Assembly (NCBI GenBank): GCA_007375725.1
Contig: VMEV01000002.1
Location: forward strand, 45,992-109,991
Source of the DNA: Parcubacteria group bacterium Greene0416_36
GTDB lineage: Bacteria; Patescibacteriota; Patescibacteriia; VMEV01
Length of the DNA stretch: 64,000 nucleotides
Direction: 5' to 3'
In this document: piece after piece, positions 1 through 64,000 of the stretch
Position numbering within the stretch: position 1 is the first letter of the stretch
How the letters are laid out: each line of letters opens with the position of its first letter
Translations under genes and position numbers: made by a program
Notes under the pieces: generated by a model
Told to the model about the DNA's origin: nothing
The model's database searches: none
Seen by the model: only the letters and a program-made list of their open reading frames with translations

Positions 1-1
1 G

Positions 2-1954
2 GGCACGGCCAAGGCGGATGGCAAGAAAATTTTTGTGGATTCCGAGTCGGCTCGCATGGGATTACGGTTTGCCGGCGTGCTGGAAGATCTGGGGAACCGC
101 ATCAAAATCAGCGCGAATTTTAAAAATTTGAATGAAGGGGAGCGGTCTCTCCGCGTATCTTTTCGTCTCCCTGTGAAGCTCGAAGAGGGGTATTGGTGGA
201 AGGATATTGCCACCCGAGAACTCATCGCCCCGAATACCGATTATGTCAATACCGTTCCTTTTGAAGATCTTTTGTCTGTTTCGGTTTCTTCATTTCCTTT
301 GGCATCGGTTGATTTCAGTGGAAATGGTATTTCCATGGCCCAAAACCCGAAATCTGTGCGCATGATGCGTTTGGCTTATCGAGATGAGGCGGGACTGGTG
401 GGGGAGTATGATTTGGGATTATCTCCCCACACAGCCAGAGTCGCTCCTGGAGAAGCCAATTTTGAGATGATTCTTTTTTCTCATCCCGCAAAATATGGCT
501 ATCGGGGGAGTCTGGATCAGTTTTATAAATTTTATCCGGAGTCTTTTGCCAATCGAGTGAAATTGGAAGATGCCGGAATATTCAGTTTTTCCAGCGATAA
601 AGGTGAAATTGCTGATTTTGGCATGAATTATTACAAAGCGGATACCAATAATATTGCCAGTCTTGAAACTATTGCCGCGGATCCTGGTTTGGATGTGATG
701 GTCTACAATAATCCGCTCGAATATTGGCGAAGTGACGCCGTAGGGAATAATTTTTTCGGCCGTAATTTCAAGTATACGATTGTCTCGGAAGGCTTGGCCC
801 GCACCTTGCTTTTTCGTGATTATGAGGTGGCCTTTATGGATCCCCTATTCAATCTGCCGCGCAATATGCTGACCGCCACGGTCCGAAATAGTGCGCTTTG
901 GATGACAGATAATGCCTCCGACAATTGGTTCAAAAACAGCCTGCCCACGGTCCGTTATCAGGATCCGATTGATTCTTTCATTCTCTATGTCGTGAATCCG
1001 GATTTGGATTTGCCCCGCATGAATTTTGGGAATCTTGTCTGGGGACTTCGCGTGGATCCGGCTCTCAAATCTTCCACTATTCGAGGACTTCTCCAGGGAT
1101 ATTGTGGCCTGGGTTCTTCCGAACGCGGGGATCCTTTCAATTATCGCCGAGATGATTTCGCGGTGTCCGACCATCCCCTGTCCTTTGATCCAAAAGTAAT
1201 GAAACCCGCTTCGATATTGGGCATGTCTTATGTGAAGTATGTGAAGAAAGTCTCGGAAGAAGTGGCCAAGACCGGGCAATATGTTTTTTGTGAGAGTCCC
1301 GAATCCCGCGTGGACTGGTGGTACGCGCCTTATGTCGACGGTTTTTATGTGCCCAAAAAGACGGAATTGTCGTCCTCGGCCATGCGTCCGGGTTCCGAAG
1401 GCAATTATCTCGAACATTTGCGGCTCCTTCGCACCAATGCCAAGGGTAAACCGGTCATTGTCCAAGAGTCCAATTCCACGGACACAGCCCGAGGAGGCAT
1501 TGATTATCGCGAATATATCCGCAAATCGGTTCTCTATGGTGTATTTCCTGGATTGTCTTCCCTGACCAAGGATAAGTCCGCTTTTCCTTATCTGGACTAT
1601 CATGCGGACATGAAGGTTTATATGCCTATCGTGAAGTCTCTCTATTCCGCCGGATGGCAGAGTATGACCTATGCCTCGGCCAATCATGCAAATATTTTGA
1701 TGGAGCGGTTTGGATCGAGCCAGGGTGGCAATCTCCTATTCACGATCTACAATAATTCAGCTACTCCCGTTGATTTTAAACTCTCACTTCCCAAAACCGA
1801 TTTAGCCTTGGGAGAAACGATTGTGATGGATAATCTCGTTACCAACTCAAAGATTTCCTCCACATTCAATGCGGACATTTTCATCGCGAATATGTCGCTG
1901 GGGGCAGGGGAATTGGCAGTACTCCGCGTCACGTCATCCCCGAGAGCCCCGTAG
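2..1954 (+). CDS. large hypothetical protein, 5' end probably truncated by window edge
   Basis: 639-aa ORF; reading frame open back to nt 2; no motif I can name. Confidence 0.5.
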   Translation, partial: GTAKADGKKIFVDSESARMGLRFAGVLEDLGNRIKISANFKNLNEGERSLRVSFRLPVKLEEGYWWKDIATRELIAPNTDYVNTVPFEDLLSVSVSSFPLASVDFSGNGISMAQNPKSVRMMRLAYRDEAGLVGEYDLGLSPHTARVAPGEANFEMILFSHPAKYGYRGSLDQFYKFYPESFANRVKLEDAGIFSFSSDKGEIADFGMNYYKADTNNIASLETIAADPGLDVMVYNNPLEYWRSDAVGNNFFGRNFKYTIVSEGLARTLLFRDYEVAFMDPLFNLPRNMLTATVRNSALWMTDNASDNWFKNSLPTVRYQDPIDSFILYVVNPDLDLPRMNFGNLVWGLRVDPALKSSTIRGLLQGYCGLGSSERGDPFNYRRDDFAVSDHPLSFDPKVMKPASILGMSYVKYVKKVSEEVAKTGQYVFCESPESRVDWWYAPYVDGFYVPKKTELSSSAMRPGSEGNYLEHLRLLRTNAKGKPVIVQESNSTDTARGGIDYREYIRKSVLYGVFPGLSSLTKDKSAFPYLDYHADMKVYMPIVKSLYSAGWQSMTYASANHANILMERFGSSQGGNLLFTIYNNSATPVDFKLSLPKTDLALGETIVMDNLVTNSKISSTFNADIFIANMSLGAGELAVLRVTSSPRAP

Positions 1955-1971
1955 TTGGTTCTCACGAATAT

Positions 1972-2050
1972 AAATCCCTCCCCAACCCTCCCTTTGACAA
2001 GGGAGGGGGTAGCAGCCTCCCCCTTGTCAAAGGGGGACTGAGGGGGATTT
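1972..2050. repeat. MITE-like palindromic element copy 1 (CCCTCCCTTTGACAAGGGAGGG / CCCCCTTGTCAAAGGGGG halves)
   Basis: near-perfect ~79 bp palindrome directly after stop of gene 1; same element recurs 5 more times in window. Confidence 0.8.
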
Positions 2051-2391
2051 GGTGTTTGCCTTCTACACCCTTACTTTTTCCAATTTCAAAAGCCAGCTTG
2101 AATTACTTCTCGCTGGCTTTCTTGTTGCTTATCTCGTTCGTAGCTCTTTATTCTTCTATTTCGCCACCCTCCTTGGCAAGGGAATAATGTCGACTTGGGT
2201 TCGTCCCATTATATTTGCTTTAGGGATCGGACGGATTTTTGGGACCGGTCTATAATTTTTTTGTTTTGGTTTCTGGGGCAATTGGGACAATTGTAGGTCT
2301 AATTTAATTCCAAGTCCTGATATTAAGACGATCAATATTACTTGCATTATTGACTCCTGAAAATTTAAAAAAATACGAATGGATCACAATT

Positions 2392-2934
2392 TTATTTTTG
2401 ATAGTGACCTAAAAGAGCACAAGTTGCCCTTACTATGATAGGTCTTTTTTGTTCGGGAGCGAGACATACAAAATTGGTTATCTGTACATCTTGAGCGCTT
2501 GTCGTTTTTCGTCCTAGGTAGACTAGCTGGGCAAAAATCCATACTGCCTCATGTTCATTTATTTCTAGCTCGGTTTTTAACGTTTCAATAGGAGCTGTTT
2601 TTATTGCCTCTAGAGTCTTTTTGGGAATGAGTCGTTGTACGAGTTCTGCAATAGATTTGGACAGTGCTTTTTCTTTTTTTGAGAGTCCTACGACTTCCTC
2701 AATCATAACAACGGCAGGCGCTACAAGAAGGTGGGTTTTTGGTACCTCTTTCCCACCTAGATTATTCCAACACAACATATCTTTTAATATTGCTGTATCT
2801 TGCTTGCTCAGATTGATTTCTTTGCATCTATCCATGAATTTCTGTTCTGCTGGATGAATCTGCTTCTCCATGATGGTTTCCTTTGATTTGAAATGTACGG
2901 TTCGTGAATTTAAAAAGTGTTCTATGCTTAACAT
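2392..2934 (-). CDS. hypothetical protein
   Basis: 180-aa ORF, no recognisable motif; internal Met (MEKQIHP) may be true start. Confidence 0.4.
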   Translation of the reverse strand: MLSIEHFLNSRTVHFKSKETIMEKQIHPAEQKFMDRCKEINLSKQDTAILKDMLCWNNLGGKEVPKTHLLVAPAVVMIEEVVGLSKKEKALSKSIAELVQRLIPKKTLEAIKTAPIETLKTELEINEHEAVWIFAQLVYLGRKTTSAQDVQITNFVCLAPEQKRPIIVRATCALLGHYQK

Positions 2935-3131
2935 GCATTTATTATCTTGTCAAGTTCTTATTTGCCTTTAATTATGATAAAAAAGAAGGGATACTGACAT
3001 GGGATTGCTTCTCTTCGCTAAAGTGCGAAGATCGCAATGACAGTTGTTGGTATTGTTTATTTCTAAATAGGTCTTTCAGTCCGGAATCAGGTAGGCTATG
3101 AAACAATTTTTCGTAGTCTAGAGAATTCGGA

Positions 3132-5363
3132 TTGAGGATGCAATATTTTATGATGCTCGAACAGAATTTTGTCCTGCCATGGGCCGGACGAGAATTGAAA
3201 GTCACCTTGGGGAAAATGGCGTGGCAGACCAATGGCAGCGCTTTGGTGAGCTATGGAGGGACTCAGGTCTTGGCGGCCGTGGTCATGGGGCCGGAACGTG
3301 CGGGAGTGGATTTTTTTCCGCTCATGGTGGAATTTGAAGAGAAAATGTACGCGGCAGGAAAGATCAAGGGATCGCGTTTCATCAAACGAGAAACCAGACC
3401 CTCCGATGAAGCCGTATTGTCCGCTCGATTGGTGGATCGTACTGTGCGCCCTCTTTTCTCACAAAAAATCCGCCGAGATGTGCAGCTTGTTTTGACCGTG
3501 CTCTCAGTCGATGACGAGAGTCCGTCGGATGTACCGTCGCTCGTGGCAGGTGCCTTGGCCCTCCACATTTCTGATATTCCATGGGCCGGACCGGTTGCCG
3601 GCGTACGCGTGGCCAAGCTCGATGGCTCGTGGATTGTGAATCCGACCAATGATCAGCGGGAGAAGTCACAGGCGGAATTGATCGTGGCCGGAAGCGGAGA
3701 GACCACCATCATGATCGAATGCGGGGCCAATGAAGTGAATGAGGCTGATACCTTGGCCGCGATTGATTTGGCTCAAACAAATTTAGGGCCGGTGGTGAAG
3801 TGGATGAATGAAATTCGAACTAAAGCCGGAAAACCCAAACTTGATTTATTGTCCCTCAAGACTGAGACGGAAAAAGAATTGTATCGCAATGTGGAAGAGA
3901 TGAAAGAAAAAATTGAGGCTTTGATTGAAAAGTCCGTGAATCAATATTTGTTGGACAGCGCCAAAGGAACTAAGCAGCTTCGCAAAGAATCCATCAAAAC
4001 CATGCAGACCGAAATCAAGGCCGCTCTTTTGGGCGAAGGTTTGAATGAGGAGGTCTTGAATTTGGCCCTGGCGGATTTTAAAATGATGGTCGAATTGTAT
4101 GTGTCCAAAGCGATTTTGGAGCAGGGTTTACGCGTGGATGGACGCAAATTGGACGAGATCCGCCCTCTCAAATTGGAAGTGGGAACGCTCGAGAGAACCC
4201 ATGGCAGCGCTCTGTTTTCTCGCGGGGAAACGCAAGTATTGTCCGTGGTTACTCTCGGCGCGCCCGGAGACGAGCAGACACTTGACGGCATGGAAGAAGA
4301 TGGAACGAAACGATACATGCATCATTATAATTTTCCGGGTTATGCCGTGGGCGAGGCCAAGCCTTTCCGCGGACCTTCCCGCCGAGATATCGGTCATGGC
4401 GCCTTGGCTGAAAAGGCCGTCGCCCTCATGCTTCCCCCGAAGGATCAGTTTCCCTATACCGTCCGCGTGGTGTCTGAGACCCTCACTTCCAATGGTTCGA
4501 GTTCCATGGCATCCGTGTGCGGATCGACTTTGTCACTGCTCGACGCCGGTGTTCCGATCCGACGACCGGTGGCGGGTATCGCCATGGGCATTGCCACCAA
4601 TGAATCCGGCAAGTTTCGCGTATTCACCGACCTTCAAGATCTCGAAGATTCTGAGGGAGGTATGGATTTCAAGATCGCGGGAACTCGGGAAGGCATCACT
4701 TCCATCCAAATGGACACCAAAACCAATGGCCTTACCCGAGAAATGATCAAAACCACCTTAGACATGGCCAGAAAAGCCAGATTCGAAATTTTGGACGCGA
4801 TCGCGGCGGTCATCCCCACTCATCGAAAGGAATTATCTCCCTATGCTCCCCGCATTGAGGTGATCAAGATCAATCCCGAGAAAATCGGCGATGTCATTGG
4901 TCCCGGCGGCAAGATCATCCGCGAGATCACGGAGAAGAGTGGCGCGACTATTGATATTGAACAGGACGGCACGGTATTCATTTCCGCCAAGAGCCCCGAG
5001 TCTATGAAAATTGCCTCGGACTGGGTCCGCAATTTGACCCGCGAGGTCATGGCCGGCGAAGTATTTGAAAATGCGAAAGTCATGCGCCTTATGGATTTCG
5101 GTGCTTTCTGCGAAGTATTGCCTGGTCAGGAAGGGCTGGTGCATGTTTCAGAAATTTCCTATGCCCGCACCAATCTGCCGTCGGACGTTCTCCAAGTCGG
5201 CGATATCGTAAAAGTCAAAGTCCTCGAAATCGATTCCATGGGCCGCATGAATTTGTCCATGAAAGCGCTATTGCCCAAGCCAGAAGGTTATATCGAACAG
5301 CCGCGAGCTCCAAGGCGAGAGGGTCCTCCAAGAGGGGGGCGAGGCGGGGGATTTAGACGGTAG
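3132..5363 (+). CDS. pnp: polynucleotide phosphorylase (PNPase)
   Basis: two RNase PH-like domains (RRDIGHGALA), KH and S1 (GEVFENAKV...GLVHVSEI) domains, RGG-rich C-terminus. Confidence 0.9.
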   Translation: MRMQYFMMLEQNFVLPWAGRELKVTLGKMAWQTNGSALVSYGGTQVLAAVVMGPERAGVDFFPLMVEFEEKMYAAGKIKGSRFIKRETRPSDEAVLSARLVDRTVRPLFSQKIRRDVQLVLTVLSVDDESPSDVPSLVAGALALHISDIPWAGPVAGVRVAKLDGSWIVNPTNDQREKSQAELIVAGSGETTIMIECGANEVNEADTLAAIDLAQTNLGPVVKWMNEIRTKAGKPKLDLLSLKTETEKELYRNVEEMKEKIEALIEKSVNQYLLDSAKGTKQLRKESIKTMQTEIKAALLGEGLNEEVLNLALADFKMMVELYVSKAILEQGLRVDGRKLDEIRPLKLEVGTLERTHGSALFSRGETQVLSVVTLGAPGDEQTLDGMEEDGTKRYMHHYNFPGYAVGEAKPFRGPSRRDIGHGALAEKAVALMLPPKDQFPYTVRVVSETLTSNGSSSMASVCGSTLSLLDAGVPIRRPVAGIAMGIATNESGKFRVFTDLQDLEDSEGGMDFKIAGTREGITSIQMDTKTNGLTREMIKTTLDMARKARFEILDAIAAVIPTHRKELSPYAPRIEVIKINPEKIGDVIGPGGKIIREITEKSGATIDIEQDGTVFISAKSPESMKIASDWVRNLTREVMAGEVFENAKVMRLMDFGAFCEVLPGQEGLVHVSEISYARTNLPSDVLQVGDIVKVKVLEIDSMGRMNLSMKALLPKPEGYIEQPRAPRREGPPRGGRGGGFRR

Positions 5364-5382
5364 AAAACATTAGGGCAAAAAG

Positions 5383-5469
5383 CAACAAATCCCCCTCAAT
5401 CCCCCTTTGACAAGGGGGAGGCTGCTACTCCCTCCCTTGTCAAAGGGAGGGCTGGGGAGGGATTTGTTG
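5383..5469. repeat. MITE-like palindromic element copy 2 (opposite orientation to copy 1)
   Basis: CAACAAATCCC...TTTGACAAGGGGG..CCCTTGTCAAAGGGAGGG...GGGATTTGTTG directly after pnp stop. Confidence 0.8.
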
Positions 5470-5504
5470 TTTGATCATTAAATATCACTTTTTAAAAGAT
5501 AGAT

Positions 5505-6866
5505 ATGAAACATTTTTTGTTCATTCTTTCGCTTTTATTTGTCGCCCTCCCCGCCGCCGCCTTTACTCCTCTCGAACAGCAGTCGGTGGTCAAAATTGAA
5601 GTTTTTCGAAATGTGGGGGATCGGGACGCGGTACAGCAGGGGTCGGGGTTTTTTGTGAATTATGAGGGGTGTGCGGTCACCACGGCTCACGTGCTTTATA
5701 ACCAGCTTAATCGCAGTGAAGTATTTCCCGTGATTAAAATTTACGTGCCAGAAAATATCCGCAAGAATCCGGTCTCGCATGGATTGGCCGATATTCGTTA
5801 TTTGGATCCCAAACTCGATGTGGCGGTTGTGTGCCTTCGAGATCCTCACGGATTTTTTTATCATCCCTTATCTCTGCTTCCTGCTGGAGAATACAATAAT
5901 CTCGAGATTGGCGAACTCATGTATTTGGGAGGGTATCCCATTATCGGGGGATCGACTCCCGTGTATTCGCAGTCCCATATCGTAGGATTTTGGGACAATC
6001 CCAATTTATCCGAGCTCCTCAAACTCGATTATTTCGATGCGCAAAATATCACCTTGTTCAAGGTGGATGGGATCATGGGCCCCGGAGGTTCCGGCGGGCC
6101 GGTACTCTCTGCCAAGCGGGGTAATGCGGTGGTTGGCATGGTTTTCGCCTCCAGCCTCTCTCCCAGCGGCATCAATTTTCTGCTTTCCTCCGATACCATC
6201 CAAAAAGGTTTGGATACCTATCGTGCCGTAGAGAATCAAAAAGCCTCGACGGACTCGCCTTGCGTCTTTGATCCGGCCAAGGGGCTTTATGGGAAGAACG
6301 GGAAGGATTTTTATGATATGCTTTGTTCCCGCTTCCGTGACCCGAAAACTGAGCAGGTAGTATCTCTCAACTATGAGGACCGGTGCAAACGTCCTATGCC
6401 TCGCCAGCGGCTCTACGATGCCTCATCTTACATTATCTCAGGACGCGGGAATGTGGATTCTCTCTGGCAGTATTTGATTAAATTGTGTTCTCCCGAGCCC
6501 GCAGGGGCGAAAGACCCCTCGCCCCTGCCTTCTCCTCGAAATGGAGAAGTGTCGATCCCCAAAATAGGAGAGGGTTCTCTTTTAGTCGAGAAAATATTCG
6601 CTTATGGGAAACCCCGAGTGGAGGATTTGAAGACGGAACAGTCCGCCGCTCTGAAATTAAAAAGCGAATTGGTGAAAATTCTCGGCGCCAAAAATCTCAA
6701 AATCTCCGATAAAAATTGGTCATCCTTGGTCAATGCTTATGTCTACGGCCAATATCCCATCCCCGCCATCGCCCGCTCCATTCAGCTGGGCGGCTACACC
6801 GTCCACCCCCAAATTGCCTTTGGCGAGTGGAAGAAATCGGGGGATTATGCCAGGGGGATGAAATAG
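5505..6866 (+). CDS. secreted trypsin-like (S1-type) serine protease domain protein
   Basis: signal peptide; TAHVL histidine region and GPGGSGGPV serine motif. Confidence 0.55.
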   Translation: MKHFLFILSLLFVALPAAAFTPLEQQSVVKIEVFRNVGDRDAVQQGSGFFVNYEGCAVTTAHVLYNQLNRSEVFPVIKIYVPENIRKNPVSHGLADIRYLDPKLDVAVVCLRDPHGFFYHPLSLLPAGEYNNLEIGELMYLGGYPIIGGSTPVYSQSHIVGFWDNPNLSELLKLDYFDAQNITLFKVDGIMGPGGSGGPVLSAKRGNAVVGMVFASSLSPSGINFLLSSDTIQKGLDTYRAVENQKASTDSPCVFDPAKGLYGKNGKDFYDMLCSRFRDPKTEQVVSLNYEDRCKRPMPRQRLYDASSYIISGRGNVDSLWQYLIKLCSPEPAGAKDPSPLPSPRNGEVSIPKIGEGSLLVEKIFAYGKPRVEDLKTEQSAALKLKSELVKILGAKNLKISDKNWSSLVNAYVYGQYPIPAIARSIQLGGYTVHPQIAFGEWKKSGDYARGMK

Positions 6867-6883
6867 AAATAAACAACAAATTA

Positions 6884-6976
6884 GCAACAAACCCATCCCT
6901 AACCCTTCCCTTAACAAGGAAGGGAACAGCAACAAACATCCCCCTTATTTAGGGGAGGAGGAGAGGGGTTTGTTGC
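6884..6976. repeat. MITE-like element copy 3 (diverged: CCCTTCCCTTAACAAGGAAGGG)
   Basis: same flank pattern GCAACAAAC...GGGGTTTGTTGC and hairpin halves; after protease gene. Confidence 0.6.
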
Positions 6977-6992
6977 TTACTTTCTATTATAT

Positions 6993-8147
6993 ATGTCTCT
7001 ATTTTTCAAACGTATATTGTTTTTGATGGTCTGTTTGTTTATGCTGCCCCTTTCCGGCTTTGCACAAGAGGCCGTCGAATATGTTCCCAATGAATATTTT
7101 AAGGCGAAAGTAATCGAGGTTCTCGAAGAGGGGGAAATTGAGAAATATGAAGGGGTGAAAGAGACGTATCAAAAAGTGAGGATTGAATTGTTGGATGGGG
7201 CGGAGGCGGGGAAGCGAATGGATCTCGAGCAGGGAAAAACATTCACGCTTCAGAAAAATCAAGTAGTGGCCAAGGGAGAAAGTGTCGTGGTGATCAAAAC
7301 GCCGGTGGGGGAGAATATCCAGTATTTTATTACGGATTCGTACCGTCTGAGTTCCATGGCGTGGCTACTTGCTTTTTTCGTGGCTCTGACGGTATGGGTC
7401 GGGAGGAAGCGCGGGGCCATGTCTTTTTTGGGACTCGTTTTTTCGATTGCGGTCCTCTATTGGGTCATTCTGCCACTATTTGCCAAAGGATATAGCGCTC
7501 TCTGGGTAGGAATTTTGGGAGCTATCGGCATTGCGACGATTTCGATTTATGTCTCTCATGGTAGGAATATCAAATCCACGATTTCTCTCGTTTCTATTAT
7601 TTTGTCACTGATTCTGACAACTATCGTTTCTTATTTGGCGGTAGGGGGAGCGCATTTGCTGGGGCTGGGATCGGAGGAATCGGTATTTGTCGGGCAACTT
7701 ACGACCTTGGATCTCCAGGGGCTTTTACTCGCGGCCATGATTTTGGGAGCACTCGGCGTACTCGATGATATTGTCACGGCGCAGGTTTCGTCGATTTACG
7801 AACTTCGTCGCGCGAATCCGGCTCTGGGATTTCGGGAGCTCTATCGCCGGGGCCTCAATATCGGAAAAGATCATATTGCCTCGCTTGTGAATACCTTGGT
7901 TCTGGCCTATGTCGGCGCGAGTCTGCCTCTATTTTTACTGTTTTACCTCGACAGCCAGGTCCCATTCTGGGTGACGCTCAATAGCGAGACGATTGCTCAG
8001 GAGGTGATCCGAACCCTGTCCGGCAGTATCGGCCTCGTTTTGTCCGTGCCGATCGCGACCTCGCTCGCGGCGTGGGTGTTTGGGAGGAGGGAGTTGGTGG
8101 TGGCTTCGGGGGAGAATTCTGATAGTCATGCGGGGCATGGGCATTGA
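6993..8147 (+). CDS. multi-pass membrane protein with N-terminal extracytoplasmic domain (possibly YibE/F family)
   Basis: signal peptide, ~110-aa soluble domain then >=6 hydrophobic helices; family call from memory only. Confidence 0.35.
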   Translation: MSLFFKRILFLMVCLFMLPLSGFAQEAVEYVPNEYFKAKVIEVLEEGEIEKYEGVKETYQKVRIELLDGAEAGKRMDLEQGKTFTLQKNQVVAKGESVVVIKTPVGENIQYFITDSYRLSSMAWLLAFFVALTVWVGRKRGAMSFLGLVFSIAVLYWVILPLFAKGYSALWVGILGAIGIATISIYVSHGRNIKSTISLVSIILSLILTTIVSYLAVGGAHLLGLGSEESVFVGQLTTLDLQGLLLAAMILGALGVLDDIVTAQVSSIYELRRANPALGFRELYRRGLNIGKDHIASLVNTLVLAYVGASLPLFLLFYLDSQVPFWVTLNSETIAQEVIRTLSGSIGLVLSVPIATSLAAWVFGRRELVVASGENSDSHAGHGH

Positions 8148-8426
8148 TTTTTATTTGCTAAATTAATTGAAAATCTAGTTGCCGAGGAATCCTCGGCAAC
8201 TGTTTCGCATTTGAGCGACGCAAAAATTGAAAGAATTGGCGAAATTTAATCAGAAGCAATTAAAGTAAAAAATAAGATACATTGGATATCTTATTTTATG
8301 CGGCTTTATTCAAAACTTCGGTATTTCTCATGTAAGAAATCCTTTAGAAAAGATGAAAGATTTATAAAGTACTAAACTAGGAATAAAATTACACCTCATA
8401 ATTATTTTCGTCAATAGTTGTATTGG

Positions 8427-8533
8427 CTGAGTCACCTGCACTTTGCGGATGTCCTTTATTTGTAGAGACGCGCCATGGCGCGTCTCTACAAATAAAGGAC
8501 AAAATTCCGTAGCTTCCTAGGTGCAGGTGATTC
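8427..8533. mobile_element. 107 bp MITE-like element with 15 bp terminal inverted repeats and REP core GTAGAGACGCGCCATGGCGCGTCTCTAC, flanked by 11 bp direct repeat AGTTGTATTGG
   Basis: TIRs CTGAGTCACCTGCAC / GTGCAGGTGATTCAG; identical 11-mer at 8416-8426 and 8534-8544 (target-site-duplication-like). Confidence 0.6.
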
Positions 8534-8631
8534 AGTTGTATTGGGTTTTGTAAATTATGAATTAAGAACCGCCTTGACTTGTCCGGCACAAGGTTTAATG
8601 TGAGTTCAAAATATTCTTAACTCCATTTCTT

Positions 8632-9639
8632 ATGCAATCTCAAATTTTGACTTCTTCCACGGAGATCACGCGCGCGACGAAGAAGGAACTGATGGATGCG
8701 TATCACGAACTACTCAAGAAATATAAGGATGATTCTGTATCCTCAGAATCAAAATCTGGGGATCCAAAAAAGGAGTCGGATATAAAAGAATCCGGGCCGG
8801 TTTTTTCGACAGGCAAAGATATTTTTGAGTCTATTCATGCGGCTCGTGGATCGGTGCAAGATTTTCTAGGTCAAATAGAGGGATTGCTGATGGGGAAATT
8901 TTCGGAACTCAAAAAGATGGAAGAGCAGCTGGCACATGGGCAGTCGCAATTAAAACTCCAGTATGATATTGAGGCCAATTCAGCTTCTCTCCTCGCTTTG
9001 ATTCGTGCTAATGATGAGAGCCGGCAGAAATTTGATAAGGAAAAAACAGCCCAGAAACAATTGTGGGCGGAAGAAGTGGAAGCCTCTGGGAAGCAGCGAA
9101 AAAGAGATGAGGAGGAATATTTGTATGCCTTGGAAATCAAAAAGAAAAAAGACGCCGAAGAGCAGGCGGAGATGCGAAAGAAATTTGATCAAGAAATTCA
9201 TTCTAGGGAGAAAGTTTTGATTGACCGCGAGAAAAATATGGCCGATAAAGAATCGGAATTCACCCGCCTCCAGGCTTTGGTCTCGAATTTTGACGCGCGC
9301 ATTGAAGAGACTCGCAAACATGCAGCTGCGGAAACGGAAAAAAGGCTGAAAATCGAGCATGAGGTGGCCATGACCCTTCTGAAAAAAGAAATGGATACTC
9401 AAAAAATAGTGGATTCTTCGAAAATTCATACTCTGGAATCCTTGATGGAATCGCAAAAACAAGGTGTGCGCGAACTTCAGGAGCAGCTTGCCAAGGCCAA
9501 TTCTCAAGTGCAGGAAGTGGTTCTGCGCACCATCGACAGCTCCGCGGGCGGCAAGGCCCTAGATGCGGTTAATAAAATCGCCCTAGAGCAGGCCAAAGGC
9601 GGGGTTTCTCAAAATAAATTCGGCAATAATCGGAATTGA
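8632..9639 (+). CDS. K/E-rich coiled-coil protein, function unknown
   Basis: 335-aa ORF, heptad-like charged repeats. Confidence 0.45.
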   Translation: MQSQILTSSTEITRATKKELMDAYHELLKKYKDDSVSSESKSGDPKKESDIKESGPVFSTGKDIFESIHAARGSVQDFLGQIEGLLMGKFSELKKMEEQLAHGQSQLKLQYDIEANSASLLALIRANDESRQKFDKEKTAQKQLWAEEVEASGKQRKRDEEEYLYALEIKKKKDAEEQAEMRKKFDQEIHSREKVLIDREKNMADKESEFTRLQALVSNFDARIEETRKHAAAETEKRLKIEHEVAMTLLKKEMDTQKIVDSSKIHTLESLMESQKQGVRELQEQLAKANSQVQEVVLRTIDSSAGGKALDAVNKIALEQAKGGVSQNKFGNNRN

Positions 9640-9660
9640 TTTGATGAAAAAAACTATAAA

Positions 9661-9707
9661 AAAGTGTAAGGGGTCCGACGTTACGTCGGACCCCTTACAC
9701 TTTTTTT
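9661..9707. terminator. bidirectional intrinsic terminator hairpin (A-run / GTAAGGGGTCCGACG..CGTCGGACCCCTTAC / T-run)
   Basis: 20 bp stem, A-tract upstream and T-tract downstream, between convergent genes. Confidence 0.7.
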
Positions 9708-9709
9708 AC

Positions 9710-10195
9710 TTATCCGCAATCCCCGCACTTCCCATAAAACTCGATTTTATGATTCTCGATGGAGAATTTATTCTTTGATTCGATATTTTTTTCAATTTTT
9801 GACACAAGCATTTCATCCAGCCGTATGTGGTAAATATGCTGGCAGGTATTGCAGAGAAAATGATGGTGGTGGTCTTCTTTGCTAGAGGCCTCGTATCTTT
9901 TTTTGCCCTCTCCCAAATCGATTTCCGATACTAATTTTTTCTTTATAAGAGTCGATAACGCCCGATAAATTGAGGTTTTATTGAGGCTTATTTTTTTTGT
10001 TTTGAGCGATGAGAGGATTTCAGGCACGGAAATAGGGGCGTTTTTTTCAAGAATCTCGAGTATTTCTTTTTTCCCCTGACTCAATTTGAGTCCGGCGGCG
10101 GCGATTTTTTCTTCGATGGAGAGTTTATTCATATTAAAACTTAATATGCAACTATGTTGCGTTTGCAATATAAATGTGTTCGGGAAAAGAGTCAA
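9710..10195 (-). CDS. Fur-family metalloregulator (Fur/Zur/PerR)
   Basis: winged-helix N-term, HHHHFLCNTC...H and CGDCG metal sites; likely true start at internal Met MNKLSIEEK (~10132). Confidence 0.8.
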   Translation of the reverse strand: MTLFPNTFILQTQHSCILSFNMNKLSIEEKIAAAGLKLSQGKKEILEILEKNAPISVPEILSSLKTKKISLNKTSIYRALSTLIKKKLVSEIDLGEGKKRYEASSKEDHHHHFLCNTCQHIYHIRLDEMLVSKIEKNIESKNKFSIENHKIEFYGKCGDCG

Positions 10196-10278
10196 TAGGT
10201 GGCTCTTTTTTTATTTTGTCCGACATTGGAAAGGGTCGGTTTTATTTATTTTTTATAGGTTGAAAGGGGTGAAAAAAA

Positions 10279-10308
10279 GGTAGGGGCACAGCGCGCTGTG
10301 CTCCTACC
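10279..10308. repeat. REP-like hairpin GGTAGGGGCACAGCGCGCTGTGCTCCTACC (A-run upstream, T-run downstream)
   Basis: GTAG...CTAC palindrome; related copies inside glycosyltransferase gene at 56169-56226. Confidence 0.55.
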
Positions 10309-10580
10309 TTTTTTTGAGGTGGCGCTATAAAAGAATACCGACGGCTCTTTGGCTTGTTAATAAGTTCATTTACAAAGATAGAAAACTGGTTTAAATCTTC
10401 TTTCAGATCAAAAATTTTTGTTCTCTTTATCCGTAAGACTCTTGGGGTTCTGGGTATGATTAGCTTTCCCTTCTTAACCGGGGCACAAGTGTTTTATTTC
10501 TCCACTGTTAAGTTTGGACCCCCGAGTCTTACGGATTTTCTTTGTAATTATCAGATTTTTTATCATTTTTTTATAAATAT

Positions 10581-10988
10581 ATGGATCTCAATCGCGTGTT
10601 TTTAATCGGTCATGTAGTCAAAGAGGTGGAAGTGAAAAAACTAGATAGCGGCAAGCAGTGTGCGCGTATTCTCGTGGCTACTAATTTCAAAAAAGGCAAA
10701 GAGGGGGAGAGTGAGGCTTTGTTTCACGAGGTGGTTGCCTGGGACAAGTTGGCCGAGATTGCGGCGAGTTATCTGGCCAAAGGGAAAAAGGTCTTTTTCG
10801 AAGGCCGATTGGACTATCGCTCGTGGGTGGACAAGGAGAATAAAAAACATTTCCGCACCCAGATTGTCGCGGATGAGATGATCTTGCTCGACCGAAAAAA
10901 TCCCGTCGGTGAGGTAAGCCGCGAGGAAACCGAAGAAGGATCCGTCAAGGTAGGGCTTTCGGAAGATCCGTTTGGGTCGGCGGCGTAG
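10581..10988 (+). CDS. ssb: single-stranded DNA-binding protein
   Basis: OB-fold pattern LIGHVVKEVEVK...RILVATN...VVAWDKLAE...RLDYRSW. Confidence 0.75.
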   Translation: MDLNRVFLIGHVVKEVEVKKLDSGKQCARILVATNFKKGKEGESEALFHEVVAWDKLAEIAASYLAKGKKVFFEGRLDYRSWVDKENKKHFRTQIVADEMILLDRKNPVGEVSREETEEGSVKVGLSEDPFGSAA

Positions 10989-11206
10989 GGTTAGGGTCCG
11001 GGAGGGGGAGAGGATAGCTAATAGCCTAGCCATTCGCTCCTCCTTCCGGAATATTTGCGGGTGATTCGTCGCCGCGGGTGAGGGGCCGGACGGAGAAAAA
11101 GGAAAATCAGACCCGCTGCTAATAGAGGGTCTGATTTTTTTATAAACGACAAGGTTTTATCCTTGGCAATAAAAGAATAAAAAGAAAACCCGCCCTGTTT
11201 AGTTTC

Positions 11207-12319
11207 GTGGATAAGTTGTTGATTTCTAGGTATTCTTTTAAAATGAATAGGGTTATAATAATGGAAAATTCTTTAGTCTTTTTTAACTTTATGGGGGGAA
11301 ATTATGATTCTTGGTTGATTGATATTGAGTCTTTTCCAGCGGATAAAAGCTGGGAAGAGAGGATCAAGTTTTTAATTGGTTTTGCTGTCTTGGCTCCTTC
11401 TAGCCACAATAGCCAGCCTTGGGTATTCAAGATTCGCGAGAATGAACTGTTTATAAATTTTGAGGCATCACGCGATCTGCCAGGAAGCGACCCCGGTGGC
11501 AGGCAGGCATGGACAAGCATTGGATGTGCAATGGAGAATTTGTGTATTTCATCTTCTTTTTACGGGCTTTCTTATAAAATAGAATATTTTTTTGTGGGGA
11601 CGGAAGAACCTTTTGTGAAGGTGATTTTTGAGTTAGCGAAAAATAATGCGGTTAGGCCTTCCCGTACTCTCATGCAGGCAATGCTCAATCGCCGTACCAA
11701 TAGAGGTGCTTATGGCAGGAAGATTCCTCTAGATTTTATTTCTGATGCGGCGGGATTCAATTCTCCGGCGTGCCGTATTGATTTTGTGAGCGATCCTGCT
11801 GGAATAGAAAAAATCGGCGAGATTGTCATTTCTTCGACTATTGATGCTTTCCGCAATCCGCTTTTTGGGCAGGAGCTTTCTGGGTATGTGAAATCCAACT
11901 GGACCCGAGCGGGCGCGGGTATTCCGGGTTTCGCGTTGGGGATTCCGGCTCCTATTTCACTTCTTGCTTCCTTTATGGTTCGCCGATTCAATATGGGAGA
12001 GCTGGGGGCCAAACAGGACCGGCAATTATACCGGGAAGGAACGCCGGTTTGGGGGATGGTGTCCTGTTCGGGGGACCATCGGAAAGATTGGGTTTGCGCT
12101 GGCATGCTGTACGAGAAACTTGCGCTTTTGGCAACCAAAAAAGGATTGGCGAGCGCCATGCAAGCTGCTCCTGTCCAGGTTGGCGAGTATTGGAAGAGCC
12201 TGCAGGAAGTTTTCCGGACGAGTTTTCGTCCGCTGGCCTTGTTCCGTTTGGGTTATCCCAGCCGCGAGGCTCGGCCCACTCCGCGCTTTTCGGCGGATCA
12301 GGTTTTGATTAGCCGCTAA
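11207..12319 (+). CDS. nitroreductase-family protein (two-domain, Acg-like)
   Basis: SHNSQPW motif; alternative start MENSLVFF ~11261; first gene of tight plus-strand cassette. Confidence 0.55.
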   Translation: MDKLLISRYSFKMNRVIIMENSLVFFNFMGGNYDSWLIDIESFPADKSWEERIKFLIGFAVLAPSSHNSQPWVFKIRENELFINFEASRDLPGSDPGGRQAWTSIGCAMENLCISSSFYGLSYKIEYFFVGTEEPFVKVIFELAKNNAVRPSRTLMQAMLNRRTNRGAYGRKIPLDFISDAAGFNSPACRIDFVSDPAGIEKIGEIVISSTIDAFRNPLFGQELSGYVKSNWTRAGAGIPGFALGIPAPISLLASFMVRRFNMGELGAKQDRQLYREGTPVWGMVSCSGDHRKDWVCAGMLYEKLALLATKKGLASAMQAAPVQVGEYWKSLQEVFRTSFRPLALFRLGYPSREARPTPRFSADQVLISR

Positions 12320-12329
12320 AATTTTTTTT

Positions 12330-14873
12330 ATGCAGAAAATTTCATGCCAGAGTTATCCGGACTTTGATAATCATGAATGCGTGGTCAAGATTGAGGATTC
12401 CTCCGTGGGACTTCTCGCTTTTATCGCGATTCATAATAGCGCCTTGGGTCCAGCCACCGGTGGAACGCGTATGTTTGATTACGGGACGGAAGAAGGGGCT
12501 GTCGCCGACGTGCTCCGCCTTTCCCGTGCGATGACCTACAAGTGCGCGGCTGCGGACGTGCCACATGGGGGAGGGAAGGCTGTGATCATGGGGGATCCTA
12601 GAAAAATGAAGACTCCGGCGCTTCTGCGCGCTTTTGCCAAAGCGGTCAATGAGCTGGAAGGAGCTTTTTCAACTGGAACCGATGCGGGGATTACAAAGGA
12701 AGATGTAGAAATCATGAGAGAAGTATCCGGTTTTATCAATGGGAAACATGGGGGAGACCCTGCTCCTTATGCGGCTCTGGGCACTTTTTATGGAATCCAA
12801 AGCGCATTACTGGAATGTTTCGGAAACGCGGATTGTCATGGGAGGGTCGTGGCCATCAAGGGAATAGGAAAAGTGGGGAGATCTTTGATCAGCCTCTTGG
12901 ACAAAGCAGGCGCGAAAATCATCGCGGCCGACATCGATGATGCCGCGGTCGCCTGGGTTAAGTCTCATTTTCCGTCGGTTCGATTGGCCAGTCCGTGGGA
13001 GATCCACCGCCAGAGGGCAGACGTGTTTTGTCCCTGTGCCATGGGGGGGGAGATCAGCCGCAAGGCCGCAATGGAAATTACGGCACGGATTGTCTGTGGC
13101 GCGGCCAATAACCAACTAAGGGATCCGGCTTGCGAGCAGATTTTATTTGGCCGAGGTATTTTGTATGTGCCTGATTTTGTCGCCAATGCTGGGGGGCTGA
13201 TCCATGTGGTCGACGAACTGGCTCCTCTGGGTTATGACGCGGACCGGGTTCGAGAGAAAATCAATAATATCAGATCCTTACTGGGGAATATTTTTGAGCT
13301 TGCAAGGAGGGATCTGCGGCTTCCCAACCAGGTGGCCGAGGAGATTGCAGAAAAAAAATTCAATAAAAAATATCCGGCAAGTCCTTTGGAGATTCACGAG
13401 AATGCAAAAACCCTCCTAGATCTTTATCTTTCCAAGGAAGACCCTTTTTGGGAAAGTTTGAGGGAGAAGAGAACCCTGGAACTGTTCCACGCGGCTGCCC
13501 GTTTGGTGCCCGCTTACTCTGATTTTCTCAAAAAACATGAAGTGAATCCTTCTAAAATCCGGACGTGGTCGGATTTCCAAAAAAATGTTCCCGTGATGGA
13601 TAAGAAAAATTATCTCCGGGCCTATCCCCTAGAGGCGATGACTTGGGGAGGAACCCTCAAAGGGAAGCCCCTTAATTTTGCCGCGACTTCAGGCTCCACT
13701 GGCGTTCCCTTCTATTTTCCCAGAAGCCCGCAGCTGGAGTGGCAGTGTTCGCTGACCCTCGAACTTTTTCTCCGGAGCAGTTCATTTGGCACCCAGGGTC
13801 CAATCGCAGTGATCAATGCTTTTTCTATGGGCGTGTGGATGGGCGGAATGATCACGTTCAAAGCGTTTGACATGATCAATCAGCGAGGCCATTGCCCGGT
13901 TTCGGTTCTATGTACCGGCAACAGCAAGCCGGCTATTTTTGCCGCTCTCCGCGAGTGGGCGCCGCACTTCAGCGAGGTCATTCTCATTGGTTATCCGCCC
14001 TTTATCAAAGATGTGATCGACGAGGGGCCGTCGGAGGGAATTGACTGGTCGAAGATCCGTTTGAGGCTGCATTTCGCGACCGAATCTTTTTCTGAAGAGT
14101 TTCGCGATTATATGGCCCAAAAAGCCTCTCTCAAAAATCCGTATTTGGACACCATGAATATTTATGGTTCCGCGGATATCGGCGCCATGGGTTTTGAGAC
14201 TCCCCAAGCCATACTTTTTAGGAAGTTGATTGTATCTAGCTCCGAGGCCGCTCAGGCTCTCTTCTCGGGCAAGACGGCAACGCTTGCGCAGTTCAATCCT
14301 TATTTCATCAATTTTGAAGCTCCGGATAAAAATGTTCTTCTCAGCGGCGACAACACCATTCCGCTTCTTCGGTACTCGCTGGGAGATAAGGGGGGGGTTT
14401 TGTCTTATAAGGATATGACTGCTCATATGGATACCCATGTTCCGCTGTGGAGGGAAGAAATGTCAAAAGCGGGGATCGTCCAGAGATATTCATTGCCGTT
14501 TGTCTATGTTTATGAGCGGGGAGACCTGTCCGTGAGTTTGTATGGAGCCAAGGTCTATCCGGAAACGATCCGAAAAGTTTTTCTCGAGGGCAGGTTCAGT
14601 GATTTCTATACTGGCAAGTTCACCTTGATTGTTCGCTATGACCAGGAGCAGAACCAGCATCTGGAGGTTCATGTGGAACAAAAAAAAGATGCTCCTCGGT
14701 CAGATTCTAAAATGCTCGCCGATGCGATTGTCGCCCTTTTGGTGCATGAAAATGCCGAGTACCGAAGTCATCATGATCAAATTCCGGACAAGGTTTTGCC
14801 GGACGTGATTCTATGGCCATTTGGGGATCCTCTGCATTTCGGGCCCAATCCCAAACAGCAGTGGATCAAATGA
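12330..14873 (+). CDS. fusion: Glu/Leu/Phe/Val-type amino-acid dehydrogenase (N) + PaaK/CapK/F390-synthetase-like adenylate-forming domain (C)
   Basis: GGTRMFDYG...MTYKCAAADVPHGGGKAVIMGDP and Rossmann IKGIGKVGRSL; C-half TSGSTGVPFYFP adenylation motif. Confidence 0.6.
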   Translation: MQKISCQSYPDFDNHECVVKIEDSSVGLLAFIAIHNSALGPATGGTRMFDYGTEEGAVADVLRLSRAMTYKCAAADVPHGGGKAVIMGDPRKMKTPALLRAFAKAVNELEGAFSTGTDAGITKEDVEIMREVSGFINGKHGGDPAPYAALGTFYGIQSALLECFGNADCHGRVVAIKGIGKVGRSLISLLDKAGAKIIAADIDDAAVAWVKSHFPSVRLASPWEIHRQRADVFCPCAMGGEISRKAAMEITARIVCGAANNQLRDPACEQILFGRGILYVPDFVANAGGLIHVVDELAPLGYDADRVREKINNIRSLLGNIFELARRDLRLPNQVAEEIAEKKFNKKYPASPLEIHENAKTLLDLYLSKEDPFWESLREKRTLELFHAAARLVPAYSDFLKKHEVNPSKIRTWSDFQKNVPVMDKKNYLRAYPLEAMTWGGTLKGKPLNFAATSGSTGVPFYFPRSPQLEWQCSLTLELFLRSSSFGTQGPIAVINAFSMGVWMGGMITFKAFDMINQRGHCPVSVLCTGNSKPAIFAALREWAPHFSEVILIGYPPFIKDVIDEGPSEGIDWSKIRLRLHFATESFSEEFRDYMAQKASLKNPYLDTMNIYGSADIGAMGFETPQAILFRKLIVSSSEAAQALFSGKTATLAQFNPYFINFEAPDKNVLLSGDNTIPLLRYSLGDKGGVLSYKDMTAHMDTHVPLWREEMSKAGIVQRYSLPFVYVYERGDLSVSLYGAKVYPETIRKVFLEGRFSDFYTGKFTLIVRYDQEQNQHLEVHVEQKKDAPRSDSKMLADAIVALLVHENAEYRSHHDQIPDKVLPDVILWPFGDPLHFGPNPKQQWIK

Positions 14874-14915
14874 TTGCCAACTATTTTTTTAATCTTTTAT
14901 TTTTGATGAAAAAAT

Positions 14916-16100
14916 ATGAATATCGAGCAGTTTTTGCTGGAAAAACAAAAAGAGAATCTAGATATCAGCCGGCCTCTCGTTTTAAATTTGGCGGCTGAGT
15001 CTGGGAGAGTGCTTCTGGAATATCTCACTAAAGATGGCAAAATCGCTCGGGTATCGGATGATTTCGAGGAGCAGATGCGGGAATATTTTGCGGTAGAGCA
15101 TCCGGAACTTATTTTCCATCCTGAGTTTAAAAAATATTTCGAAGATTATTGGCAGGGCCTCCTCCACGAGAAGCCAAGATGGCAGCATGGAGTCTGGGTT
15201 TATTTTCCATGGATGCTGTCATTGATTCATGTCTTGGATGAAGAGGCATTCAATTGTGTCCGCACGGCTAGAAATAAGCACCTGATTACGGAAGCGGAAC
15301 AGAAAAAGTTTTATGAATCGACCATTGGAATCGCCGGCCTCAGCGTGGGAAATAGCGTGGCTCTCTCTATTGTTTTGGGCGGGGGAGCCAAGCGCATCAA
15401 GCTGGCTGATTTTGACCGCTTGTCCCTGTCCAATCTCAACCGCATCCGCGGCGGGGTGGAGTGTCTGGGTTTTCTGAAGGTCGAGATGACCGCGCGACAG
15501 ATCTACTCGCTCAATCCGTTTACAGAAGTGGAGTATTTCCCTGGCGGCCTCAATGAAGAGAATATGGATCGTTTTTTCGACGGGCTGGATCTCGTCGTCG
15601 ACGAAATCGATAATCTCGGCATCAAATACCGGATACGTCAGGAAGCCAAAAAACGCAAGCTGCCGGTTGTCATGGCTGCGGATAACGGTGATAATGGCGT
15701 GGTAGATATTGACCGTTATGATCTGGATCCTGAGCTCGAATTTTTCCATGGCCGCATGGGAGATCTCAAGTACGAAGATCTGATCCGCCTCAATAAGATG
15801 GAGATCGGGAAATTGATCACCCGGCTGGTGGGGCCTGAGAATGTGACTGAAAGAATGCAGCAGTCTCTCATGGAAATTGGAAAAACCGTGGTGTCCTGGC
15901 CTCAGCTGGGGGGCGCGGCGCTTCTCAACGGCTCGGCCGTTGCCTATTGCGTGCGTAGGATTCTCAATCATCAAAGTGTGTTTGATAACCGCACTCTCAT
16001 TTCATGGGATGAACTTATGGATCCTGAGCATAATACGGATCTGCAAAAAAAGCACCGAGCGGAGCTGACCCTCGAATTTAAGAAAAAGTTCGGTTTATAA
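14916..16100 (+). CDS. ThiF/MoeB/E1-like adenylyltransferase-family protein with ~130-aa N-terminal extension
   Basis: IGIAGLSVGNSVA...IKLADFDRLSLSNLNRI Rossmann/E1 signature. Confidence 0.6.
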   Translation: MNIEQFLLEKQKENLDISRPLVLNLAAESGRVLLEYLTKDGKIARVSDDFEEQMREYFAVEHPELIFHPEFKKYFEDYWQGLLHEKPRWQHGVWVYFPWMLSLIHVLDEEAFNCVRTARNKHLITEAEQKKFYESTIGIAGLSVGNSVALSIVLGGGAKRIKLADFDRLSLSNLNRIRGGVECLGFLKVEMTARQIYSLNPFTEVEYFPGGLNEENMDRFFDGLDLVVDEIDNLGIKYRIRQEAKKRKLPVVMAADNGDNGVVDIDRYDLDPELEFFHGRMGDLKYEDLIRLNKMEIGKLITRLVGPENVTERMQQSLMEIGKTVVSWPQLGGAALLNGSAVAYCVRRILNHQSVFDNRTLISWDELMDPEHNTDLQKKHRAELTLEFKKKFGL

Positions 16101-16167
16101 AAAAGACGATGGGATTACAGGGTGGAATAAGTTATAATATAATAAATTTATTTTTGTTTCGTCCCTT

Positions 16168-17040
16168 ATGAAAGCTGAACAGAGATTGTTGGGAAAGTTT
16201 GCAACTCCATTTACCCTCGGTCAAATAGATGTGGGAAATTTTCGGATCAATTACATTCAAGGGGGAAAAGGCGAGCCTCTGTTACTCATTCATGGAGCTA
16301 ATATCGGATGGGGCCAGTGGCACTTGAATCTGGATGAAATGGCTAAAAAAAATGAAGTATTCGCGATAGATTTACCAGGATCAGGAGGATCGACTAAAAT
16401 AGAAATGAAGGACTCAAATCTCGAAGAAGATTTTGTGGAGACAGTTCATCAGTTTCTAGAAAAAAAAGGAATTACTCAAGTAAATATCTGCGCACATTCT
16501 TTGGGTGGTTGGGTGGCTTTAAAGCTGTCACTTCGGGCCCCTCAACTTGTGAAGAAAATGGTGCTTCTCAGTCCGGTAGGGCTTTCTTCGTATTTGCCTT
16601 GGCAATATCGACTGATGGGTTTTTCTTTTTTCGTAAGAGTGCTTACCCAGAAATGTGTTCCGGTGAATAGAAAGAATATGGCAGATTTTCTAGGTAGTGT
16701 ATGCAAAAAGAAAGATTTTTTGACGGATGATTTCGTCGATTATTATTTTGAATCTATAACAAGGGGGGAGAGAGTGACACACCCCTTTTGGTGTATCCAC
16801 CGATTGTGTGATATTGGCAAGATGAGGTCTGAGTTTTATTTAGCGGATGAAATAAAAACCATCCGTGCGGAAGTACTATGGATTTGGGGCAGGGAAGATC
16901 CTTTATTTCCATTGAGAAAGAATGCCAATATTTCAAATGCTTTGAAAGGAAAAACTGAAGTTTTTGAGAATACTGGGCATGTTGCCTGTCTTGAAAATCA
17001 TTCGTTATTTAACGAGATTTGTTGTAGGTATCTGGGATAA
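16168..17040 (+). CDS. alpha/beta-fold hydrolase
   Basis: HGANIG oxyanion region, nucleophile elbow HSLGGWVA, C-terminal His. Confidence 0.6.
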   Translation: MKAEQRLLGKFATPFTLGQIDVGNFRINYIQGGKGEPLLLIHGANIGWGQWHLNLDEMAKKNEVFAIDLPGSGGSTKIEMKDSNLEEDFVETVHQFLEKKGITQVNICAHSLGGWVALKLSLRAPQLVKKMVLLSPVGLSSYLPWQYRLMGFSFFVRVLTQKCVPVNRKNMADFLGSVCKKKDFLTDDFVDYYFESITRGERVTHPFWCIHRLCDIGKMRSEFYLADEIKTIRAEVLWIWGREDPLFPLRKNANISNALKGKTEVFENTGHVACLENHSLFNEICCRYLG

Positions 17041-17061
17041 AAATACAAATTACAATTCCTT

Positions 17062-19230
17062 ATGGGGGGAGTTATAGCGCTAAGGCTAGGTATTTTGAGC
17101 GTTGTTATCGTTTTGAATTTTTTCGTTTCAATTTTTGTTTATAGAAAAAATCGCCAAAGTGCGACGAATATTATATTCGTTATTCTTACAGCTTTGATTT
17201 CCGCTTGGCTGGTAGTTTTGTTTTTGGCTGATTATCCTGAGCTTAATTTATTTTGGGCCAGAATGACTAATTTTGTGGCAACGGCGATGAGCCTTGCTTT
17301 TTTGCTTTTGGTTCACACATTACCAGACTTTCAGCTGAGAATGCGAAAACGTAGTTTGTTTTTTCTGCTAAGCGTGACCCTGATTGTCATGATAGCGACT
17401 GTTTCTCCCTATACATTTACAGGGATTGATATTGTGGATGGGGTTCGGCAAGTAAAAGTGGGGCCTGGGATGATTTTGTTTTCTCTGTTCAACCCTCTGT
17501 GTAATATCGCAGCTATTTATTTGCTCTTCGAGAAATATCGACGTGCTTCTGGGATAGAGAAACAGCAGCTGCGATTTATTCTTTTGGGTATTTTCGTCAT
17601 GTTCGCGATGATTATCGCGACTATTTTGATTCCTGTTTTATTTTTTCAGCAGCATTTTTACGTCGCCTTTGCTCCTTTGTATGCATTGTGTTTTATTTTT
17701 GGAACAGCTTATTCAATTGTCAAATATCGTTTCCTTGATATCCGCCTCGTGATACGAAAAAGCGTGGCATATGCATTGTCGCTGAGTGTGACCTTGGGGG
17801 TTTGCGGGCTCATCATGAATGCAATGATCTATGCGAGCCCCTATCAGTCCTGGTTCGGTTATTTTATTTTGGTTTTGGGCATTGTTTTATTCAATCCTAT
17901 CCACAAAAAAATATTGGTTATTTCCAATCGGTATTTTTTTCAGTCTTTTTATGATTATAGGAAAGCTCTGCTTGAAACTGGCCAGAAAATTTTGAGTCTC
18001 ATTACCCTCGAAGATATTTCGCGGGAGATTTTCGTACCCCTCTTGCGCAATTTACAGCTGGAATTTTGCGGCATTTATCTTTCATACAAAAAACCGTTTT
18101 TTCACGCCTTGTCTGAATCGGGAGAATTTGAAGTTCCCAAAAAAGAATTAGCGTCGCTCGCTCATTTATTGTCTCTTTATTCAAAAGGTAGAATTATTCT
18201 GGCTCAGGAATTCTATTCCCGCAAATTTCATCTTTCGGCTGAATTCAAGCAAAAGATGGTGAGCAATAAAATTGAGGTGATTTTGCCGCTCATTTCAGGT
18301 AAAAATTTTCTTGGGTTTTTATTTTTGGGCTCCAAAATTTCACGAGAACCCTTCACTCTTGAAGATATTCAGCTTTTGGAGCTTATCAATACCCAGCTTT
18401 CCCCGGCCATTGCCAATGCTAGCCACTTCCGAGAGCTCAAAATCGTCAATGTCCATTTGGAAGAAAAAGTGGCCGAACAAGTGCAAAAAATCCGAGATCT
18501 TTATGATGTCAAAGCCGAATTTTTGAGCATTAGCTCCCATCAGCTCCGAACCCCTCTGACCGTCATCATCGGGATGCTCGATATGATTCGAGAGGGAGCG
18601 GTGCGCGGCAAAAAACGCGATGATTTTTTATCTAAAGTAATGGCTTCGGCTGTGAGACTGAACCGGGTTGTCAATGATATTATGGATTCCCATGAATTGG
18701 ACCGTGGCGCCAAACATTACAAAAAAGGCCTTGTTGATTTACGTGATATGATTAAAAATGTCTATGATGCTTTTTTGCCTAAAGCTCAAGAGAAAAATGT
18801 GGAATTGAAATTAGATTTTGTATCTAGTAATTCATTGATTTGGGCGGACCCTAAAATTCGAGATGTTTTTGTCAATCTGATCGATAATGCCCTCTGCTAT
18901 ACCCCTAAAGGGGCGGTGACGGTGAAACTCTACAATTCAGATGCCCATCATGTTGGCGTGGACGTGGTGGATTCTGGGGTTGGCATGTCGAAAGATACGA
19001 TTGCGTCTCTCTTTCAGAAGTTTTCGCGAGGGAAGAATATTCGGCAGATCCGTCCCAATGGATCGGGGTTGGGATTGTTTATTGTGCGAAAAATTCTTGA
19101 AAATAATCACGGATCCGTTGAGGCAACCTCTATGGGAGAAGGTACTGGCAGTACCTTTTCCGTGCGCCTGCCGATTGCTTCTCCCAAATATTTGGTCCGG
19201 TCAGCGGAAAAGGAAAATGAAACCGAGTAG
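17062..19230 (+). CDS. sensor histidine kinase with multi-TM N-terminal sensor region
   Basis: ~7 TM helices, HisKA H-box ISSHQLRTPLTVI, HATPase_c (DNALCYT..GSGLGLFIV). Confidence 0.75.
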   Translation: MGGVIALRLGILSVVIVLNFFVSIFVYRKNRQSATNIIFVILTALISAWLVVLFLADYPELNLFWARMTNFVATAMSLAFLLLVHTLPDFQLRMRKRSLFFLLSVTLIVMIATVSPYTFTGIDIVDGVRQVKVGPGMILFSLFNPLCNIAAIYLLFEKYRRASGIEKQQLRFILLGIFVMFAMIIATILIPVLFFQQHFYVAFAPLYALCFIFGTAYSIVKYRFLDIRLVIRKSVAYALSLSVTLGVCGLIMNAMIYASPYQSWFGYFILVLGIVLFNPIHKKILVISNRYFFQSFYDYRKALLETGQKILSLITLEDISREIFVPLLRNLQLEFCGIYLSYKKPFFHALSESGEFEVPKKELASLAHLLSLYSKGRIILAQEFYSRKFHLSAEFKQKMVSNKIEVILPLISGKNFLGFLFLGSKISREPFTLEDIQLLELINTQLSPAIANASHFRELKIVNVHLEEKVAEQVQKIRDLYDVKAEFLSISSHQLRTPLTVIIGMLDMIREGAVRGKKRDDFLSKVMASAVRLNRVVNDIMDSHELDRGAKHYKKGLVDLRDMIKNVYDAFLPKAQEKNVELKLDFVSSNSLIWADPKIRDVFVNLIDNALCYTPKGAVTVKLYNSDAHHVGVDVVDSGVGMSKDTIASLFQKFSRGKNIRQIRPNGSGLGLFIVRKILENNHGSVEATSMGEGTGSTFSVRLPIASPKYLVRSAEKENETE

Positions 19231-19296
19231 GTTGTATGGTTTTTATTGGAAAATGGCTAGAGGAAGCTGATTATTTTTTTTATATCCGTGGCATTT

Positions 19297-19325
19297 GTAG
19301 GGACGTTGCATTGCAACGTCCCTAC
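19297..19325. repeat. REP-like hairpin GTAGGGACGTTGCATTGCAACGTCCCTAC (extended stem 19290-19332)
   Basis: perfect palindrome after kinase gene; near-identical copy at 59959-59986. Confidence 0.55.
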
Positions 19326-19376
19326 AAATGCCACTAATTTGTGCTTATCTACACCTTATCCACATTGTGAATTACT

Positions 19377-20105
19377 ATGAAAGAGCAACTCATCAATTTA
19401 GGTTTTTCCGATTCCCAGGCCCGTTCGTACGAGATATTGCTCGAGCATCGTTGGGTTTTACCCTCCACCTTGGCCAAATTTTTGGGTATTTCACAAACCG
19501 GAGCGCAGAAGATTTTGAATTTCTTTTCCAGCGAAGGGTTGGTCCGTCAGCGGCCCATTGGCAAGAAAAATTATTACGGGATTACAGATTTGGGGGCGTT
19601 CGAAGATTTTTTGGCGCGGCGGGAGCTCCGGGCACTTCGAGAAATGGAGCGTCAAAAAGAGGAGGGCAGGAAGGCTCTCCAGGACGCGCACTTGAGTTTC
19701 TCCCAGAAAAATAAGGATTTATCGGTGTTTTTCGTCGATGGCCCCTCTCGTCTTTCCCATATCGAGACTCATATTCTCAATTGTGTCTCCGGCGATATTT
19801 TGGGGTTTTCTAGCGGTGAATTGAAATATAAAACTCTCACTGCCAAGTCCCCTGCCCAGCGATTCAAGATTATTTATACCGGCCCAAAATGCTCGCTTCC
19901 CAAAAAAGGCCAAGAACATTTCAGGGTGAAAGACCCCGCAGACTTGCCTCAAAATACGGTCGAAGTATTGCTGTTTCCGGACAAGGTTATTTTTGTGCTG
20001 GATGAGCAGGACCGCAATCTGGTCCTCTTGGATCCCTCGGTGGTGGAGACCCTTCGCTGCCTATTTTCATTGGCATTATCTAGCTCCCGAGTCGTTAAGC
20101 TTTAA
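19377..20105 (+). CDS. putative TrmB/MarR-like HTH transcriptional regulator
   Basis: N-terminal winged-helix pattern SDSQARSYEILLEH...LPSTLAKFLGISQTGAQKIL. Confidence 0.4.
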   Translation: MKEQLINLGFSDSQARSYEILLEHRWVLPSTLAKFLGISQTGAQKILNFFSSEGLVRQRPIGKKNYYGITDLGAFEDFLARRELRALREMERQKEEGRKALQDAHLSFSQKNKDLSVFFVDGPSRLSHIETHILNCVSGDILGFSSGELKYKTLTAKSPAQRFKIIYTGPKCSLPKKGQEHFRVKDPADLPQNTVEVLLFPDKVIFVLDEQDRNLVLLDPSVVETLRCLFSLALSSSRVVKL

Positions 20106-20291
20106 GCGCCGTCGCTTTTTGTATTTTAAACTGAACTAATTCGGTTTTTAATTCTGCCTTGTCTTTATTACATATATTTTATTTATCAACCCGTCTGTGT
20201 TTTTGTTGACAAATTGTGGATAACTCTGGTAAGCCTTATATCAATAATGTTTTATAACATTATTGGTTCTTTATAATCATATCTAGGGGGT

Positions 20292-20864
20292 ATGAGACAA
20301 AAAATATTTTTGTCTTCGGCCTCGGGAACCCTCTCCGCCACGGAAAGCTTGGTGGCTGTTGCCCGGTTTTTGTCGGGCGAGGGGCATCATCTTTTCTCCG
20401 ACCGAGACGCTCTCTCTGCAGCCCACCACTCGATCATTCTCTCTTCCGCTCTGGGAGATTCGCCACGAGAGATTGCGGGGCTGATGGATGCCTTTGTTTT
20501 TGAGGCCTCCGGAATGGATTTTGAAAAAGGTCTGTGGATGGCGTGGGCGGCGCTTGAAAGGAAGCCCGTTCTGGTTCTCGTGCCAAAAGGCAAACAAGCA
20601 AGTAGTTCTTTACGGGAATGGGAAAAATCATCGGATTTTTGTTCCCGCGTGGCGTATTATAGCCGCCATAATATCAAAGCGGTCGTGGCCGGTTTTCTCC
20701 AGTCCTTGGCTTTTTTCACCGAACGGGAAAATTCGGTGAAATTCACCCTCCGCGTTCAGCCCAAGCTTTTGGGCCATTTGCGCGGCAAGGCCCATCGAAT
20801 GGGAATCACTTCGGCCCGACTTTTGCGGGATCTGATCCGTGAAGATTTTCTGAAATCCCTCTAA
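20292..20864 (+). CDS. hypothetical protein, possible C-terminal ribbon-helix-helix
   Basis: 190-aa ORF; C-term FTLRVQPKLLGHLRGKAHRMGITSARLLRDLIRE resembles RHH/CopG. Confidence 0.35.
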   Translation: MRQKIFLSSASGTLSATESLVAVARFLSGEGHHLFSDRDALSAAHHSIILSSALGDSPREIAGLMDAFVFEASGMDFEKGLWMAWAALERKPVLVLVPKGKQASSSLREWEKSSDFCSRVAYYSRHNIKAVVAGFLQSLAFFTERENSVKFTLRVQPKLLGHLRGKAHRMGITSARLLRDLIREDFLKSL

Positions 20865-20872
20865 AAAGTTGA

Positions 20873-20897
20873 AAGCCTGTATCGTTGATACAGGCTT
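20873..20897 (+). terminator. intrinsic terminator hairpin AAGCCTGTATC-GTTG-ATACAGGCTT + T-rich tail
   Basis: 9 nt after stop of 20292-20864. Confidence 0.5.
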
Positions 20898-21004
20898 ATA
20901 TTTTTCCGGTGTTTTATGACACATTTTTTTCTCCTTTAAAAGAACTTTTTTGTTTATCCTGATTTTATCAGCCAATCCTCTCCCCACAAGCAAGACTGGC
21001 TGTT

Positions 21005-21238
21005 TCAGGCGCTGATCGTGACCGGGTCGAGTATGTCGAAACTTTTTTCCACAAAGGCCTTTGTTGCGGTGATATCATCCCCTGTTATGTCAGCCATTGT
21101 CGCAATGGCTTGTTTGTGGTACAAGGCTCCTTTATCAAAGACTGCCTTGAGTTGAGCGATTATTTGCGTATCGAGAGCATTGGCTGATCCGCTCATTATT
21201 CTCACCAATGTATTATATTTAACTGTAGGTATACCCAT
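21005..21238 (-). CDS. small hypothetical protein (77 aa)
   Basis: ORF only; divergent from 21410 gene. Confidence 0.3.
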   Translation of the reverse strand: MGIPTVKYNTLVRIMSGSANALDTQIIAQLKAVFDKGALYHKQAIATMADITGDDITATKAFVEKSFDILDPVTISA

Positions 21239-21409
21239 TGCAGTCTCCTTTCAAGGAGAGCCATTTAAAATAACTCCAATTTACAAGTTTCATTACAGGC
21301 TATATTATAAGTTTTTTTGTGTCAAGTTGCAAAATGTGGATAAAAGTATTAAGTTTTCCTATTCGGGATTGTTATTTTTAAATATATTTTTTTTGTCTGG
21401 AGAGTTTTT

Positions 21410-22531
21410 ATGTCTGATTTATACGATAGATCATCAGCTATTTTGTCAAGTTTAAAGGTTACGAATGTCAGCAAAGGTCAGAAAATTAGGATGTTTTTTG
21501 CTGAAATTGTACAGTTTTATGTTTGGAGTGTGTTACCACCTGGTAAGTGTGCGTTGAGAATTCCAGAGAATTATAGATCAGGCGAGAAATTTAGTGACTT
21601 TAATCGTCTGAATTTGAAAGAGGCGGTTATTGCATTTCGTAAGATTTTTTTTGAAGAAGGAGGGTATCAGTGTTTATGGCCGCGGTGCTCTTATAGAGCA
21701 GAACATGGATTTGTTCTCAAGCTGGGCTATAAAGAAATGTTACGGAAGATTTTCCACTGGCATCAGGAACAAATTGAATCTGCGTCGATTGATGAGATTA
21801 TAGATTTTTTCGCTAAAATAGAAGAGGAGGAAAAACATCAGAAAAAGTCGATAGCCTGTCCTCATTGCCGTTGGTCGATGACCGCTATCTATTCGGAAGA
21901 AACTGTGGCTGAATATATTGATAAAGAGCTGAATTTTGATGTCCCTCCGGAAGATAAAACAAAGTTTTATCCGGTTTGGTCTACGATGGGGGATCCTTAT
22001 GACAATCGTATCTGTGGACTTTGTTTTGGGGCGATTACAATTAGGCAAATGTTTTCCTTCCTCTTTGTAAGAGAAGAATATAATTCGACGCATCTTCTGA
22101 ATGCTGGGATATTATATGCTAAGAGGCTCAAAACATTTTGGGATACCAAAAAATTGAATGCTTTGATGCCTTTTGCTTTGGTTTATATTCTTGGGACGAC
22201 ATTGGATTATCGAAATCGTGCCGCAAAAGATAATCAATTGGGATTGGAGCCAATTATTTTTTTGACACACCATATCATGTACCATGCTCAGAAAAATGGA
22301 AATAATTGGTTATTTTTGGCGACTAGAGATAAATCTTTGCTGGGCATTTTATCGGCGGCTGGATTTGAAGCGGTTCCTTCTCTTCCAGATGAACCTAGAG
22401 AATTTGCTTTGGAAGAGCAATGGACCATTCTCTATCATTCAGATGTCGGATCATTATTAGCTGTTGTGCAAAATACAAAACCCTCTGAATTCGCTCATCT
22501 GTTAAAAATGTGCGGGAAAGCATTCCACTAA
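21410..22531 (+). CDS. hypothetical protein with three Cys pairs (CLWPRC, CPHC, CGLC)
   Basis: 373-aa ORF; possible zinc-binding pairs; no family assigned. Confidence 0.45.
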   Translation: MSDLYDRSSAILSSLKVTNVSKGQKIRMFFAEIVQFYVWSVLPPGKCALRIPENYRSGEKFSDFNRLNLKEAVIAFRKIFFEEGGYQCLWPRCSYRAEHGFVLKLGYKEMLRKIFHWHQEQIESASIDEIIDFFAKIEEEEKHQKKSIACPHCRWSMTAIYSEETVAEYIDKELNFDVPPEDKTKFYPVWSTMGDPYDNRICGLCFGAITIRQMFSFLFVREEYNSTHLLNAGILYAKRLKTFWDTKKLNALMPFALVYILGTTLDYRNRAAKDNQLGLEPIIFLTHHIMYHAQKNGNNWLFLATRDKSLLGILSAAGFEAVPSLPDEPREFALEEQWTILYHSDVGSLLAVVQNTKPSEFAHLLKMCGKAFH

Positions 22532-22751
22532 TGTTACTTATAACTAGTCCTAATAGGCTAGTTATTCTATTTTATAGCCAGCCCAGCTTGACTAAAATTC
22601 TGTCCAGTACCCGGAAAATTGGGCACGATTATAGGGATAAAAACCAAAATTAGTTCAACAAAATTGGAATTTTAAAAAAAAGTCCTAAGCCGGGCTTTTT
22701 TTATTGTGTTTTGTTTTGATTGCATTATAATGAAAAGATTTCATTATCTCT

Positions 22752-24386
22752 ATGAATTTGGTCTGGATATTTTCATTGATTGTTTCATTGGGGGCTTTTA
22801 TTTTAGGAGCCATTATTTTCTTGTATAAAAGCAAAAAAGGATCTAATTCGATCTTTGCATTGCTCTGTATCCTCTTAGGTTTTTGGTCTTTTTCTAATCT
22901 CCTTTCTTTTGGATCTTCAAATGACATTCAAATTTTATTCTGGTCTCAATTGACAATTGTCGGACCTTTTTTTGCCGGGCCTTTATTGTTCTTGTTTAGT
23001 ACGGTTTTTCCCGTACATCAGAGTATCTCAAGGAAATTTTTGTTTTATTTGTTTACGCCCGCTTTTCTTTCTTTGTTATTTGTTTTTTCGAGGTGGAATA
23101 TCTCGTCGGTATCTTCCGGCAATGAGTCACTTCAATTTGAACCCGGATTATTATATATCGTTTTGTTTATTTATCTCATGACTACGGTATCCGGCGCATT
23201 TTATAATTTGAGACTTTCATTTCTTCAGTCTGATGATACTTTAATCCGATCTCAAATTAAATTGGTTTCTTTGGGTTTCATCTGTTTGACCGCCCTAGGA
23301 GGGGGGACTAATTTGATTTCGCCTTTGTTTTTTGGAAATTCTCAAGGCTCTATTTGGGGGCCGCCTGTCTCTTTGTTTTTATTCATTATCTTTATCGGCC
23401 TCGCCATTCTTCGATACCGATTCCTTAATATCAGATTAATTTCCGTTCATGCCATTTCATTTTTCATCGCCTTTATTTTATTGTTTCAGGCTTTTTTTTC
23501 CGTGTCTGGCTTGGAATTGGCCTTCCGATTTTTATTTTTTATCATTGTTTCGATTTTATTGTTCTTCTTGTCCCGCTCCGTCGCGCATGAGATCAAAATC
23601 AAAAACGAATTAGCAAATTTGAACGTGGAATTGTCCCGGACAAACCGGAAGCTTGAGAATTTGAATAACCGTCTGCAGGTTTTGGATATCGCGAAATCCG
23701 AGTTCGTCTCTATCGCATCTCATCAGCTCCGGACGCCGCTGACTGTCATGAAGGGCTATCTGTCCATGATCGGCGAAGGGGTTTTTGGGCCGATGTCGTC
23801 TCGGCCGCTGCGAGACGTGATGAATAAAATGACGCGGAGTACGGACCGCTTGATCGATCTGGTCAATGATCTGCTCAATGTCTCGCATATCGAGAGCGGC
23901 AAGCTGGATTTGTATTGGGAGCACTTGGATGTTGGGGAATTGGCCTCGTCCGTCGTATCGGATCTGGCACCCAGAGCCTCCGTGAAAAAAATTAATATTC
24001 AGCTCAATCGGCCTTCGTTTGTGGTGGGCAAAGTTAAATCCGATGGCCGAAAATTGGCGGAAGTAATGACGAATTTGATCGATAATGCGATTAAATATTC
24101 TCCGGAGAATACGGTTGTGGATATCTTTGTCTATCAAAAATCAGGAGATGTCTTTTTTTCCGTCAGGGACCAAGGGATCGGTGTTGATCCCGCTAATATC
24201 GAGCGCTTGTTTCAGAAATTTTCTAGGATGGATGAGACTTATGTCACGAGGGTAGAGGGGTCGGGGCTGGGACTTTTTGTATGCAAAAAACTGATCGACA
24301 TGTTCGGCGGCCGTATTTGGGCTGAAAGCCGCGGCAAAGGCCACGGCTCCACTTTCACCTTTGCCCTGAAAGTTGTGGAATCATAA
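22752..24386 (+). CDS. sensor histidine kinase, multi-TM, paralogue of 17062-19230
   Basis: H-box IASHQLRTPLTVM, HATPase_c GSGLGLFVCKKLI; N-terminal ~8 TM helices. Confidence 0.75.
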   Translation: MNLVWIFSLIVSLGAFILGAIIFLYKSKKGSNSIFALLCILLGFWSFSNLLSFGSSNDIQILFWSQLTIVGPFFAGPLLFLFSTVFPVHQSISRKFLFYLFTPAFLSLLFVFSRWNISSVSSGNESLQFEPGLLYIVLFIYLMTTVSGAFYNLRLSFLQSDDTLIRSQIKLVSLGFICLTALGGGTNLISPLFFGNSQGSIWGPPVSLFLFIIFIGLAILRYRFLNIRLISVHAISFFIAFILLFQAFFSVSGLELAFRFLFFIIVSILLFFLSRSVAHEIKIKNELANLNVELSRTNRKLENLNNRLQVLDIAKSEFVSIASHQLRTPLTVMKGYLSMIGEGVFGPMSSRPLRDVMNKMTRSTDRLIDLVNDLLNVSHIESGKLDLYWEHLDVGELASSVVSDLAPRASVKKINIQLNRPSFVVGKVKSDGRKLAEVMTNLIDNAIKYSPENTVVDIFVYQKSGDVFFSVRDQGIGVDPANIERLFQKFSRMDETYVTRVEGSGLGLFVCKKLIDMFGGRIWAESRGKGHGSTFTFALKVVES

Positions 24387-24476
24387 ATTTAGAATTTAGG
24401 TTATAATTGGATTATAATTTTCTTCTGTTGGCTATTTTTGTTGAATCCTGAATCCTTATTCCTAAACCCTAAACTT

Positions 24477-25919
24477 ATGAAACGTACCAAAATTGTCTGT
24501 ACCCTGGGCCCCTCTTCTTGGGATCCCTTAGTTCTGGAAAAAATGATACGAGCCGGCATGAATGTCGCGCGTATTAATTTTTCTCACGGGTCTTATTCAG
24601 ATCACGCGAGAATTATCCGAACCATACGAAGCGTGGCCAAAAAGTGCGGACAAGATATTTTGATCCTGCAGGACTTGCAGGGTCCGCGCATTCGCCTCGG
24701 CGATTTGCCCAGCGAGGGAGTTTCTGTTTCCAAAGGGGATCGAGTGGTTTTTGTGGGCGAGTCTCTATTCGCCGGCAATTATTCCGGAAAAAATAAAGAC
24801 TGCATCATTCCGATGCAGTATGAAAAACTCTATCAAGATCTGAAACCTAGAGACATGATTTTGGTCGAAGACGGGACTAAGCGGTTTGTCGTCGAGAAAA
24901 GTACAGCCTCTGGAATTATCACGAAAGTGGTGGTAGGTGGCGTGCTCAAAACGCACAAAGGCATGAATATGCCGGGAGTGGATCTCGGCGTGGATGTTAT
25001 TACCAAAAAAGATAAGGCTGATTTGGAATTCGGTCTCAAAATGGAAGTGGATTTTGTCGCACTCTCCTTTGTCCGAGATGCACGCGATATCCACAGGCTC
25101 GAATCCTTGATTCGCGCTTGTGATTCAAAAGCAAATCCGGGTATCATCGCCAAAATTGAGCGGGAAGAAGCCATTGCCAATCTTGATGAAATTATCAAGG
25201 CTGCCAGCGGCATCATGGTGGCGAGGGGCGATTTGGGCATTGAGCTGGCGGCCGAACGTGTGCCTCTCCTTCAGAAGGAAATCATCCATCGCTGCCGATT
25301 TTATGCAAAACCGGTGATTGTGGCCACGCAGATGCTTGATTCCATGATCGCCAATCCCCAGCCGACTCGAGCCGAGGTATCCGACGTGGCCAATGCGGTG
25401 ATCGACCGCTCAGATGCGGTAATGCTCTCCGGCGAGAGCGCGGCCGGGAAGTATCCGGTCGAAGCCGTCGAGATGATGGCTAGAATTATCCACGAAACCG
25501 AATCCTCGGAGGAAGACAATGCTGGCTGTGGGGAATTAGGCGATCCTCGCCTTTGGGATGAATTCCTCGCCTGGAGCGCTTTTCACGCCTTTAGCTGGCA
25601 CTTGGTGGACGCGATCGTCGTATTTGACGATACGGAATCCGGTTATCGGGCAGGCTGGGTGGCTCGTTATCGTCCCCGTGTTCCCATTCTGGTTTTTTCC
25701 AGAGATAAGCTCCTAGGCCGCCAGTCCCTCTTATTCCGCGGGGTACAATCTTATTCTTATCGCTGGGACTCTTGGGAGGAATGCCTCTCCAAAGCCTCTG
25801 GAATGATCTCCAAAGAGGGAATCCTCCCAAAAGGCTCCACCATCCTCTGTCTCGGCTCCGAACAGCACCCTGGCTTAAAATCCGGCTTCATGGACCGAAT
25901 GCAGTGGGTGAAGCTATAA
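24477..25919 (+). CDS. pyk: pyruvate kinase
   Basis: MKRTKIVCTLGP...ARINFSHG N-terminal signature, MVARGDLG, barrel and C-domain. Confidence 0.85.
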   Translation: MKRTKIVCTLGPSSWDPLVLEKMIRAGMNVARINFSHGSYSDHARIIRTIRSVAKKCGQDILILQDLQGPRIRLGDLPSEGVSVSKGDRVVFVGESLFAGNYSGKNKDCIIPMQYEKLYQDLKPRDMILVEDGTKRFVVEKSTASGIITKVVVGGVLKTHKGMNMPGVDLGVDVITKKDKADLEFGLKMEVDFVALSFVRDARDIHRLESLIRACDSKANPGIIAKIEREEAIANLDEIIKAASGIMVARGDLGIELAAERVPLLQKEIIHRCRFYAKPVIVATQMLDSMIANPQPTRAEVSDVANAVIDRSDAVMLSGESAAGKYPVEAVEMMARIIHETESSEEDNAGCGELGDPRLWDEFLAWSAFHAFSWHLVDAIVVFDDTESGYRAGWVARYRPRVPILVFSRDKLLGRQSLLFRGVQSYSYRWDSWEECLSKASGMISKEGILPKGSTILCLGSEQHPGLKSGFMDRMQWVKL

Positions 25920-25930
25920 ACAACAAAAAA

Positions 25931-26017
25931 GGCATTAGGTTATTAGGTATTAGCTTCTTAGGAACAACAGAAACCGTGGCTGTTTCCTAATAAGCTAATG
26001 GCCTAACGCCTAATGCC
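25931..26017. terminator. long imperfect inverted repeat built from TTAGG/CCTAA units, A-run and T-run flanks (convergent terminator pyk/rnj)
   Basis: GGCATTAGGTTATTAGG...CCTAACGCCTAATGCC between two converging genes. Confidence 0.55.
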
Positions 26018-26027
26018 TTTTTTTGAG

Positions 26028-27959
26028 TTAAACCTCAATAATCACTGGCAATACCAGCGGCCGCCGCTGAGTTTTGGTATAGAGGAATTGGCCGATTTCA
26101 TTGCGAATTTTTGATTTGAGATAGGTCTCATCCGCTGCGGATTTCGGATCTTTGTCTTCGAGTAATTTCTTGATTTTAAGCCGTGTCTGCTCAATGAGTT
26201 TTTTATTCTCTTTCATATAAACAAAGCCTCGGGAGATGATATCGGGACTGCCGATCAATTCGCCGGTTTTTTGAGCGACCGTGGCGATGATCACGCACAT
26301 GCCGTCTTCAGCCATTTGTTTTCGGTCGCGGAGCACGACATGATTGACATCGTCTACGCCTAACCCGTCGACAAATACATATTCGGCTGGGAGTCGGGTG
26401 GAGGTGAGGTGGCCGATGTCGCGCGTGAACTCCATAACTTGTCCGTTTTCAGCCACGATAATGCGTCCTTCATGGATACCCACTTCTCGGGCCGCCTGGG
26501 CATGAGCCTCAAGCTTAAACCGAGTGGCTTCAATGGGCACGAGGTATCGGGGCCGTATGAGGCGCATCATGAGTTTGAGATCTTCTTTTTTTGCGTGACC
26601 TCCGGCATGCACGTCCATCATTTCTGTATGAATGATCTTTGCTCCTTGTTTGCAGAAAGTGTCTTTGAGATTCTGAACCGTGCGTTCATTGCCCGGAATC
26701 ACGGAAGAGGAGAAAATGACAGTATCGCCTTTTTTGATCGAAAGGAATTTATGTTCGCCATTGGCAAAACGCATGAGGAAGGCACGGTCTTGCCCCTGAG
26801 CTCCGGTGCCGATGACCAAGAGCCGGTTGTCGGGCACATGCTGGGCGTCCTTGGCGTCTTCCAAGAGCTGTCCGGGGGCAAGTTTGAGATATCCGAGTTT
26901 GTGGCAGATATCCACGTTATTGACCATGGATCGGCCTTCAAATAATACTTTTCGGTTGTATTTGGCGGCCAGGTCAATGAGGATTTGCAGACGTGCTATC
27001 TGGGAGGCAAAGGTTCCCACCACGATACGCCCCGGAGCGTTGTTGAAAATAATATCCATGTCTCGCTTGACGTCGGATTCGGAGATTTGATAGCCCTCCT
27101 GATCCGCGTTGGTGCTGTCGAGCAGCAATGCCAAGACCCCTTCATTGCCGAACGAAGCATATTTGCCGAGATTAGCGGGCAGGTCCGGAGCGATGGGCGA
27201 AAAGTCGATTTTGAAGTCCGCGGAGTGGAGCACCAGTCCTGCGGGCGTGTACACGGCAATACCAAAAGTATCTGGAATCGTATGGTTGACTCGGAAGAAT
27301 TCGATTTGAAAATGTTTGCCCAGCTTGATTCTAGATTTTTCGTCTACCAAGGTAATATTGTAGGGCGGAATATCTTTGAAATCTTCGTGCCGCTGATTGA
27401 TCAGGCCTGCTGTGAGCTTTCCGGTGAATATAGGAGGATTTCCAAGCCGTGGAATCAAATGAGGAATCGCTCCGATATGATCGTAGTGGCCGTGAGTGAT
27501 GACCACTCCTCGGAGCCGGTCTTCCTTTCCCTTGAGATAGGAGATATCTGGAATGACATAATCAATCCCCAACATGGCTTCTTCCGGAAACTGAAGACCC
27601 ATATCAATGATGATGATATCGTCTTCATATTCCATGAGAGTCATGTTACGTCCGATTTCCTCGAGCCCTCCCATGACCGCGATTTTGAGTTTTCCTCCTT
27701 TGTATTCTCCGAAATCATATTTCAGGAGAGAGCGGGAGAGTTTTGGCGCGGCGATATCGCCCGCGGGTTGGGTCTGTGTATATTCTCTGGGGCGATAGAC
27801 TTCCGCGTTGCGGTTGGCTCCATGATAGTTGTTTTGCGCGGCTCCTTGTCTTGGCGCCGAATTGGGCTTATATGCTTTTCGTAGCTGGGGCTGAACCGTG
27901 AAAGGATCAACCTCGGGTTTTTGGCTATTGTTAATAGGTTCTTGTTTTGCGTCTAACAT
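26028..27959 (-). CDS. rnj: ribonuclease J (metallo-beta-lactamase / beta-CASP) with ~85-aa N-terminal extension
   Basis: VITHGHYDHIGAIP motif, beta-CASP region, RNase J C-terminal domain. Confidence 0.85.
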   Translation of the reverse strand: MLDAKQEPINNSQKPEVDPFTVQPQLRKAYKPNSAPRQGAAQNNYHGANRNAEVYRPREYTQTQPAGDIAAPKLSRSLLKYDFGEYKGGKLKIAVMGGLEEIGRNMTLMEYEDDIIIIDMGLQFPEEAMLGIDYVIPDISYLKGKEDRLRGVVITHGHYDHIGAIPHLIPRLGNPPIFTGKLTAGLINQRHEDFKDIPPYNITLVDEKSRIKLGKHFQIEFFRVNHTIPDTFGIAVYTPAGLVLHSADFKIDFSPIAPDLPANLGKYASFGNEGVLALLLDSTNADQEGYQISESDVKRDMDIIFNNAPGRIVVGTFASQIARLQILIDLAAKYNRKVLFEGRSMVNNVDICHKLGYLKLAPGQLLEDAKDAQHVPDNRLLVIGTGAQGQDRAFLMRFANGEHKFLSIKKGDTVIFSSSVIPGNERTVQNLKDTFCKQGAKIIHTEMMDVHAGGHAKKEDLKLMMRLIRPRYLVPIEATRFKLEAHAQAAREVGIHEGRIIVAENGQVMEFTRDIGHLTSTRLPAEYVFVDGLGVDDVNHVVLRDRKQMAEDGMCVIIATVAQKTGELIGSPDIISRGFVYMKENKKLIEQTRLKIKKLLEDKDPKSAADETYLKSKIRNEIGQFLYTKTQRRPLVLPVIIEV

Positions 27960-28177
27960 AAGTACTATAAATAGATTGTCAAAATGAATTGATCAATTAA
28001 TTAAAAAATCATTCTTAAATCAAAAGAAAAAAATTGATTTCCCGCCAGAGGCGGACAATCGTCGTTTTTTTATAAAAAAATAATGGGCTAATATCAGCCG
28101 AAATAAGCTGATACAAGCTATTTTTTGAGAGTGAATGATTAAGAGAGTATATCACGTTCTATGGAAAAATCAATGGG

Positions 28178-28261
28178 TGCTGGCGGCCGGATTTGAACCG
28201 ACATGATCGAGCGATCGCTAGTCTCTGAAACTAGTGTGTCTACCAATTCCACCACGCCAGC
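28178..28261 (-). tRNA. tRNA-Leu (anticodon CAG), type II with long variable arm; CCA not encoded
   Basis: cloverleaf by hand: acceptor GCTGGCG/CGCCAGC, anticodon stem CTAGT/ACTAG loop TTCAGAG, T-loop TTCAAAT. Confidence 0.85.
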
Positions 28262-28272
28262 TTAATTTCTTG

Positions 28273-28300
28273 GTAAGGGCGTATTGCAATACGCCCTTAC
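28273..28300. repeat. REP hairpin GTAAGGGCGTATTGCAATACGCCCTTAC (family A), between SBP gene stop and tRNA-Leu
   Basis: identical 28-mer also inside and just after the RAYT gene (41268, 41569). Confidence 0.6.
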
Positions 28301-28307
28301 CAAGAAA

Positions 28308-30200
28308 TTATTTCCAAACTCGTTTTGTTTCAATATACCACTCACTGAGATTATTAAACCGGTCGCTGGGTTTGACGATATGATCGATATCGAAATTCTT
28401 GATGTCGTTCGACAAAATGTAGTTGTAGGTGGGGCTGTAAAGAAACAGCGCGGGAATTTCCCCCGATAGAATCTCTAGAAACTGTTTATATAATACTTCT
28501 CTCTGTGTCAAATCTTGATTTTGACGGGCATCGATGATAAGTTTATCGGCATTTTTGTCGGCAAAAGAGGTGAGGTTAAGTCCGGGGTCCTTGGCTTGAG
28601 AAGAATGCCAAAAAGCATAAGGATCGGGATCCAATCCGATATTTTGACCGTAGAGGAGGGCCTCATACTGCCGTTTTTTGATGATTTCTTTTTGTATTTT
28701 TGGGGCGTCAAATAATTTGAGCTCTACCTGCGCTCCAATTTTTTCCCAATAGTCTCGGATCAGTTCTGCTGCTTTTTTGTTTTCCGGATGATCTACCGTT
28801 GTAAGAGAGATGGAAAGAATATGGCCGTCTTTTTCACGGAAAAACTCTTGAGATATGGAGGGAGTTGCTGAATTTTCTAGAAAGGGTTCGAGTTCCTGAT
28901 CGGGTATGTTTTTGGGGTCTTTATCTGACAGTGCGGCGGGGAGGGTTTTATCTTTTTCCGAATCTTTTTTTGCGGCGAAGTTTTTTTCCATCCGGGTTCG
29001 GAGCTGTTTTATCGCTTGTTTTTTTTGCCTGTCTTTATACTCCTGCTGTGATATTTTCTGATATCCCGCCTCTTCGAGTAATTGATTGGCTTTTTGGGGA
29101 TCATAGGAGTCAGAGGGGGTTTGGGGGCCAAGAGATAAGAGGGGGTTATCAATCATTTTTCCTTGTTCTTCCAGCGCATAGTCAATGATTTTTTGTTTAG
29201 AAATCGCAAGTGACAGGGCCTGCCGGACGGTTTTGTTCTGGAGAATATTATTTTGATCTTGGTTGAAAAAAATGGCGGTATATTGAGGGAATGAGAGGGG
29301 GTGGGTAATCAAATGTTGGTTGCCCCTGATTGAGTCTTGTTCTTTTTGAGGCAAGAAATTGATGCCGTCGATTGTGCCATTTTGTATAGCGAGAGTGAGG
29401 TCGGTGGTATTTGCGAAAAAACGGAATTCAATTTTCTCTAGATAGGGTCTCTCTCCGTAAAAATTATCATTTCGGACTAGCGTATAAGATAAAATGGTTC
29501 CTTTCTTGTCTTTTTCTAGGGAATCAAACTTCCAAGGTCCGGAACCGATAGGTTTGCGATTATATTCCACGAGTTTCCAGTTTACAGCTGGGATTTCAGC
29601 CCAAATATGTTTGGGCAAAATCCCGAAAGTCAGGAGAGTGGGAAAAGGGGCGAAGGGCTTTTTGAGGGAAAATTTGAGCGTGTGGGGATCGATTTTTTGA
29701 TATTCTACTCCCCTGAGGCTTAGAAATAAAGGGCTTTGATAGGCCGGATCTAAAATGGCGTCAAGAGTAGCCACGACATCATCGGCATTAAATTTAGCCC
29801 CATCATGCCAATAGACATCTTGGCGCAGAGTGAGGGTGTAGATCAGGGAATCACTGGATATCTCGTAGTCGAGAGCCAGATCGGGTACGAGTTCTTGTTC
29901 TTTATTATATTTGAGCAATCCTGAATACACGAGGGAAGAGATATCATTGTCGATATCGCTGGTTTGAGAGAAGAGCGGATTCAAATAGAGCGGCGTGCCG
30001 ATGCTTCCTTCCGTATATTTGCCTCCCGATTGGGCGACTAGTTGTGTCCGGTTTAATATAAAAGAGGCTCCGATATAGGCGAAGCTCAACACAATAATAG
30101 AGAGCAGTATTTTTAACAGCAGATTTTCTCGGCGTGATAGAATTTTGGGCGTGCTGCGAATCTGTTTCCAAGTGGGAATTTTTTTTCTTTCCAAAAGCAT
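28308..30200 (-). CDS. extracellular solute-binding protein family 5 (OppA/DppA-like) with N-terminal membrane anchor
   Basis: SBP_bac_5-like core (YTLTLRQDVYWHDGAKFNADDVVATL); ORF-track N-terminus overlaps secG, true start likely Met ~30200. Confidence 0.6.
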   Translation of the reverse strand: MLLERKKIPTWKQIRSTPKILSRRENLLLKILLSIIVLSFAYIGASFILNRTQLVAQSGGKYTEGSIGTPLYLNPLFSQTSDIDNDISSLVYSGLLKYNKEQELVPDLALDYEISSDSLIYTLTLRQDVYWHDGAKFNADDVVATLDAILDPAYQSPLFLSLRGVEYQKIDPHTLKFSLKKPFAPFPTLLTFGILPKHIWAEIPAVNWKLVEYNRKPIGSGPWKFDSLEKDKKGTILSYTLVRNDNFYGERPYLEKIEFRFFANTTDLTLAIQNGTIDGINFLPQKEQDSIRGNQHLITHPLSFPQYTAIFFNQDQNNILQNKTVRQALSLAISKQKIIDYALEEQGKMIDNPLLSLGPQTPSDSYDPQKANQLLEEAGYQKISQQEYKDRQKKQAIKQLRTRMEKNFAAKKDSEKDKTLPAALSDKDPKNIPDQELEPFLENSATPSISQEFFREKDGHILSISLTTVDHPENKKAAELIRDYWEKIGAQVELKLFDAPKIQKEIIKKRQYEALLYGQNIGLDPDPYAFWHSSQAKDPGLNLTSFADKNADKLIIDARQNQDLTQREVLYKQFLEILSGEIPALFLYSPTYNYILSNDIKNFDIDHIVKPSDRFNNLSEWYIETKRVWK

Positions 30201-30294
30201 GCGTATGGCATGGTCTTCTTGTTTTGTCTCATCGCTGGTCTCGACTGTCCTAGAAAATCTGTTGGGATTGAATCGGTCAAAAATTGCCACAGAT

Positions 30295-30504
30295 CTAGTA
30301 TAAAATATTAACAAGGGCCAATATGAAAAAAGCGACCGAACACAGAATGGTGATACGGTGAATGATTTTTTCCGCTCCCCGTTTGGTCTGATAGAGGGCG
30401 CCGGAGCCCCCAAAAATGCCTCCCAAAGAAGATCCTTTTCCCTGAAGAAGAACCAGGACGATGAGAATGATTGATAATATGAGCTGTGTAATATCGAGAG
30501 CCAT
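30295..30504 (-). CDS. secG: preprotein translocase subunit SecG
   Basis: 69 aa, two TM helices, LLQGKGSSLGGIFGGSG...KRGAEK signature. Confidence 0.6.
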   Translation of the reverse strand: MALDITQLILSIILIVLVLLQGKGSSLGGIFGGSGALYQTKRGAEKIIHRITILCSVAFFILALVNILY

Positions 30505-30719
30505 AGAACTAAGTTATATAAGTCACAAGTTATAAATGACAAGTCATTAGTTATTTATCACGCCATAGTCCCGCCTTTTGCGGGGCGAAGGCGGACAAGT
30601 AGACAGCCAAGGGGAGAGGTGGTTTTATTTGTGATTTGTCATTTGTGACTTGTGATTTCTGTTGTTTAACATAGTCTACCATATCAAAATTCGCTTGTCG
30701 GTGTCAATCGAGACGAGTC

Positions 30720-31505
30720 GTGGATTCTAAATGTAAAAATGCGTATAATGCCTTTGATCTTACCTCGGTTTATTTTATGGAAGAGCAAAAAAATCCTCCG
30801 GACCGGAAATTTATCTCACAAATCTTATTTTTCGCCCTTTTGTTTCTAGTTCTTGTGGCTGTGGGAGCTGGAATTGCTTTGTATTCATTTTTTCAATCTG
30901 AAAAGTCGCTGGGGCCTGGCGAATTATCCGGAGGCGCCATAACGGTCACCGAGTATGGGGATCCGGTGATCGGCCCGGCCAATGCTCTTATATCGGTCTA
31001 TGAATTCTCAGATTTTTCTTGCTCTTTCTGTCGCCAATCAGCTGATAGTCTTCGTTCCATATTGCTTCGCTACGATGGAAAGGTAAAATGGGTTTATAAA
31101 GATTTTCCGATTGCCTCGCTTCATCCCAACGCAATGATAGCCGCTATGGCTGGAGCCTGCGCCCATGAGCAGGGAAAATTCGTGGCCATGCACGATGCGA
31201 TTTTTGCCAATCAGCAATATCAAAGCCGTGAGAATTTGATCCGATACGCCAAAACCGTGGGCCTCGGCCAATCCCAGTTTATCGAGTGTTTGGATTCCAG
31301 CAAATTCCAGTCCGAGGTGGAGAGCGATTTGCGCGAAGGGATATCTCTCGGTGTCACTGCCACCCCCACTTGGTTCATCAATGGGCAGAAGATTGAAGGG
31401 GCGTTGTCGGAGGAGGAGCTGGCCAAGATATTTGATCAAATTCTTGGAGAAATTAAGAATGAAGAATTAAGAATGAACAGCCAATTCACTGTTGTTCATT
31501 CTTAA
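30720..31505 (+). CDS. membrane-anchored DsbA-like thioredoxin-fold thiol-disulfide oxidoreductase
   Basis: CSFC active-site CxxC, single N-terminal TM; possible start at MEEQKNP ~30777. Confidence 0.55.
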   Translation: MDSKCKNAYNAFDLTSVYFMEEQKNPPDRKFISQILFFALLFLVLVAVGAGIALYSFFQSEKSLGPGELSGGAITVTEYGDPVIGPANALISVYEFSDFSCSFCRQSADSLRSILLRYDGKVKWVYKDFPIASLHPNAMIAAMAGACAHEQGKFVAMHDAIFANQQYQSRENLIRYAKTVGLGQSQFIECLDSSKFQSEVESDLREGISLGVTATPTWFINGQKIEGALSEEELAKIFDQILGEIKNEELRMNSQFTVVHS

Positions 31506-31526
31506 TTCTTAATTCTTCATTGTTTT

Positions 31527-32441
31527 TTGTGTATGCGTTCATTCCTCCTCTTCATCCTTTCTTTTGCTATCGGGACCGGCGTGTTTGCCTGGACCAATCC
31601 GACGGCCACGCCTCCTAATAATAATGTGGCGTTGTTTAGTCCTTGGCAGCCGAGCGGGAGTGATATTTTTTTTAGTGCGGGCAATGCAAGTGTGGGGACC
31701 AATACTGCTCTGACTCCGCTGACCCTCAAGGGCCCCCAGATTCCGGTTTTTTCGAGCGCGACTCGTGGAACCCTTACTGTTACGGGAGACTATACCGCCG
31801 GGCGTTATATGGCGATTGATTTTGCTTACAATCCAACGGCTAATCCGACCGCGCGTATTGCCGCGTATCATGATGGCGGAGGATCTCGATTATATTTGGG
31901 GACTTCTTCAAATTATGCCAGCGGTATTACTAGCTATGGTTTGACCGTGGATCCCAGCGGTAATGTGGGGGTAAAAATGTCGCCCAATGGGCCGACCTTG
32001 CATGTCAATGGCGCCATTGGAGCTACACAGTGGGTGGGAGCAGGGTGCGAGACAGGATGCAGTGCGGATGCTTATGTCCTCCTCTATCCCGATGGCCGAG
32101 GAGTGGCCACTACCGGCTGGCAGGTGGCTTCGGATGCACGCCTGAAGAAAAATGTGATTCCTCTTGGCGGCATGTTTGATAAAATTGAGCAATTACGGGC
32201 CGTGGAATTTGAATGGAAAGATCCCAAGAGGAATCAAGGCAAACAAATCGGATTCATCGCGCAGGAAGTGGAAAAAGTGATGCCTGTCTTGGTGAGCCAA
32301 GACATGACCGGATATAAAAATGTCAATTATGGCGTTGTCTCGGTCATGCTTGTAGAGGCCATGAAAGAAATGAACGCCAAGTATCAAAAACAAATCGAGA
32401 GTTTGGAAGAGAGAGTGAGGGAATTGGAGGGGCGAAAATAG
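31527..32441 (+). CDS. secreted tail-fibre-like protein with C-terminal intramolecular-chaperone (peptidase S74-like) domain
   Basis: C-term SDARLKKNVIPL...EWKDPKRNQGKQIGFIAQEVEKVMPVLVS matches endosialidase-chaperone pattern. Confidence 0.55.
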   Translation: MCMRSFLLFILSFAIGTGVFAWTNPTATPPNNNVALFSPWQPSGSDIFFSAGNASVGTNTALTPLTLKGPQIPVFSSATRGTLTVTGDYTAGRYMAIDFAYNPTANPTARIAAYHDGGGSRLYLGTSSNYASGITSYGLTVDPSGNVGVKMSPNGPTLHVNGAIGATQWVGAGCETGCSADAYVLLYPDGRGVATTGWQVASDARLKKNVIPLGGMFDKIEQLRAVEFEWKDPKRNQGKQIGFIAQEVEKVMPVLVSQDMTGYKNVNYGVVSVMLVEAMKEMNAKYQKQIESLEERVRELEGRK

Positions 32442-32490
32442 ACACATAAAAAATTGCAGGGGTAGGTTTCAAACTTACCCCTGTAATTTT

Positions 32491-33006
32491 TTATTCCACG
32501 ACCTCCGGCGCGAATTTCGGCAGTGGTCTATTATCAAAAAAATTGATTTCGGTGGCGTTGATTTCGGTTTCGTAGGTGAGGTCGTCGGTGGATGATATCT
32601 CTATATTGATTCCGGTTGTGAGAGAATTGATGGTTGGTGGATTATCTAGTGCGGGAAGAATGGGATTGTTTTTAAAAGCCACGGCGGTACTTAGAGACCA
32701 AGTTATTATTCTTTCGATGGGTGCTGGGATTCGGAGGGGGTGCAGTACGATTTGTGCCGTCTCTAGGACCATGGTTCGATTGGAAGCGTCCATGCTTCGG
32801 ATGATGCCTGAAATAGTATTGCTTGGCGCGGATGGATACAAATTATCCAAAAAATCGGTCGCTTGTTTTAGTTCGGAGCGTATTTTTTCTTTCTCCATTC
32901 TTTCCTGTCCGAGCCGGTGGTCCAGATTCCAGATGGCGTAACCTCCCGCAACCGATAGAGCGAGAAGACAAAAAAATACGAATAGATATTTGGCGGAAGG
33001 ATGCAT
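32491..33006 (-). CDS. hypothetical membrane-anchored protein
   Basis: N-terminal TM, 171 aa. Confidence 0.35.
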   Translation of the reverse strand: MHPSAKYLFVFFCLLALSVAGGYAIWNLDHRLGQERMEKEKIRSELKQATDFLDNLYPSAPSNTISGIIRSMDASNRTMVLETAQIVLHPLRIPAPIERIITWSLSTAVAFKNNPILPALDNPPTINSLTTGINIEISSTDDLTYETEINATEINFFDNRPLPKFAPEVVE

Positions 33007-33158
33007 ATAAAAAATTATTTATTTTCTGTCATTATAGTTTTTTTATTTGCGGGTGGGAAATGATATGCTAGGTGGTAGGAAGTAGTTGGTAGTGAGTAGG
33101 AAATAAAAATTACTATAACTACTCACTACTCCCTACAAACTACTCACTAATTTTTTCT

Positions 33159-33833
33159 ATGTATAAACGCATCATTCAACAATCCGCCGTCTCGATCATC
33201 ACCTTCGGCGTGTTGGTCGTGGGTTACAACGCCATGGGCGCAGCATGGGTGGGGCCGACGGCCAATCCGCCGGGCAATAACGCGGAAGCGCCCATCAATG
33301 TGGGAGCCGCCGCGCAGGTGAAATCTGGAAGCTTAGGGCTGGGGGTGGCAGTTCCTTCCGCGCCTCTTCATATTCAGGGAAATGGAGGGGTTTTACGCCT
33401 GCAGAGCAATGTGGCGGGGATTGCCGGCAGTGTGAATACAATGTTTTATGATAGCTCGGGAACTCGCCTCGGATATGTGGGGGACGCCTCTTCGGGGAAC
33501 AACCACATTTATCTCGGGTCAGATGTGGGGAATGTGTATCTGAATACTGCCGCGGGTGCCGGAGTGACCGTGACGGCCGGGGGCAATGTCGGCATCATGA
33601 ATGCCAGTCCGACGTCTCGATTGCAAGTGTCCGGCAATCTACGCGTTGATGGATCGATATGTTTTGGCACGGATTGCCGCAGTTCGTGGCCCATAATACC
33701 TGGCACTGGGACTGAAGAATATATTGTCACGAATACTACCGGATTTATTCGTTGTCCGAGCGGGAAAGTGATGACCGGAGTCGGATATTCTGCCTCGGGA
33801 GACGATCATGTCACTTATCTTATCTGTCGATAA
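33159..33833 (+). CDS. secreted tail-fibre-like repeat protein
   Basis: N-terminal AWVGPTANPPGNN motif shared with 31527 gene; GNVGI / SRLQVSGNLRV fibre-like repeats. Confidence 0.45.
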   Translation: MYKRIIQQSAVSIITFGVLVVGYNAMGAAWVGPTANPPGNNAEAPINVGAAAQVKSGSLGLGVAVPSAPLHIQGNGGVLRLQSNVAGIAGSVNTMFYDSSGTRLGYVGDASSGNNHIYLGSDVGNVYLNTAAGAGVTVTAGGNVGIMNASPTSRLQVSGNLRVDGSICFGTDCRSSWPIIPGTGTEEYIVTNTTGFIRCPSGKVMTGVGYSASGDDHVTYLICR

Positions 33834-33875
33834 GTAAAGCTTCGACACTTTGATTTCTTTAAATTATTTTGAATT

Positions 33876-34433
33876 ATGAACGAAAAATTACAAAATGTTC
33901 TTTTAATTTTTTTGATTGGGGCTGTACTGGCTTTGGGTTTTGTGTCTCTAAATTTGGCCAGAGATATAGGCGGCTTGAAAATGAGCAATGCACTGGTTAG
34001 AGGAGGCCAGGATATTGTAGCCACCCCATCACCGGATACCACTCCATCTGCAGAGATAAATATTGCATCTGATCTATCTCGCCTAGACACCGAGATAGAA
34101 AATCAAATCCGATCGGTGCAGGGCAATACCCATTCTGCTTTTGGGATAGTAAAATCGGTAGGAGACGCTCAATTGACGTTGGATTTGCGTTTACCCAGTT
34201 TGTCTTCTTTGAAAGGCATGGATTCTTCTATTGAGAAAAGAAATCTCGTTTTGAAATTGACTCAAGAAACCCTTTTCGACGGGATCAATCGGGTCGATAT
34301 CAAAGCCGGAGATGTTCTGGGTTTTGACTCCGTAGAGAGTGTTTATTCCGAGCGGGAGGTGTCGGCCAGAAGAGTTCTTTCTTTCCAGAATGCGGTTCTC
34401 GAGTATTTGGGAGGCACCTTGGTGGATGATTAA
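33876..34433 (+). CDS. hypothetical membrane-anchored protein
   Basis: N-terminal TM, 185 aa. Confidence 0.35.
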   Translation: MNEKLQNVLLIFLIGAVLALGFVSLNLARDIGGLKMSNALVRGGQDIVATPSPDTTPSAEINIASDLSRLDTEIENQIRSVQGNTHSAFGIVKSVGDAQLTLDLRLPSLSSLKGMDSSIEKRNLVLKLTQETLFDGINRVDIKAGDVLGFDSVESVYSEREVSARRVLSFQNAVLEYLGGTLVDD

Positions 34434-34493
34434 AGGAGGCATTAGGCTTTTAGGCATTAGCTTATTAGGGACAGCCTCATAGCCTAGCTTGTG

Positions 34494-35333
34494 TTAAATT
34501 TCTGATAATTGCATTACATTTTTGAGAAGAAAGGCCACCGTGAGTGGTCCTACTCCTCCAGGAACGGGGGAGACAAGAGATGCGCGATTTTTTACACTAT
34601 CAATATCCACATCTCCTACGATTTTTCTAGGAGCGATTTTATTGATTCCGACATCAATGATGATTGCTCCTTTTTTGATATTCTCGCCCCTGATCCATTG
34701 AGGCTTTCCGCATGCGGTCACGAAAATATCGGCATTTTTTGTGGCGTCGAAAATGTCGGTATCTCGGCAGGATTTCCATGAGCCGCCGATATTTTTATCG
34801 GCCAGAATTTTGAGAATGGGTTTGGAAAAGATTTCACTATTAGATGTGATGAGTGCATTTTTTCCCGCGAGATTTTGTCCTGTCGATTCGAGGAGAATCT
34901 TGATTCCCGCGGGGACGGGGGAGAGAATCGCGTCCGGGTCGCCTCGCAGGAATTTCTCCAGATTGGCGGGGTGGAAGCCATCGGCGTCTTTCTCGGGATC
35001 GATTGCCTGGATGGCTTGGTTGGGATTGAGTTGAGCGGGGAGTGGGAGCTGGAGGAGGATTCCGTGGACGGTTTTGTCTTCATTCAAATTTTGAATTTGT
35101 GCTGATAATTTTTTTTGCGTGGTATTTTTCCTCATTTTGAATAATCGAAACTCCACCCCGATTTTTTGGCAGGCTTTTTGTTTGAGCGCGATATATGTTT
35201 TGGAAGAGGGATCTTGGCCAACTAAAATAGCCGCTAAAATGGGTTTTAGCTGTTTTGAGGATATTTCAATTCGTAACTCATCCAGGATTTTTTCGGCGAG
35301 CACTCGGCCGGGGAGGAGGGGCATAGTTGACAA
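34494..35333 (-). CDS. folD: bifunctional methylenetetrahydrofolate dehydrogenase/cyclohydrolase
   Basis: ILVGQDPSSKTYIALKQKACQKIG and VPGGVGPLTVAFL motifs. Confidence 0.85.
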   Translation of the reverse strand: MSTMPLLPGRVLAEKILDELRIEISSKQLKPILAAILVGQDPSSKTYIALKQKACQKIGVEFRLFKMRKNTTQKKLSAQIQNLNEDKTVHGILLQLPLPAQLNPNQAIQAIDPEKDADGFHPANLEKFLRGDPDAILSPVPAGIKILLESTGQNLAGKNALITSNSEIFSKPILKILADKNIGGSWKSCRDTDIFDATKNADIFVTACGKPQWIRGENIKKGAIIIDVGINKIAPRKIVGDVDIDSVKNRASLVSPVPGGVGPLTVAFLLKNVMQLSEI

Positions 35334-35402
35334 AAATATTTAAAAATGATAGTATATCTATACCATTCTGTTTAAAGATATCAGATTTTTTGGAGATATT
35401 CC

Positions 35403-35873
35403 ATGAAAATACTCACAATTATTGTTTTTTTGATTTGTTCTGTTTCCATTTTTGGGGCTTATTGTGGGAAGAATCTTGTTCCTAGACGTGTAAAGGCTGT
35501 TAAACCTGTATTGGTTGAAATCGATTTTAATGATTGTTTTTGGGAAACTGGAAAATATGAATGCCTTCGGGCTGACGGGTCTATCAGTGATACTAATATT
35601 CAATTTGAGATAGTCAAAGTAGCTGGTGGTGGTGAGATTCGTTTTAGTATTGATGACTCTTCCATCGAATTGACTCAGGCTCAATTGAAACATAAATCAG
35701 CTCCGAGGTTGGGTTTTAAGATAGAGAAGGAAAATGGCGTATTTATTGCTCGTGTTCCAAAGATTGTCATTGAGCAGGGCTATTTTTTTGATGGTCTTGT
35801 GATCGGAAATCGTAATGGCGGTGGTCATAAATGGATTGTGCCTTATCAAATAATTAGAAAAAATAGAAAATAA
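35403..35873 (+). CDS. hypothetical secreted protein
   Basis: signal peptide, 156 aa. Confidence 0.35.
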   Translation: MKILTIIVFLICSVSIFGAYCGKNLVPRRVKAVKPVLVEIDFNDCFWETGKYECLRADGSISDTNIQFEIVKVAGGGEIRFSIDDSSIELTQAQLKHKSAPRLGFKIEKENGVFIARVPKIVIEQGYFFDGLVIGNRNGGGHKWIVPYQIIRKNRK

Positions 35874-36008
35874 AAAAGAAAGGAATACCAGCGCGTCAGC
35901 ACTAAATTTGACGGCTGGTTTTTTGATTTTATCCTAAAAAAGTTCAAGCCATCGCGCAGGTTTGCGGATGGCTTTTTCGGTGCCTAACTTATTAGAAGTT
36001 TTAGGCTT

Positions 36009-36491
36009 TTAGGCAGGGACGGTCTCGGCTTCATGAGTTTCAAGTGTCATTTCTTGCGTGGTAGGAACAGGGTGATTGTTTTGATTTGTCATGTTTACAA
36101 TCAAGCGTTCTACAGGAAAGTCAAGGCCATTGGCAAGTATTGTCCTATTTCCTAGCCCATCGGTTTTGCGGTTAAAGGGACCGAGGCTGGAGACGGACAC
36201 GGCTCGGATTGGAAATTCGTTGTGGGAGAGCGATTCGATTTTTCCGGTGTATATGCCAGAAAAAAGGGATAAGTCGATGTTGCTGGTGAGTGGTTTGGTT
36301 TCGAAAAAATTTATTGTAGGCAATGGAGCCTTGATATTTTCAGCGAACCACCTTTTGAGTGCTTGCTCGGGGGTTTCGCCATCGAGTACTTCGCCACCAA
36401 AAAGCTCGTGGTGCCAGCGGTCATTGATTTTCATGACGAGAATCTGGTTCTCGTCAGTGAAAAGAACCAGTCGAACCCAATTTTTCTTCAT
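36009..36491 (-). CDS. probable NUDIX hydrolase
   Basis: approximate Nudix box FGGEVLDGETPEQALKRWFAENIK; start taken at internal Met MKKNWVRL. Confidence 0.45.
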   Translation of the reverse strand: MKKNWVRLVLFTDENQILVMKINDRWHHELFGGEVLDGETPEQALKRWFAENIKAPLPTINFFETKPLTSNIDLSLFSGIYTGKIESLSHNEFPIRAVSVSSLGPFNRKTDGLGNRTILANGLDFPVERLIVNMTNQNNHPVPTTQEMTLETHEAETVPA

Positions 36492-36684
36492 CTTAAATCC
36501 TCCCTTTAAATAAATATTCTCTAAAAATATAGAGTAGAGGTTAGAGAAAAAAGAACCGCGATTCATACTAGAATCTTACAAAGAAGAGTAGCATGGGGAG
36601 GGGATTTTTGACAATGATTTATTTTTTGATTTTTTATCAAAATGGGTTCAAGATAAAAAAGGTAGATTCTAACTAAAGTATTTT

Positions 36685-36843
36685 ATGAGCAAACAAACTG
36701 TGGGAGAAATAAAAAATGATTTAGAAGAGGACGATTTGGATTCTTCAATTTTAGATTCAGCTATTAAAGAAGCCTTGGACGATTTGAAAAACGGGCGTGT
36801 TCATTCACATGAAGAAGTTTGTAAATTGTTTGGGATTAAATGA
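36685..36843 (+). CDS. small acidic protein (52 aa), below ORF-track cutoff
   Basis: ATG..TGA intact, ends directly at the 36872 hairpin; weak resemblance to small antitoxin-like proteins. Confidence 0.3.
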   Translation: MSKQTVGEIKNDLEEDDLDSSILDSAIKEALDDLKNGRVHSHEEVCKLFGIK

Positions 36844-36871
36844 AATTTGAGAGATTTTTTATAAAAAAATA

Positions 36872-36899
36872 GTAGAGACGCGCCATGGCGCGTCTCTAC
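36872..36899. terminator. REP hairpin GTAGAGACGCGCCATGGCGCGTCTCTAC flanked by A-run/T-run (bidirectional terminator, family C)
   Basis: perfect 28 bp palindrome between convergent small ORF and glyA; same core as 8462-8489. Confidence 0.6.
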
Positions 36900-36917
36900 T
36901 ATTTTTTTATGATCTCT

Positions 36918-38165
36918 CTAAATATATTTCACCCCCTCATAAAGCGGAAATTTTTCCGTCATCTTCTCCACTTCTTTTTTCACTTCTGCGTGGATATTCG
37001 TGTCGTCAATATTTTCCAAGACGCGCACGATCCAGTGTCCGACTTGCTCCATTTCTTTTTCCTTCATCCCGCGGGTTGTAAGAGCCGGGGTGCCGATGCG
37101 CAGTCCTCCCGGATCCTGTGGGGGGCGAGAGTCAAAAGGCACGGCGTTTTTGTTGGTGTGGATTCCGGCCACGTCAAGGGCGTCTTGAGCCTGTTTTCCG
37201 GAGAGATTTTTATTGGCGAGGTCGATTAAAATAAGATGATTGTCCGATCCGCCGGAGACGAGAGTGAAGTCGTGCTCACGGAGAATATTACAGAGAATTT
37301 GAGTATTGAGAAGGATTTGCTTGGAATACTGCTTGAATTCGTCCGTCATGGCCTCGGCAAAACACACCGCTTTTCCGGCGATGATGTGCTCGAGAGGGCC
37401 CCCCTGAAGGCCAGGGAAGATGGCCTTGTCGATTTTGGAGGCGATATCTTTGTCATTGGAGAGAATGAGTCCGCCTCGAGGACCTCGGAGGGTTTTGTGA
37501 GTCGTTGAAGTTACCACATGCGCATGTGGTATTGGGTTGGAGTGGACTCCTGCGGCGACAAGTCCGGCGATATGGGCCATGTCCACCATGAAGAGGGCTC
37601 CGATTTCGTCGGCGATCGCTCGAAAAGCGGGGAAGTCCCATTCGCGCGAGTAGGCCGAAGCGCCGGCGAGAATCATTTTGGGTTTGAGTTCGAGGGCGAT
37701 TTTACGAACTTCCTCCATATCAATTCGTCCGGTTTTGGGACTCGCGCTGTAGAATGAGAATTTGAAAAGTTTTCCCGAAAAGTTGACCGGGTGTCCGTGA
37801 GTGAGGTGTCCTCCGTGATCGAGTTTGAGCGAGAGAATCGTATCGCCAGGTTGAAGGAGCGCCAAATATACCGCCATATTAGCCTGCGAACCCGCGTGTG
37901 GCTGAACATTGGCATAGGCACATCCGAAAAGCTTTTTCGCGCGGTCAATCGCCAGTTTTTCGATCTCGTCAATCCACTCATTGCCGCCATAATAGCGTTT
38001 GCCTGGGTAACCTTCCGCGTATTTATTGGTCAGCACGGATCCTGCGGCTTCCAGCACCGCTTCGGACGTATAATTTTCCGACGCAATCATCTCGAGTCCG
38101 TTTCGCTGGCGCGCGAGTTCGTTTTGGAGGAATTGGGCGAGGATGGGGTCGCGATGGGAGAGCAT
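36918..38165 (-). CDS. glyA: serine hydroxymethyltransferase
   Basis: PLP-lysine region [28 protein letters not shown]. Confidence 0.9.
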
Positions 38166-38297
38166 AGGGAATTAAAAATTAAGAATGAAGAATGAAGAAT
38201 GAAGAATTTTCTGCAACCTTATCAAATATAAAGGGGTTTGGACAGTTGCAAAATGATTTATTTTGTGTATAATTATCTAATTATTATCAGACAATTT

Positions 38298-38594
38298 ATG
38301 AATTTAAATTTTGTATCCACCACTCAGCTACAAAAAAATCCCAGTAAAGTATTGAATGAAGAAGGTATTCAAATTGTGCTTAAAAATAATCAGATGCAGG
38401 GGGTTATTTTTTCGGCTAAAATTGCCAAGCGTTTTTTGGATTTAGCCACATTGAGGCAGATTCAGGAGGAGCTTTATGAAATGTCGGATCCCGAGACGGT
38501 CAAAGTGATTGAAGAAGGCCGATCGGGAAAGAAAAAAGGCGTGGATTTTTTTGATTTCATGAAACAATATGGCGTACAAGGTAGAAAACGTTAG
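38298..38594 (+). CDS. small protein, possible Phd/YefM-like antitoxin fold
   Basis: N-term FVSTTQLQKNPSKVL...IQIVLKNNQMQGVIFS pattern; start at internal Met of ORF 38238. Confidence 0.3.
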   Translation: MNLNFVSTTQLQKNPSKVLNEEGIQIVLKNNQMQGVIFSAKIAKRFLDLATLRQIQEELYEMSDPETVKVIEEGRSGKKKGVDFFDFMKQYGVQGRKR

Positions 38595-38643
38595 TTTATC
38601 AATTGTGATCATGGTTTGAATTTAAAAATGTTATCTTAATACT

Positions 38644-38994
38644 ATGCCCCTTTATTTGATAGAAGAACCGATTTCTATTGAAAGGCTGAAAGAAATTGCC
38701 AGTGAACGTTTTGGTGATATGGTTAAAGTTGTTGTAGATATTGAAAAAGGGGCTATGGTTGTAGGGGGAGAATTGCATGCTGATGAAGAATCAGATCTGA
38801 TCGGAAGAGGATCGATGCAGGAAAATTTATGGGGGATCAATTTATATCCCGACATTACCGGAGAGAATTGGCTAGAATTTGATTCAATGATCAATGTTCG
38901 TCCTAGGCAAAATAATCGTACTCGAGGGGTTGAGGACCCTGATATTAGAGAGAAAATCAATCGCCTTGTTGATCAATTGGTGAAGCGATCATGA
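38644..38994 (+). CDS. hypothetical protein
   Basis: 116 aa; overlaps next ORF by 4 nt (ATGA). Confidence 0.35.
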   Translation: MPLYLIEEPISIERLKEIASERFGDMVKVVVDIEKGAMVVGGELHADEESDLIGRGSMQENLWGINLYPDITGENWLEFDSMINVRPRQNNRTRGVEDPDIREKINRLVDQLVKRS

Positions 38995-39332
38995 TTTTAG
39001 ATTTTATGAACACTATGCACTCTGTAGAAAATTGGCATGTATTATCTCTGTCTTCTCAGATGGGCAATATTGGCAGTGAAATTTCAAGGGCAAAAAATTG
39101 GAGAGGCCGAAATGATATTCAATATATAAAAGCATTGGAACGAGCTTTTGAATTGTTGGATTTGACATTATCGGATCCCGCACGAAATCATCAGCTTCGT
39201 GAAATTTCCAGAGTGCGCGAAGTTCTCGCTGATATTTATCTCGGATCGTTTGAATATAAAACCACTCTCGAAGATTTAGACCGCTATTTCATGCCCTTTG
39301 CGATTGTCGCAAGAAAAGAAATGAATCGATAA
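38991..39332 (+). CDS. hypothetical protein
   Basis: 113 aa, translationally coupled to 38644 gene. Confidence 0.35.
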   Translation: MILDFMNTMHSVENWHVLSLSSQMGNIGSEISRAKNWRGRNDIQYIKALERAFELLDLTLSDPARNHQLREISRVREVLADIYLGSFEYKTTLEDLDRYFMPFAIVARKEMNR

Positions 39333-39336
39333 ATTT

Positions 39337-39579
39337 ATGAGCGAATCCAAAAAACGCCTCAAACTCGTAGTGACTGAAAAATGTATCGGGTGCGTGACCT
39401 GTGAGGTTTTGTGCCCCGAAGTTTTCAAACTCGAAAACGACGGCCGCGCCCACATCAAAGACGGCTTCGACGCGGAGAAAAATAAAAAGGGCATCGACGA
39501 GTCGATATTGGCGTGCCCGACTCAGGCGATTGAGTGGCAGTCTGAGGACACCCCGTCATCCCCGAATTCTGCAGCGTGA
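39337..39579 (+). CDS. small ferredoxin
   Basis: CIGCVTCEVLCP ... ACPTQAI cysteine pattern. Confidence 0.6.
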   Translation: MSESKKRLKLVVTEKCIGCVTCEVLCPEVFKLENDGRAHIKDGFDAEKNKKGIDESILACPTQAIEWQSEDTPSSPNSAA

Positions 39580-39658
39580 TTTTTTGACACGGTAAGTTTG
39601 GATCGGGGATCTCAGGTCCCTAAAATTTTTTTATCGGTATTCACACGACCGCAAAAAA

Positions 39659-39688
39659 GGTAAGGGCTCAAAATTTTGAGCCCTTACC
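39659..39688. repeat. hairpin GGTAAGGGCTCAAAATTTTGAGCCCTTACC + T-run; core of ~100 bp repeat unit E (copy 1, ~39632-39733)
   Basis: whole ~100 bp unit duplicated at ~40274-40378. Confidence 0.55.
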
Positions 39689-39776
39689 TTTTTTAGATGG
39701 GGGGAATAATTTGAGAATAAAAAAATCAGAACCTTGGATGGTCTGAAATTTTGTGAGGTGGAGTAGTCCTCTGGTT

Positions 39777-40067
39777 TTATTTTTCTTTCTTTAGATACTC
39801 CGTCAAAGCTTCAACCATGATTGTTGATATGGCTTCTTCTTTGTTCTCTGGATTCTTAGTATAAGCGATCTGTACCAATTTGTTGTAGAGAGGAGAGGTA
39901 CATCCTCCTTGGAAAAAAGTATCGAGATGTATTTTTATACCGTTTCTTATTAGTGTACTTATCTGCACTTCTGTTATGGTTGATGTTTTTCGGATTTTCT
40001 CGAAGAATTCTTTTTCGAAAGCAATACTATGAATCACTTTCTTTTCTTTTTTTGTTTTTGCTAGCAT
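39777..40067 (-). CDS. hypothetical small protein
   Basis: 96 aa ORF between repeat E copy 1 and 56-bp motif copy A. Confidence 0.3.
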   Translation of the reverse strand: MLAKTKKEKKVIHSIAFEKEFFEKIRKTSTITEVQISTLIRNGIKIHLDTFFQGGCTSPLYNKLVQIAYTKNPENKEEAISTIMVEALTEYLKKEK

Positions 40068-40132
40068 TTTATACCCTTTTTATTTGTGGATTTAGGATCT
40101 GAACACTGAAATCTTTTTACTATAGATCTTAT

Positions 40133-40190
40133 TTTTTGTCAATATACCCATCCTCCTCATTATTTTGTAAGATAGGCGGGAATTGGGGAA
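40133..40190. repeat. ~56 bp conserved motif TTTGTCAATATACCCATCCTCCTCATTATTTTGTAAGATAGGCGGGAATTGGGGAA (copy A)
   Basis: repeated at 40866-40922 (abutting RAYT start) and 45318-45377. Confidence 0.5.
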
Positions 40191-40303
40191 GGTAGAGATA
40201 AAATACGAATTAATGATTAGGTCTTTAGGCCCGCTTTAGGGCGAAGTGGGAGGATCTCATCTACTTGGGGTCTCTTATCGATACTCACTTGACGGCTAAA
40301 AAA

Positions 40304-40333
40304 GGTAAGGGCTCAAAATTTTGAGCCCTTACC
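40304..40333. repeat. repeat unit E copy 2 hairpin GGTAAGGGCTCAAAATTTTGAGCCCTTACC
   Basis: identical to 39659-39688 including flanks. Confidence 0.55.
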
Positions 40334-40433
40334 TTTTTTAGCGGGGGGGGGAATAATTTTGGAATAAAAAAATCAGAATTTTCATTCTGAGTTTTTTGCG
40401 CCTAGATTTGCGGACGCGATTTTTATATTGCGA

Positions 40434-40817
40434 TTAGCATTTTTTCAACTCATGACACTTGGTGTCAGTTTCATGGTCTACTAAAACATTCATTTCTTTG
40501 GAAAGTTCATCCTTTAAAAATTGAGCTTTTAATTTTTCAAGACTTATGTTCTCTGGGCAATAATCGTTGCATTTACTTATTGCCGTCAGTATTATTTCGG
40601 GCAGTTTGTGCTTGATGTAGGGGCCAAATAATGAACCCTCATCTTCCGTCACCAACATATTCAAAATATGTTGGATTGTACTTTTTAACATTTTTACCAC
40701 CCTAAAATTGCGGTCTATTGGACATCTTATGTCAGGCCCAGATTTTTGAAGAAAGTGGATGGTCTGGACCATTAGATTCACGCAGAACTCTATTGTATTC
40801 ATGGTTTGTCCTTTCAA
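40434..40817 (-). CDS. hypothetical Cys-containing small protein
   Basis: 127 aa ORF between repeat E copy 2 and 56-bp motif copy B. Confidence 0.3.
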   Translation of the reverse strand: MKGQTMNTIEFCVNLMVQTIHFLQKSGPDIRCPIDRNFRVVKMLKSTIQHILNMLVTEDEGSLFGPYIKHKLPEIILTAISKCNDYCPENISLEKLKAQFLKDELSKEMNVLVDHETDTKCHELKKC

Positions 40818-40865
40818 AAAGAAGTTTTTGTAAAAAGCTGTTATCTTTTTAGCATTCTTTTTTTA

Positions 40866-40922
40866 TTTTGTCAATATACCCATCCTCCCCATTATTTTGT
40901 AAGATAGGCGGGAATTGGGGAA
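40866..40922. repeat. 56-bp motif copy B, immediately 5' of RAYT start codon
   Basis: ends GGGAATTGGGGAAAT-ATG; ORF-track N-terminus (MSIYPSS...) is read-through of this motif. Confidence 0.5.
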
Positions 40923-40924
40923 AT

Positions 40925-41527
40925 ATGTCGGTCACATATGAATGGGAGCGGAAATCGATGAGACTTGTGGGCTATGATTATTCGAAGCCGGGGTTTTATT
41001 TTGTGACGGTTTTGACGAAGGATAGGGAATGTTTGTTTGGGGAGATTGAAGAGGGGGAGATGAGGTTGGGTGAGATGGGAAAGATTGCGGAGGGAGAGTG
41101 TTTGAAAACTTCGGAGATTCGAAAAAACATCAAGGTTGATTGTTTTGTGGTGATGCCAAATCATGTTCATGGGATTATTGAGATTATGGATGTTGACGGC
41201 GATCCGGGTAAGGACAATGTACTCGAGTCTCGACCTGGTAAGGGCACGGTGCTTGAGAGTCTACCCGGTAAGGGCGTATTGCAATACGCCCTTACCTCGA
41301 GTCGGGTGGGGTTTCGTTCTCCGTCCAATAATCTTGGTGCCGTGATCAGGGGATATAAATCATCAGTCACCAAACAAATCAATGACCTTCGTAATACCCC
41401 GTGCAATCCTGTCTGGCACCGCAACTACCACGATCACATCATCCGATCACTGGAGGAACTTGAAAATATCCGAGAGTATATAAAAAATAATCCACGAAGA
41501 TGGAAAGACGATCCGGAGAATGTTTAA
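40925..41527 (+). CDS. REP-associated tyrosine transposase (RAYT; IS200-like HuH transposase) carrying in-frame REP/tandem-repeat insert
   Basis: HuH motif MPNHVHGII, C-terminal WHRNYHDHIIRS...IREYIKNNPRRW; standalone, no IS ends recognised. Confidence 0.7.
   Translation: MSVTYEWERKSMRLVGYDYSKPGFYFVTVLTKDRECLFGEIEEGEMRLGEMGKIAEGECLKTSEIRKNIKVDCFVVMPNHVHGIIEIMDVDGDPGKDNVLESRPGKGTVLESLPGKGVLQYALTSSRVGFRSPSNNLGAVIRGYKSSVTKQINDLRNTPCNPVWHRNYHDHIIRSLEELENIREYIKNNPRRWKDDPENV
41204..41306 (+). repeat. three tandem ~30 bp repeats (CCnGGTAAGGnCAnnGTnCTnGAGnCTCnA), third containing REP GTAAGGGCGTATTGCAATACGCCCTTAC (41268-41295), in-frame inside RAYT
   Basis: encodes PGKDNVLESR / PGKGTVLESL / PGKGVLQYAL in the loop where RAYTs normally have a Gly-rich segment. 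Confidence 0.65.
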
Positions 41528-41568
41528 ATATATGAATTTTTTAAATCTGATTCATAGCAAGGACGCAA

Positions 41569-41596
41569 GTAAGGGCGTATTGCAATACGCCCTTAC
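41569..41596. repeat. REP GTAAGGGCGTATTGCAATACGCCCTTAC 42 nt downstream of RAYT stop
   Basis: third identical copy of family A. Confidence 0.6.
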
Positions 41597-41788
41597 GGGT
41601 TGGAGCAATGGCTCCGTGGCAAATATTATCCCCGCGGGGGATATACTTTTTGATTTATAAATTATTATCATAGCAATTTTTTGACAGATTAATTTTAAAA
41701 TTACACGAGATTGCCGCGCTCCCCTCGGAAATGAATCATGACTCTGTCATGATTCTAGGCTCGGGATCGCTCGCAATGACACTATCAT

Positions 41789-44773
41789 ATGCAAGAACAA
41801 AAAAAATCCTTCCTCTCTGAAATAGAGGAAAAAATACTCGAATTTTGGGACAAAGACAAAACATTTGAGAAGTCGGTAAACGAGCGGCCGGAATCAAAGC
41901 CTTATGTCTTTTATGACGGGCCTCCTTTTGCGACCGGTCTCCCTCATTATGGACATATCTTGGCGTCGACTTCCAAGGATATGGTTCCGCGATACTGGAC
42001 CATGAAAGGGTATCGGGTGGAGCGGCGGTGGGGATGGGATTGTCATGGCCTTCCGATCGAAAACATCGCTGAAAAGGAACTCAAAATCAGTGGCAAAAAA
42101 GCGATTGAGGAGATGGGCATTGATAAATTCAACGAGTTTTGCCGATCGAAAGTGCTCACTTATGCCAAGGATTGGGGGACAATAGTGCGTCGCATCGGCC
42201 GATGGGTGGATTTTGATAATGCCTACATGACCATGGATAATTCGTATATCGAGTCCGTGTGGTGGGCATTCAAGCAAATGCATGGAAAGGGCCTGATATA
42301 CGAAGGCAAAAAAGTGCTTCTCTACTGCTCCCGCTGTGAGACGCCGATTTCGAATTTCGAGATAGCGATGGATAATAGTTATAAGGATGTGGAGGAGGAA
42401 ACCGCTATCGCGAAATTAAAAATTAAAAATGAAAAATTAAAAATTGGAACAACAAATAATACTTACTTTTTGGCGTGGACGACGACACCGTGGACCCTAG
42501 TAGGGAATTTGGCATTGGCGATCAATAAAGATTTTGAATATGTGGTGGTGGCGAAAGATGGGATGAATGAGCAAATGATCTTGGCTAAGTCGGCATTTGA
42601 AAAACAGCAGGATTTGTATGCGGGATATTCGGTGGTGGAAACAGTTCGGGGGGAGAAACTATTAGATTTGGAATATGAACCGCTCTACGAGATGAATGCG
42701 GGCGGCAAGCGGGGATTTTATGCTTTGGATGGGGGAGCGGATGTGACTGCGGATGATGGAACGGGTATGGTCCATATGGCCATGTATGGTGAGTTCGACT
42801 ATGAAATGGCCAAGAAATATGATTTGCCTCAGATCATTCATTTGGATGAAATGGGAAAACTCAAAGAAGGGCCGGAAGCTTGGAAAGGCGTTTATTTCAA
42901 GAAATTGAATGGTTTGGTTTTGGAAGATCTCAAAAGTCGGGGACTTTTATTTGCTTCTCCGAAACATAGTCATTCGTATCCATTCTGTTATCGCTGTGCC
43001 ACGCCACTCTATTACGCGCCGATCCCGGCTTGGTTTATCGCCGTATCTAAAATCAAATCTCGTCTCCTCGAACTAAACGCGACGGGAAAAAATACCAATG
43101 GCAAAGATGTGGGCATCAATTGGGTACCGGATCATCTCAAGGAGGGCCGGTTCAAGAACAGTCTCGAAGGCGCGCCGGACTGGAATATTTCCAGAAACCG
43201 TTATTGGGCCTCTTCGATTCCCGTGTGGAAATGCGTGGATTGCGGAAAGCAGGAAGTTTTCGGATCCGTACAAGAATTGCGAGATAAGGCGACCAATCTC
43301 AAAGAATTAGGCTTGGAAAAAGCCGAGATCGATCTGCACAAACATGTTGTGGATAAAATATTGGTGGAGTGTGAGTGTGGTAAATCGATGCATCGTATTC
43401 CCGAAGTCATTGACTGCTGGGTGGAAAGCGCGTCCATGCCTTTCGCGGCGGAACATTACCCCTTCGAAAATGCTAAAAAATTCGAGCATTCATTTCCAGC
43501 TCAATTTGTCAGCGAATATATCGCTCAAACCCGGGCGTGGTTCTACGTTTGTCTTGTTCTCTCTGGAGCAGTATTCGACAAGATTCCTTTTGAAAATGTG
43601 GTGGTGACTGGTACGATCATGGCCGAGGATGGCACGAAAATGTCCAAATCTAAAGGGAATTATCCGGATCCCATGGGACTGATCAACCGTTTTGGTGTCG
43701 ATGCTCTGCGTCTCTATCTCATGTCTTCTCCTGTAATGAAAGGCGAATCCCTCAATTTTTCTGAGAAAGGCGTGGATGAAATGGCCAAGAAAGTCGTGAT
43801 GCTCTTGTATAATGTGGTGAATTTTTATGAGTTGTTTGTAACAAATCCCCCTCGGTCCCCCTTTGACAAGGGGGAAGAGGGTGTTGTTTCCCCCTCCCTT
43901 GTCAAAGGGAGGGTTGGGGTGGGATTTGTTGCCTCTACCCCATCGACAGGAAACATTCTCGACCGCTGGATCCTGTCCAAATTGAATACTCTGATTACTG
44001 AGATGACCGAAAAATATGATCGCTATGAACTAGTCGATGGCACGCGGCTGCTTCCTTCCTTCATCGATGAACTCTCCACCTGGTATGTCCGCCGTTCGCG
44101 GGACCGGTTTAAGGGGGAGGATGAGGCGGATCGACAAAGCGCTTTAGCGACTCTGGGTTTTGTTTTGTCGGAGCTTTCTAAACTGCTGGCTCCCGTTGCG
44201 CCCTTTACGGCTGAACAGGTTTGGATGCGGCTGGGTAATAAAACCTCGGTGCATTTGGAACCGTGGCCGGTCGCCAGTAAGGGCGTGGATGAAAAAGTGG
44301 TGGAAGAGATGGATTTTGTCCGAAAAATTGTCGAAGATGTTCATCGCCAGCGCGCAGAAGCGGGCGTGAAGGTGCGACAACCTCTTGGAAAAGTAGAATT
44401 AACTCTTCCTTTCGGACTTTCTCGAGATTTGGTTGATATTTTGAAAGATGAAGTGAATGTACTCGAAGTGATTCAGAAAAAAGGGGAGTGGAAAGTAGCG
44501 CTTGATACTCAACTTACTGAAGAACTTAAAAAAGCTGGAATGTTTCGAGAACTGGTCCGCCAGATCAACGGCATGCGAAAGGAATCAGGACTCTCGATCG
44601 GTGATTTTGTCACCATGGAATACCTCTCTGATCCTCAATTATCTGCTTGGATTGAATCTAATCGCGAGATATTAGCCAAACAGGTTTTGGCTTCGAAGAT
44701 TGTGGCGGGAGGGGATGGAGGGAAGGAACTGGATTTGGATGGGAAGAAGTTGGTGTGGAAAATTGTGAAATAA
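41789..44773 (+). CDS. ileS: isoleucyl-tRNA synthetase carrying in-frame MITE-derived 31-aa insert
   Basis: HIGH variant PHYGHIL, KMSKS, editing and anticodon-binding regions; insert at 43841-43932. Confidence 0.9.
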   Translation: MQEQKKSFLSEIEEKILEFWDKDKTFEKSVNERPESKPYVFYDGPPFATGLPHYGHILASTSKDMVPRYWTMKGYRVERRWGWDCHGLPIENIAEKELKISGKKAIEEMGIDKFNEFCRSKVLTYAKDWGTIVRRIGRWVDFDNAYMTMDNSYIESVWWAFKQMHGKGLIYEGKKVLLYCSRCETPISNFEIAMDNSYKDVEEETAIAKLKIKNEKLKIGTTNNTYFLAWTTTPWTLVGNLALAINKDFEYVVVAKDGMNEQMILAKSAFEKQQDLYAGYSVVETVRGEKLLDLEYEPLYEMNAGGKRGFYALDGGADVTADDGTGMVHMAMYGEFDYEMAKKYDLPQIIHLDEMGKLKEGPEAWKGVYFKKLNGLVLEDLKSRGLLFASPKHSHSYPFCYRCATPLYYAPIPAWFIAVSKIKSRLLELNATGKNTNGKDVGINWVPDHLKEGRFKNSLEGAPDWNISRNRYWASSIPVWKCVDCGKQEVFGSVQELRDKATNLKELGLEKAEIDLHKHVVDKILVECECGKSMHRIPEVIDCWVESASMPFAAEHYPFENAKKFEHSFPAQFVSEYIAQTRAWFYVCLVLSGAVFDKIPFENVVVTGTIMAEDGTKMSKSKGNYPDPMGLINRFGVDALRLYLMSSPVMKGESLNFSEKGVDEMAKKVVMLLYNVVNFYELFVTNPPRSPFDKGEEGVVSPSLVKGRVGVGFVASTPSTGNILDRWILSKLNTLITEMTEKYDRYELVDGTRLLPSFIDELSTWYVRRSRDRFKGEDEADRQSALATLGFVLSELSKLLAPVAPFTAEQVWMRLGNKTSVHLEPWPVASKGVDEKVVEEMDFVRKIVEDVHRQRAEAGVKVRQPLGKVELTLPFGLSRDLVDILKDEVNVLEVIQKKGEWKVALDTQLTEELKKAGMFRELVRQINGMRKESGLSIGDFVTMEYLSDPQLSAWIESNREILAKQVLASKIVAGGDGGKELDLDGKKLVWKIVK
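43841..43932. repeat. MITE-like element copy 4, inserted in-frame within ileS coding sequence
   Basis: ACAAATCCCC..CCCTTTGACAAGGGGG..CCCTCCCTTGTCAAAGGGAGGG..GGGATTTGTTGC; 93 bp = 31 codons, translated as ...PFDKGEEGVVSPSLVKGRVG... Confidence 0.75.
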
Positions 44774-44790
44774 AGAGGGTATCAAACAAA

Positions 44791-44836
44791 AGTAAAAGCG
44801 GTCCGAAGTAATATCGGACCACTTTTACTTTTTTAC
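44791..44836 (+). terminator. intrinsic terminator after ileS (AGTAAAAGCGGTCCGA..TCGGACCACTTTTACT + T6)
   Basis: hairpin shares GGTCCGA...TCGGACC core with terminator at 9661. Confidence 0.65.
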
Positions 44837-45317
44837 AGGAGGCCAAGAAAAGAAGGTTGACAGTAGGCACGTTTTTGTCTATCATAAAGATAGATTACCC
44901 CGCACGGTAAAGAGAATTCCTCCTTACGTCCGGCTTGTATATGTACGGGGTTCTATCTTTTCATTGCTTTAAAATGGCCTTACCGGGCCTTTTTAGTTAT
45001 GATCAACATCATTAAGAAAATTAATGAGAGAATCAAAACTATAGAGTCCATAATTCATCACCTCCTTTCCTGGGAATTTTGAACGGACGAGTCTTTTTAC
45101 ACAAGCCCATTATCTTAATGGCTTTTTTTATATTTGGGTAGATCGTTTTATCCCCATAAACCACAGCCACCTTGTCGGACAGGGTGTTTTTTAAAATTAA
45201 AAAAACCAGAGATTTCTGGTTAATTTTTCTGCAATATTAAATTTAGATTTTTATTTTTTCTGATTTTTTAACACCCCCCCCGCTAATAAACTGAAACTAT
45301 AATCTTTTTTATATTTT

Positions 45318-45377
45318 TTGTCAATATACCCCTTCCCCTCATTCTTTTGTAAGATGAACAAGGAATTTGGAGTGGGG
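45318..45377. repeat. 56-bp motif copy C (TTTGTCAATATACCCCTTCCCCTCATTCTTTTGTAAGATG...) ~150 nt upstream of ruvA
   Basis: third copy, 3' part diverged. Confidence 0.45.
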
Positions 45378-45520
45378 TTACAATATTGATTGCGTTTAAG
45401 ATGAGATCCCCGATTCTAACTTTAGCGGTACTGCATTGTTTTATTGTTCGGGGATGACGGTTTATACGAGGATGTTGGTCGTCACCTAAATCCTAGATCC
45501 TTAATCCTGAATCCTAATTT

Positions 45521-46099
45521 ATGTTAGGCTGGCTCCGCGGCACAATCCGCTATCTCTCCTCCCGCCATATCATTCTCGATATCGGCGGAGTTGGGTATGA
45601 AGTTTGGGTTCCGACACGTCTGTCCGGGTCTTTTTTACCTGATTCCACCGCGGAATTTTTCATTCATCATATCATCCGCGAAGATGCCAATTTACTTTAC
45701 GGGTTTCCCACGAGCGGGGAGTTGGAGTTGTTTAAGTTGCTGCTGACTGTCTCCGGCGTGGGACCCAAGACGGCGCTCTCGGTGCTCGACGGCGCGGAGC
45801 CTCTCGACATTATCCGCGCTTTGGGCCAGGAAGATGCGTCATTTTTCAAAAATATTTCAGGGATAGGCGCCAAGACTTCGGAGCGGATCATTCTTGAACT
45901 TAAGGGGAAGGTCGAGAAAATGTCGGCCTCGTCTCTGGGGGGAGAGTCCAGCATGGCATATCAAAATCAAGAAGATATTATTTCGGCCTTGGTGGCTTTG
46001 GGGTATCAGGCGGTATCCGTGCGCCGGATTGTTCGCGAATTAGGGCCCGTGGCTTCGGCTCAGGAAGGCATCCGCCGGGCATTGGCGAAGTTGAAGTGA
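45521..46099 (+). CDS. ruvA: Holliday junction branch-migration protein RuvA
   Basis: MLGWLRGTI...VGYEVWVP OB domain, HhH LLTVSGVGPKTALSVL. Confidence 0.85.
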   Translation: MLGWLRGTIRYLSSRHIILDIGGVGYEVWVPTRLSGSFLPDSTAEFFIHHIIREDANLLYGFPTSGELELFKLLLTVSGVGPKTALSVLDGAEPLDIIRALGQEDASFFKNISGIGAKTSERIILELKGKVEKMSASSLGGESSMAYQNQEDIISALVALGYQAVSVRRIVRELGPVASAQEGIRRALAKLK

Positions 46100-46107
46100 T
46101 AGTAGGC

Positions 46108-46156
46108 TGTTTCTCCCTTCCTTGTTAAGGGAAGGGTTGGGGATGGGTTTGTTGCT
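46108..46156. repeat. half copy of MITE-like element (copy 5, matches right half of diverged copy 3)
   Basis: CCCTTCCTTGTTAAGGGAAGGGTTGGGGATGGGTTTGTTGC directly after ruvA stop. Confidence 0.5.
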
Positions 46157-46165
46157 AATATTTTT

Positions 46166-47194
46166 ATGCGTTTTTTCCCTCCAAAATCTCTCATCTCTCC
46201 CATTTTTGTGGCATTTTTTTTATTCGTGATCTTTTTGATGTGGACGCATTTTAAAAACCGAGAGTCATCTGATTTGATCGCCATTGATTGGTATGGCACG
46301 TCTCTGGGAGTATCCACGGCTCATGAAGAAGCCTCACTTCTCGGGCTCAAAAAGCATTTTGGCAGGGATGTGAAGATCCAATTCCATTATATTTCTAAGC
46401 TCGGTGAGAGCGGGAAATTTGAGAGTGTTTTGGCTGGGGGGCAGGAATCGTCGGCGGAGTTGGACCGAGATATTCTGGAAAATAAAGTGAAATTAGTATT
46501 TCAGAAATATCAGTCAGATTTATTCGCAGATTATTTACGGATCAGTGCATTGACCCTGGATTATACGTGGAAAAATCGACTGCCTTTTTTGAATGAAGAT
46601 GATTTTGAAATTTCCTGGCGCTTGGGCCGAGAGGGGGAGTCATTACTGCGGCAAGAGTGGCTGGATTTCGAAGAAATTCGCGCTGAGTTGAATCTTCCGG
46701 ATACCGCTTTCTCGCTTTTGCTTGTGGATGGCCGGCCTTACTTCGGGAAGATCGAATTGCTGGCCCTTTCATCCATGATCGCCCGGCAAAATTTTCCTAA
46801 TTCGTCTAATGCCGAGTATAATTATAAAGGCATTCCTCTCTGTTACGATCATTCGCAGTGCCGTGAGTTTCCCGATTTGGAAGGAATCTGTGCCTCTAGG
46901 CATTGCCAATATTATGGGGCGCCAGAGATCAAATTGAATATTCTGGATGATTCTCTGCCCCGCTCGGCCGCCGTGATATCCGCCATGAGAAAAAGACACC
47001 CCGAGCTGGATTCTGTTTTCTGGCAAGAGCCGGACGCCAAAGACATCCGCCAGAAAACCGGCATCAAATCCGGCCCCGTCTATTGGCTCAGCGACACCCT
47101 CCGCGATTCGGTTCTCTTTGGCAGATACCTAGATAATAATGAAGTTGAGATTGTCGGAGGATTGATAGTTTTGAAGGAGTTGAGAATCGAATAA
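46166..47194 (+). CDS. hypothetical membrane-anchored protein
   Basis: N-terminal TM, 342 aa, Cys-containing C-terminal region. Confidence 0.4.
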   Translation: MRFFPPKSLISPIFVAFFLFVIFLMWTHFKNRESSDLIAIDWYGTSLGVSTAHEEASLLGLKKHFGRDVKIQFHYISKLGESGKFESVLAGGQESSAELDRDILENKVKLVFQKYQSDLFADYLRISALTLDYTWKNRLPFLNEDDFEISWRLGREGESLLRQEWLDFEEIRAELNLPDTAFSLLLVDGRPYFGKIELLALSSMIARQNFPNSSNAEYNYKGIPLCYDHSQCREFPDLEGICASRHCQYYGAPEIKLNILDDSLPRSAAVISAMRKRHPELDSVFWQEPDAKDIRQKTGIKSGPVYWLSDTLRDSVLFGRYLDNNEVEIVGGLIVLKELRIE

Positions 47195-47249
47195 TCTCTT
47201 TTGGCTGTTTCATTCGTCATTCTTAAATTCGTAATTCTTCATTGATTTT

Positions 47250-48152
47250 ATGCCCCCCCAACTCTCTGATCAACAATTATCTTTGGGATATTGGCTGGTC
47301 CAGAACAGGCAGAATTTTCGTAATATCGGCGTCGCGATTCTTATTATCCTCAATCTGGGTCTGTGGGGATACAGTTCTTGGCGCTGGATTAAGGTCTTTG
47401 CCATTGACAAGGCCCATCATGAGGCCATGATGGCCGAATTTTCGGCCAATTATGTGAATTATGAAGGTGTGCATACCTGGGACGCGCCCCTCCCTTTCGT
47501 GAATCTGGGGGCGTGGGCACTGGATGCGGGAGGCGGGAGATATGATCTCGTGGCTAAGCTCCGCAATCCTAATAATCAGTGGCTGGCCCTGATTGAATAC
47601 CGTTTTACAGCATCGGACCCGAAAGTGACCACGAAAATTTACAAAGATTTTATTTTGCCTGGGGATTATAAATATTTCATGGATCTGGGCGTGGAGAGCA
47701 AATCCAGTCTCGCCACTCCGCGGATCAATATCGTGAGTCTCCGCTGGCAAAAAGTGGTGGGCGCACTACAAAAAAAGAGCAAAGCACTCCGCATCGATGT
47801 GTCCGACGCTAAATTTCTAGGAAATCGTGGTCTGGGTCTGGGAGACGCTCTCGATATTTCTAGGGTTGAATTCAAGGCCAAGAATAATTCCTCTTATAAT
47901 TTTTGGAAGGTGGGGTTCAGCGTGGTCGTGCTCGCGGGAACCAAACCCGTCGCGGTCAATTATTTATTGGCCGATGATTTTGTCTCGGGTAGCGAGAAAT
48001 TTCTGGACGTGTCTTTTTTTAACAAACTGTCGGCTTCCACGGGCGTGGAAGTGAAGCCGGATCTCAATATTTGGGACATGAAAAATTATCGCGATTTCTC
48101 AGGCGCATTGGGGGCGGATATCAAGGATTTTGGAGATTTTAGGAGGCAGTAA
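47250..48152 (+). CDS. hypothetical membrane-anchored protein
   Basis: N-terminal TM, 300 aa. Confidence 0.4.
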   Translation: MPPQLSDQQLSLGYWLVQNRQNFRNIGVAILIILNLGLWGYSSWRWIKVFAIDKAHHEAMMAEFSANYVNYEGVHTWDAPLPFVNLGAWALDAGGGRYDLVAKLRNPNNQWLALIEYRFTASDPKVTTKIYKDFILPGDYKYFMDLGVESKSSLATPRINIVSLRWQKVVGALQKKSKALRIDVSDAKFLGNRGLGLGDALDISRVEFKAKNNSSYNFWKVGFSVVVLAGTKPVAVNYLLADDFVSGSEKFLDVSFFNKLSASTGVEVKPDLNIWDMKNYRDFSGALGADIKDFGDFRRQ

Positions 48153-49284
48153 TTGTTCTATGCGATACCTCAATCTGTTTTCCGCATTCTGGAGGCTGGA
48201 CTGGATTTTAATTTCTTCCGTGATTTTATTGTCTCTATTGGGTCTGGCATCTATTTACTCCGCCAATTTGGGGATTATTGGAGGGACTTTTTTGACTTTC
48301 AAAAAACAGTTGCTGTTTTTGGGGGGAGGCCTCGTGTTTTTATTTTTGGGCGCGGGGATGGATTATCGAATTTTGAAAAATTATACGCGCCCTTTGTATT
48401 TTGTTACTCTCGCGATTTTATTGTTTGTCTTGTTTTTCGGATCCGTTCAGCGCGGAACAAGGGGCTGGCTGAATTTTGGCGTGTTTAGTTTTCAGATTGT
48501 CGAATGGGCCAAGCTGGTAGCTGTTGTTTTTATGGCGAGCTACTTGTCCGAATGGGCCAGGTTGCTCAATCAATGGCGGCATGTTTTTACTAGCGGGGTG
48601 GGTGTTTTTTTGTTGTTTGTATTGGTTTTCCTCCAGCCGGATTTTGGTTCGAGTATGGTCATTTTTTTTCTTTGGCTGTCAGTTTCGCTCGTTTCAGGGA
48701 TCAAAAAAACGCATTTTCTCATGATTTTGTCTCTGCTCGCTCTGGCCGCTGCTATCGGCTGGGTCGGATTTCTCAAACCCTATCAAAAAGATCGCATCGA
48801 ATCGTTTTTGGATCCTTATGCTGATCCTTTGGGCCGCGGATATAATTTGCATCAGGCTCTGATTGCCACTGGCGGAGGGGGGTTTTGGGGGAAAGGGCTG
48901 GGCGCCGGATCACAAAGCCAGCTTAAATTTCTTCCCGAATCCCAGACCGATTTTATTTTCGCGGCCATTTCTGAAGAGCTGGGGTTTGTCGGATCGACTT
49001 TTCTACTGGTTTTATTTGGCATTTTATTTTGGCGGATGTATCTCATTATTCGAAACGCTCGGGATGATTTTGGCCTTTTCTTGGTTTTGGGGATATGGAT
49101 TGTGTTTTGGATCCAGGTGGTGATCAATGTGGGGATGAATATCGGCATCATGCCAGTCACCGGCATCTCTTTGCCCTTTGTCAGCTATGGGGGCAGTTTT
49201 TATCTCGTGGCTATGTTTATGGTGGGGCTTTCCCAAAGCGTTCACCTCCGTGTTGATTCCATGGAATTGGACAGCCGCGATTGA
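48130..49284 (+). CDS. FtsW/RodA/SpoVE-family peptidoglycan polymerase
   Basis: PDFGSSMVIFF, ESQTDFIFAAISEELGFVGS, SLPFVSYGGS; real start probably Met ~48160. Confidence 0.75.
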   Translation: MEILGGSNCSMRYLNLFSAFWRLDWILISSVILLSLLGLASIYSANLGIIGGTFLTFKKQLLFLGGGLVFLFLGAGMDYRILKNYTRPLYFVTLAILLFVLFFGSVQRGTRGWLNFGVFSFQIVEWAKLVAVVFMASYLSEWARLLNQWRHVFTSGVGVFLLFVLVFLQPDFGSSMVIFFLWLSVSLVSGIKKTHFLMILSLLALAAAIGWVGFLKPYQKDRIESFLDPYADPLGRGYNLHQALIATGGGGFWGKGLGAGSQSQLKFLPESQTDFIFAAISEELGFVGSTFLLVLFGILFWRMYLIIRNARDDFGLFLVLGIWIVFWIQVVINVGMNIGIMPVTGISLPFVSYGGSFYLVAMFMVGLSQSVHLRVDSMELDSRD

Positions 49285-49399
49285 TTTTTCTCTGGCTTTA
49301 TATTATGCTCGGAAAGTGAATTGACCTCGCCCTGATTTTCGTTTAAAATAGTCTGAAATTAGCACTTTTTTATTAAAGGCCAGTTTCCTATATAATTCT

Positions 49400-49750
49400 A
49401 TGTTTAGGCAGAATCATCCACTCGATTCGCTTCCAGAAGGCATTCATTCACTTTCTCTGTGCCCGATCTGCCAATCGAAATATAATCCCATCGGCGTTCG
49501 GATCCTGGAGGAGCGGGAAGGGTCTCATTTGGTATATTTTACTTGTAGGAATTGCGCAGGTTCGGTGGTCTCGGTTGTCACTCATGTGGGGATCGGTATT
49601 TCTTCCGTGGGAGTTTTGACTGATTTATCAGCCGATGAAGTTGTCCGCTACGCTCATGGGGAGGATCCGATCGCTTTGGACGATGTTTTGGAATTGCATG
49701 CTTGGATTGAGGATCCTAGGAAAAAATATTTGGAATTTTTAATGAATTAG
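49400..49750 (+). CDS. hypothetical protein with CxxC...CxxC zinc-ribbon-like motif
   Basis: CPICQSKYNP ... CRNCAGS. Confidence 0.35.
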   Translation: MFRQNHPLDSLPEGIHSLSLCPICQSKYNPIGVRILEEREGSHLVYFTCRNCAGSVVSVVTHVGIGISSVGVLTDLSADEVVRYAHGEDPIALDDVLELHAWIEDPRKKYLEFLMN

Positions 49751-49787
49751 GAGAATTTATAATTAAGGATTTTGTTTTCATAAAGGT

Positions 49788-50525
49788 ATGGTAGTCTCTC
49801 TAAAAGCTCAAAAACGAGAAGCTTTTGGCCGTAAAAATCAGAGCGTCCGCGAGGAAGGGTGGGTGCCCGGGGTGATTTATGGCAAAAAATTTAATAATGC
49901 CTCTATATCTGTACGCAAGGGTGAACTGGAAAAAGTTCTTCGTCAGGGAGGTTCTTCCGGTCTAGTAAAGGTGGAGATTGAGGGCGGGGAAAATATTGAT
50001 ACTCTCCTTCAGGATTTTCAATATCATCATTTGAGCGGCGATATTTCTCATGTGGATTTTCTCAAAATCGACATGAATGAACCCATTACCGCTTCCGCCA
50101 GTGTGGTGATCAAAGGCAAATCTAAAGCCATCACCGAGCTTGCCGGCACTTTGATCAATAAGATCAACCGCCTGACTATCAAATGTCTTCCGAAGGATTT
50201 GATCTCTTCGATCGAGATTGATATTTCCGTGATTGAAAAACTAGGGCAATCCATTAAAGTCAAAGATGTCGTTCCTCCTGCCGGAGTTCAGATCCTCAAT
50301 TATCCCACGGATGTGATTGTGGTGGTTCCCGTGCCTCGTCTCTCCAAGCATGAAGAGGCGTCTGCGGCCGAACAGGTCGGGCCTTTGGCTGTCGAGAAGG
50401 TGGAGACAAAGAAGAAAGAGGATGGCGAAGAGGGTGCCGAGGCTCCAGCCGCTGGTTCGCCTGCCGTCGGAAAAGACGGCAAGGAGCCTGCCAAGGATGC
50501 CAAGAAAGACAATGCCAAAAAATAA
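49788..50525 (+). CDS. rplY: 50S ribosomal protein L25 / general stress protein Ctc
   Basis: LKAQKREAFGRKNQSVREEGWVPGVIYG N-terminal signature, acidic K-rich tail. Confidence 0.8.
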   Translation: MVVSLKAQKREAFGRKNQSVREEGWVPGVIYGKKFNNASISVRKGELEKVLRQGGSSGLVKVEIEGGENIDTLLQDFQYHHLSGDISHVDFLKIDMNEPITASASVVIKGKSKAITELAGTLINKINRLTIKCLPKDLISSIEIDISVIEKLGQSIKVKDVVPPAGVQILNYPTDVIVVVPVPRLSKHEEASAAEQVGPLAVEKVETKKKEDGEEGAEAPAAGSPAVGKDGKEPAKDAKKDNAKK

Positions 50526-50549
50526 TCAAGCATTTACTTTTTTCTTTTC

Positions 50550-51611
50550 ATGTCGCATCCACACAAAAATAAAAAACGTTTTTTTTTAATGGGATTGGGA
50601 GGGTGCTGCGGATTTGTAGCTCTTGGATTATTTTTATTCTCCGCGGCTTCTCCTTTTGGCGTATTTCAGTCTGCCATATCGAATCGAGATATCAAAAAGG
50701 ACAGCGAGCTTGTCGCCGCGGTCCCCCAGATATCTCGATTTTTAGATGGCGTGAAAGTGAACCAAGGGAAAGAAAATCACTTTCCCATCGCCGCCATGAT
50801 TGAGAATCATACCGAAGCCCGTCCCCAGTCCGGCCTTGCTAAGGCTCAGCTGGTTTTCGAGGCGCCTGTGGAAGGCGGCATCACCCGATTTTTAGCCGTG
50901 TTCACGGATTATTCGAGAGTGGAGAAAATGGGTCCGGTTCGTTCCGCGCGTCCCTACTATTTGGATTGGGCTATGGAATTTGACCCCCTGTATCTCCATG
51001 TCGGAGGAAGCGAGGATGCGCTTGATAAGTTGAAGCAAATCGGCATCCGCGATCTCGATCAGTATTTCGAGTACCAATATTATTGGCGTTCTCCGTCTCG
51101 AGCCGCGCCCCACAATGTCTACACTTCCGGCGAGCTTCTTGGCCGCGCTCTTCGAGACAAGGATCTCGAAGGCAAGACGGGTAATTTCACCCCGTGGAAA
51201 TTCGCGGACGCGGGCATGGACGGTGGGGTGGAAACTTCTTCCGTGAAAATTTCTTTTTCTTCTCCGGAATACGAAGTGAATTGGAAATATGACGCGGCGA
51301 AAAAGTCCTATGCCCGTTTTTACGGAACTGTCCTTCATACGGACGAAGACGGGACTGCGATCGAGGCGAAAAATATCGCACTTCTGTACACTCCGATTTT
51401 AATTATCGATGAAGTGGGCCGCCGCAGTGTCGAGACCTTGGGCACTGGCCGCGCCGTTATTTTTCAAAATGGAAAAGCCTTTGAAGGGACATGGGAGAAA
51501 CTGAACCGTAAATCGCGCCTCCGATTTTTTGTGAATGAAAAAGAGGTGGAATTCGTGCCCGGGGCGACTTGGGTGGAGGTGGTGTCGAAGACTTTTGATA
51601 TTGCGTGGTAA
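50550..51611 (+). CDS. secreted or lipoprotein, possibly DUF3048 (YerB-like) family
   Basis: signal peptide; EAPVEGGITRFLAVF-type motif; family call from memory. Confidence 0.4.
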   Translation: MSHPHKNKKRFFLMGLGGCCGFVALGLFLFSAASPFGVFQSAISNRDIKKDSELVAAVPQISRFLDGVKVNQGKENHFPIAAMIENHTEARPQSGLAKAQLVFEAPVEGGITRFLAVFTDYSRVEKMGPVRSARPYYLDWAMEFDPLYLHVGGSEDALDKLKQIGIRDLDQYFEYQYYWRSPSRAAPHNVYTSGELLGRALRDKDLEGKTGNFTPWKFADAGMDGGVETSSVKISFSSPEYEVNWKYDAAKKSYARFYGTVLHTDEDGTAIEAKNIALLYTPILIIDEVGRRSVETLGTGRAVIFQNGKAFEGTWEKLNRKSRLRFFVNEKEVEFVPGATWVEVVSKTFDIAW

Positions 51612-51613
51612 GA

Positions 51614-51699
51614 ACAACAAATCCCTCCCCAACCCTCCCTTTGACAAGGGAGGGGGTGGCCTCCCCCTTGTCAAAGGGGGATTGAGGGGGATTTGTTGC
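51614..51699. repeat. MITE-like element copy 6, between DUF3048-like gene and pilin gene
   Basis: CAACAAATCCCTCCCCAACCCTCCCTTTGACAAGGGAGGGGGTGGCCTCCCCCTTGTCAAAGGGGGATTGAGGGGGATTTGTTGC. Confidence 0.8.
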
Positions 51700-51708
51700 T
51701 TCAAATAT

Positions 51709-52125
51709 ATGAACAAAAAAGGTTTTACGTTAATCGAATTGCTGATTGTCGTGGTGATCGTGGGGCTTTTGTCCACGGCGGCGATCATGAGTTTTGGTTC
51801 GGCCAGAATCAAGGCGCGGGACGCAAAAAGGGTGGGGGATATCGCGGCTCTCACTAAGGCTCTGACTCTCTACATGAGCAGCAAAAATATCTATCCGGTG
51901 ACGGTTCCGGAGATCTGTCTGGACGGCACGGATTTGGTCAATGACGCGCTCATTGACGAAGGCGTGGTGGCGACTCCTATCCGAGACCCTCTCTACCCCG
52001 ATGACGTCGTCAAATGCTACCGCTACTCCTCCAATGCCGCCGGCACTCAGTACACTCTCAAATATTTTCTCGACACCACTAGTGACTCCGGCGAGGCGGG
52101 GGATCATAGTGTGTATAATGACTAG
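51709..52125 (+). CDS. type IV pilin-like protein (prepilin N-terminal cleavage/methylation domain)
   Basis: MNKKGFTLIELLIVVVIVGLLS class III signal; ORF-track N-terminal extension is MITE read-through. Confidence 0.7.
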   Translation: MNKKGFTLIELLIVVVIVGLLSTAAIMSFGSARIKARDAKRVGDIAALTKALTLYMSSKNIYPVTVPEICLDGTDLVNDALIDEGVVATPIRDPLYPDDVVKCYRYSSNAAGTQYTLKYFLDTTSDSGEAGDHSVYND

Positions 52126-52223
52126 TGTTTTGGCCGAGTCCCATCTTGATTTTTTTGAAAAAATTCTTTCGCTCTTGGTATAATGAGAGGGAGAGAGTTT
52201 TTTATTATTGATTTTTTAAATAT

Positions 52224-52742
52224 ATGAGTAATTTGGAGCAACCGTCAATGTCAGGAAAAAATGAACCTAAGAAGCCAGACCTTCAAACTCAATTAAAGAA
52301 ATTTTTAGGTAAATTGCCAGATAGTGGGGGGGAAAATAAATCCGAAAAGCCACCATTACAGCCATTCGTCCCAGATAAATTAGAAAAATTTCTAGGTCGT
52401 AGTTTGCCAAAGAGTGAGGGGCCAAAGATTAAAGACGTGATTGCACAAAAGGAGAAGGAAGAGGAAGAAAGGGTGATAGCAGAAGATTTGGCTGGCACGG
52501 GTGATGTTCAATTCGATGAACCTAAAACACAGGGTCAGGGAACGGATGTTTGGAAAGAAAAGGAATTTGGGCCAGTATCTGCGAAAATACAAAAAACATC
52601 TGAGATAGAAAAAAAATATGAGAAATATTATAAGGAGACTGGCGAATTGAAGGGGAAAGAGCCTTTATCAAAAGAAGGAGAAGCAAAAAAACATATTAAA
52701 GAAGATCCCTTTAAAACATTTGCAAAATCAAAAAAATCATAA
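52224..52742 (+). CDS. hypothetical K/E-rich low-complexity protein
   Basis: 172 aa ORF. Confidence 0.3.
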   Translation: MSNLEQPSMSGKNEPKKPDLQTQLKKFLGKLPDSGGENKSEKPPLQPFVPDKLEKFLGRSLPKSEGPKIKDVIAQKEKEEEERVIAEDLAGTGDVQFDEPKTQGQGTDVWKEKEFGPVSAKIQKTSEIEKKYEKYYKETGELKGKEPLSKEGEAKKHIKEDPFKTFAKSKKS

Positions 52743-52798
52743 CCGTATTTTAAAAGCCATTAAAGAAGTTCTTTAATGGCTTTTGCTGTGGCAAACAG

Positions 52799-53383
52799 CT
52801 AAACAATTTTTTTTATTTGATATAAATTGTTTATTTTTTTTATCGTGTCATTGTTGGCAATTCCTTTTATTACTGCATACTGTAGCAGAATAATGCCGTC
52901 AAACTCTTGCTTCAGAAGTTTTAGGGTATCGGCGGTATCATGAAAAATATTTAGATCGGTCGGATCGAGAAATAGCGATATGAGCTGGAATTTTAGACAT
53001 TTGAATAAATCAAATGTTTCATCTGTTTGTTTTAAATATATGTCTGCAATGGCTTCGAGTATTTTTCGGATATCCCTCTTGACCGGGTCGCGCCATTCTG
53101 TAATTGTGGCGAGATACTGCGAGCATTGAGAAATGGCATGATCCAAATGTGTTTCAGATACGAAACTTCTCGCCCAAAATTTGACGTAATATATAAATAT
53201 ACCGTCTACAAAGGGGAGCAATTCTTCATCATTCTCTGTCTTCGGGAGATTTTGAGCTAAATATTTCAATTGTTCCTCCAAATTTTCAATTGCTTTTTTG
53301 GGGTCTTCCCGTGCTTTTAAAATTGCTTGATCGAAATCTCCGTGGATAGAGCCATACTCTCTTTTTTCAATTTGTTGTGGCAC
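52799..53383 (-). CDS. hypothetical protein
   Basis: 194 aa ORF. Confidence 0.3.
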   Translation of the reverse strand: MPQQIEKREYGSIHGDFDQAILKAREDPKKAIENLEEQLKYLAQNLPKTENDEELLPFVDGIFIYYVKFWARSFVSETHLDHAISQCSQYLATITEWRDPVKRDIRKILEAIADIYLKQTDETFDLFKCLKFQLISLFLDPTDLNIFHDTADTLKLLKQEFDGIILLQYAVIKGIANNDTIKKINNLYQIKKIV

Positions 53384-53585
53384 GTCCTTCTCCTTAATTC
53401 GAAGTTGATAATGTACGTTCTACTTTCCTGTCTGGTACCATCTCATTTTTATCTATCAATAGTCAATATTGACTTTTTATCTCTTTGCCTGTATAATAAA
53501 TTGTTGAAATTTGAATAGTGTTCTTTCTTAGATGTATAATATAAACGAATTATTTTATACATCTAATTTTTAAAGGGGAAATAAT

Positions 53586-53855
53586 ATGGGATTTTTTGAA
53601 GCGGTGGGTTTGAAATCGAAGGTGGAAGCACCTAAGAAGGTAGATCGAGAGGCTATGCGAAAAATGTTGGATGAGTCGGGTGCTTCTGGGGCTCAAAAAA
53701 TTAGAAAGGAGGAAATGGGTGAGGAAGAAAATATGGAGCAAGGCACTTCAGAGATGCTAGACGCAGCTTTGGAGGAAGAAAAATCGGCTAAAGAAGAAGC
53801 GAAAAAAACTCCTCAGCAAAGAGCTCAAGATTTATTGAAGTCGATAAAAAAATGA
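53586..53855 (+). CDS. hypothetical small K/E-rich protein
   Basis: 89 aa ORF. Confidence 0.25.
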   Translation: MGFFEAVGLKSKVEAPKKVDREAMRKMLDESGASGAQKIRKEEMGEEENMEQGTSEMLDAALEEEKSAKEEAKKTPQQRAQDLLKSIKK

Positions 53856-53903
53856 GAGGAAAAACAATTTGCGAAATTTTTAAGAACACCTTTTGGGGTG
53901 TTC

Positions 53904-54440
53904 TTATTTTTCATATTGACTGGGTTTATTATCCCCAATCTTTTGGACAATTCTGGATTCGCGAGTTTTTCCTTGTTTTCTAAGTCGATGTGCGAGGTCA
54001 AAAAAAGAATATGTTTCAAATCCGCACAGTAATATCCTCATGACGCTGTAATATAAAGCCAATTGAGCATTCCCTGCCTTATCCAGTATTTTGGCGATAT
54101 CTTGAAGCTGCTTATCTAATTCTATTAGCAAAACGTTCCAATTTTTATCATTTTTATCAGCTGTTATTTTGTAGTTGTTGATAGGCGCTACAATTTCATC
54201 GATAGCTTTTTTGAGGCTATCTGTCTGAATTTCTTGATATGCTTTTTTGGTGTGAATAAGAAGACTGCTTAGCCATTTTTTCTTATCGGGCAAGTCTATC
54301 TCTGAGATGAGATGGTAAATCCATTTTCTTTTCGAGTGAATAATGGATGGGGTAGATTTCATGGGATATTCTCCTGAGTACAATTTAGGAAAAAAATTGT
54401 GGAATGTACAAAACTGATTAAAAATTACCATTTCCCCCAT
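53904..54440 (-). CDS. hypothetical protein
   Basis: 178 aa ORF. Confidence 0.3.
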   Translation of the reverse strand: MGEMVIFNQFCTFHNFFPKLYSGEYPMKSTPSIIHSKRKWIYHLISEIDLPDKKKWLSSLLIHTKKAYQEIQTDSLKKAIDEIVAPINNYKITADKNDKNWNVLLIELDKQLQDIAKILDKAGNAQLALYYSVMRILLCGFETYSFFDLAHRLRKQGKTRESRIVQKIGDNKPSQYEK

Positions 54441-54530
54441 TCCTTGACAACATTTGTTGTTACGTATACACTATTGGGGTGTTTTTTTAACTCAAAGATT
54501 GCATTTCATAATCCTGTGGGGGGAGATTAA

Positions 54531-55145
54531 ATGCTGGTAATGCAAAAGATCGATAAGGAAAGCCTGTCTGATGTTGTCTCTGATTCCAACAAAAAGACGG
54601 GGCCTTGTATTCGAATGATAATCGTTGCGAAATCGAAGAAATCGGCAGATTCAGCGGTTTCGATCGTGGCTCCTGATAAGACTCCGTCTTTGGCGGAGAA
54701 ATTTATTTCTAATTCTCGTTTTCCGACATCCGGAAGCAAGCAGACGAGACAGGGTTTGATGATTCCCATGTTTCGCCGAATTTTTGAGGAATCGATTGAG
54801 GATGTCAACGTTCGCGCGAAAGTCTGCCCGATGTCAGTTTGGGTTCGAGCTCTCGAGGTTGCCTTTGGTCCTATGGAGCTTGAAAATAGTAGTTCAGAAG
54901 AGATTGAGAAACGAGAGATGAAGAAAAGGAGTATTTTGTTGGATTGCTTATATGCACAACAAAAACGGAAGGACAAAAGAGAACTCAAGGCTCTTTTTTC
55001 AAAAAAAATAGGAACGGAGAAAAAGAGCATTTTTTTGGATTATTTGTACGACAAGCCAAAATGGGCGAAAATGCTAAGGAATGATCGCATTAGAAGAAAG
55101 AGGAATTGGAAGCATTTTTGCGTTTTAGCGGCAGAAAAAGTGTAA
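54531..55145 (+). CDS. hypothetical protein (strand assignment uncertain, competing minus ORF 54527-55030)
   Basis: 204 aa ORF. Confidence 0.2.
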   Translation: MLVMQKIDKESLSDVVSDSNKKTGPCIRMIIVAKSKKSADSAVSIVAPDKTPSLAEKFISNSRFPTSGSKQTRQGLMIPMFRRIFEESIEDVNVRAKVCPMSVWVRALEVAFGPMELENSSSEEIEKREMKKRSILLDCLYAQQKRKDKRELKALFSKKIGTEKKSIFLDYLYDKPKWAKMLRNDRIRRKRNWKHFCVLAAEKV

Positions 55146-55237
55146 GATAAAAATAGAAGGAACAAAATTTAGATCGGCATCTCGTTTGGGGATGCTGGTT
55201 TTTTTATTTGAAGGGGAAATTGGTAGAATAGTGGCGT

Positions 55238-57343
55238 ATGAATTTTCTCGGAAAAATTTCCGTCATCATCGCCTGCTTCAACTATGGCCGATTCATTGAA
55301 GAGGCCATTGAGAGTGTCCTGGAATCCACGTTTCAGGATTTTGAAATTGTGGTGGTGGATGACGGGTCTACAGATCCGGAGACGATTCGAGTGCTGGACG
55401 CGCTGGATCATCCAAGAATTCGATTGGTTCGACAGAAAAATCAGGGGCTCGCTATGGCTCGTAATAATGGCATAGAGGCGAGTTTCGGCGAGTATTTTTT
55501 GCCTCTGGACGCGGATGATAAAATTGCGCCGACGATGCTGGAAAAGTTTGTTGCCGTACTGGAAACTCGGCCTGATGTGGGGTTTGTTTATTCGTGGATT
55601 CAATTTTTTGGAGATGAAAATCGGGTTTTTAAAACTCAGGACGCGGATTTGAGCATTCTTCGCGAAGAAAATATCTGCTGTGGGTGTTCTTTGGTTCGAA
55701 AAGAGGCGTGGCGCGAGGTCGGGGGCTATGTTCCGGGTCTCTACGGGTACGAAGACTGGAATCTGTGGATTACTCTCGTTGAGAATGGCTGGCTGGGGGT
55801 TTCGATTCCCGAGATCCTTTTCTATTACCGTCGCCACGGCAAAACCATGCTCGCCGACGGCCAGAGCCGGCACTGGTATTTGATGGGGGAGATGGGGAAG
55901 TTGCATGCCCCCATGATCAGTGAGGGCGCACACATAGGTGCGCCCCTACGGGAGGGGGTTGCTTTGGTAAAAAAATTCCAAAATAAACTCACCTCCGAAG
56001 ACCTCCTCAATTGGCGCCTCTGGAAACAGTCTCCCTGGTACATGGCCAAGCGCACAATTCCCAATGGGATTAAATGGAAGGTCAAAGTCGTGTATTGGAA
56101 GATCAAGTCTTTATTTTTGAGGGGGAAAAAAGAGGCGGCGAGGCGCGAGATTTTGGCGGGGGTGGCGCGTAGGGGCACAGCGCGCTTGTCCGCCGTAGCT
56201 TTAGCGAAGGAGGGCTGTGCCCCTACGCGGGGTGAAGGGGTAACCAAAAAATCCATTCTCTATATCCTCCCCACCGTCTCGGTTGGCGGGGTTGAAAAGA
56301 CCGCGCTTGATACGATTCAGGCACTCCGAGGCGAGTTTGATTTCACGATTATTGTCAGTCAAAAAGGCGAGCACGCTTGGGCAGAGGCCTTCCGATCGGC
56401 AGGGGCACAGCTATTTTTTCTTGAAGACATTCGCGACCCATCACTGTGGGTCGAATTGCTACGGGGGGTGATTGCATTACGGAGAATCGAAGTGATTCAT
56501 ATCGCGAATTCGATTTGGGGCTATAGCCAAACCGCTTGGATTAAGGAGAAGTTCCCACATATCCGCATCATCGATATTTTTCAGGGTGGGGAAGTGGAAG
56601 GGGGCGTGATCGGCTGGAATCGGCAGTTCGAGGGGAATATCGACCAAACGATCGTCGTGAATTCCGGATTGTTCGAGAAATTGATCCATAAAGGCTCGCC
56701 GAGGGAGAAATTCATTTGTATTCCCAATGGCGTGTCGCTCTTGAAATTTTCTCGGGATAAAGTGGTTGTATCCGGAGAAGAGATTCGTTGGAAATGGGGA
56801 TTGCCTCTAGACCGTCCTATTATTTCTTTTGTCTCCCGTCTGTCTTCTGAAAAGAATCCTCTTTTTTTTCTTGAAGTCGCCAAAGCCATCCATGCCGCGC
56901 GTACGGGTGCCTTTTTTGTGGTTGCCGGATCGGGATATTTGCAGGATTTATTTTTAAATAAAAGAGCGGAGTTGAAACTGGAACATTCTCTCCGGTATTT
57001 TCCTCATCTACAGAATATTCCCGAACTGCTCAGCGTTTCATCGGTACTGGTCAATACGTCACTGACCGAAGGCTGGTCGGTGGCGATTCTGGAGGCTATG
57101 GCCATGGAAGTGCCGGTGGTGGCGTCTCGGATCTGGCAGAATGCGGCCTTGGTGGAAGAAGGGAAAACCGGACTCTTGGCTGATCTGGGCAATGTGAATG
57201 CTTATCGAGACTCGATTTTGCAGGTGCTGGATGATCCTTATTTATCCGGAGCGTTGGCTCTGAATGCGCGCAAAAAAGTGGTCGAGGAATATGGAATAGC
57301 AAAAATGGCGTCGAGGTATCGGGATTTGTATTTTTCCTATTAA
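55238..57343 (+). CDS. glycosyltransferase fusion: family 2 (N) + family 1/GT4 (C), linker containing REP-like sequences
   Basis: GT2 VVDDGS...DADD; GT4 C-term EGWSVAILEAMAMEVPVVAS; REP-like at 55924-55947 and 56169-56226. Confidence 0.65.
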   Translation: MNFLGKISVIIACFNYGRFIEEAIESVLESTFQDFEIVVVDDGSTDPETIRVLDALDHPRIRLVRQKNQGLAMARNNGIEASFGEYFLPLDADDKIAPTMLEKFVAVLETRPDVGFVYSWIQFFGDENRVFKTQDADLSILREENICCGCSLVRKEAWREVGGYVPGLYGYEDWNLWITLVENGWLGVSIPEILFYYRRHGKTMLADGQSRHWYLMGEMGKLHAPMISEGAHIGAPLREGVALVKKFQNKLTSEDLLNWRLWKQSPWYMAKRTIPNGIKWKVKVVYWKIKSLFLRGKKEAARREILAGVARRGTARLSAVALAKEGCAPTRGEGVTKKSILYILPTVSVGGVEKTALDTIQALRGEFDFTIIVSQKGEHAWAEAFRSAGAQLFFLEDIRDPSLWVELLRGVIALRRIEVIHIANSIWGYSQTAWIKEKFPHIRIIDIFQGGEVEGGVIGWNRQFEGNIDQTIVVNSGLFEKLIHKGSPREKFICIPNGVSLLKFSRDKVVVSGEEIRWKWGLPLDRPIISFVSRLSSEKNPLFFLEVAKAIHAARTGAFFVVAGSGYLQDLFLNKRAELKLEHSLRYFPHLQNIPELLSVSSVLVNTSLTEGWSVAILEAMAMEVPVVASRIWQNAALVEEGKTGLLADLGNVNAYRDSILQVLDDPYLSGALALNARKKVVEEYGIAKMASRYRDLYFSY
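56169..56226. repeat. interrupted REP-like palindrome GTAGGGGCACAGCGCGC...GCTGTGCCCCTAC inside glycosyltransferase ORF
   Basis: arms match 10280-10307 hairpin; read in-frame as ...RRGTARLSAVALAKEGCAPTRG... Confidence 0.55.
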
Positions 57344-57385
57344 TTCTTTACAATAATCTAATAATCAAAATAATTCATCAAAATT

Positions 57386-58393
57386 ATGACAGTCAAAAAT
57401 ATTGGAGGGCTGGGAGTCTCGCTATTCGCTCTGGCCCTACTTTTAGCGCCAGAGGCCGCTCGAACCGCTGGTTCCGGCGGAGGCGGGGGAACTGTTGTCA
57501 CACCTCCTCCCGTTGCTTGTACGGCCGATACCTGGTCCTGTACTTCATTTGGCGAATGTTCTGCTGAAGGGAGGAAAACTCGTGTTTGCACTATGACTGA
57601 TAATTGTCCCACAGCTGAGACCCCGAAGCCTTCGGAGTCTGAGGCTTGTACTCCTCCGGCTAAGCCACTGGAGACGCCCAAACCTACTACCACCACATCT
57701 CCCGTTGCTGACAAATGCACAGCGGATGAATTTGACTGCACCGAATTTGCTCAGTGCGGCGAGAATGGAAAACAGGTTCGCAAATGCGTGATGAAGAAAG
57801 ACTGCGCGGGGGTCACGACACCAAAACCCGAGGAAGAACGCGTTTGTCCGGGTCTCCGCTGTGGACAGCTGGATACGCTCGAGAAGCGTGTGTCCTGTCG
57901 CCTCAAATTATCGGAATCCGAACTCGCCTCTGAGTTCAAGCTTTTGTATTATCCTGAATACTGCAAGACCGGAAAGACCGATGATTGGAAGAAGGGATGT
58001 ATTGCCCTCTACCAATCTTTTGGAAAGTGCTGGAAGATGCCGGTCGGCGAGAAGCGAGTGGGTTGTGCCAAGGAAGTATTGTCTATCGGTGATTTGAATA
58101 AAGAAAAAGACGCTTGTATTGGCAAAAAAGGTACTGAGAAAACCGCTTGCGTGGAAGCCATGACCAAGAAAGTGAAGAATTTTGTGCTCTTTAATCTCTA
58201 TGAATTGTCGCAGAAGGCTGAGACCCTACTCAAACAAGGCAAAGCTACTACGGAACAGGTCGCCGCTTTCGATGTCTATATTGAAACCAAGAAACAAGAG
58301 CTTCAAACCAAAAATACCGTTGCCGATTGGAAGCGCATTGCCGGCGAAGTCAAAGCCAAATGGGCTGAATTTGTCAAAAATGTAAAAAAATAA
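57386..58393 (+). CDS. secreted protein with two tandem Cys-rich repeats
   Basis: signal peptide; CTADxxxCTxFxxCxxxGxxxRxCxMxxxC repeated twice, Pro/Thr linkers. Confidence 0.4.
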   Translation: MTVKNIGGLGVSLFALALLLAPEAARTAGSGGGGGTVVTPPPVACTADTWSCTSFGECSAEGRKTRVCTMTDNCPTAETPKPSESEACTPPAKPLETPKPTTTTSPVADKCTADEFDCTEFAQCGENGKQVRKCVMKKDCAGVTTPKPEEERVCPGLRCGQLDTLEKRVSCRLKLSESELASEFKLLYYPEYCKTGKTDDWKKGCIALYQSFGKCWKMPVGEKRVGCAKEVLSIGDLNKEKDACIGKKGTEKTACVEAMTKKVKNFVLFNLYELSQKAETLLKQGKATTEQVAAFDVYIETKKQELQTKNTVADWKRIAGEVKAKWAEFVKNVKK

Positions 58394-58484
58394 CGATCAA
58401 TAATAAATGAATCATTACGGATGATCTATTTGCCTTGACTGTTTCATTCGTAATTCATAATTTGTAATTCTTAATTGATTCTCT

Positions 58485-58913
58485 ATGGCAAAAAATATTA
58501 TATTGGCGCTCATCGCGGTTGCGGTCATTGGCGGCGGGATTTATTATGCTACCTCCCGTAATGACGGGTATACTTCCAAATGGGAGAAAAAGGATAAGCT
58601 TCCTGTGAATGGCGGAAATAAAGATGATGTAAGAAAGATGGAGGAACAGAAGATGCTGGAGTCTTGCATGGCTCTATATGGATCCGGCAAGGTGGATCCT
58701 TCGTCGATGAAGGGTTGCCAGGATTATTGCAAGACGATGATAGAGGGCGGCACGCGGATGGACGCTCAAAAGACCGAAATGTGTGCGAGCATGATGAAAG
58801 GATTCGAAGGTTCGTCCGCTGCCACCCCCGCTTCCGAATCCGAACTTTTGCTCCAGGATAATCTGGACGAATCCTTGGATTCACTCAAAATTTTGGAGCA
58901 GGTAGGGAGCTAG
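58485..58913 (+). CDS. hypothetical secreted Cys-containing protein
   Basis: N-terminal TM/signal, 142 aa. Confidence 0.35.
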   Translation: MAKNIILALIAVAVIGGGIYYATSRNDGYTSKWEKKDKLPVNGGNKDDVRKMEEQKMLESCMALYGSGKVDPSSMKGCQDYCKTMIEGGTRMDAQKTEMCASMMKGFEGSSAATPASESELLLQDNLDESLDSLKILEQVGS

Positions 58914-58977
58914 TGAATGATCATATTTTAAAGTAGTCTTTTGAAAGCTGGCTCCTTCGTCGAAAGCCAGCTTTTGT

Positions 58978-59931
58978 GTGAAGGTGATGATTGGAGCTCA
59001 TTTTGTCACAAAAAATATGGGACTCGCTCAATTACAAAAAATAAAACGAATGAAAGTCGTGGAGCCTATTGTATTGGATGCTTCTCTTCTAAAGAAAGTG
59101 TCAAGGGCTTATGGCGAAGATCGTTTGCCCGATATAAAAAAGCGCGTGGAAGAATTGGATTATTATCGTATCCGTTATCAATCCGGTAAATATGAAGTCG
59201 AAGGATTTGTCATTGAGCCGAAGATGGGAGAAAATTTGCCCTGTCTTATTGTTAATCGCGGGGGATCGGGGGATTTTGGAAAGTGGGAAATGGAGAGATT
59301 ATTTGGTTTTCTGTCGAGGTTTGCCTCATGGGGTTACATTGTAATCGCTTCCCAGTATCGTGGATGCGGAGGGAGCGAGGGCAAAGATGAATTTGGGGGA
59401 TCGGATATTGAGGATGTTGTGAATTTGTATAAAATTCTCAAGGATTATCCGAGAGCTGATACGGAGAAGATCGGTATGTATGGAGCGAGCCGTGGCGGAA
59501 TGATGACCTATTTGATGCTTGCAAAAGTTCGCTGGTTGCGGGCTGCTGTTTCCGTTGCGGGGCTGGCGAATAAATTCCGGCAGCAAGAATTGCGTCCGGA
59601 TATGAAAGAGCATCAAGCTTTATTTTTCAACCCCACAAAAGCTGAATTAACAAGAAGATCTGCGGTATTTTGGGCGGATCAATTCGCAAAAAAAACGCCA
59701 TTGCTCATGATTCATGGGACGGCGGATTGGCGCGTGTCAGTTTTGGATTCTATTGAATTGGCTCAAGAATTGTATGAAAATAAAATTCCGTTTCGTCTGA
59801 ATGTGTTGGAAGGAGGAGATCATGGTTTGACGGAACATGATGCCGAAAAAATGAGGCAAATCCATGACTGGTTTGACCGTTTCGTCAAAAAAGGAGAAAA
59901 ATTACCGAATTTGAAATATCATGGGAAATGA
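58978..59931 (+). CDS. alpha/beta hydrolase (prolyl-oligopeptidase / dienelactone-hydrolase-like)
   Basis: nucleophile elbow MYGASRGGM, HGTADWRV, C-terminal His; start may be Met ~59017. Confidence 0.55.
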   Translation: MKVMIGAHFVTKNMGLAQLQKIKRMKVVEPIVLDASLLKKVSRAYGEDRLPDIKKRVEELDYYRIRYQSGKYEVEGFVIEPKMGENLPCLIVNRGGSGDFGKWEMERLFGFLSRFASWGYIVIASQYRGCGGSEGKDEFGGSDIEDVVNLYKILKDYPRADTEKIGMYGASRGGMMTYLMLAKVRWLRAAVSVAGLANKFRQQELRPDMKEHQALFFNPTKAELTRRSAVFWADQFAKKTPLLMIHGTADWRVSVLDSIELAQELYENKIPFRLNVLEGGDHGLTEHDAEKMRQIHDWFDRFVKKGEKLPNLKYHGK

Positions 59932-59958
59932 TGATTTTGTTTTAAACGTCGACCATTG

Positions 59959-59986
59959 AGTAGGGACGTTGGATGCAACGTCCCTA
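59959..59986. repeat. REP-like hairpin GTAGGGACGTTGGATGCAACGTCCCTAC (family B copy 2)
   Basis: 28 nt after hydrolase stop; near-identical to 19297-19325. Confidence 0.55.
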
Positions 59987-60136
59987 CTCAATGGTCTGAC
60001 ATTGACTCATCACCCTTTCTTTTATAGACTAAAACAATTATTAAATTTGGATTTTTGAGATTCTGTTGTTTCTAGATCCTGAATCCTTCCGCCAAAGGCG
60101 GATCCGCCTTTGGCGGAAAATCCTGAATCCTAATCT

Positions 60137-61903
60137 ATGTTTCGTACCAATACCTGCGGAGAACTCACTTCTTCGTTTGTCGGGAAAAAGGTCATGCTTT
60201 CGGGTTGGGTGCAGACTCGGCGCGATTTGGGGGGATTTATTTTCATTGATTTACGCGATCGTTTTGGTGTCACTCAAATCACTTTTTCCAAAGACGAGAA
60301 TCAGGCTCTCTGGGAGTCGGTGGATAAGCTTCGCTCGGAGTATGTGATTCGCGTGGAAGGCTCGGTGGTAGCTCGAGAAAAAAATAATATCAATTCTAAG
60401 TTAGCAACAGGAGAAATTGAACTCAAAGCTCGAGTCTTAGAAGTTCTCAATCCTTCCGAGCCTTTGCCTTTTGATTTATTTGGTCCGGATGCGGACAGCG
60501 TGAACGAGGAATTACGTTTGAAATATCGATTTTTGGATTTACGCCGGCCCCGCCTGCGAGACAATATTTTGTTCCGCGCGAAAATGATCCGCTATATCCG
60601 CAATTGGATGGAGAATACCGGTTATACCGAGTTTCAAACTCCGATTTTGACGGTCTCGTCACCTGAAGGATCGCGCGATTATTTGGTTCCGTCCCGACTT
60701 CACCCCGGGAATTTTTACGCGCTTCCTCAGGCGCCCCAGCAATTCAAGCAGCTCCTCATGATTTCGGGATTCGACAAGTATTTTCAGATCGCTCCGTGTT
60801 TCCGCGATGAAGACGCCCGTGCTGACCGCGCGCCCGGTGAATTCTATCAGCTCGACGTAGAATGCAGTTTCAAGACCCGCGATGAATTTTTGTCGGAGAT
60901 GGAGCCGCTATTCATTGATTTGACCGAGCAATTGACGGATAAAAAAGTATGGAAAAAGCCTTTTCCCCGCATTCCTTACAAACAGGCTCTGGATCTCTAT
61001 GGTTCGGATAAGCCGGATTTGCGCTATGGTTTGGAGTTCCACAATCTGACTGATTGGGCCAAGAAAAGCGCGGTCAAGATTTTCCACGGCGCGGATCATA
61101 CCAAGGGTATTTGTGTCTCCGGCGGAGCGGAATTTTCCAGAAAGGAAATTGAGGAAGAATTTGAAAAGACGGCCCAGGATAATGGCGCGGCGGGTCTGGT
61201 CTGGCTTAAGGTGAGGGATAGTGGACTTGAAGGATCGATTGCGAAATTGCTCACACCGGAGGATCAAGCTTATTTGATTCGTGAATTCGGGGCTAAAAAA
61301 GGCGATATTATCTTTATCATTTCAGCGGAATATTCGATTCTCTGCCGCTCCTTGGGACGCGTGCGCAACTTGGCGGCGGCCAAGAAGGGCCTCGCGGATC
61401 CCAAACTTATTGCTTGGGCATGGGTCGTCGATTTCCCCATGTATGAATACAATGATGAATTAAAAAAGATTGATTTTGTTCATAATCCCTTCTGCATGCC
61501 TCAAGGCGGCATGAAGGCTCTCTCGGAAATGGATCCGATCTCGATTTTGGCCGATCAGTATGACGTGGTGGCCAACGGCCTCGAGATCTGTTCGGGTTCA
61601 GTGCGCAACAATCGGCCGGATATTATGTATAAGGCCTTTAGTATCGCTGGGTACACGAAAGAAGAGGTGGACGCGAAGTTTGGCCACATGATCCGCGCCT
61701 TTTCTCTGGGCGCGCCTCCGCACTGCGGGTTTGCTCCTGGCATCGACCGTCTGGTGATGCTTTTCTCCGGCGAGAAAAATATCCGCGAGATCATTCCTTT
61801 TCCCAAGAATCAGGCCTGCCAGGATTTGATGATGAACGCGCCTGGGGAAGTGCGGCCGGAACAGCTGAGGGAATTGAAGATTAAGGTGGATTTGAAGATG
61901 TAA
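60137..61903 (+). CDS. aspS: aspartyl-tRNA synthetase
   Basis: N-terminal OB anticodon-binding domain, class II motifs FRDEDARADRAPGEFYQLD and GLDRLVMLF. Confidence 0.9.
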   Translation: MFRTNTCGELTSSFVGKKVMLSGWVQTRRDLGGFIFIDLRDRFGVTQITFSKDENQALWESVDKLRSEYVIRVEGSVVAREKNNINSKLATGEIELKARVLEVLNPSEPLPFDLFGPDADSVNEELRLKYRFLDLRRPRLRDNILFRAKMIRYIRNWMENTGYTEFQTPILTVSSPEGSRDYLVPSRLHPGNFYALPQAPQQFKQLLMISGFDKYFQIAPCFRDEDARADRAPGEFYQLDVECSFKTRDEFLSEMEPLFIDLTEQLTDKKVWKKPFPRIPYKQALDLYGSDKPDLRYGLEFHNLTDWAKKSAVKIFHGADHTKGICVSGGAEFSRKEIEEEFEKTAQDNGAAGLVWLKVRDSGLEGSIAKLLTPEDQAYLIREFGAKKGDIIFIISAEYSILCRSLGRVRNLAAAKKGLADPKLIAWAWVVDFPMYEYNDELKKIDFVHNPFCMPQGGMKALSEMDPISILADQYDVVANGLEICSGSVRNNRPDIMYKAFSIAGYTKEEVDAKFGHMIRAFSLGAPPHCGFAPGIDRLVMLFSGEKNIREIIPFPKNQACQDLMMNAPGEVRPEQLRELKIKVDLKM

Positions 61904-61920
61904 GACATGTAAGGCAAAAA

Positions 61921-61966
61921 ACTGTAAGGGCTCCGATGTTACATCGGAGCCCTTACAGTTTTTTTA
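61921..61966 (+). terminator. intrinsic terminator ACTGTAAGGGCTCCGATGT-TA-ACATCGGAGCCCTTACAGT + T7
   Basis: 19 bp stem right after aspS; GTAAGGG..CCCTTAC ends like the REP family. Confidence 0.7.
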
Positions 61967-61983
61967 GGCACTGACATATCAGT

Positions 61984-63042
61984 TTGGTTAAAATCGAAAA
62001 AAAATTTAAAATAAAGATGGAGGGCTATTTTGAGCCGAAGGTTCATCCGCCTATGGCGGGTTTCTTCTTTATGTTTATGATAACCGGACTATTAGATTTT
62101 TTATTGGGAGGTCAGATGGTGGGGATCCTTTTAGGCCAGGAGCCGAAAACCAAAACAATACGATGGGAGCCCGTGCGTTATTTCGTGGATCCGTACCTTT
62201 TTTCTTCGTCTCTTCCGGCGAGTCCCGACCGTCCTCGGCCCATTCCGCCCATACGGAAAGATTTTTCCAATATGGGGGTGGATATTACGGGACGATCAGC
62301 GATCGTGATGGACCAGAAAACCAAGGCAGTGCTCTTTGCCAAAGACGCGGATACTCCGATGCCTATCGCTTCTATTACAAAATTGGTTTCTTTATTAGTG
62401 GTTCTGGATGCTAATCCCAATTTGTCGGGGCAGGCATTTTTGGATCGGAAAGACTATTTGCAGGAAGGCATCCGTGTGGTATTCCCCAATGAAACCTATT
62501 TGATCAAAGATCTTTTTTTTGCAGCCTTGGTGGGATCGGACAATAATGCCATCGCGCTTCTGGCTCGTTCGACGAACTTATCCAAAGAAGAATTTGCGGC
62601 TCAAATGAATGCTATGGCCGCCACAATTGGAATGAAGGGGGCCTTGTTTGTGGAACCGACCGGGCTTGATCCTCTGAATATAGCTTCCGCGCAGGGTGTG
62701 GCACTGCTTTTGGATTACGCATCGGAGAAGCCGTACATGAGTACAGGGAGCCGCATGACTCAATATGTTTTCACTCCGGTAGGCTCGGCGGTCCGCCGCG
62801 CGGCCAATAGCACGGATAAGCTTTTGGGTACTTATTTGTCCCGAAGTCCCTACTCGGTGAATCTTTCAAAAACCGGATATATTGAAGAGGCTCTTTATTG
62901 TTTTTCTTTGCTGGTGTCCAATACCGAGAAAAAGGCATCCTTGGTTGGAGTGGTTCTGGGGTCGCAAGGCGCGCGGGAACGTTTTGACGAAGTGGAGGAT
63001 TTAGTCGCGTGGAGTTTAGATAATTATATTTGGTATGAGTAA
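61984..63042 (+). CDS. D-alanyl-D-alanine carboxypeptidase (serine-type, PBP5/S11-like)
   Basis: SITK (SxxK), GSDNNA (SxN), SKTGY (KTG); N-terminal TM, start may be internal Met. Confidence 0.7.
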   Translation: MVKIEKKFKIKMEGYFEPKVHPPMAGFFFMFMITGLLDFLLGGQMVGILLGQEPKTKTIRWEPVRYFVDPYLFSSSLPASPDRPRPIPPIRKDFSNMGVDITGRSAIVMDQKTKAVLFAKDADTPMPIASITKLVSLLVVLDANPNLSGQAFLDRKDYLQEGIRVVFPNETYLIKDLFFAALVGSDNNAIALLARSTNLSKEEFAAQMNAMAATIGMKGALFVEPTGLDPLNIASAQGVALLLDYASEKPYMSTGSRMTQYVFTPVGSAVRRAANSTDKLLGTYLSRSPYSVNLSKTGYIEEALYCFSLLVSNTEKKASLVGVVLGSQGARERFDEVEDLVAWSLDNYIWYE

Positions 63043-63811
63043 TGCTTCGCTCGAAGTCAAGAAAATCATAGTGGGGAATTGGAAATCGTATTTGAATTTT
63101 TGCCAGAGCGTAGAACTCGCTTTTGATTTGGAAAAAAAGATCAATTTCTTGGAGCCTGCGGTTCGCGTGATTATTTGTCCCTCCTCCATTGCTCTTTCTT
63201 CGATTCGCCCCATGCTTCGGGATATATTTTTGGGTGCGCAGGATGTCTCGGCATATCCGGTTGGGGCTTATACCGGAGAAATAACGGCCGAGAATCTTTT
63301 TTCTTTGGGCTGCTCTTATGTTATTATCGGCCATAGCGAGCGGCGGAAATTTGTGGGAGAGTCAGATAATTTGGCCAATAGAAAAGTGCTCTCGGCTTTG
63401 GCCAATAATTTGGTGCCGATTTTGTGCGTGGGCGAAACAGCCTCTCGGCGAGAAGAGGGGAAATTGGAACAGGTGATCCGAGTCCAGTTGGAAAAAGGTT
63501 TGGCAAGCGTAAAATTAGACAATACCCATTTACTCATTGCTTATGAGCCGATATGGGCGATAGGCACGGGGCGCGCGTGTTCCCCGGAGGACGCAAAGGA
63601 GGTTGCGCGGTTTGTGCGGCAGTGGCTGGGGGAGCGTTTTGGCGAAGGATCTTCCAGCGTAGGAATTCTCTATGGTGGATCAGTGAATCCGGAGAATGTG
63701 CTTTCGTATACGCAATTAAAAGAGGTTGACGGGGTTTTGGCGGGGGGGGCTTCCGTGAAGCTTTTAGATTTTTATAAAATCGTCGAAAAAATCAGTATTA
63801 GCCTGTTATAG
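63035..63811 (+). CDS. tpiA: triosephosphate isomerase
   Basis: IIGHSERR, AYEPIWAIGTG, LYGGSV motifs. Confidence 0.85.
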   Translation: MSNASLEVKKIIVGNWKSYLNFCQSVELAFDLEKKINFLEPAVRVIICPSSIALSSIRPMLRDIFLGAQDVSAYPVGAYTGEITAENLFSLGCSYVIIGHSERRKFVGESDNLANRKVLSALANNLVPILCVGETASRREEGKLEQVIRVQLEKGLASVKLDNTHLLIAYEPIWAIGTGRACSPEDAKEVARFVRQWLGERFGEGSSSVGILYGGSVNPENVLSYTQLKEVDGVLAGGASVKLLDFYKIVEKISISLL

Positions 63812-63814
63812 TTT

Positions 63815-64000
63815 ATGTATGATTTGATTCCATTTTTAGTGATAGGAGGGGCGGTGGCGGGCATTATTTTTATTTTGAGCCGAAGGTGGAATGATATTGT
63901 GTCGTTTAGTCCGAAAGATGAGGAATCTTCGGGGGATAAAGCAATCAAAAAACAGTTGGTGGAGCGGAGAATGGACCGCATCATTAAAGAGAAAAAAGAA
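63815..64000 (+). CDS. 5' part of a membrane-anchored hypothetical protein (runs off window)
   Basis: ATG then hydrophobic stretch IPFLVIGGAVAGIIFIL, no stop before window end. Confidence 0.25.
   Translation, partial: MYDLIPFLVIGGAVAGIIFILSRRWNDIVSFSPKDEESSGDKAIKKQLVERRMDRIIKEKKE

Follow-up and report, generated by a model that had tools for sequence, protein, structure and literature searches.

How did two small genes with nothing in common come to lie between nearly identical flanks beside a gene for a RAYT? The question was raised by a 64,000-nucleotide stretch of a Parcubacteria metagenome-assembled genome (here called the window; all positions are counted from its first nucleotide), in which an initial annotation had noted the same arrangement twice in succession, namely, a hairpin repeat (E), a small minus-strand gene and a 56-bp motif, and had seen in it cassette-style shuffling around a transposase. 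The answer that we develop below, to which we give about an even chance of being right, is that the locus is the neighborhood of a RAYT of the subclass 2.4 type in which locally copied regulatory blocks bracket two unrelated small genes.

The layout itself was borne out: both units have the order E, minus-strand gene and motif, at the coordinates at which these had been placed. Repeat E extends by alignment from about 39626 to 39733 and from 40270 to 40380 (~105 nt each). Positions 39653 to 39731 and 40298 to 40378 are 92.6% identical over 81 nt (BLAST, E = 1e-25), and the core of the repeat, A6-GGTAAGGGCTCAAAATTTTGAGCCCTTACC-T6, is a perfect palindrome that is identical in both copies over 44 nt (100%). 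The copies are direct repeats, 645 bp apart, with the termini GCTAAAAAAGG...CCTTTTTTAGC. Copy 1 consists of a left shoulder, a perfect palindrome of 42 nt (39653 to 39694, A6-G-GTAAGGGC TCAAAATTTTGA GCCCTTAC-C-T6) and a right shoulder (G6...A7TCAGAA), while the perfect palindrome of copy 2 measures 48 nt (40295 to 40342) and is followed by G9; folding of the two copies as DNA gave z scores of -5.6 and -8.2, respectively.

The duplication of the motif is equally clear. Its cores at 40134 to 40190 and 40866 to 40922 differ at a single position (98.2% identity over 57 nt), and together with a left shoulder the similarity covers 85 nt (40106 to 40190 versus 40838 to 40922, 87% identity), so that the identity shared by the units extends beyond short hairpins. 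On its right side the motif has a sharp boundary; as noted initially, copy 2 runs into the start of the RAYT gene, ending at 40922 with the ATG at 40925. The third copy that had been placed near 45318 is also present, at 45288 to 45372, ~150 nt upstream of ruvA. It is 90.9% identical over a 44-nt core (45312 to 45355), to which shuffles of the window gave zero matches, and has diverged outside that core. These three copies, all within 5.3 kb, are the only ones in 84 kb of this genome, where no degenerate copies were found either, and an exact pattern with 24 specified bases had 0 matches in each of the genome and metagenome contig collections searched, which do not hold the source genome.

What the flanks enclose, in contrast, is unrelated. 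The interiors of the two small open reading frames (ORFs) gave Smith-Waterman z scores of about 0 (-0.02 for DNA and -0.07 for protein), and BLASTP produced no alignment. Small ORF 1 (39777 to 40067, minus strand) encodes 96 amino acids and was delimited correctly at the outset. Small ORF 2 (40434 to 40802, minus strand) encodes 122 amino acids; its originally assigned end, 40817, corresponds to an upstream TTG and has been replaced here. Sequences resembling a ribosome-binding site lie 8 nt ahead of each ATG (AAGGG and AAAGGA, respectively), both ORFs are annotated genes of the source genome, and their lengths have P values of 0.024 and 0.0005, with a codon score of 0.007 for small ORF 1. Both are orphans. 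Among 5.8 billion proteins each matched only itself, and an HMMER search of 1.84 billion representatives with small ORF 2 returned only itself and a protein of 26 identical repeats, a match that we rejected as spurious because repeats had inflated its summed score. Pfam, PHROGs, NCBIfam and PADLOC yielded nothing above threshold for either ORF. Single-sequence AlphaFold models, of low confidence, predict an N-terminal strand-helix-helix for small ORF 1 (pLDDT 58) and an all-helical protein for small ORF 2 (pLDDT 53); a Foldseek search of the PDB with these models found no match. Weak matches of small ORF 1 to RHH_3 (E = 0.025, below the cut-off) and to Arc-like repressors (E = 0.04) hint at a ribbon-helix-helix protein. 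Both ORFs are AT rich with atypical codon use, and they are probably acquired or fast-evolving genes. No match of the locus to phage or plasmid DNA was detected.

The gene that adjoins the second unit (40925 to 41527, plus strand) encodes a TnpA_REP-type HUH/Y1 enzyme of 200 amino acids. Its 6,377 homologues, many of them named RayT, include an identical protein from Parcubacteria bacterium Gr01-1014_18, with the next best at 54% identity. The HVH motif (H80 and H82) and Y168 are invariant in an alignment with 10 homologues, and the best PDB match of its profile is TnpArep (4ER8, E = 4e-6). An in-frame REP insertion splits the match to family models, and the scores fall short of the cut-offs for both NCBIfam NF047646 (65.5 bits, E = 5e-18, cut-off 80) and Pfam Y1_Tnp (20.7, cut-off 23). 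The deposited annotation starts the protein at Met12, whereas the ATG at 40925 is backed by R9, S11 and R13, N-terminal positions that are conserved among the aligned homologues. The gene occurs once in 84 kb of the genome. The 130 nt upstream of it contain no REP, and the motif adjoins the start codon instead; the closest REP on that side is E copy 2, at a distance of 583 nt and beyond both small ORF 2 and the motif. A tblastn search with 60 RAYT homologues found no RAYT remnants in the two units or in the ileS-ruvA spacer, and sequence comparison ruled out that the spacer past motif copy 1 is a relic of a RAYT 5' end.

The inserted REP is a palindrome (GGTAAGGGCGTATTGCAATACGCCCTTACC, 41267 to 41296) that lies in frame between the HUH and Tyr motifs, encodes ..GKGVLQYALT.. 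and is preceded by two degenerate 30-bp tandem copies (41204 to 41263). Three homologue loci carry a REP of their own at the same position within the gene, and double-foot REPs likewise occur at these loci. A further REP palindrome (41569 to 41596) lies 42 nt beyond the stop codon, and the identical 28-mer recurs at 28273. Altogether, eleven perfect double-foot palindromes were found in the window, all at gene 3' ends with the sole exception of the intragenic one; the feet are GTAG...CTAC in 4 of them, and the E and R types carry the variant GTAA...TTAC, followed by GGG/CCC.

E is such a double-foot palindrome (GTAAGGGC…GCCCTTAC), set between A6 and T6. Its foot and the three basal G-C pairs of its stem are those of the REPs inside and after the RAYT gene and of the ones at 28273 and 61924, features that place it in the REP family of this RAYT. 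In addition, its 28-nt core occurs verbatim between pstS and pstC in an unrelated metagenome contig. Given that the stem belongs to a dispersed REP family and that the core is identical in an unrelated organism, E is not merely a locally evolved terminator. Nor is it a REPIN: each copy is a single perfect palindrome and not an inverted pair of REPs with a short spacer.

On these features, the enzyme shows the published traits of TnpA_REP subclass 2.4, the in-gene REP included. An in-frame REP between HUH and Tyr is described for subclass 2.4, along with double-foot REPs (5' GT[AG]G and 3' C[TC]AC) with three basal G-C pairs in the stem (Quentin et al. 2018, PMC6006769), and this subclass is equated with RAYT group 4 (Bertels et al. 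2017, PMC5581495). As in that subclass, the HUH and Tyr motifs are intact around the in-frame REP, each REP is a perfect palindrome that bears two terminal feet and three basal G-C pairs, the family of REPs is low in copy number and located at gene 3' ends, and the nearest homologues of the enzyme come from Bacteroidota and other scattered phyla. Three differences stand out, namely, the host, which is a member of the Parcubacteria (CPR), the foot in REPs of the E and R types, which is GTAA/TTAC rather than GT[AG]G, and the stretch directly ahead of the gene, which holds the motif and no REP.

What, then, would a REP such as E do at the ends of these genes? It has a stable stem, a T run on each strand and a position at gene 3' ends, and with its A6 and T6 arms it should stop transcription from either direction, as a bidirectional terminator would. 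RNA folding places an additional hairpin with a U7 run directly 3' of each small ORF on the minus strand, at 39720 to 39752 in unit 1, where the 3' arm and the U run fall inside the conserved shoulder of E, and at 40366 to 40397 in unit 2 (UCAGAAU/AUUCUGA), so that tandem terminator-like hairpins follow each small ORF. In Rfam, the locus gave only sub-threshold hairpin matches.

The motif, for its part, is promoter-like on both strands. The pairing first proposed, TTGTCA..TGTAAGAT, had to be abandoned because its 26-nt spacer is unfit for sigma-70. Better candidates are TTGTCA-N16-CATTAT on the plus strand of copy 1 and, on the minus strand, TTGACA-N17-TAAAAA in copies 1 and 2, directed toward small ORFs 1 and 2, respectively, with TGc preceding the second hexamer in copy 2. 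The minus strand of copy 3 has TTGACA-N17-TATAGT (11/12 matches), which points into a short ORF-less stretch closed by a terminator-like hairpin at 45204 to 45221. We regard these as candidate promoters only, since TAAAAA in copies 1 and 2 lacks the final T and the plus-strand match is 9/12; moreover, promoter-like sites in the region are only slightly more frequent than in shuffled sequence (23 versus 17 ± 4.4). Promoters of Patescibacteria are poorly characterized.

From these elements, we infer that each unit may be read on the minus strand as a complete insulated transcription unit, in which transcription would start at the motif block (TTGACA-N17-TAAAAA), pass through a ~35-nt 5' untranslated region (5'UTR) with a ribosome-binding-site-like sequence and the orphan ORF, and end at the small hairpin with U7 and then at E. 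E copy 1 would separate the convergent ferredoxin gene and small ORF 1, and E copy 2 would separate small ORF 2 from the convergent plus-strand transcript of motif copy 1. The 3' end of motif copy 2 (GGCGGGAATTGGGGAA) constitutes the RAYT 5'UTR and ribosome-binding site, and this copy would also supply the RAYT promoter. Motif copy 1 would produce on the plus strand only a short transcript of ~170 nt (40170 to 40342), whose predicted start duplicates the RAYT 5'UTR and whose predicted end is E copy 2. The only ORF downstream of the motif on this strand has 8 codons, the fold (z = -4.9) is mainly that of E copy 2, and no Rfam family corresponds to the predicted transcript.

Since the only three motif copies in 84 kb precede RAYT, ruvA and the two small ORFs, and their conserved core spans a promoter-sized segment, they could instead be a shared operator/promoter kept by coregulation of these four genes as one regulon, with the protein of small ORF 1, by virtue of its weak resemblance to RHH and Arc repressors, as a possible regulator. 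We regard this as quite unlikely. None of the RHH matches reaches a threshold, the motif shows neither a clear dyad nor a direct-repeat operator, 150 nt lie between copy 3 and ruvA, copy 3 has diverged beyond its 44-nt core, and the duplication of E would be left unexplained.

The surroundings of motif copy 3 bear more directly on how the locus arose. Upstream of unit 1, a short block, which we refer to as block a (AAGTTTGGATCGGGGATCTCA, 39594 to 39614, plus strand), coincides in part with a terminator-like hairpin downstream of the ferredoxin gene (39605 to 39621, followed by a T run). An inverted copy of this block lies beside motif copy 3 (45402 to 45422, minus strand; z = 9.7 against 39594 to 39614), a reuse that we count in favor of a local origin. 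Directly upstream of motif copy 3, an inverted fragment (CTGATTTTTT..C8GCTA, 45262 to 45286, plus strand) resembles the right shoulder of E, a similarity that is only suggestive (z = 2.5 to 2.7). We infer that the locus most likely originated by repeated, local, homology-driven rearrangement of REP and promoter blocks, which would have left a BIME-like mosaic of block a, E, shoulder and motif. This reading has a weakness: duplication alone cannot account for cores of 98 to 100% identity beside wholly unrelated interiors, and it has to be supplemented by gene conversion, selection on the cores or replacement of the interiors.

A rival history starts from the whole E-gene-motif unit, duplicated in tandem long ago. 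The units do stand in tandem, in the same order and with similar spacing, separated by a unique junction of ~54 nt; identity is graded, from 98 to 100% in the cores to 65 to 90% in the shoulders; and tandem duplications mediated by REPs are known from enterobacteria. In this history, the interiors diverged or were replaced, while the cores were preserved nearly unchanged by gene conversion or by selection for their role as terminator and promoter. Even so, neutral shoulders at 65 to 90% identity predict detectable similarity between interiors whose z scores are about 0, and 57 nt with one mismatch exceeds the conservation needed for a promoter. We therefore consider this history unlikely.

The proposal of cassette-style shuffling fared less well than the layout on which it was built: duplicated flanks, unrelated genes and a RAYT at the center are all present, whereas positive evidence of shuffling is not. 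Shuffling is possible but unsupported, given that no further copies were found and that gene order is the same in seven contigs, and local duplication of regulatory blocks accounts for the locus more economically. The seven are all the contigs on record with RAYT and both small genes; their neighboring genes are the same (7/7), which argues against an assembly artifact, and they display no variants in arrangement or presence/absence. Further copies of the units were absent from the 84 kb of this genome and from public collections. No close relative with a preduplication state turned up in the collections searched, and a comparison of synteny via ileS yielded one relative, at 46% identity too distant for locus comparison. 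Since only ~84 kb of one genome was inspected, the apparent restriction of the blocks to this locus may reflect limited sampling.

In its strongest form, the cassette idea holds that the units are mobile nonautonomous elements with a conserved E/REP end, a motif end carrying an outward promoter and variable cargo, which the RAYT moves or captures by cleaving and joining single strands at the feet of the REPs, so that in function they would match an integron cassette array, with an HUH enzyme in charge. Much of the architecture would suit such elements: the flanks are conserved around unrelated cargo that is AT rich, atypical in codon use and devoid of homologues, a hairpin from the REP family of the RAYT closes each cargo, the RAYT gene is oriented divergently from the array, the motif breaks off sharply on its right side, and 4.4 kb away there is a solitary motif among rearranged blocks. 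Mobility is nonetheless very unlikely in our estimation. Only two units exist, with no dispersed copies in 84 kb, no motif in the genome and metagenome collections searched and no presence/absence variation in the seven contigs; the left boundary is unclean, with similarity fading gradually into block a; and the motif end lacks a hairpin, which one would expect an HUH/Y1 enzyme to require. The RAYT literature consulted, moreover, treats these enzymes as single copy, domesticated and tied to the spread of REPs and REPINs, and the portions of it available to us make no mention of cargo genes. The boldest version, in which the units are gene-capture cassettes served by the RAYT, with foreign genes inserted between a REP hairpin and a portable two-way promoter, seems extremely improbable; if it were true, the locus would be an HUH-based functional analogue of the integron, and the "domesticated" RAYT would gain a role in gene acquisition.

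As matters stand, the locus is a single-locus curiosity, the layout of which is real and odd and in which movement is without support. CPR genomes are small and thought to be repeat poor, and the locus documents a RAYT/REP system of the subclass 2.4 type, in-gene REP included, in a Parcubacteria genome; in the papers listed by a literature search on RAYT together with CPR names, the term "RAYT" did not occur. The REPs look co-opted as two-way terminators, and the two units would provide a concrete case of regulatory "bookends" (promoter block and REP terminator) being copied independently of the genes that they enclose. Should more units with other cargoes come to light, RAYTs would be linked to gene capture, and these enzymes would be viewed differently.

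Several known systems resemble the locus in part. In common with integron arrays, it has an enzyme acting on folded single-stranded hairpins, encoded divergently from small unrelated orphan genes that each end in a palindrome. We nevertheless rejected an integron cassette array: an IntI tyrosine recombinase is missing, and no gene called in the 10 kb to the left or right has an integrase domain; the RYYYAAC/GTTRRRY boxes of attC are not present in E; every unit comes with a promoter-like block of its own; and the units number only two, with no sign of exchange. IS200/IS605 elements and PATEs offer a related Y1 HUH enzyme and, as in each unit here, a subterminal hairpin at one end, yet here the motif end is unstructured (z = +0.5 to +1.0, with copy 1 at +1.0), multiple identical copies and TnpB are missing, and the RAYT-type enzyme is single copy in the sequence covered; an assignment to either was rejected on the unstructured motif end and the lack of further copies. 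Bidirectional intrinsic terminators are matched by the A run, the G+C-containing perfect stem and the T run of E between convergent genes, and by the second small hairpin with U7 that precedes E on the minus strand, but the stem of E belongs to a dispersed REP family. In enterobacteria, BIMEs combine REP hairpins with short blocks in intergenic DNA, occur in hundreds of copies and enclose no genes. The locus resembles BIMEs in that REP hairpins are combined with short blocks in varying order and orientation (block a, E, shoulder and motif, at three loci), and it departs from them in that its blocks bracket two ORFs and are present in two or three copies, all within 6 kb.

Two successive units adjoining the RAYT gene, which encodes a TnpA_REP-type HUH/Y1 enzyme, share the same flanks. 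The two copies of repeat E (E1, 39653-39731; E2, 40298-40378) are 92.6% identical over 81 nt, with similarity reaching ~39626-39733 and 40270-40380 by alignment, and their core is a perfect palindrome (A6-G-GTAAGGGC-TCAAAATTTTGA-GCCCTTAC-C-T6; 44 nt identical between both copies). Copies 1 (40134-40190) and 2 (40866-40922) of the promoter-like motif differ by one mismatch in 57 nt, or are 87% identical over 85 nt when a diverged left shoulder is included, and motif 3 (45312-45355) is 91% identical over 44 nt; none of 100 window shuffles gave a match to the motif. The enclosed segments (39732-40105 and 40379-40837) had no similarity by Smith-Waterman comparison (DNA, z = -0.02; protein, z = -0.07), and BLASTP returned no alignment. 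These repeat extents and unrelated interiors confirm the layout proposed in the initial annotation, namely, duplicated flanks around differing genes plus a third motif copy, and the shared sequence extends well beyond short hairpins.

RAYT and both small ORFs are 100% identical to annotated proteins of the MAG Parcubacteria group bacterium Gr01-1014_18 (GCA_007379055.1, VMHD01000001.1). Given that every contig on record with the three genes, seven in all, has the same gene order and that ENA and Logan re-assemblies of the same population exist (found via a neighboring gene), the tandem structure is unlikely to be an assembly artifact. Homopolymer tracts adjoin the E hairpins (G6, 39698-39703; G9, 40343-40351) and lie beside motif 3 (C8, 45273-45280); these may vary in length by slippage.

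The window contains 11 long perfect palindromes whose cores start with GTAG or GTAA and end with CTAC or TTAC, 10 of them at gene 3' ends. The GTAAGGGC...GCCCTTAC type is found at 28273, 39660, 40305, 41268, 41569, and 61924, and a GTAAGGGG variant is found at 9658. These palindromes are REPs of the "double-foot" kind, the base of the stem being formed by three G-C pairs; exactly such REPs are described for TnpA_REP subclass 2.4 in Quentin et al. 2018 (PMC6006769). The 28-nt E core also occurs verbatim, with different flanks, between pstS and pstC at 2918-2945 of L009, the unrelated higher-GC metagenome contig Ga0182021_10066093, so the same REP sequence is common to distant organisms. Since E is of the double-foot type and its core recurs elsewhere with other flanks, that core is a REP; the A6/T6 arms and ~60 nt of shoulder sequence are specific to this locus. 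In most double-foot REPs, the perfect palindrome runs 7 to 12 nt past the GTAG/CTAC feet (8450-8501, 9658-9706, 19288-19334, 28263-28310, 36861-36910, 59951-59996, and 61916-61964), and these outer arms vary by site (e.g., TGTCCTTTATTT...AAATAAAGGACA versus GACCATTGA...TCAATGGTC). They possibly reflect insertion into the apex of pre-existing hairpins, lengthening of the palindrome by template-switch "correction," or separate subfamilies. A second palindromic family, CCCTCCCTTGTCAAAGGGAGGG, is found at 1986, 5430, 46108, and 51633 and in frame inside ileS (43885-43932 within 41789-44773), where its position matches that of a 26-aa segment (..PPRSPFDKGEEGVVSPSLVKGRVG..) missing from the 46%-identical homologue of a relative.

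For the RAYT ORF (40925-41527), 6377 homologues were found, many of which are named RayT; the nearest non-self one is a Bacteroidota protein at 54% identity. H80, H82, and Y168 are invariant in the homologue alignment, and the family profile best matches E. coli TnpArep (4ER8; E = 4e-6). RAYT scores slightly under curated-model cut-offs because an insertion splits the match; this insertion is an in-frame REP (41267-41296) situated between the HUH motif and the Tyr motif. The variable loop (41204-41293) contains 30-bp units (CCGGGTAAGG...) in three tandem copies, two degenerate and the last an intact REP, and the array has the look of REP insertions that came in succession or are decaying. PMC6006769 notes such insertions for subclass 2.4, of which an in-gene REP is the published hallmark, and this subclass corresponds to Bertels group 4 (PMC5581495). 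A hairpin sits at the same RAYT position in three homologue loci of other genomes (L006-L008); that of L008 matches its genome's own flanking REP, and among the three, palindrome GGCGTATTGCAATACGCC is read in two frames (..GVLQYAP.. versus ..GAYCNTPL..). What is maintained thus seems to reflect selection on DNA or repeated insertion rather than the peptide. Whereas the deposited RAYT annotation begins at Met12 (40958; 189 aa), the homologue alignment favors the ATG at 40925 (200 aa), since R9 and S11 are invariant. With this start, motif 2 extends to within 3 nt of the ATG and provides the RAYT 5'UTR and ribosome-binding site (GGGGAA).

On the plus strand, the motif reads TTGTCA-N16-CATTAT. 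On the minus strand, each of the three copies has an exact TTGACA; after a 17-nt spacer comes TAAAAA in copies 1 and 2 (copy 2 also having TGc) or TATAGT in copy 3 (11/12). The left-hand boundary of the 85-nt repeat (CTG...) would be the expected start point of a minus-strand transcript. A position-weighted scan of 84 kb of this genome found no further motif copies, degenerate ones included, which argues against a general promoter consensus of the organism. No secondary structure was detected in any of the three copies (z, +0.5 to +1.0), and the motif was accordingly rejected as a hairpin-type transposon end.

Each unit resembles a transcription unit. The motif's promoter-like hexamers lie ~35 to 40 nt upstream of each small ORF on the minus strand, and a ribosome-binding-site-like AAGGG or AAAGGA precedes each ATG by 8 nt. 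Directly downstream is a small minus-strand hairpin with U7 (39720-39752 and 40366-40397), the 3' arm of which sits in the conserved E shoulder, and the E hairpin follows in both units. In the plus-strand direction, motif 1 would drive a ~170-nt transcript that includes a duplicate of RAYT's 5'UTR and ends at E2; this predicted transcript matches no Rfam family and lacks a real ORF.

We take small ORFs 1 (39777-40067) and 2 (40434-40802), both on the minus strand, as real orphan genes, fast-evolving or acquired. In favor of this view, their annotated frame scores best of six, and their stop-free runs exceed those of shuffles (P = 0.024 and 0.0005). Against it, no homologue of either was found among 5.8 billion proteins, nor of small ORF 2 by HMMER among 1.84 billion representatives. 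Also against it, their codon scores rank under the 5th percentile when set beside the window's long genes, their GC content is 33 to 36% versus 45%, and their AlphaFold models are of low confidence. Small ORF 1 bears a weak resemblance to repressors of the ribbon-helix-helix and Arc types, and its low-confidence model begins strand-helix-helix. Another low-GC stretch (38200-39330; 28 to 40%), upstream of the ferredoxin gene, holds a 98-aa ORF that faintly resembles the YafN antitoxin, as well as genes for a DUF5674 protein and a 113-aa orphan; this stretch and the two modules make up a ~2.7-kb low-GC block broken solely by the GC-richer ferredoxin gene.

Further repeat pieces accompany motif 3. 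A 21-nt block, "a," preceding E1 (39594-39614) recurs inverted at 45402-45422 (19/21; z = 9.7), as does, less surely, part of the right shoulder of E (45262-45286; z of ~2.6), and a degenerate REP half lies in the ileS-ruvA spacer (44971-44995). Block "a," the shoulder, and the motif copies indicate that the same few blocks have been re-used, their order and orientation varying, at three sites that span less than 6 kb and bracket RAYT and ileS. The ileS-ruvA spacer also contains a strong promoter-like TTGACA-N17-TATCAT (11/12) followed by ~100 nt ending in a small hairpin and T run; this region (44857-44998) could be a small RNA, but its fold is unexceptional (z = -1.5) and it matches no Rfam family.

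The most economical reading is that regulatory blocks were copied locally, by homology, in a REP-rich neighborhood. The copied blocks would be RAYT's own promoter and 5'UTR and a REP serving as a two-way terminator, and the outcome would be a BIME-like mosaic now bracketing two unrelated orphan genes. Local copying leaves one point unexplained, namely, that the cores are 98 to 100% identical yet the interiors are unrelated. A cassette or mobile-element family served by RAYT would account for this pattern, but we consider it improbable, given that there was no sign of dispersal in the 84 kb or in genome and metagenome collections, no polymorphism among the seven contigs, no clean left ends, and no second hairpin end. 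The initial annotation holds for the duplicated flanks and unrelated interiors, and the cassette-style shuffling that it proposed, though possible, is unsupported by these results. In the collections searched, neither this genome nor this RAYT has a close relative that would show the pre-duplication state. New here are the occurrence in a CPR host and the duplicated bookends, the latter from a single locus; RAYTs with an internal REP, double-foot REPs, and REPs at gene 3' ends are already known.

Follow-up and report, generated by a model that had tools for sequence, protein, structure and literature searches.

We describe a gene that encodes a REP-associated tyrosine transposase (RAYT, or TnpAREP) and carries, in frame within its own coding sequence, a copy of the REP element that also flanks it. 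The gene lies in a stretch of 64,000 nucleotides from Parcubacteria group bacterium Greene0416_36, hereafter the window, with positions counted from its first letter. We assign it, with a probability of about 85%, to subclass 2.4 of the TnpA_Y1 transposases, as part of a REPtron-like locus with cognate double-foot REPs.

Subclass 2.4, known as RAYT group 4 in Bertels et al. 2017, was delineated by Quentin, Siguier, Chandler & Fichant (2018, BMC Genomics 19:475; PMC6006769). Its members have the motifs NH[IFV]H, WQ and YIxNNP, a median length of 194 aa, eight extra residues where helix alphaB ends and a mean copy number per genome of 1.5. Their REPs are 'double-foot', with a 5' GT[AG]G and a 3' C[TC]AC, GTAA-headed REPs also being listed for the subclass in Table S1 of that study; REPs sit within the coding sequence, in frame, with the HuH motif before them and the Tyr motif after, and the variable loop contains short repeats. 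Like other members of the subclass (for instance AFY32102 of Calothrix sp. PCC 7507), the window gene combines the NH[IFV]H and YIxNNP motifs and a length close to the median with a repeat-bearing insertion between beta3 and alphaC, long double-foot flanking REPs, an in-frame in-gene REP and possibly a low gene copy number, with one gene counted within 64 kb. Since these features match the published definition, save for the W motif, which reads WH and not WQ, and the feet, which are GTAA/TTAC and not GT[AG]G/C[TC]AC (a departure of one base in the head), the arrangement has already been described and is not new. The first-pass annotation had called a REP inside a RAYT unusual; this holds for RAYTs in general, but not for subclass 2.4, of which it is a published hallmark. 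Two further differences concern the host, which belongs to the Parcubacteria, in the candidate phyla radiation (CPR), whereas the published hosts are Cyanobacteria, Bacteroidetes and 'various phyla', and the REPs themselves, which in the window mostly lie within longer, copy-specific perfect palindromes.

The open reading frame runs on the plus strand through 200 codons to a stop codon at 41525-41527. The frame is thus open as first reported, but the length of 201 aa given for it had included the stop codon. The annotated start at 40958 would yield a protein of 189 aa, without the conserved residues R9 and S11. We favour the ATG at 40925, which fits the family alignment better because R9, S11, R13 and L14 are conserved at the amino terminus of the homologues. 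An identical protein, P0001, is recorded on four contigs (NCBI and ENA), under 'Parcubacteria group bacterium Gr01-1014_18' and with the annotation hypothetical protein. With the same protein on four contigs and the same architecture in dozens of unrelated genomes, an assembly artefact in the repeat region, a concern raised at the outset, is unlikely. A hmmsearch of the six-frame translation retrieved this single RAYT homologue in the 64-kb window, and the neighbouring ORFs had no Pfam match and included no tnpB-like gene.

A search of a large sequence database returned 6377 homologues, many of them named 'REP element-mobilizing transposase RayT'. They come from many phyla and, after the identical P0001, the best are only about 54% identical to the window protein. 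We aligned 23 homologues into a profile, A1, that has 27 invariant columns, including H80, H82, Y185 and N189, all of them by definition present in the window protein. Scores against curated family models fell below their cut-offs: 20.7 bits for Pfam Y1_Tnp (gathering score 23) and 65.5 bits for NCBIfam REP_Tyr_transpos (NF047646; cut-off 80, E 4.6e-18), where the match came in two stretches. This is likely because the loop splits the match. When the A1 profile was searched against the PDB, the sole match was 4ER8, the E. coli TnpAREP (E 1.2e-5), with both the HuH strand and the WQ..EH..R..YI.NP helix aligned. Single-sequence phmmer against the PDB gave only a spurious match, through the loop peptide, so that a profile search was needed. 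An AlphaFold model built on A1 has a mean pLDDT of 79.5, with a core above 90 and residues 94-127 below 50. Compared with the PDB by Foldseek, this model had 30 matches at E <= 1e-3 (reaching to E 5e-4), all of them TnpAREP or IS200/IS605 TnpA: 4er8_A came first (E 2.8e-6), followed by 29 IS200/IS605 TnpA chains.

The identification as a RAYT, proposed initially from the HuH motif (PNHVH, present where it was reported) and the carboxy-terminal helix, is therefore borne out by the agreement of NCBIfam, the PDB profile search and Foldseek on an IS200/RAYT fold, and by the conservation of the HuH histidines and the catalytic Tyr. As judged from sequence and model, the protein is a RAYT/TnpAREP with an intact HUH/Y1 nuclease core (H80, H82 and Y185). 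In the segment that binds the GTAG tetranucleotide in E. coli TnpAREP, W164, H171 and R174 are kept, while H165 stands at the position of Q95 and D170 at that of E100. The WH pair recurs in the close homologues P0004, P0008, P0025, P0027 and L038, and on this comparison is a variant inside subclass 2.4. The positions of these motifs and of the other elements discussed below are collected in Table 1.

Table 1. Features of the RAYT gene and of the REP elements in the 64-kb window
Feature	Positions	Strand	Remarks
RAYT / TnpAREP gene (probable subclass 2.4)	40925-41527	+	200 aa plus stop
HuH motif P78-N-H80-V-H82	41156-41170	+	Start of strand beta3; H80 and H82 invariant in A1; PEHMH at the aligned site in 4ER8
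Variable beta3-alphaC loop, residues 94-127	41204-41305	+	Predicted disordered, pLDDT <50; contains both the repeats and the in-frame REP
Two degenerate 30-bp units	41205-41234 and 41235-41264	+	Translated as PGKDNVLESR and PGKGTVLESL
In-frame REP-A, 30-nt perfect palindrome	41267-41296	+	28-mer core 41268-41295 = GTAAGGGCGTATTGCAATACGCCCTTAC; encodes GKGVLQYALT
W164-H-R-N-Y-H-D-H-I-I-R174	41414-41446	+	Counterpart of the E. coli TnpAREP GTAG-binding segment W94 Q95 ... E100 H101 ... R104
Tyr motif Y185-I-K-N-N-P, presumed catalytic tyrosine	41477-41494	+	Y185 and N189 invariant in A1
REP-A, flanking copy	41569-41596	.	About 41-42 nt past the RAYT stop codon; no T-run after; +301 from the in-gene copy
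REP-A, distal copy (28273-28300) in a 48-nt perfect palindrome	28263-28310	.	Between tRNA-Leu (minus) and a solute-binding-protein gene, facing its stop codon
REP-B GGTAAGGGCTCAAAATTTTGAGCCCTTACC, A6/T6 flanks	39653-39694	.	REP-A feet; between convergent genes, 1.2 kb upstream of the RAYT
REP-B, second copy	40295-40342	.	REP-A feet; 583 nt upstream of the RAYT start; RNA hairpin -38.6 kcal/mol
REP-C GTAGAGACGCGCCATGGCGCGTCTCTAC in a 52-nt perfect palindrome	8450-8501	.	Second copy 36861-36910
REP-D GTAGGGACGTTGCA.TGCAACGTCCCTAC	19288-19334	.	Second, slightly different copy 59951-59996
Singleton double-foot palindromes (3)	9658-9706, 10272-10315, 61916-61964	.	GTA[AG] heads, complementary feet

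In the AlphaFold model the loop sits between the strand of residues 80-87 and the helix of residues 137-156; its length varies widely among homologues. It was first described as normally Gly-rich and as holding three tandem units of about 30 bp. The former does not hold: the loop is variable in homologues, and the glycines stem from the GGG of the REP heads. As to the latter, there are two degenerate units, each opened by a REP head (GGTAAGGAC in unit 1, the exact 9-nt GGTAAGGGC in unit 2), and not three equal repeats: the third 'unit' matches the other two over its first ~12 nt only, and is really the intact REP. The two units are identical at 21 of 30 positions; adjacent 30-mers with at least 20 of 30 identities occur at only one other site in the whole 64-kb window, and Tandem Repeats Finder (minimum score 30) did not call the units. 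The head word GGTAAGGGC has nine matches in the window, all in REP feet, where 0.3 would be expected. The last of the three was correctly recognized as a perfect palindrome, the 28-mer core being contained in a palindrome of 30 nt; folded as RNA, it gives a hairpin of -22.8 kcal/mol, behind which comes a weak terminator-like site (41290-41311) with a poor T-tract.

The 28-mer has exactly three matches at up to three mismatches in the 64-kb window (28273-28300, 41268-41295 and 41569-41596), and none in 100 dinucleotide-preserving shuffles. All three are exact copies, one of them downstream of the gene and one beside a tRNA-Leu, as first observed, and the in-frame palindrome is identical to the element flanking the gene: the RAYT does carry its cognate REP. 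The distal copy lies about 13 kb from the RAYT and 12 nt from the tRNA-Leu(CAG) gene (28176-28261, minus strand). Taking about 1 kb as the criterion for proximity, cognate double-foot REPs surround the gene: REP-A 41-42 nt downstream and REP-B 583 nt and 1.2 kb upstream, the copy at 40295-40342 being the upstream side of the REPtron-like arrangement.

These elements belong to a larger population. About 12 perfect double-foot palindromes, with GTA[AG] heads and complementary feet, occur in the 64 kb: three copies of REP-A, two each of REP-B, REP-C and REP-D, and three singletons. REP-A has a GTAA head and a complementary TTAC foot; the other REPs of the window share the feet and differ in the upper stem. 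Of the 11 intergenic REPs, ten follow a stop codon at a distance of 4-300 nt; A-run/T-run flanks are present in six. Because they follow stop codons and several have such flanks, intergenic REPs probably double as transcript-end hairpins. This is in line with the report by Di Nocera, De Gregorio & Rocco (2013, BMC Genomics 14:522) on GTAG REPs at large. The REP-A copies inside and next to the RAYT have no T-run. At gathering thresholds, Rfam identified tRNA only in the window, with no known RNA family covering the REPs or the ileS leader.

REP-like elements also occur in frame in two unrelated genes of the window, those for IleS and a glycosyltransferase. Di Nocera et al. likewise found GTAG-tagged palindromes in frame in tolerant protein regions; their insertions were mainly in replication and repair genes, and REPs inside a RAYT gene were not described. 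Most REPs of the window are embedded in longer perfect palindromes specific to each copy. The extension of the palindrome into the flanks was rejected as a general property of REP-A: among 122 metagenomic copies of the 28-mer, 80 have zero extension and only 2 extend by 14 nt or more. The flank-extended palindromes are a peculiarity of the Parcubacteria genome.

How does the window protein relate to better-known enzymes? The nearest solved structure, 4ER8, shows E. coli TnpAREP (subclass 2.2; Ton-Hoang 2012, Messing 2012) bound to a REP hairpin. The two systems share the HUH/Y1 fold, a hairpin REP with a 5' tetranucleotide, the W..[ED]H..R segment, the Y..NP motif and the REPtron arrangement. 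However, the proteins are only 16% identical, and E. coli REPs are imperfect, bulged and single-foot, whereas those of the window are perfect and double-foot. The E. coli gene has neither an internal REP nor a long beta3-alphaC loop, and its product ends in a C-terminal inhibitory tail that the window protein lacks. With the IS200/IS605 TnpA proteins (IS608, ISDra2; subclass 1.1) the window protein shares the fold and, as predicted, the catalytic chemistry; by analogy, it would also share a single-stranded DNA hairpin substrate and a guide tetranucleotide that pairs with the cleavage site. TTAC, the sequence after which IS608 is cut, coincides with the 3' foot of REP-A. These insertion sequences, however, have a Y...Q motif, are multicopy, have distinct left and right ends and often carry tnpB, whereas here we find Y..NP, one gene in the window and many free-standing REPs. 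We considered and rejected membership of an IS200/IS605 insertion sequence for this gene, based on its YIKNNP rather than Y...Q, its single copy in the window and its lack of a tnpB-like neighbour.

To place the in-gene REP in its family, we fetched 80 homologous loci from named genomes of many phyla, of which 71 genes, the window gene counted, were analysed. An intact double-foot REP was defined as a palindrome of 27-29 nt with at most two mismatches in the RAYT loop. By this definition, 33 of the 71 genes hold an intact REP in the same loop, and many others have single-foot or decayed copies; altogether 38 genes have no intact in-gene double-foot REP, several of them showing decayed remnants or none. 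Of the GTAG heads in the 33 genes, 23 fall in codon frame 0 (V-G-A...P-L), 10 in frame 1 (R-G...A-P-T) and none in frame 2. As frame 2 would read TAG, this absence argues for selection for an intact protein. One hairpin, GGGCGTATTGCAATACGCCC, yields the peptide GVLQYAPT or GAYCNTPL, depending on the homologue. Different peptides from a single hairpin indicate that the DNA is what is conserved, with selection keeping the ORF open.

The core of the in-gene REP is repeated (up to two mismatches) within 1.2 kb in 19 of the 33 genes, typically 280-500 nt from the in-gene copy and at the gene ends, as in the window. A limited set of REP cores recurs in different phyla. Protein pairs with the same core have a mean identity of 58%, versus 51% for pairs with different cores (Mann-Whitney p = 4e-5), with no more than 44% in some of the former: as measured on these sequences, REP core and protein clade are only modestly coupled. 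In pairs of homologues such as P0010/P0015 and P0055/P0059, the number of loop units is the sole difference, which shows that units are rapidly gained and lost, in keeping with slippage at the hairpin. We also asked if a change of Q95 to H tracks a non-canonical head. The window (WH and GTAA), L038 (WH and GTAC) and L030 (WL and GTAC) fit this idea, but it was rejected as a rule, given that P0008 combines WH with V-G (GTxG) and P0006 combines WQ with an apparent GTAA (SKGVLQYAL).

Beyond named genomes, the identical 28-mer was found in at least 120 metagenome contigs, ranging from 31 to 69% GC. Only 8 of 124 such copies lie inside a RAYT gene, and the 122 metagenomic copies compared show no conservation or complementarity past the feet, a pattern that, as far as sequence can tell, is consistent with the 28-mer being a mobile unit. 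In the literature we found nothing on the REP sequence or its peptides, no later paper on the in-gene REP and none linking REPs with Parcubacteria.

A possible mechanism can be borrowed from subclasses 2.2 and 2.5, as we found no biochemical study of a subclass 2.4 enzyme in the searched literature. By analogy with the TnpAREP proteins of E. coli, S. maltophilia and Marinomonas, the enzyme would bind a folded REP on single-stranded DNA, with the W-x...[ED]-H..R surface holding its 5' tetranucleotide and bases 3 and 4 left free. In GTAG heads, A3 and G4 are free to pair with a CT cleavage site (Messing 2012; Corneloup 2021). The cut would thus fall at the dinucleotide complementary to head positions 3-4, that is CT for GTAG; for the GTAA head of the window, the predicted site is therefore TT, which each REP's own TTAC foot would supply. 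A double-foot 28-mer would in this manner hold both guide and target, the latter in a TTAC foot here and in CTAC elsewhere. Cleavage would proceed through a 5'-phosphotyrosine on Y185, and rejoining would spread the REPs. Our census suggests that the in-gene copy itself arose from local insertion, or was converted by the flanking REPs. Events would have survived only where they stayed in frame and free of stops, the transposase presumably being under purifying selection and the loop tolerating any peptide. The degenerate 30-bp units, for their part, would derive from hairpin-promoted slippage. Such a tolerated in-frame insertion is also the explanation favoured by Quentin et al. (PMC6006769). 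The very high incidence of REPs in this RAYT family could nevertheless mean that the REP is selected for and not simply tolerated.

Is the in-gene REP, then, kept for a function? It could act in cis as a hairpin (through attenuation, RNase targeting or autoregulation by RAYT binding), or serve as a 'seed' copy that ensures the joint inheritance and transfer of the gene and its cognate REP. Several observations speak for such a role: across phyla the REP keeps its position but not its peptide, its palindrome being preserved in two reading frames, the copy is identical to the genomic copies at 28 of 28 positions and the RNA hairpin is strong, with the weak terminator-like site behind it. The spread of identical 28-mers over metagenome contigs of such different GC content would also fit gene-REP co-transfer. 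However, an intact copy is lacking in the majority of the homologues (38 of 71), the hairpin is followed by a poor T-tract, and the in-frame REP-like inserts in IleS and the glycosyltransferase imply that tolerance in linkers is common in the window. On balance we hold a function to be unlikely. A bolder version, in which the in-gene REP is the element's own cis-site, a nucleotide-level 'seed' or autoregulatory hairpin that unites enzyme and substrate through vertical and horizontal inheritance, seems to us somewhat less likely still; if true, it would explain at once the conservation in two frames, the identity to genomic REPs and the occurrence of the 28-mer across 31 to 69% GC.

Tolerated insertion into an intact gene, the reading we prefer, must also be set against decay. 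The RAYT might have been inactivated by REP insertion and slippage, its open frame being a coincidence: insertion and repeats add about 30 disordered residues, the W motif is off consensus (WH and HD), and family models score under their curated cut-offs. Yet there is no stop or frameshift over 200 codons, all 27 A1-invariant columns are present and the core is modelled at pLDDT >90. The absence of heads in the stop-creating frame (0 of 33 homologues) points in addition to selection for an intact protein, so that a relic appears improbable. We give least credit of all to the idea that the palindromes are intrinsic terminators unrelated to the enzyme, the in-gene copy matching by chance or convergence, or through an assembly error. 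Many palindromes do lie just past stop codons, and the A-run/T-run flanks of six are typical of bidirectional terminators, but the REP-A copies in and beside the gene have no T-runs. Moreover, chance cannot account for a 28/28 match, where 0 are expected, inside a gene of precisely the family known for in-gene REPs, and the architecture recurs in 33 independent genomes, with the identical protein on four contigs.

The locus adds a Parcubacteria (candidate-phyla-radiation) example to RAYT subclass 2.4. As a system it is unusually clean, combining a small genome, one gene in the window, a perfect 28-nt predicted substrate and a GTAA/TTAC variant that predicts a retargeted TT site. For annotation, a large class of odd low-complexity peptides such as GVLQYAPT, VGAYCNTPL and VGAxxxxPL can be recognized as translated REPs. 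We regard as modestly new the use of an in-gene REP in two reading frames, the recurrence of one 28-mer across at least 120 metagenome contigs and the embedding of REPs in longer copy-specific palindromes. The conservation of the palindrome in two frames and the wide distribution of the 28-mer sharpen the question of whether REPs inside RAYT genes are tolerated, or are part of how REP-RAYT systems persist and move.

The perfect palindromes of most REPs in the window extend beyond the REP itself: in 10 of 12, the symmetry reaches 7-12 nt past the REP feet into the flanks. These extended flanks are unlike between copies of one REP, as seen in a pair of REP-C copies, one bordered by TGTCCTTTATTT on the left and AAATAAAGGACA on the right, and the other by ATAAAAAAATA and TATTTTTTTAT. 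The extension may have arisen when REPs inserted at the tips of hairpins that were already there; symmetrisation through fold-back or template switching is another possible cause.

Repeats of the window also lie within coding sequences. The linker of a two-domain glycosyltransferase-like ORF of 701 aa holds two REP-like palindromes, translated as SEGAHIGAPLREG and VARRGTARLSAVALAKEGCAPTRG. The longer palindrome has the same arms as the single REP at 10272-10315, GTAGGGGCACAGC...GCTGTGCCCCTAC, and carries about 30 nt extra at its apex, an arrangement that looks like a nested insertion. Alignment A2 shows four members, with a similarity of about 80-95%, of a second family of repeats; its unit spans about 80 nt and includes the two hairpins CCCTCCCTTTGACAAGGGAGGG and CCTCCCCCTTGTCAAAGGGGGA. 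The IleS-like (isoleucyl-tRNA-synthetase-like) gene reads its copy in frame, yielding the peptide ...PPRSPFDKGEEGVVSPSLVKGRVGVGF... The hairpin GAATCATGACTCTGTCATGATTC sits within an imperfect inverted repeat (41700-41788) directly before the start of IleS; at gathering score, the tRNA was the sole Rfam hit over the whole window, with no T-box found.

Positions of repeat elements in the window
Element	Position	Context
Flank-extended REP-A, distal copy	28263-28310	
Flank-extended REP-B	39653-39694	
Flank-extended REP-B	40295-40342	
Flank-extended REP-C	8450-8501	
Flank-extended REP-C	36861-36910	
Flank-extended REP-D	19288-19334	
Flank-extended REP-D	59951-59996	
Flank-extended single REP	9658-9706	
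Flank-extended single REP	10272-10315	
Flank-extended single REP	61916-61964	
REP-like palindrome	55922-55949	in frame, ORF 55238-57343
REP-like palindrome	56169-56226	in frame, ORF 55238-57343
~80-nt repeat	1946-2047	
~80-nt repeat	5390-5491	
~80-nt repeat	43852-43953	within IleS ORF 41789-44773
~80-nt repeat	51593-51694	within ORF 51535-52125 (196 aa)

In public annotation, the protein identical to the window's RAYT (P0001) has 189 aa and begins at ATG 40958, so that it lacks R9 and S11, two residues that the family conserves; a start at ATG 40925 fits the alignment better. In the GTAG-binding segment (41414-41446), H165 and D170 stand at the positions of E. coli Q95 and E100, and the REP head of the window is GTAA, not GTAG. 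GTAC heads occur at two loci of RAYT homologues, L038 (WH) and L030 (WL). A clean covariation of the W-motif residue with the REP head was rejected, the homologous proteins P0008 and P0006 being counter-examples.

Two subclass-2.4 RAYT genes lie about 740 nt apart on an Anaerolineaceae contig (L037, ~10.2-11.0 kb); the double-foot REPs inside them differ, one having the core GCGCACGGCCGTGCGC and the other GCGGTTCGCGAACCGC.

The 28-mer GTA[AG]GGGCGTATTGCAATACGCCC[CT]TAC was found in at least 120 metagenome contigs (L081-L200). Among the matches listed, the contigs span 31-69% GC, a RAYT gene contains the 28-mer in only 8 of 124 cases, and the GTAA/TTAC form occurs only in L112, a contig otherwise unrelated to the window. 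Flank extension is rare in these metagenome copies (2 of the 122 REP-A-type copies listed), and it is therefore a trait specific to the Parcubacteria genome of the window. That one identical REP is common to such different organisms is not what the prediction of species-specific REP families holds.

What the first reader, a model, noticed from the sequence alone, without database searches (positions are those of the whole stretch)
55924..56226. GT2-GT4 glycosyltransferase fusion with REP-like palindromes translated in the linker
The single 701-aa ORF joins a family-2 glycosyltransferase domain (to ~55920) and a GT4 domain (from ~56250). Between them lie a REP remnant (GGGCGCACATAGGTGCGCCCCTAC, 55924-55947) and an interrupted REP (GTAGGGGCACAGCGCGC...GCTGTGCCCCTAC, 56169-56226), both read in-frame. 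This raises the possibility that REP-mediated insertion or recombination fused two formerly separate GT genes. At minimum the REPs are tolerated as coding linker.
Basis: partly seen in the sequence, partly recalled or inferred. Interest (0 to 1): 0.65.

Follow-up and report, generated by a model that had tools for sequence, protein, structure and literature searches.

The report
REP palindromes translated inside glycosyltransferase linker
A two-domain sugar-transferase gene of a Parcubacteria (CPR) bacterium carries two small mobile-type DNA palindromes that are read as protein in its flexible linker. The two domains were already joined long before, so this is one more example of a known phenomenon, not a new way of fusing genes.

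Summary
ORF 55238-57343 (701 aa) is GT2 (aa 8-216) plus GT4 (aa 349-692). Its linker contains a degenerate GTAG-type palindrome (55924-55949) and a perfect 16-bp-arm palindrome (56166-56229), both read in frame. The second is the intergenic palindrome at 10280-10307 plus a 30-nt loop insert.

The window holds about 13 more GTAG/GTAAG-headed palindromes. Nearly all are intergenic, just 3' of genes. A RAYT-like transposase gene lies at 40868-41527.

The fusion idea is not supported:
- The best relatives of both domains are the same GT2-linker-GT4 proteins (P0004, P0007; also a Paenibacillus protein).
- Stand-alone GT4 proteins are more distant.
- The 213 nt between the palindromes has normal coding codon usage, whereas the palindromes are GC-rich islands with non-coding-like usage.
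- The linker is 21-75 aa longer than in homologues.
- Both palindromes fall in the AlphaFold low-confidence segments.

Best reading: secondary in-frame REP insertions into a permissive linker of an anciently fused enzyme. No empty site was found, because no close orthologue exists in the databases. Intragenic GTAG REPs, double insertions and long-loop variants were described by Di Nocera et al. 2013. I rate this a new member of a known kind, of low to moderate interest.

The parts
55238..57343 (+). Intact 701-aa ORF: bifunctional GT2-GT4 glycosyltransferase
   Evidence: Identical protein in the NCBI MAG of Parcubacteria group bacterium Gr01-1014_18 and in independent Logan assemblies. The DxD motif (DADD, aa 91-94) lies in columns invariant across homologues. 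An EX7E motif (EGWSVAILE, ending at E619, a near-invariant column) is read directly from the translation.
55259..55885 (+). GT2 (GT-A fold) domain, aa 8-216
   Evidence: Pfam PF00535 E 7.7e-31, plus PF10111, PF13641 and PF13632. pLDDT mostly 80-97.
55916..56239 (+). Interdomain linker, aa 227-334. It is an orphan sequence of low structural confidence.
   Evidence: pLDDT <50 at aa 227-283 and 309-334, and 55-61 for the basic amphipathic helix around aa 284-308. No homologue among 1.84 billion representative proteins. No significant similarity to homologues' linkers. Longest linker of the family: 146 aa between aa 205 and 350, against 71-125 aa in homologues.
55924..55949 (.). REP1: a degenerate GTAG-type palindrome, GGGCGCAC-acatag-GTGCGCCC-CTAC, translated as aa 229-238 (GAHIGAPL..)
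   Evidence: (I11). The head on the + strand is mutated (GTGA instead of GTAG). The full arm GTAGGGGCGCAC occurs in Nostoc and Chloroflexia loci, and as a complete palindrome in L094. GC 0.70; codon log-odds -0.29.
56166..56229 (.). REP2: a perfect 16-bp-arm GTAG palindrome with a 32-nt loop, translated as aa 310-331 (ARRGTARLSAVALAKEGCAPTR)
   Evidence: I2; -42.7 kcal/mol. GC 0.70; codon log-odds 0.08. It coincides with the low-confidence segment aa 309-334.
56184..56213 (.). 30-nt nested insert in the REP2 loop (GCTTGTCCGCCGTAGCTTTAGCGAAGGAGG). It is a copy of a widespread mini-hairpin motif.
   Evidence: Absent from the twin at 10280-10307. Unique within the window. There it often sits inside the loops of other REP families.
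55952..56164 (+). Native coding part of the linker, between the two palindromes
   Evidence: Codon-usage log-odds 0.314 in frame, against -0.53 and -0.04 in the other frames. GC 0.48, the same as the two domains.
56282..57313 (+). GT4 (GT-B fold) domain, aa 349-692
   Evidence: Pfam PF13439, PF00534 and PF13692. pLDDT mostly 86-98.
10280..10307 (.). Intergenic short-loop twin of REP2 (GTAGGGGCACAGCGCGCTGTGCTCCTAC), flanked by an A-run and a T-run
   Evidence: I12; -31.7 kcal/mol, z -7.6. It lies between divergent ORFs.
40868..41527 (+). RAYT-like (REP-associated tyrosine transposase) gene, the candidate mobilising enzyme
   Evidence: NCBIfam NF047646 REP_Tyr_transpos, E 6.7e-18, 65 bits (below the 80-bit cutoff), matched in two stretches. 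Pfam Y1_Tnp E 6.5e-4. HUH motif PNHVHGII and C-terminal WHRNYHDHII..IREYIKNNP. GTAAGGGCGTATTGCAATACGCCCTTAC occurs inside the gene (41268-41295) and just downstream (41569-41596).

Best explanation
The gene encodes an anciently fused bifunctional glycosyltransferase. An N-terminal GT2 (GT-A fold) domain and a C-terminal GT4 (GT-B fold) domain are joined by a long, poorly conserved, basic and helical linker.

In this Parcubacteria lineage the linker-coding DNA acquired two GTAG-headed REP-type palindromes. These are the same kind of element that sits just 3' of many genes in this genome. Such elements are thought to be spread by a RAYT (HUH/Y1) transposase acting on single-stranded hairpins, and a RAYT-like gene lies 15 kb away in the window.

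One copy (REP1) has since decayed at its head. The other (REP2) is a long-loop variant that carries a second widespread mini-hairpin nested in its loop.

Only insertions that left the frame open, and that fell in a structurally permissive segment, could survive selection. They are now translated as roughly 10 and 22 extra residues of flexible tether, which makes this the longest linker in the family.

Shown: the palindromes, their family relations, in-frame translation, the ancient fusion, the compositional contrast and the low structural confidence. Inferred: that they arrived by insertion (no empty site was seen), that a RAYT moved them, that the protein is made and active, and that the extra residues are neutral.
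For: Palindromes and their intergenic twin.

Family behaviour: 12 of 16 GTAG/GTAAG/GCAGG-headed palindromes in the window are intergenic, although 88% of the window lies in ORFs (binomial P about 1e-8). The same GTAGGGGCACAGC..GCTGTGCCCCTAC palindrome occurs in Cyanobacteria, Acidobacteriota, Chloroflexota, Nitrospirota and others.

RAYT-like gene.

Ancient fusion: colinear full-length homologues; the same proteins rank among the best hits for both domains; stand-alone GT4 proteins are more distant.

Insertion signature:
- The linker is 21-75 aa longer than in homologues.
- REP1 falls where the query has 7 extra residues relative to the LKELKKxW region of homologues.
- Homologue linker DNA lacks GC-rich palindromes.
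- The REPs are GC 0.70 with codon scores of -0.29 and 0.08, whereas the flanks and the inter-REP stretch are GC 0.48-0.50 with scores of 0.31.
- The REP-coded residues lie in segments with pLDDT <50.
- Only the used frame is open through both elements.

A second palindromic family sits in frame in the IleRS gene of the same window, at a gap relative to solved IleRS structures.

Precedent: intragenic in-frame GTAG REPs encoding 20-30 aa, double insertions in one ORF, insertions in tRNA synthetase genes and long self-complementary loops are described in PMC3733652.
Against: No orthologue closer than 37% identity exists in the databases searched. No 'empty site' allele was seen, and the insertion boundaries cannot be fixed.

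The linker cannot be aligned to homologues' linkers (z -0.9 to 1.0) and has no homologue anywhere. Only length and position support insertion, not residue-level alignment. For REP2 the closest homologues (P0004, P0019) show no gap at that place.

The core lengths (26-28 nt and 58-64 nt) are not multiples of three. Each event must therefore have involved extra gain or loss of bases.

The palindromes here pair GTAG with CTAC. Classic REPs have an unpaired GTAG tag.

The RAYT-like gene is flanked by GTAAGGGC-type palindromes, not GTAGGGGC-type. It scores below the NCBIfam cutoff.

Expression of the protein is untested.
Confidence: 0.8

Rival explanations
1. GT2 and GT4 were separate adjacent genes with REPs in the spacer. 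REP insertion or REP-REP recombination removed the stop and start codons and fused them, so the linker is former intergenic DNA.
For: In this genome, REP-type palindromes normally sit in intergenic DNA just 3' of genes. The linker is an orphan sequence with no detectable homologue. Many relatives of the GT2 domain are stand-alone proteins of about 400 aa.
Against: The same GT2-linker-GT4 order is present in distant homologues, including a Firmicute, with colinear full-length alignments. P0004 and P0007 are top-ranking hits for both domains, and fused-protein GT4 domains score 111-191 bits against at most 102 bits for stand-alone GT4 proteins. The 213 nt between the REPs has typical in-frame coding codon usage (0.314 against a coding mean of 0.29). 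If the whole 306-nt REP-to-REP block were new, only about 44 aa of linker would remain, which is shorter than any homologue's (71-125 aa).
Confidence: 0.07
2. The palindromes are functional RNA or DNA signals kept inside the gene. One option is an mRNA hairpin that pauses ribosomes between the two domains, or that stabilises or attenuates the transcript. Another is a pair of RAYT target sites that permit excision or rearrangement of the linker or the GT4 module.
For: REP2 keeps 16/16 perfect pairing with a predicted -42.7 kcal/mol, even though it is translated. Both elements sit exactly at the domain boundaries. REPs elsewhere are reported to affect mRNA stability (PMC3733652).
Against: There is no T-tract, and only chance-level terminator-like signals in this region: the sole hit touching a palindrome is a 5-bp stem at 55943-55957 overlapping the 3' end of REP1, and 5 sites were found against 3.4 expected. 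REP1 is already degenerate. The REP2 fold is only z -2.5 against shuffles of its own GC-rich sequence. There is no conservation data. Perfect arms are equally explained by a recent insertion.
Confidence: 0.08
3. Artefact: either a chimeric assembly that joined two genes at a repeat, or a decaying pseudogene whose long ORF is accidental.
For: The source is a metagenome-assembled genome. Repeats can mislead assemblers. A 143-aa reverse-strand ORF (55825-56256) also spans the linker.
Against: The identical 701-aa product was recovered from independent assemblies of different runs, with the same neighbours on both sides. The palindromes are only 26-64 nt long. Both domains are complete in Pfam and confidently folded. 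The DxD motif sits in invariant alignment columns, and an EX7E motif is visible in the translation. Codon usage is coding-like throughout, apart from the palindromes.
Confidence: 0.03

Closest known systems
Intragenic GTAG-tagged REPs (Di Nocera, De Gregorio & Rocco 2013, BMC Genomics 14:522; PMC3733652)
   Same: Small GC-rich palindromes with a GTAG head. They are mostly intergenic and 3' of genes, but some lie wholly inside ORFs and are read in frame. Inserts encode about 20-30 aa. Some ORFs carry two insertions, and tRNA synthetase genes are among the targets. Long self-complementary loop variants exist alongside short-loop ones. RAYT genes are flanked by the repeats.
   Different: The host here is a Parcubacteria (CPR) bacterium, a group not among the 8 phyla that paper surveyed. 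The target is the interdomain linker of a glycosyltransferase. GTAG is paired with CTAC (a full palindrome) rather than being an unpaired tag. Many distinct stem sequences occur at low copy number in the 64-kb window, rather than one abundant family.
Rickettsia palindromic elements (RPE-1 and relatives; Ogata et al. 2000, from my own knowledge; mentioned in PMC3733652)
   Same: Palindromic mobile-type repeats inserted in frame in protein-coding genes of a small genome. They add a peptide segment that the protein tolerates, typically at surface or linker positions.
   Different: RPE-1 elements are longer (about 100-150 bp) and belong to other sequence families. The roughly 95-nt element found here inside the IleRS gene (43835-43935) is the closer analogue. 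The GT linker elements are REP-sized.
REP/REPIN-RAYT systems (Nunvar 2010 PMC2817692; Bertels & Rainey 2011; Ton-Hoang 2012; Corneloup 2021 PMC8266576)
   Same: GTAG-headed hairpins together with a single-copy HUH/Y1 transposase gene that is itself flanked by its repeats.
   Different: No REPIN doublet structure was seen for REP1 and REP2: they lie 216 nt apart and are separated by native coding sequence. The RAYT-like gene's own repeats have a GTAAGGGC head. Mobilisation was not tested.
Small dispersed repeats nested inside other repeats in cyanobacteria (Elhai et al. 2008, Genome Res 18:1484; PMC2527708; from my own knowledge and the reference list seen)
   Same: A mini-element of about 30 nt inserted inside another small repeat, here in the loop of REP2. 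The same mini-hairpin is nested in unrelated REP families across metagenomes.
   Different: The sequence family is different. It was found here in soil, groundwater and other metagenomes rather than being restricted to Nostocales. No mobility evidence beyond its distribution.
Multidomain glycosyltransferases such as chondroitin polymerase K4CP (PDB 2z86/2z87)
   Same: Two catalytic GT domains on one chain. K4CP is the best solved match to the GT2 domain (E 2.2e-24).
   Different: K4CP matched only the GT2 domain of the query, and from my own knowledge it is a GT2-GT2 enzyme. No solved GT2-GT4 protein was found by sequence. The substrate and product of this enzyme are unknown.

Membership tests
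GTAG-tagged REP (repetitive extragenic palindrome) | Short (20-40 bp) GC-rich imperfect palindrome able to form a stem-loop | tested here: met
   REP1 is 26 nt with an 8-bp stem. The REP2 core is 28 nt plus a 30-nt loop insert, with 13-16-bp arms.
GTAG-tagged REP (repetitive extragenic palindrome) | GTAG tetranucleotide at one end, unpaired in classic families | tested here: inconclusive
   GTAG/CTAC is present at both ends of REP2 and at the 3' end of REP1. The left head of REP1 reads GTGA. Here GTAG pairs with CTAC and is part of the stem, unlike the unpaired tag described in PMC3733652.
GTAG-tagged REP (repetitive extragenic palindrome) | Repeated in the genome, predominantly extragenic and 3' of ORFs | tested here: met
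   About 13 further GTAG/GTAAG-headed palindromes in 64 kb. Of 16 in all, 12 are intergenic, with 88% of the window in ORFs. The exact REP2 type has one other copy in the window. The genome-wide copy number could not be counted.
GTAG-tagged REP (repetitive extragenic palindrome) | Associated RAYT (HUH/Y1) transposase gene flanked by the repeats | tested here: inconclusive
   A RAYT-like ORF lies at 40868-41527, with NF047646 E 6.7e-18 but 65 bits against an 80-bit cutoff. HUH and Y motifs are present, and GTAAGGGC palindromes sit inside and downstream of it. Its repeats differ in head and stem from REP1 and REP2.
GTAG-tagged REP (repetitive extragenic palindrome) | Cleavage or mobilisation by the RAYT | not testable with these tools
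   Needs biochemistry, or comparison of populations with and without the insertion.
GT2 (GT-A fold) glycosyltransferase | Pfam Glycos_transf_2 domain above the gathering score, with a DxD motif | tested here: met
   PF00535 scores 107.7 bits against a 23.3-bit cutoff. D91, D93 and D94 are invariant across 26 homologues.
GT4 (GT-B fold) glycosyltransferase | Pfam Glyco_transf_4 N-terminal half plus Glycos_transf_1 C-terminal half above the gathering scores; EX7E motif | tested here: met
   PF13439 scores 33.7 bits against 28.5. PF00534 scores 99.3 bits against 26.4. EGWSVAILE (E611..E619) is read directly from the translation, and E619 is a near-invariant alignment column.
Conserved fused GT2-linker-GT4 module | Same domain order in homologues, with both domains most similar to the same proteins | tested here: met
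Conserved fused GT2-linker-GT4 module | Homologous linker sequence | tested here: not met
   The linker shows no significant similarity to homologues' linkers. It has no homologue in 1.84 billion representative proteins. Linkers are also weakly conserved among the homologues themselves.

The most novel reading that the evidence does not exclude
The two palindromes that bracket the linker are not passive passengers. As RAYT-recognisable hairpins placed exactly at the two domain boundaries, they could act as recombination or excision sites. That would let the linker or the GT4 module be swapped or removed, giving switchable architecture of a surface-glycan enzyme. Alternatively, they could act as strong mRNA hairpins that pace translation between the two domains. 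More broadly, REP- and MITE-derived peptides (here and in IleRS) may be a regular source of new linker sequence in minimal CPR genomes.
Probability: 0.06. Interest if true: 0.6.

Novelty: new member of a known kind. Interest (0 to 1): 0.27.

Why it matters
The evidence says they did not: the fusion is old.

What remains is a clean example of mobile-type palindromes becoming translated sequence in a permissive linker. It comes from a CPR bacterium, a group for which one full-text literature search pairing 'Candidate Phyla Radiation' with 'repetitive extragenic palindromic' found no description of REP/RAYT systems.

It is of practical use for annotation. Odd GC-rich peptides such as GAHIGAPL or RGTARLSAVALAKEGCAPT in CPR proteins are REP translations, not domain features.

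It also adds a data point on how small genomes tolerate selfish hairpins, including one inside an essential gene (IleRS) in the same window.

Tried and rejected
(1) I looked for close orthologues to find an empty site. The word-indexed search of 5.8 billion proteins gave nothing between 100% and 37% identity, so the decisive comparison could not be made.

(2) I tried to align the linker to homologues' linkers and tested the scores against shuffles. The result was not significant. I therefore dropped the claim that the linker is homologous and rely on architecture, length and per-domain best hits.

(3) An exhaustive HMMER search with the linker alone (aa 217-345) returned only the protein itself and one marginal hit with no aligned stretch.

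(4) The GT4-only protein search did not return the query's own protein or P0004. Its candidate sampling is evidently incomplete. I re-scored everything locally on one scale instead.

(5) I searched the window and 248 fetched loci for another copy of the 30-nt loop insert. There were no other copies in the window, but the metagenome scan showed the motif is widespread.

(6) I scanned for internal terminators or promoters that could split expression. Only chance-level matches were found.

(7) I considered a REPIN (inverted REP pair) reading of REP1 plus REP2. I rejected it because the 216-nt spacer is native coding sequence.

(8) I considered REP1-linker-REP2 as one inserted block. I rejected it on residual linker length and codon usage.

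(9) Literature searches for the Elhai 2008 paper did not find it in the searchable library. Searches for REPs in CPR found nothing relevant.
Full report
**What is there.** The window comes from Parcubacteria group bacterium Gr01-1014_18 (GCA_007379055.1, contig VMHD01000001.1). ORF 55238-57343 (+) encodes 701 aa. Pfam finds a GT2 domain at aa 8-216 (PF00535, E 7.7e-31) and a GT4 domain at aa 349-692 (PF13439 plus PF00534, E 2.4e-28).

I predicted the structure with AlphaFold, using an alignment of 26 homologues. Both domains fold confidently, with pLDDT mostly 86-98. Residues 227-283 and 309-334 fall below pLDDT 50, and a basic amphipathic helix in between reaches 55-61.

**The palindromes.**
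- REP1 is GGGCGCAC-ACATAG-GTGCGCCC-CTAC at 55924-55949.
- REP2 has perfect 16-nt arms at 56166-56181 and 56214-56229, around a 32-nt loop.
- GTAGGGGC occurs 5 times in the window against 0.75 expected.
- REP2 matches the intergenic palindrome at 10280-10307 (GTAGGGGCACAGC-GC-GCTGTGCTCCTAC) over its first 18 nt and its right arm. REP2 is thus that element with 30 extra nt (56184-56213) in its loop.
- Both elements are translated, as aa 229-238 and aa 310-331. On the + strand the frame in use is the only open one through each element.
- Independent assemblies from different sequencing runs encode the identical protein in the same gene neighbourhood, so a misassembly is unlikely.

**What kind of element.** A hairpin survey of the window found about 13 further palindromes with GTAG, GTAAG or GCAGG heads. 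They fall into several stem families, for example GTAGAGACGCGCCA|TGGCGCGTCTCTAC (two copies), GTAGGGACGTTGCA.. (two), GTAAGGGCGTATTG.. (three) and GTAAGGGCTCAAAA.. (two). Many are flanked by A-runs and T-runs.

Against a simple ORF map, 12 of 16 are intergenic, although 88% of the window lies in ORFs (P about 1e-8). Most sit just 3' of genes.

ORF 40868-41527 is RAYT-like:
- It carries the HUH motif PNHVHGII and a C-terminal WHRNYHDHII...IREYIKNNP.
- NCBIfam REP_Tyr_transpos matches at E 6.7e-18, although the 65-bit score is below the 80-bit cutoff and the match is split in two.
- Copies of GTAAGGGCGTATTGCAATACGCCCTTAC lie inside it and just downstream.

The full REP1 arm occurs in Nostoc and Chloroflexia loci. 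These are therefore GTAG-type REPs in the sense of Di Nocera et al. 2013 (PMC3733652). One difference is that GTAG here pairs with CTAC, whereas in the classic families it is an unpaired tag.

**The loop insert.** The 30-nt insert has no other copy in the window. There it commonly sits inside the loops of unrelated REP families, for example between GTAGGGTGGGCAAAGCGA and AGCGTGCCCACC, or between CGTCATTGCGAGGAGCGA and AGCGACGAAGCAATCC. REP2 is therefore a long-loop, nested variant. Di Nocera et al. describe long self-complementary loops of up to 27 bp in GTAG-14 REPs. Elhai et al. 2008 described nested mini-repeats in cyanobacteria (from my own knowledge).

**Was the fusion made by the REPs?** The evidence says no.
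- *Full-length homologues.* They share the GT2-linker-GT4 order and align colinearly over 98-100% of the query. They are P0004 (683 aa, 37%), P0007 (665 aa, 35%), P0018 (667 aa, 31%) and P0014 from Paenibacillus assamensis (674 aa, 30%). The module also sits inside larger proteins (P0002, P0003, P0022, P0030).
- *Per-domain scoring.* P0004 and P0007 are at or near the top for GT2 (55% and 53%) and clearly at the top for GT4 (33% and 31%).
- *Stand-alone GT4 proteins.* A separate search with the GT4 domain found them only at 97 bits or less. Re-scored on one scale, fused-protein GT4 domains reach 111-191 bits and stand-alone proteins at most 102 bits.
- *Homologue DNA.* The linker DNA of P0004 and P0007 contains no GC-rich palindromes.
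- *Codon usage.* I trained a model on 29 long ORFs of the window. The 213 nt between the REPs scores 0.314 log2 odds per codon in frame. That equals GT2 (0.305) and GT4 (0.313), against a coding mean of 0.29. REP1 scores -0.29 and REP2 0.08. The REPs are GC 0.70 and their surroundings GC 0.48-0.50.

The palindromes are therefore foreign islands in otherwise ordinary coding sequence, and the stretch between them is not former intergenic DNA.

**Evidence that they are insertions, and its limits.** Between the invariant H223 and L341 the query has 119 aa, against 78-98 aa in the full-length homologues (52 aa in the truncated P0027). Between aa 205 and 350 it has 146 aa, against 71-125 aa. The roughly 30 REP-coded residues account for much of the excess. 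REP1 falls where the query has 7 extra residues next to the LKELKKxW motif of homologues. The REP-coded residues lie in the low-confidence segments, and REP2 (aa 310-331) nearly coincides with segment 309-334.

The limits are real:
- The linker shows no significant similarity to any homologue's linker (z -0.9 to 1.0).
- It has no homologue among 1.84 billion representative proteins.
- At REP2 the closest homologues show no gap.
- No empty-site allele exists in the databases.
- The core element lengths are not multiples of three, so the original events cannot be reconstructed.

**Function.** The protein is most likely an active bifunctional enzyme that adds two different sugar linkages in synthesis of a surface glycan. 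This rests on established knowledge of the GT2 and GT4 families. The DxD motif lies in invariant alignment columns, and an EX7E motif is visible in the translation. The best solved matches are chondroitin synthase K4CP for GT2, and PglA, TarM and BshA-type enzymes for GT4.

The REP-coded residues most likely act as neutral tether. A regulatory role for the strong REP2 hairpin (-42.7 kcal/mol) cannot be excluded. However, there is no T-tract and only chance-level terminator-like matches.

**Comparison with what is known.** Di Nocera et al. 2013 already report the following:
- GTAG and CGTC REPs lying wholly inside ORFs.
- Inserts encoding about 20-30 aa.
- Two insertions in one ORF.
- tRNA synthetase genes among the targets.

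Rickettsia palindromic elements are the classic in-frame case. The present case adds a CPR host and a glycosyltransferase linker as target. A full-text search pairing 'Candidate Phyla Radiation' with 'repetitive extragenic palindromic' found no description of REPs in CPR. I rate it a new member of a known kind.

**A parallel case in the same window.** A second palindromic family of about 95 nt has five copies. One copy (about 43835-43935) lies in frame in the isoleucyl-tRNA synthetase gene, between the catalytic and anticodon-binding domains. At that spot solved IleRS sequences show a gap of 16 plus 2 residues. This supports the general picture that this small genome tolerates palindromic repeats in permissive interdomain positions.

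**Verdict.** The minimal interpretation, that REPs are translated as linker, is supported. The fusion-by-REP interpretation is not supported. Interest is low to moderate.

Noticed in passing
window 43835-43935 (inside ORF 41789-44773); other copies ~1965-2060, ~5375-5475 (reverse), ~6928-6977 (degenerate), ~51610-51700: There is a second palindromic repeat family of about 95 nt (AACAAATCCCTCCCC..CCCTTTGACAAGGG..CCCTTGTCAAAGGG..GGGGGATTTGTTG). Four copies lie just after genes. One lies in frame inside the isoleucyl-tRNA synthetase gene, between the catalytic and anticodon-binding domains, and encodes ~TNPPRSPFDKGEEGVVSPSLVKGRVGVGFVA. Solved IleRS sequences have a gap of 16+2 residues there.
   Followed up: partly
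window 40868-41527, with palindromes at 41268-41295 and 41569-41596: A RAYT-like (REP-associated tyrosine transposase) gene carries GGTAAGG-headed repeats, including a perfect 28-nt palindrome, in frame between its HUH and tyrosine motifs. The same palindrome occurs again just downstream. A third copy of this palindrome is at 28273-28300.
   Followed up: partly
window 8450-8501, 9658-9706, 19288-19334, 28263-28310, 32446-32494, 36861-36910, 39653-39694, 40295-40342, 59951-59996, 61916-61964: Many perfect palindromes of 40-52 nt have GTAG, GTAAG or GCAGG heads but different stems. They sit in intergenic DNA just 3' of genes, and several are flanked by an A-run on one side and a T-run on the other, like bidirectional terminators. 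The copies inside the GT gene lack these A/T runs.
   Followed up: partly
It is typically nested in the loops of several unrelated REP families, for example GTAGGGTGGGCAAAGCGA.. and CGTCATTGCGAGGAGCGA... Its origin and means of spread are unexplained.
   Followed up: partly
loci L009-L128 (genome contigs): The exact 13-nt-arm palindrome GTAGGGGCACAGC..GCTGTGCCCCTAC occurs in genomes of many phyla (Nostoc and other Cyanobacteria, Terriglobia, Chloroflexota, Nitrospirota, Gemmatimonadota, Zixibacteria, Acetothermia). Some Nostoc and Calothrix genomes hold many copies. I did not examine whether this reflects shared RAYT specificity, horizontal spread or convergence.
   Followed up: no
window 6501-6528 (inside ORF 5505-6866): A GCAGGGGCGA-aagacccc-TCGCCCCTGC hairpin is translated as ..PAGAKDPSPLP.., C-terminal to the Trypsin_2 domain of a 453-aa protease-like ORF. 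It may be another intragenic palindrome.
   Followed up: no
window 55825-56256 (- strand): A 143-aa reverse-strand ORF covers almost exactly the linker region. It is probably spurious, kept open by the GC-rich palindromes. It contains the REP-derived peptides RRGAPMCAP and RVGAQPSFAKATADKRAVPL, of the kind often seen in 'hypothetical protein' annotations.
   Followed up: no
window 25925-26023 and 31451-31524: There are two long AT-rich inverted repeats. One has 40-nt arms at 80% complementarity with A-run and T-run ends. The other has 29-nt arms at 93% built from AAGAAT/TAAGAAT units. Both lie at gene ends. They were not examined.
   Followed up: no
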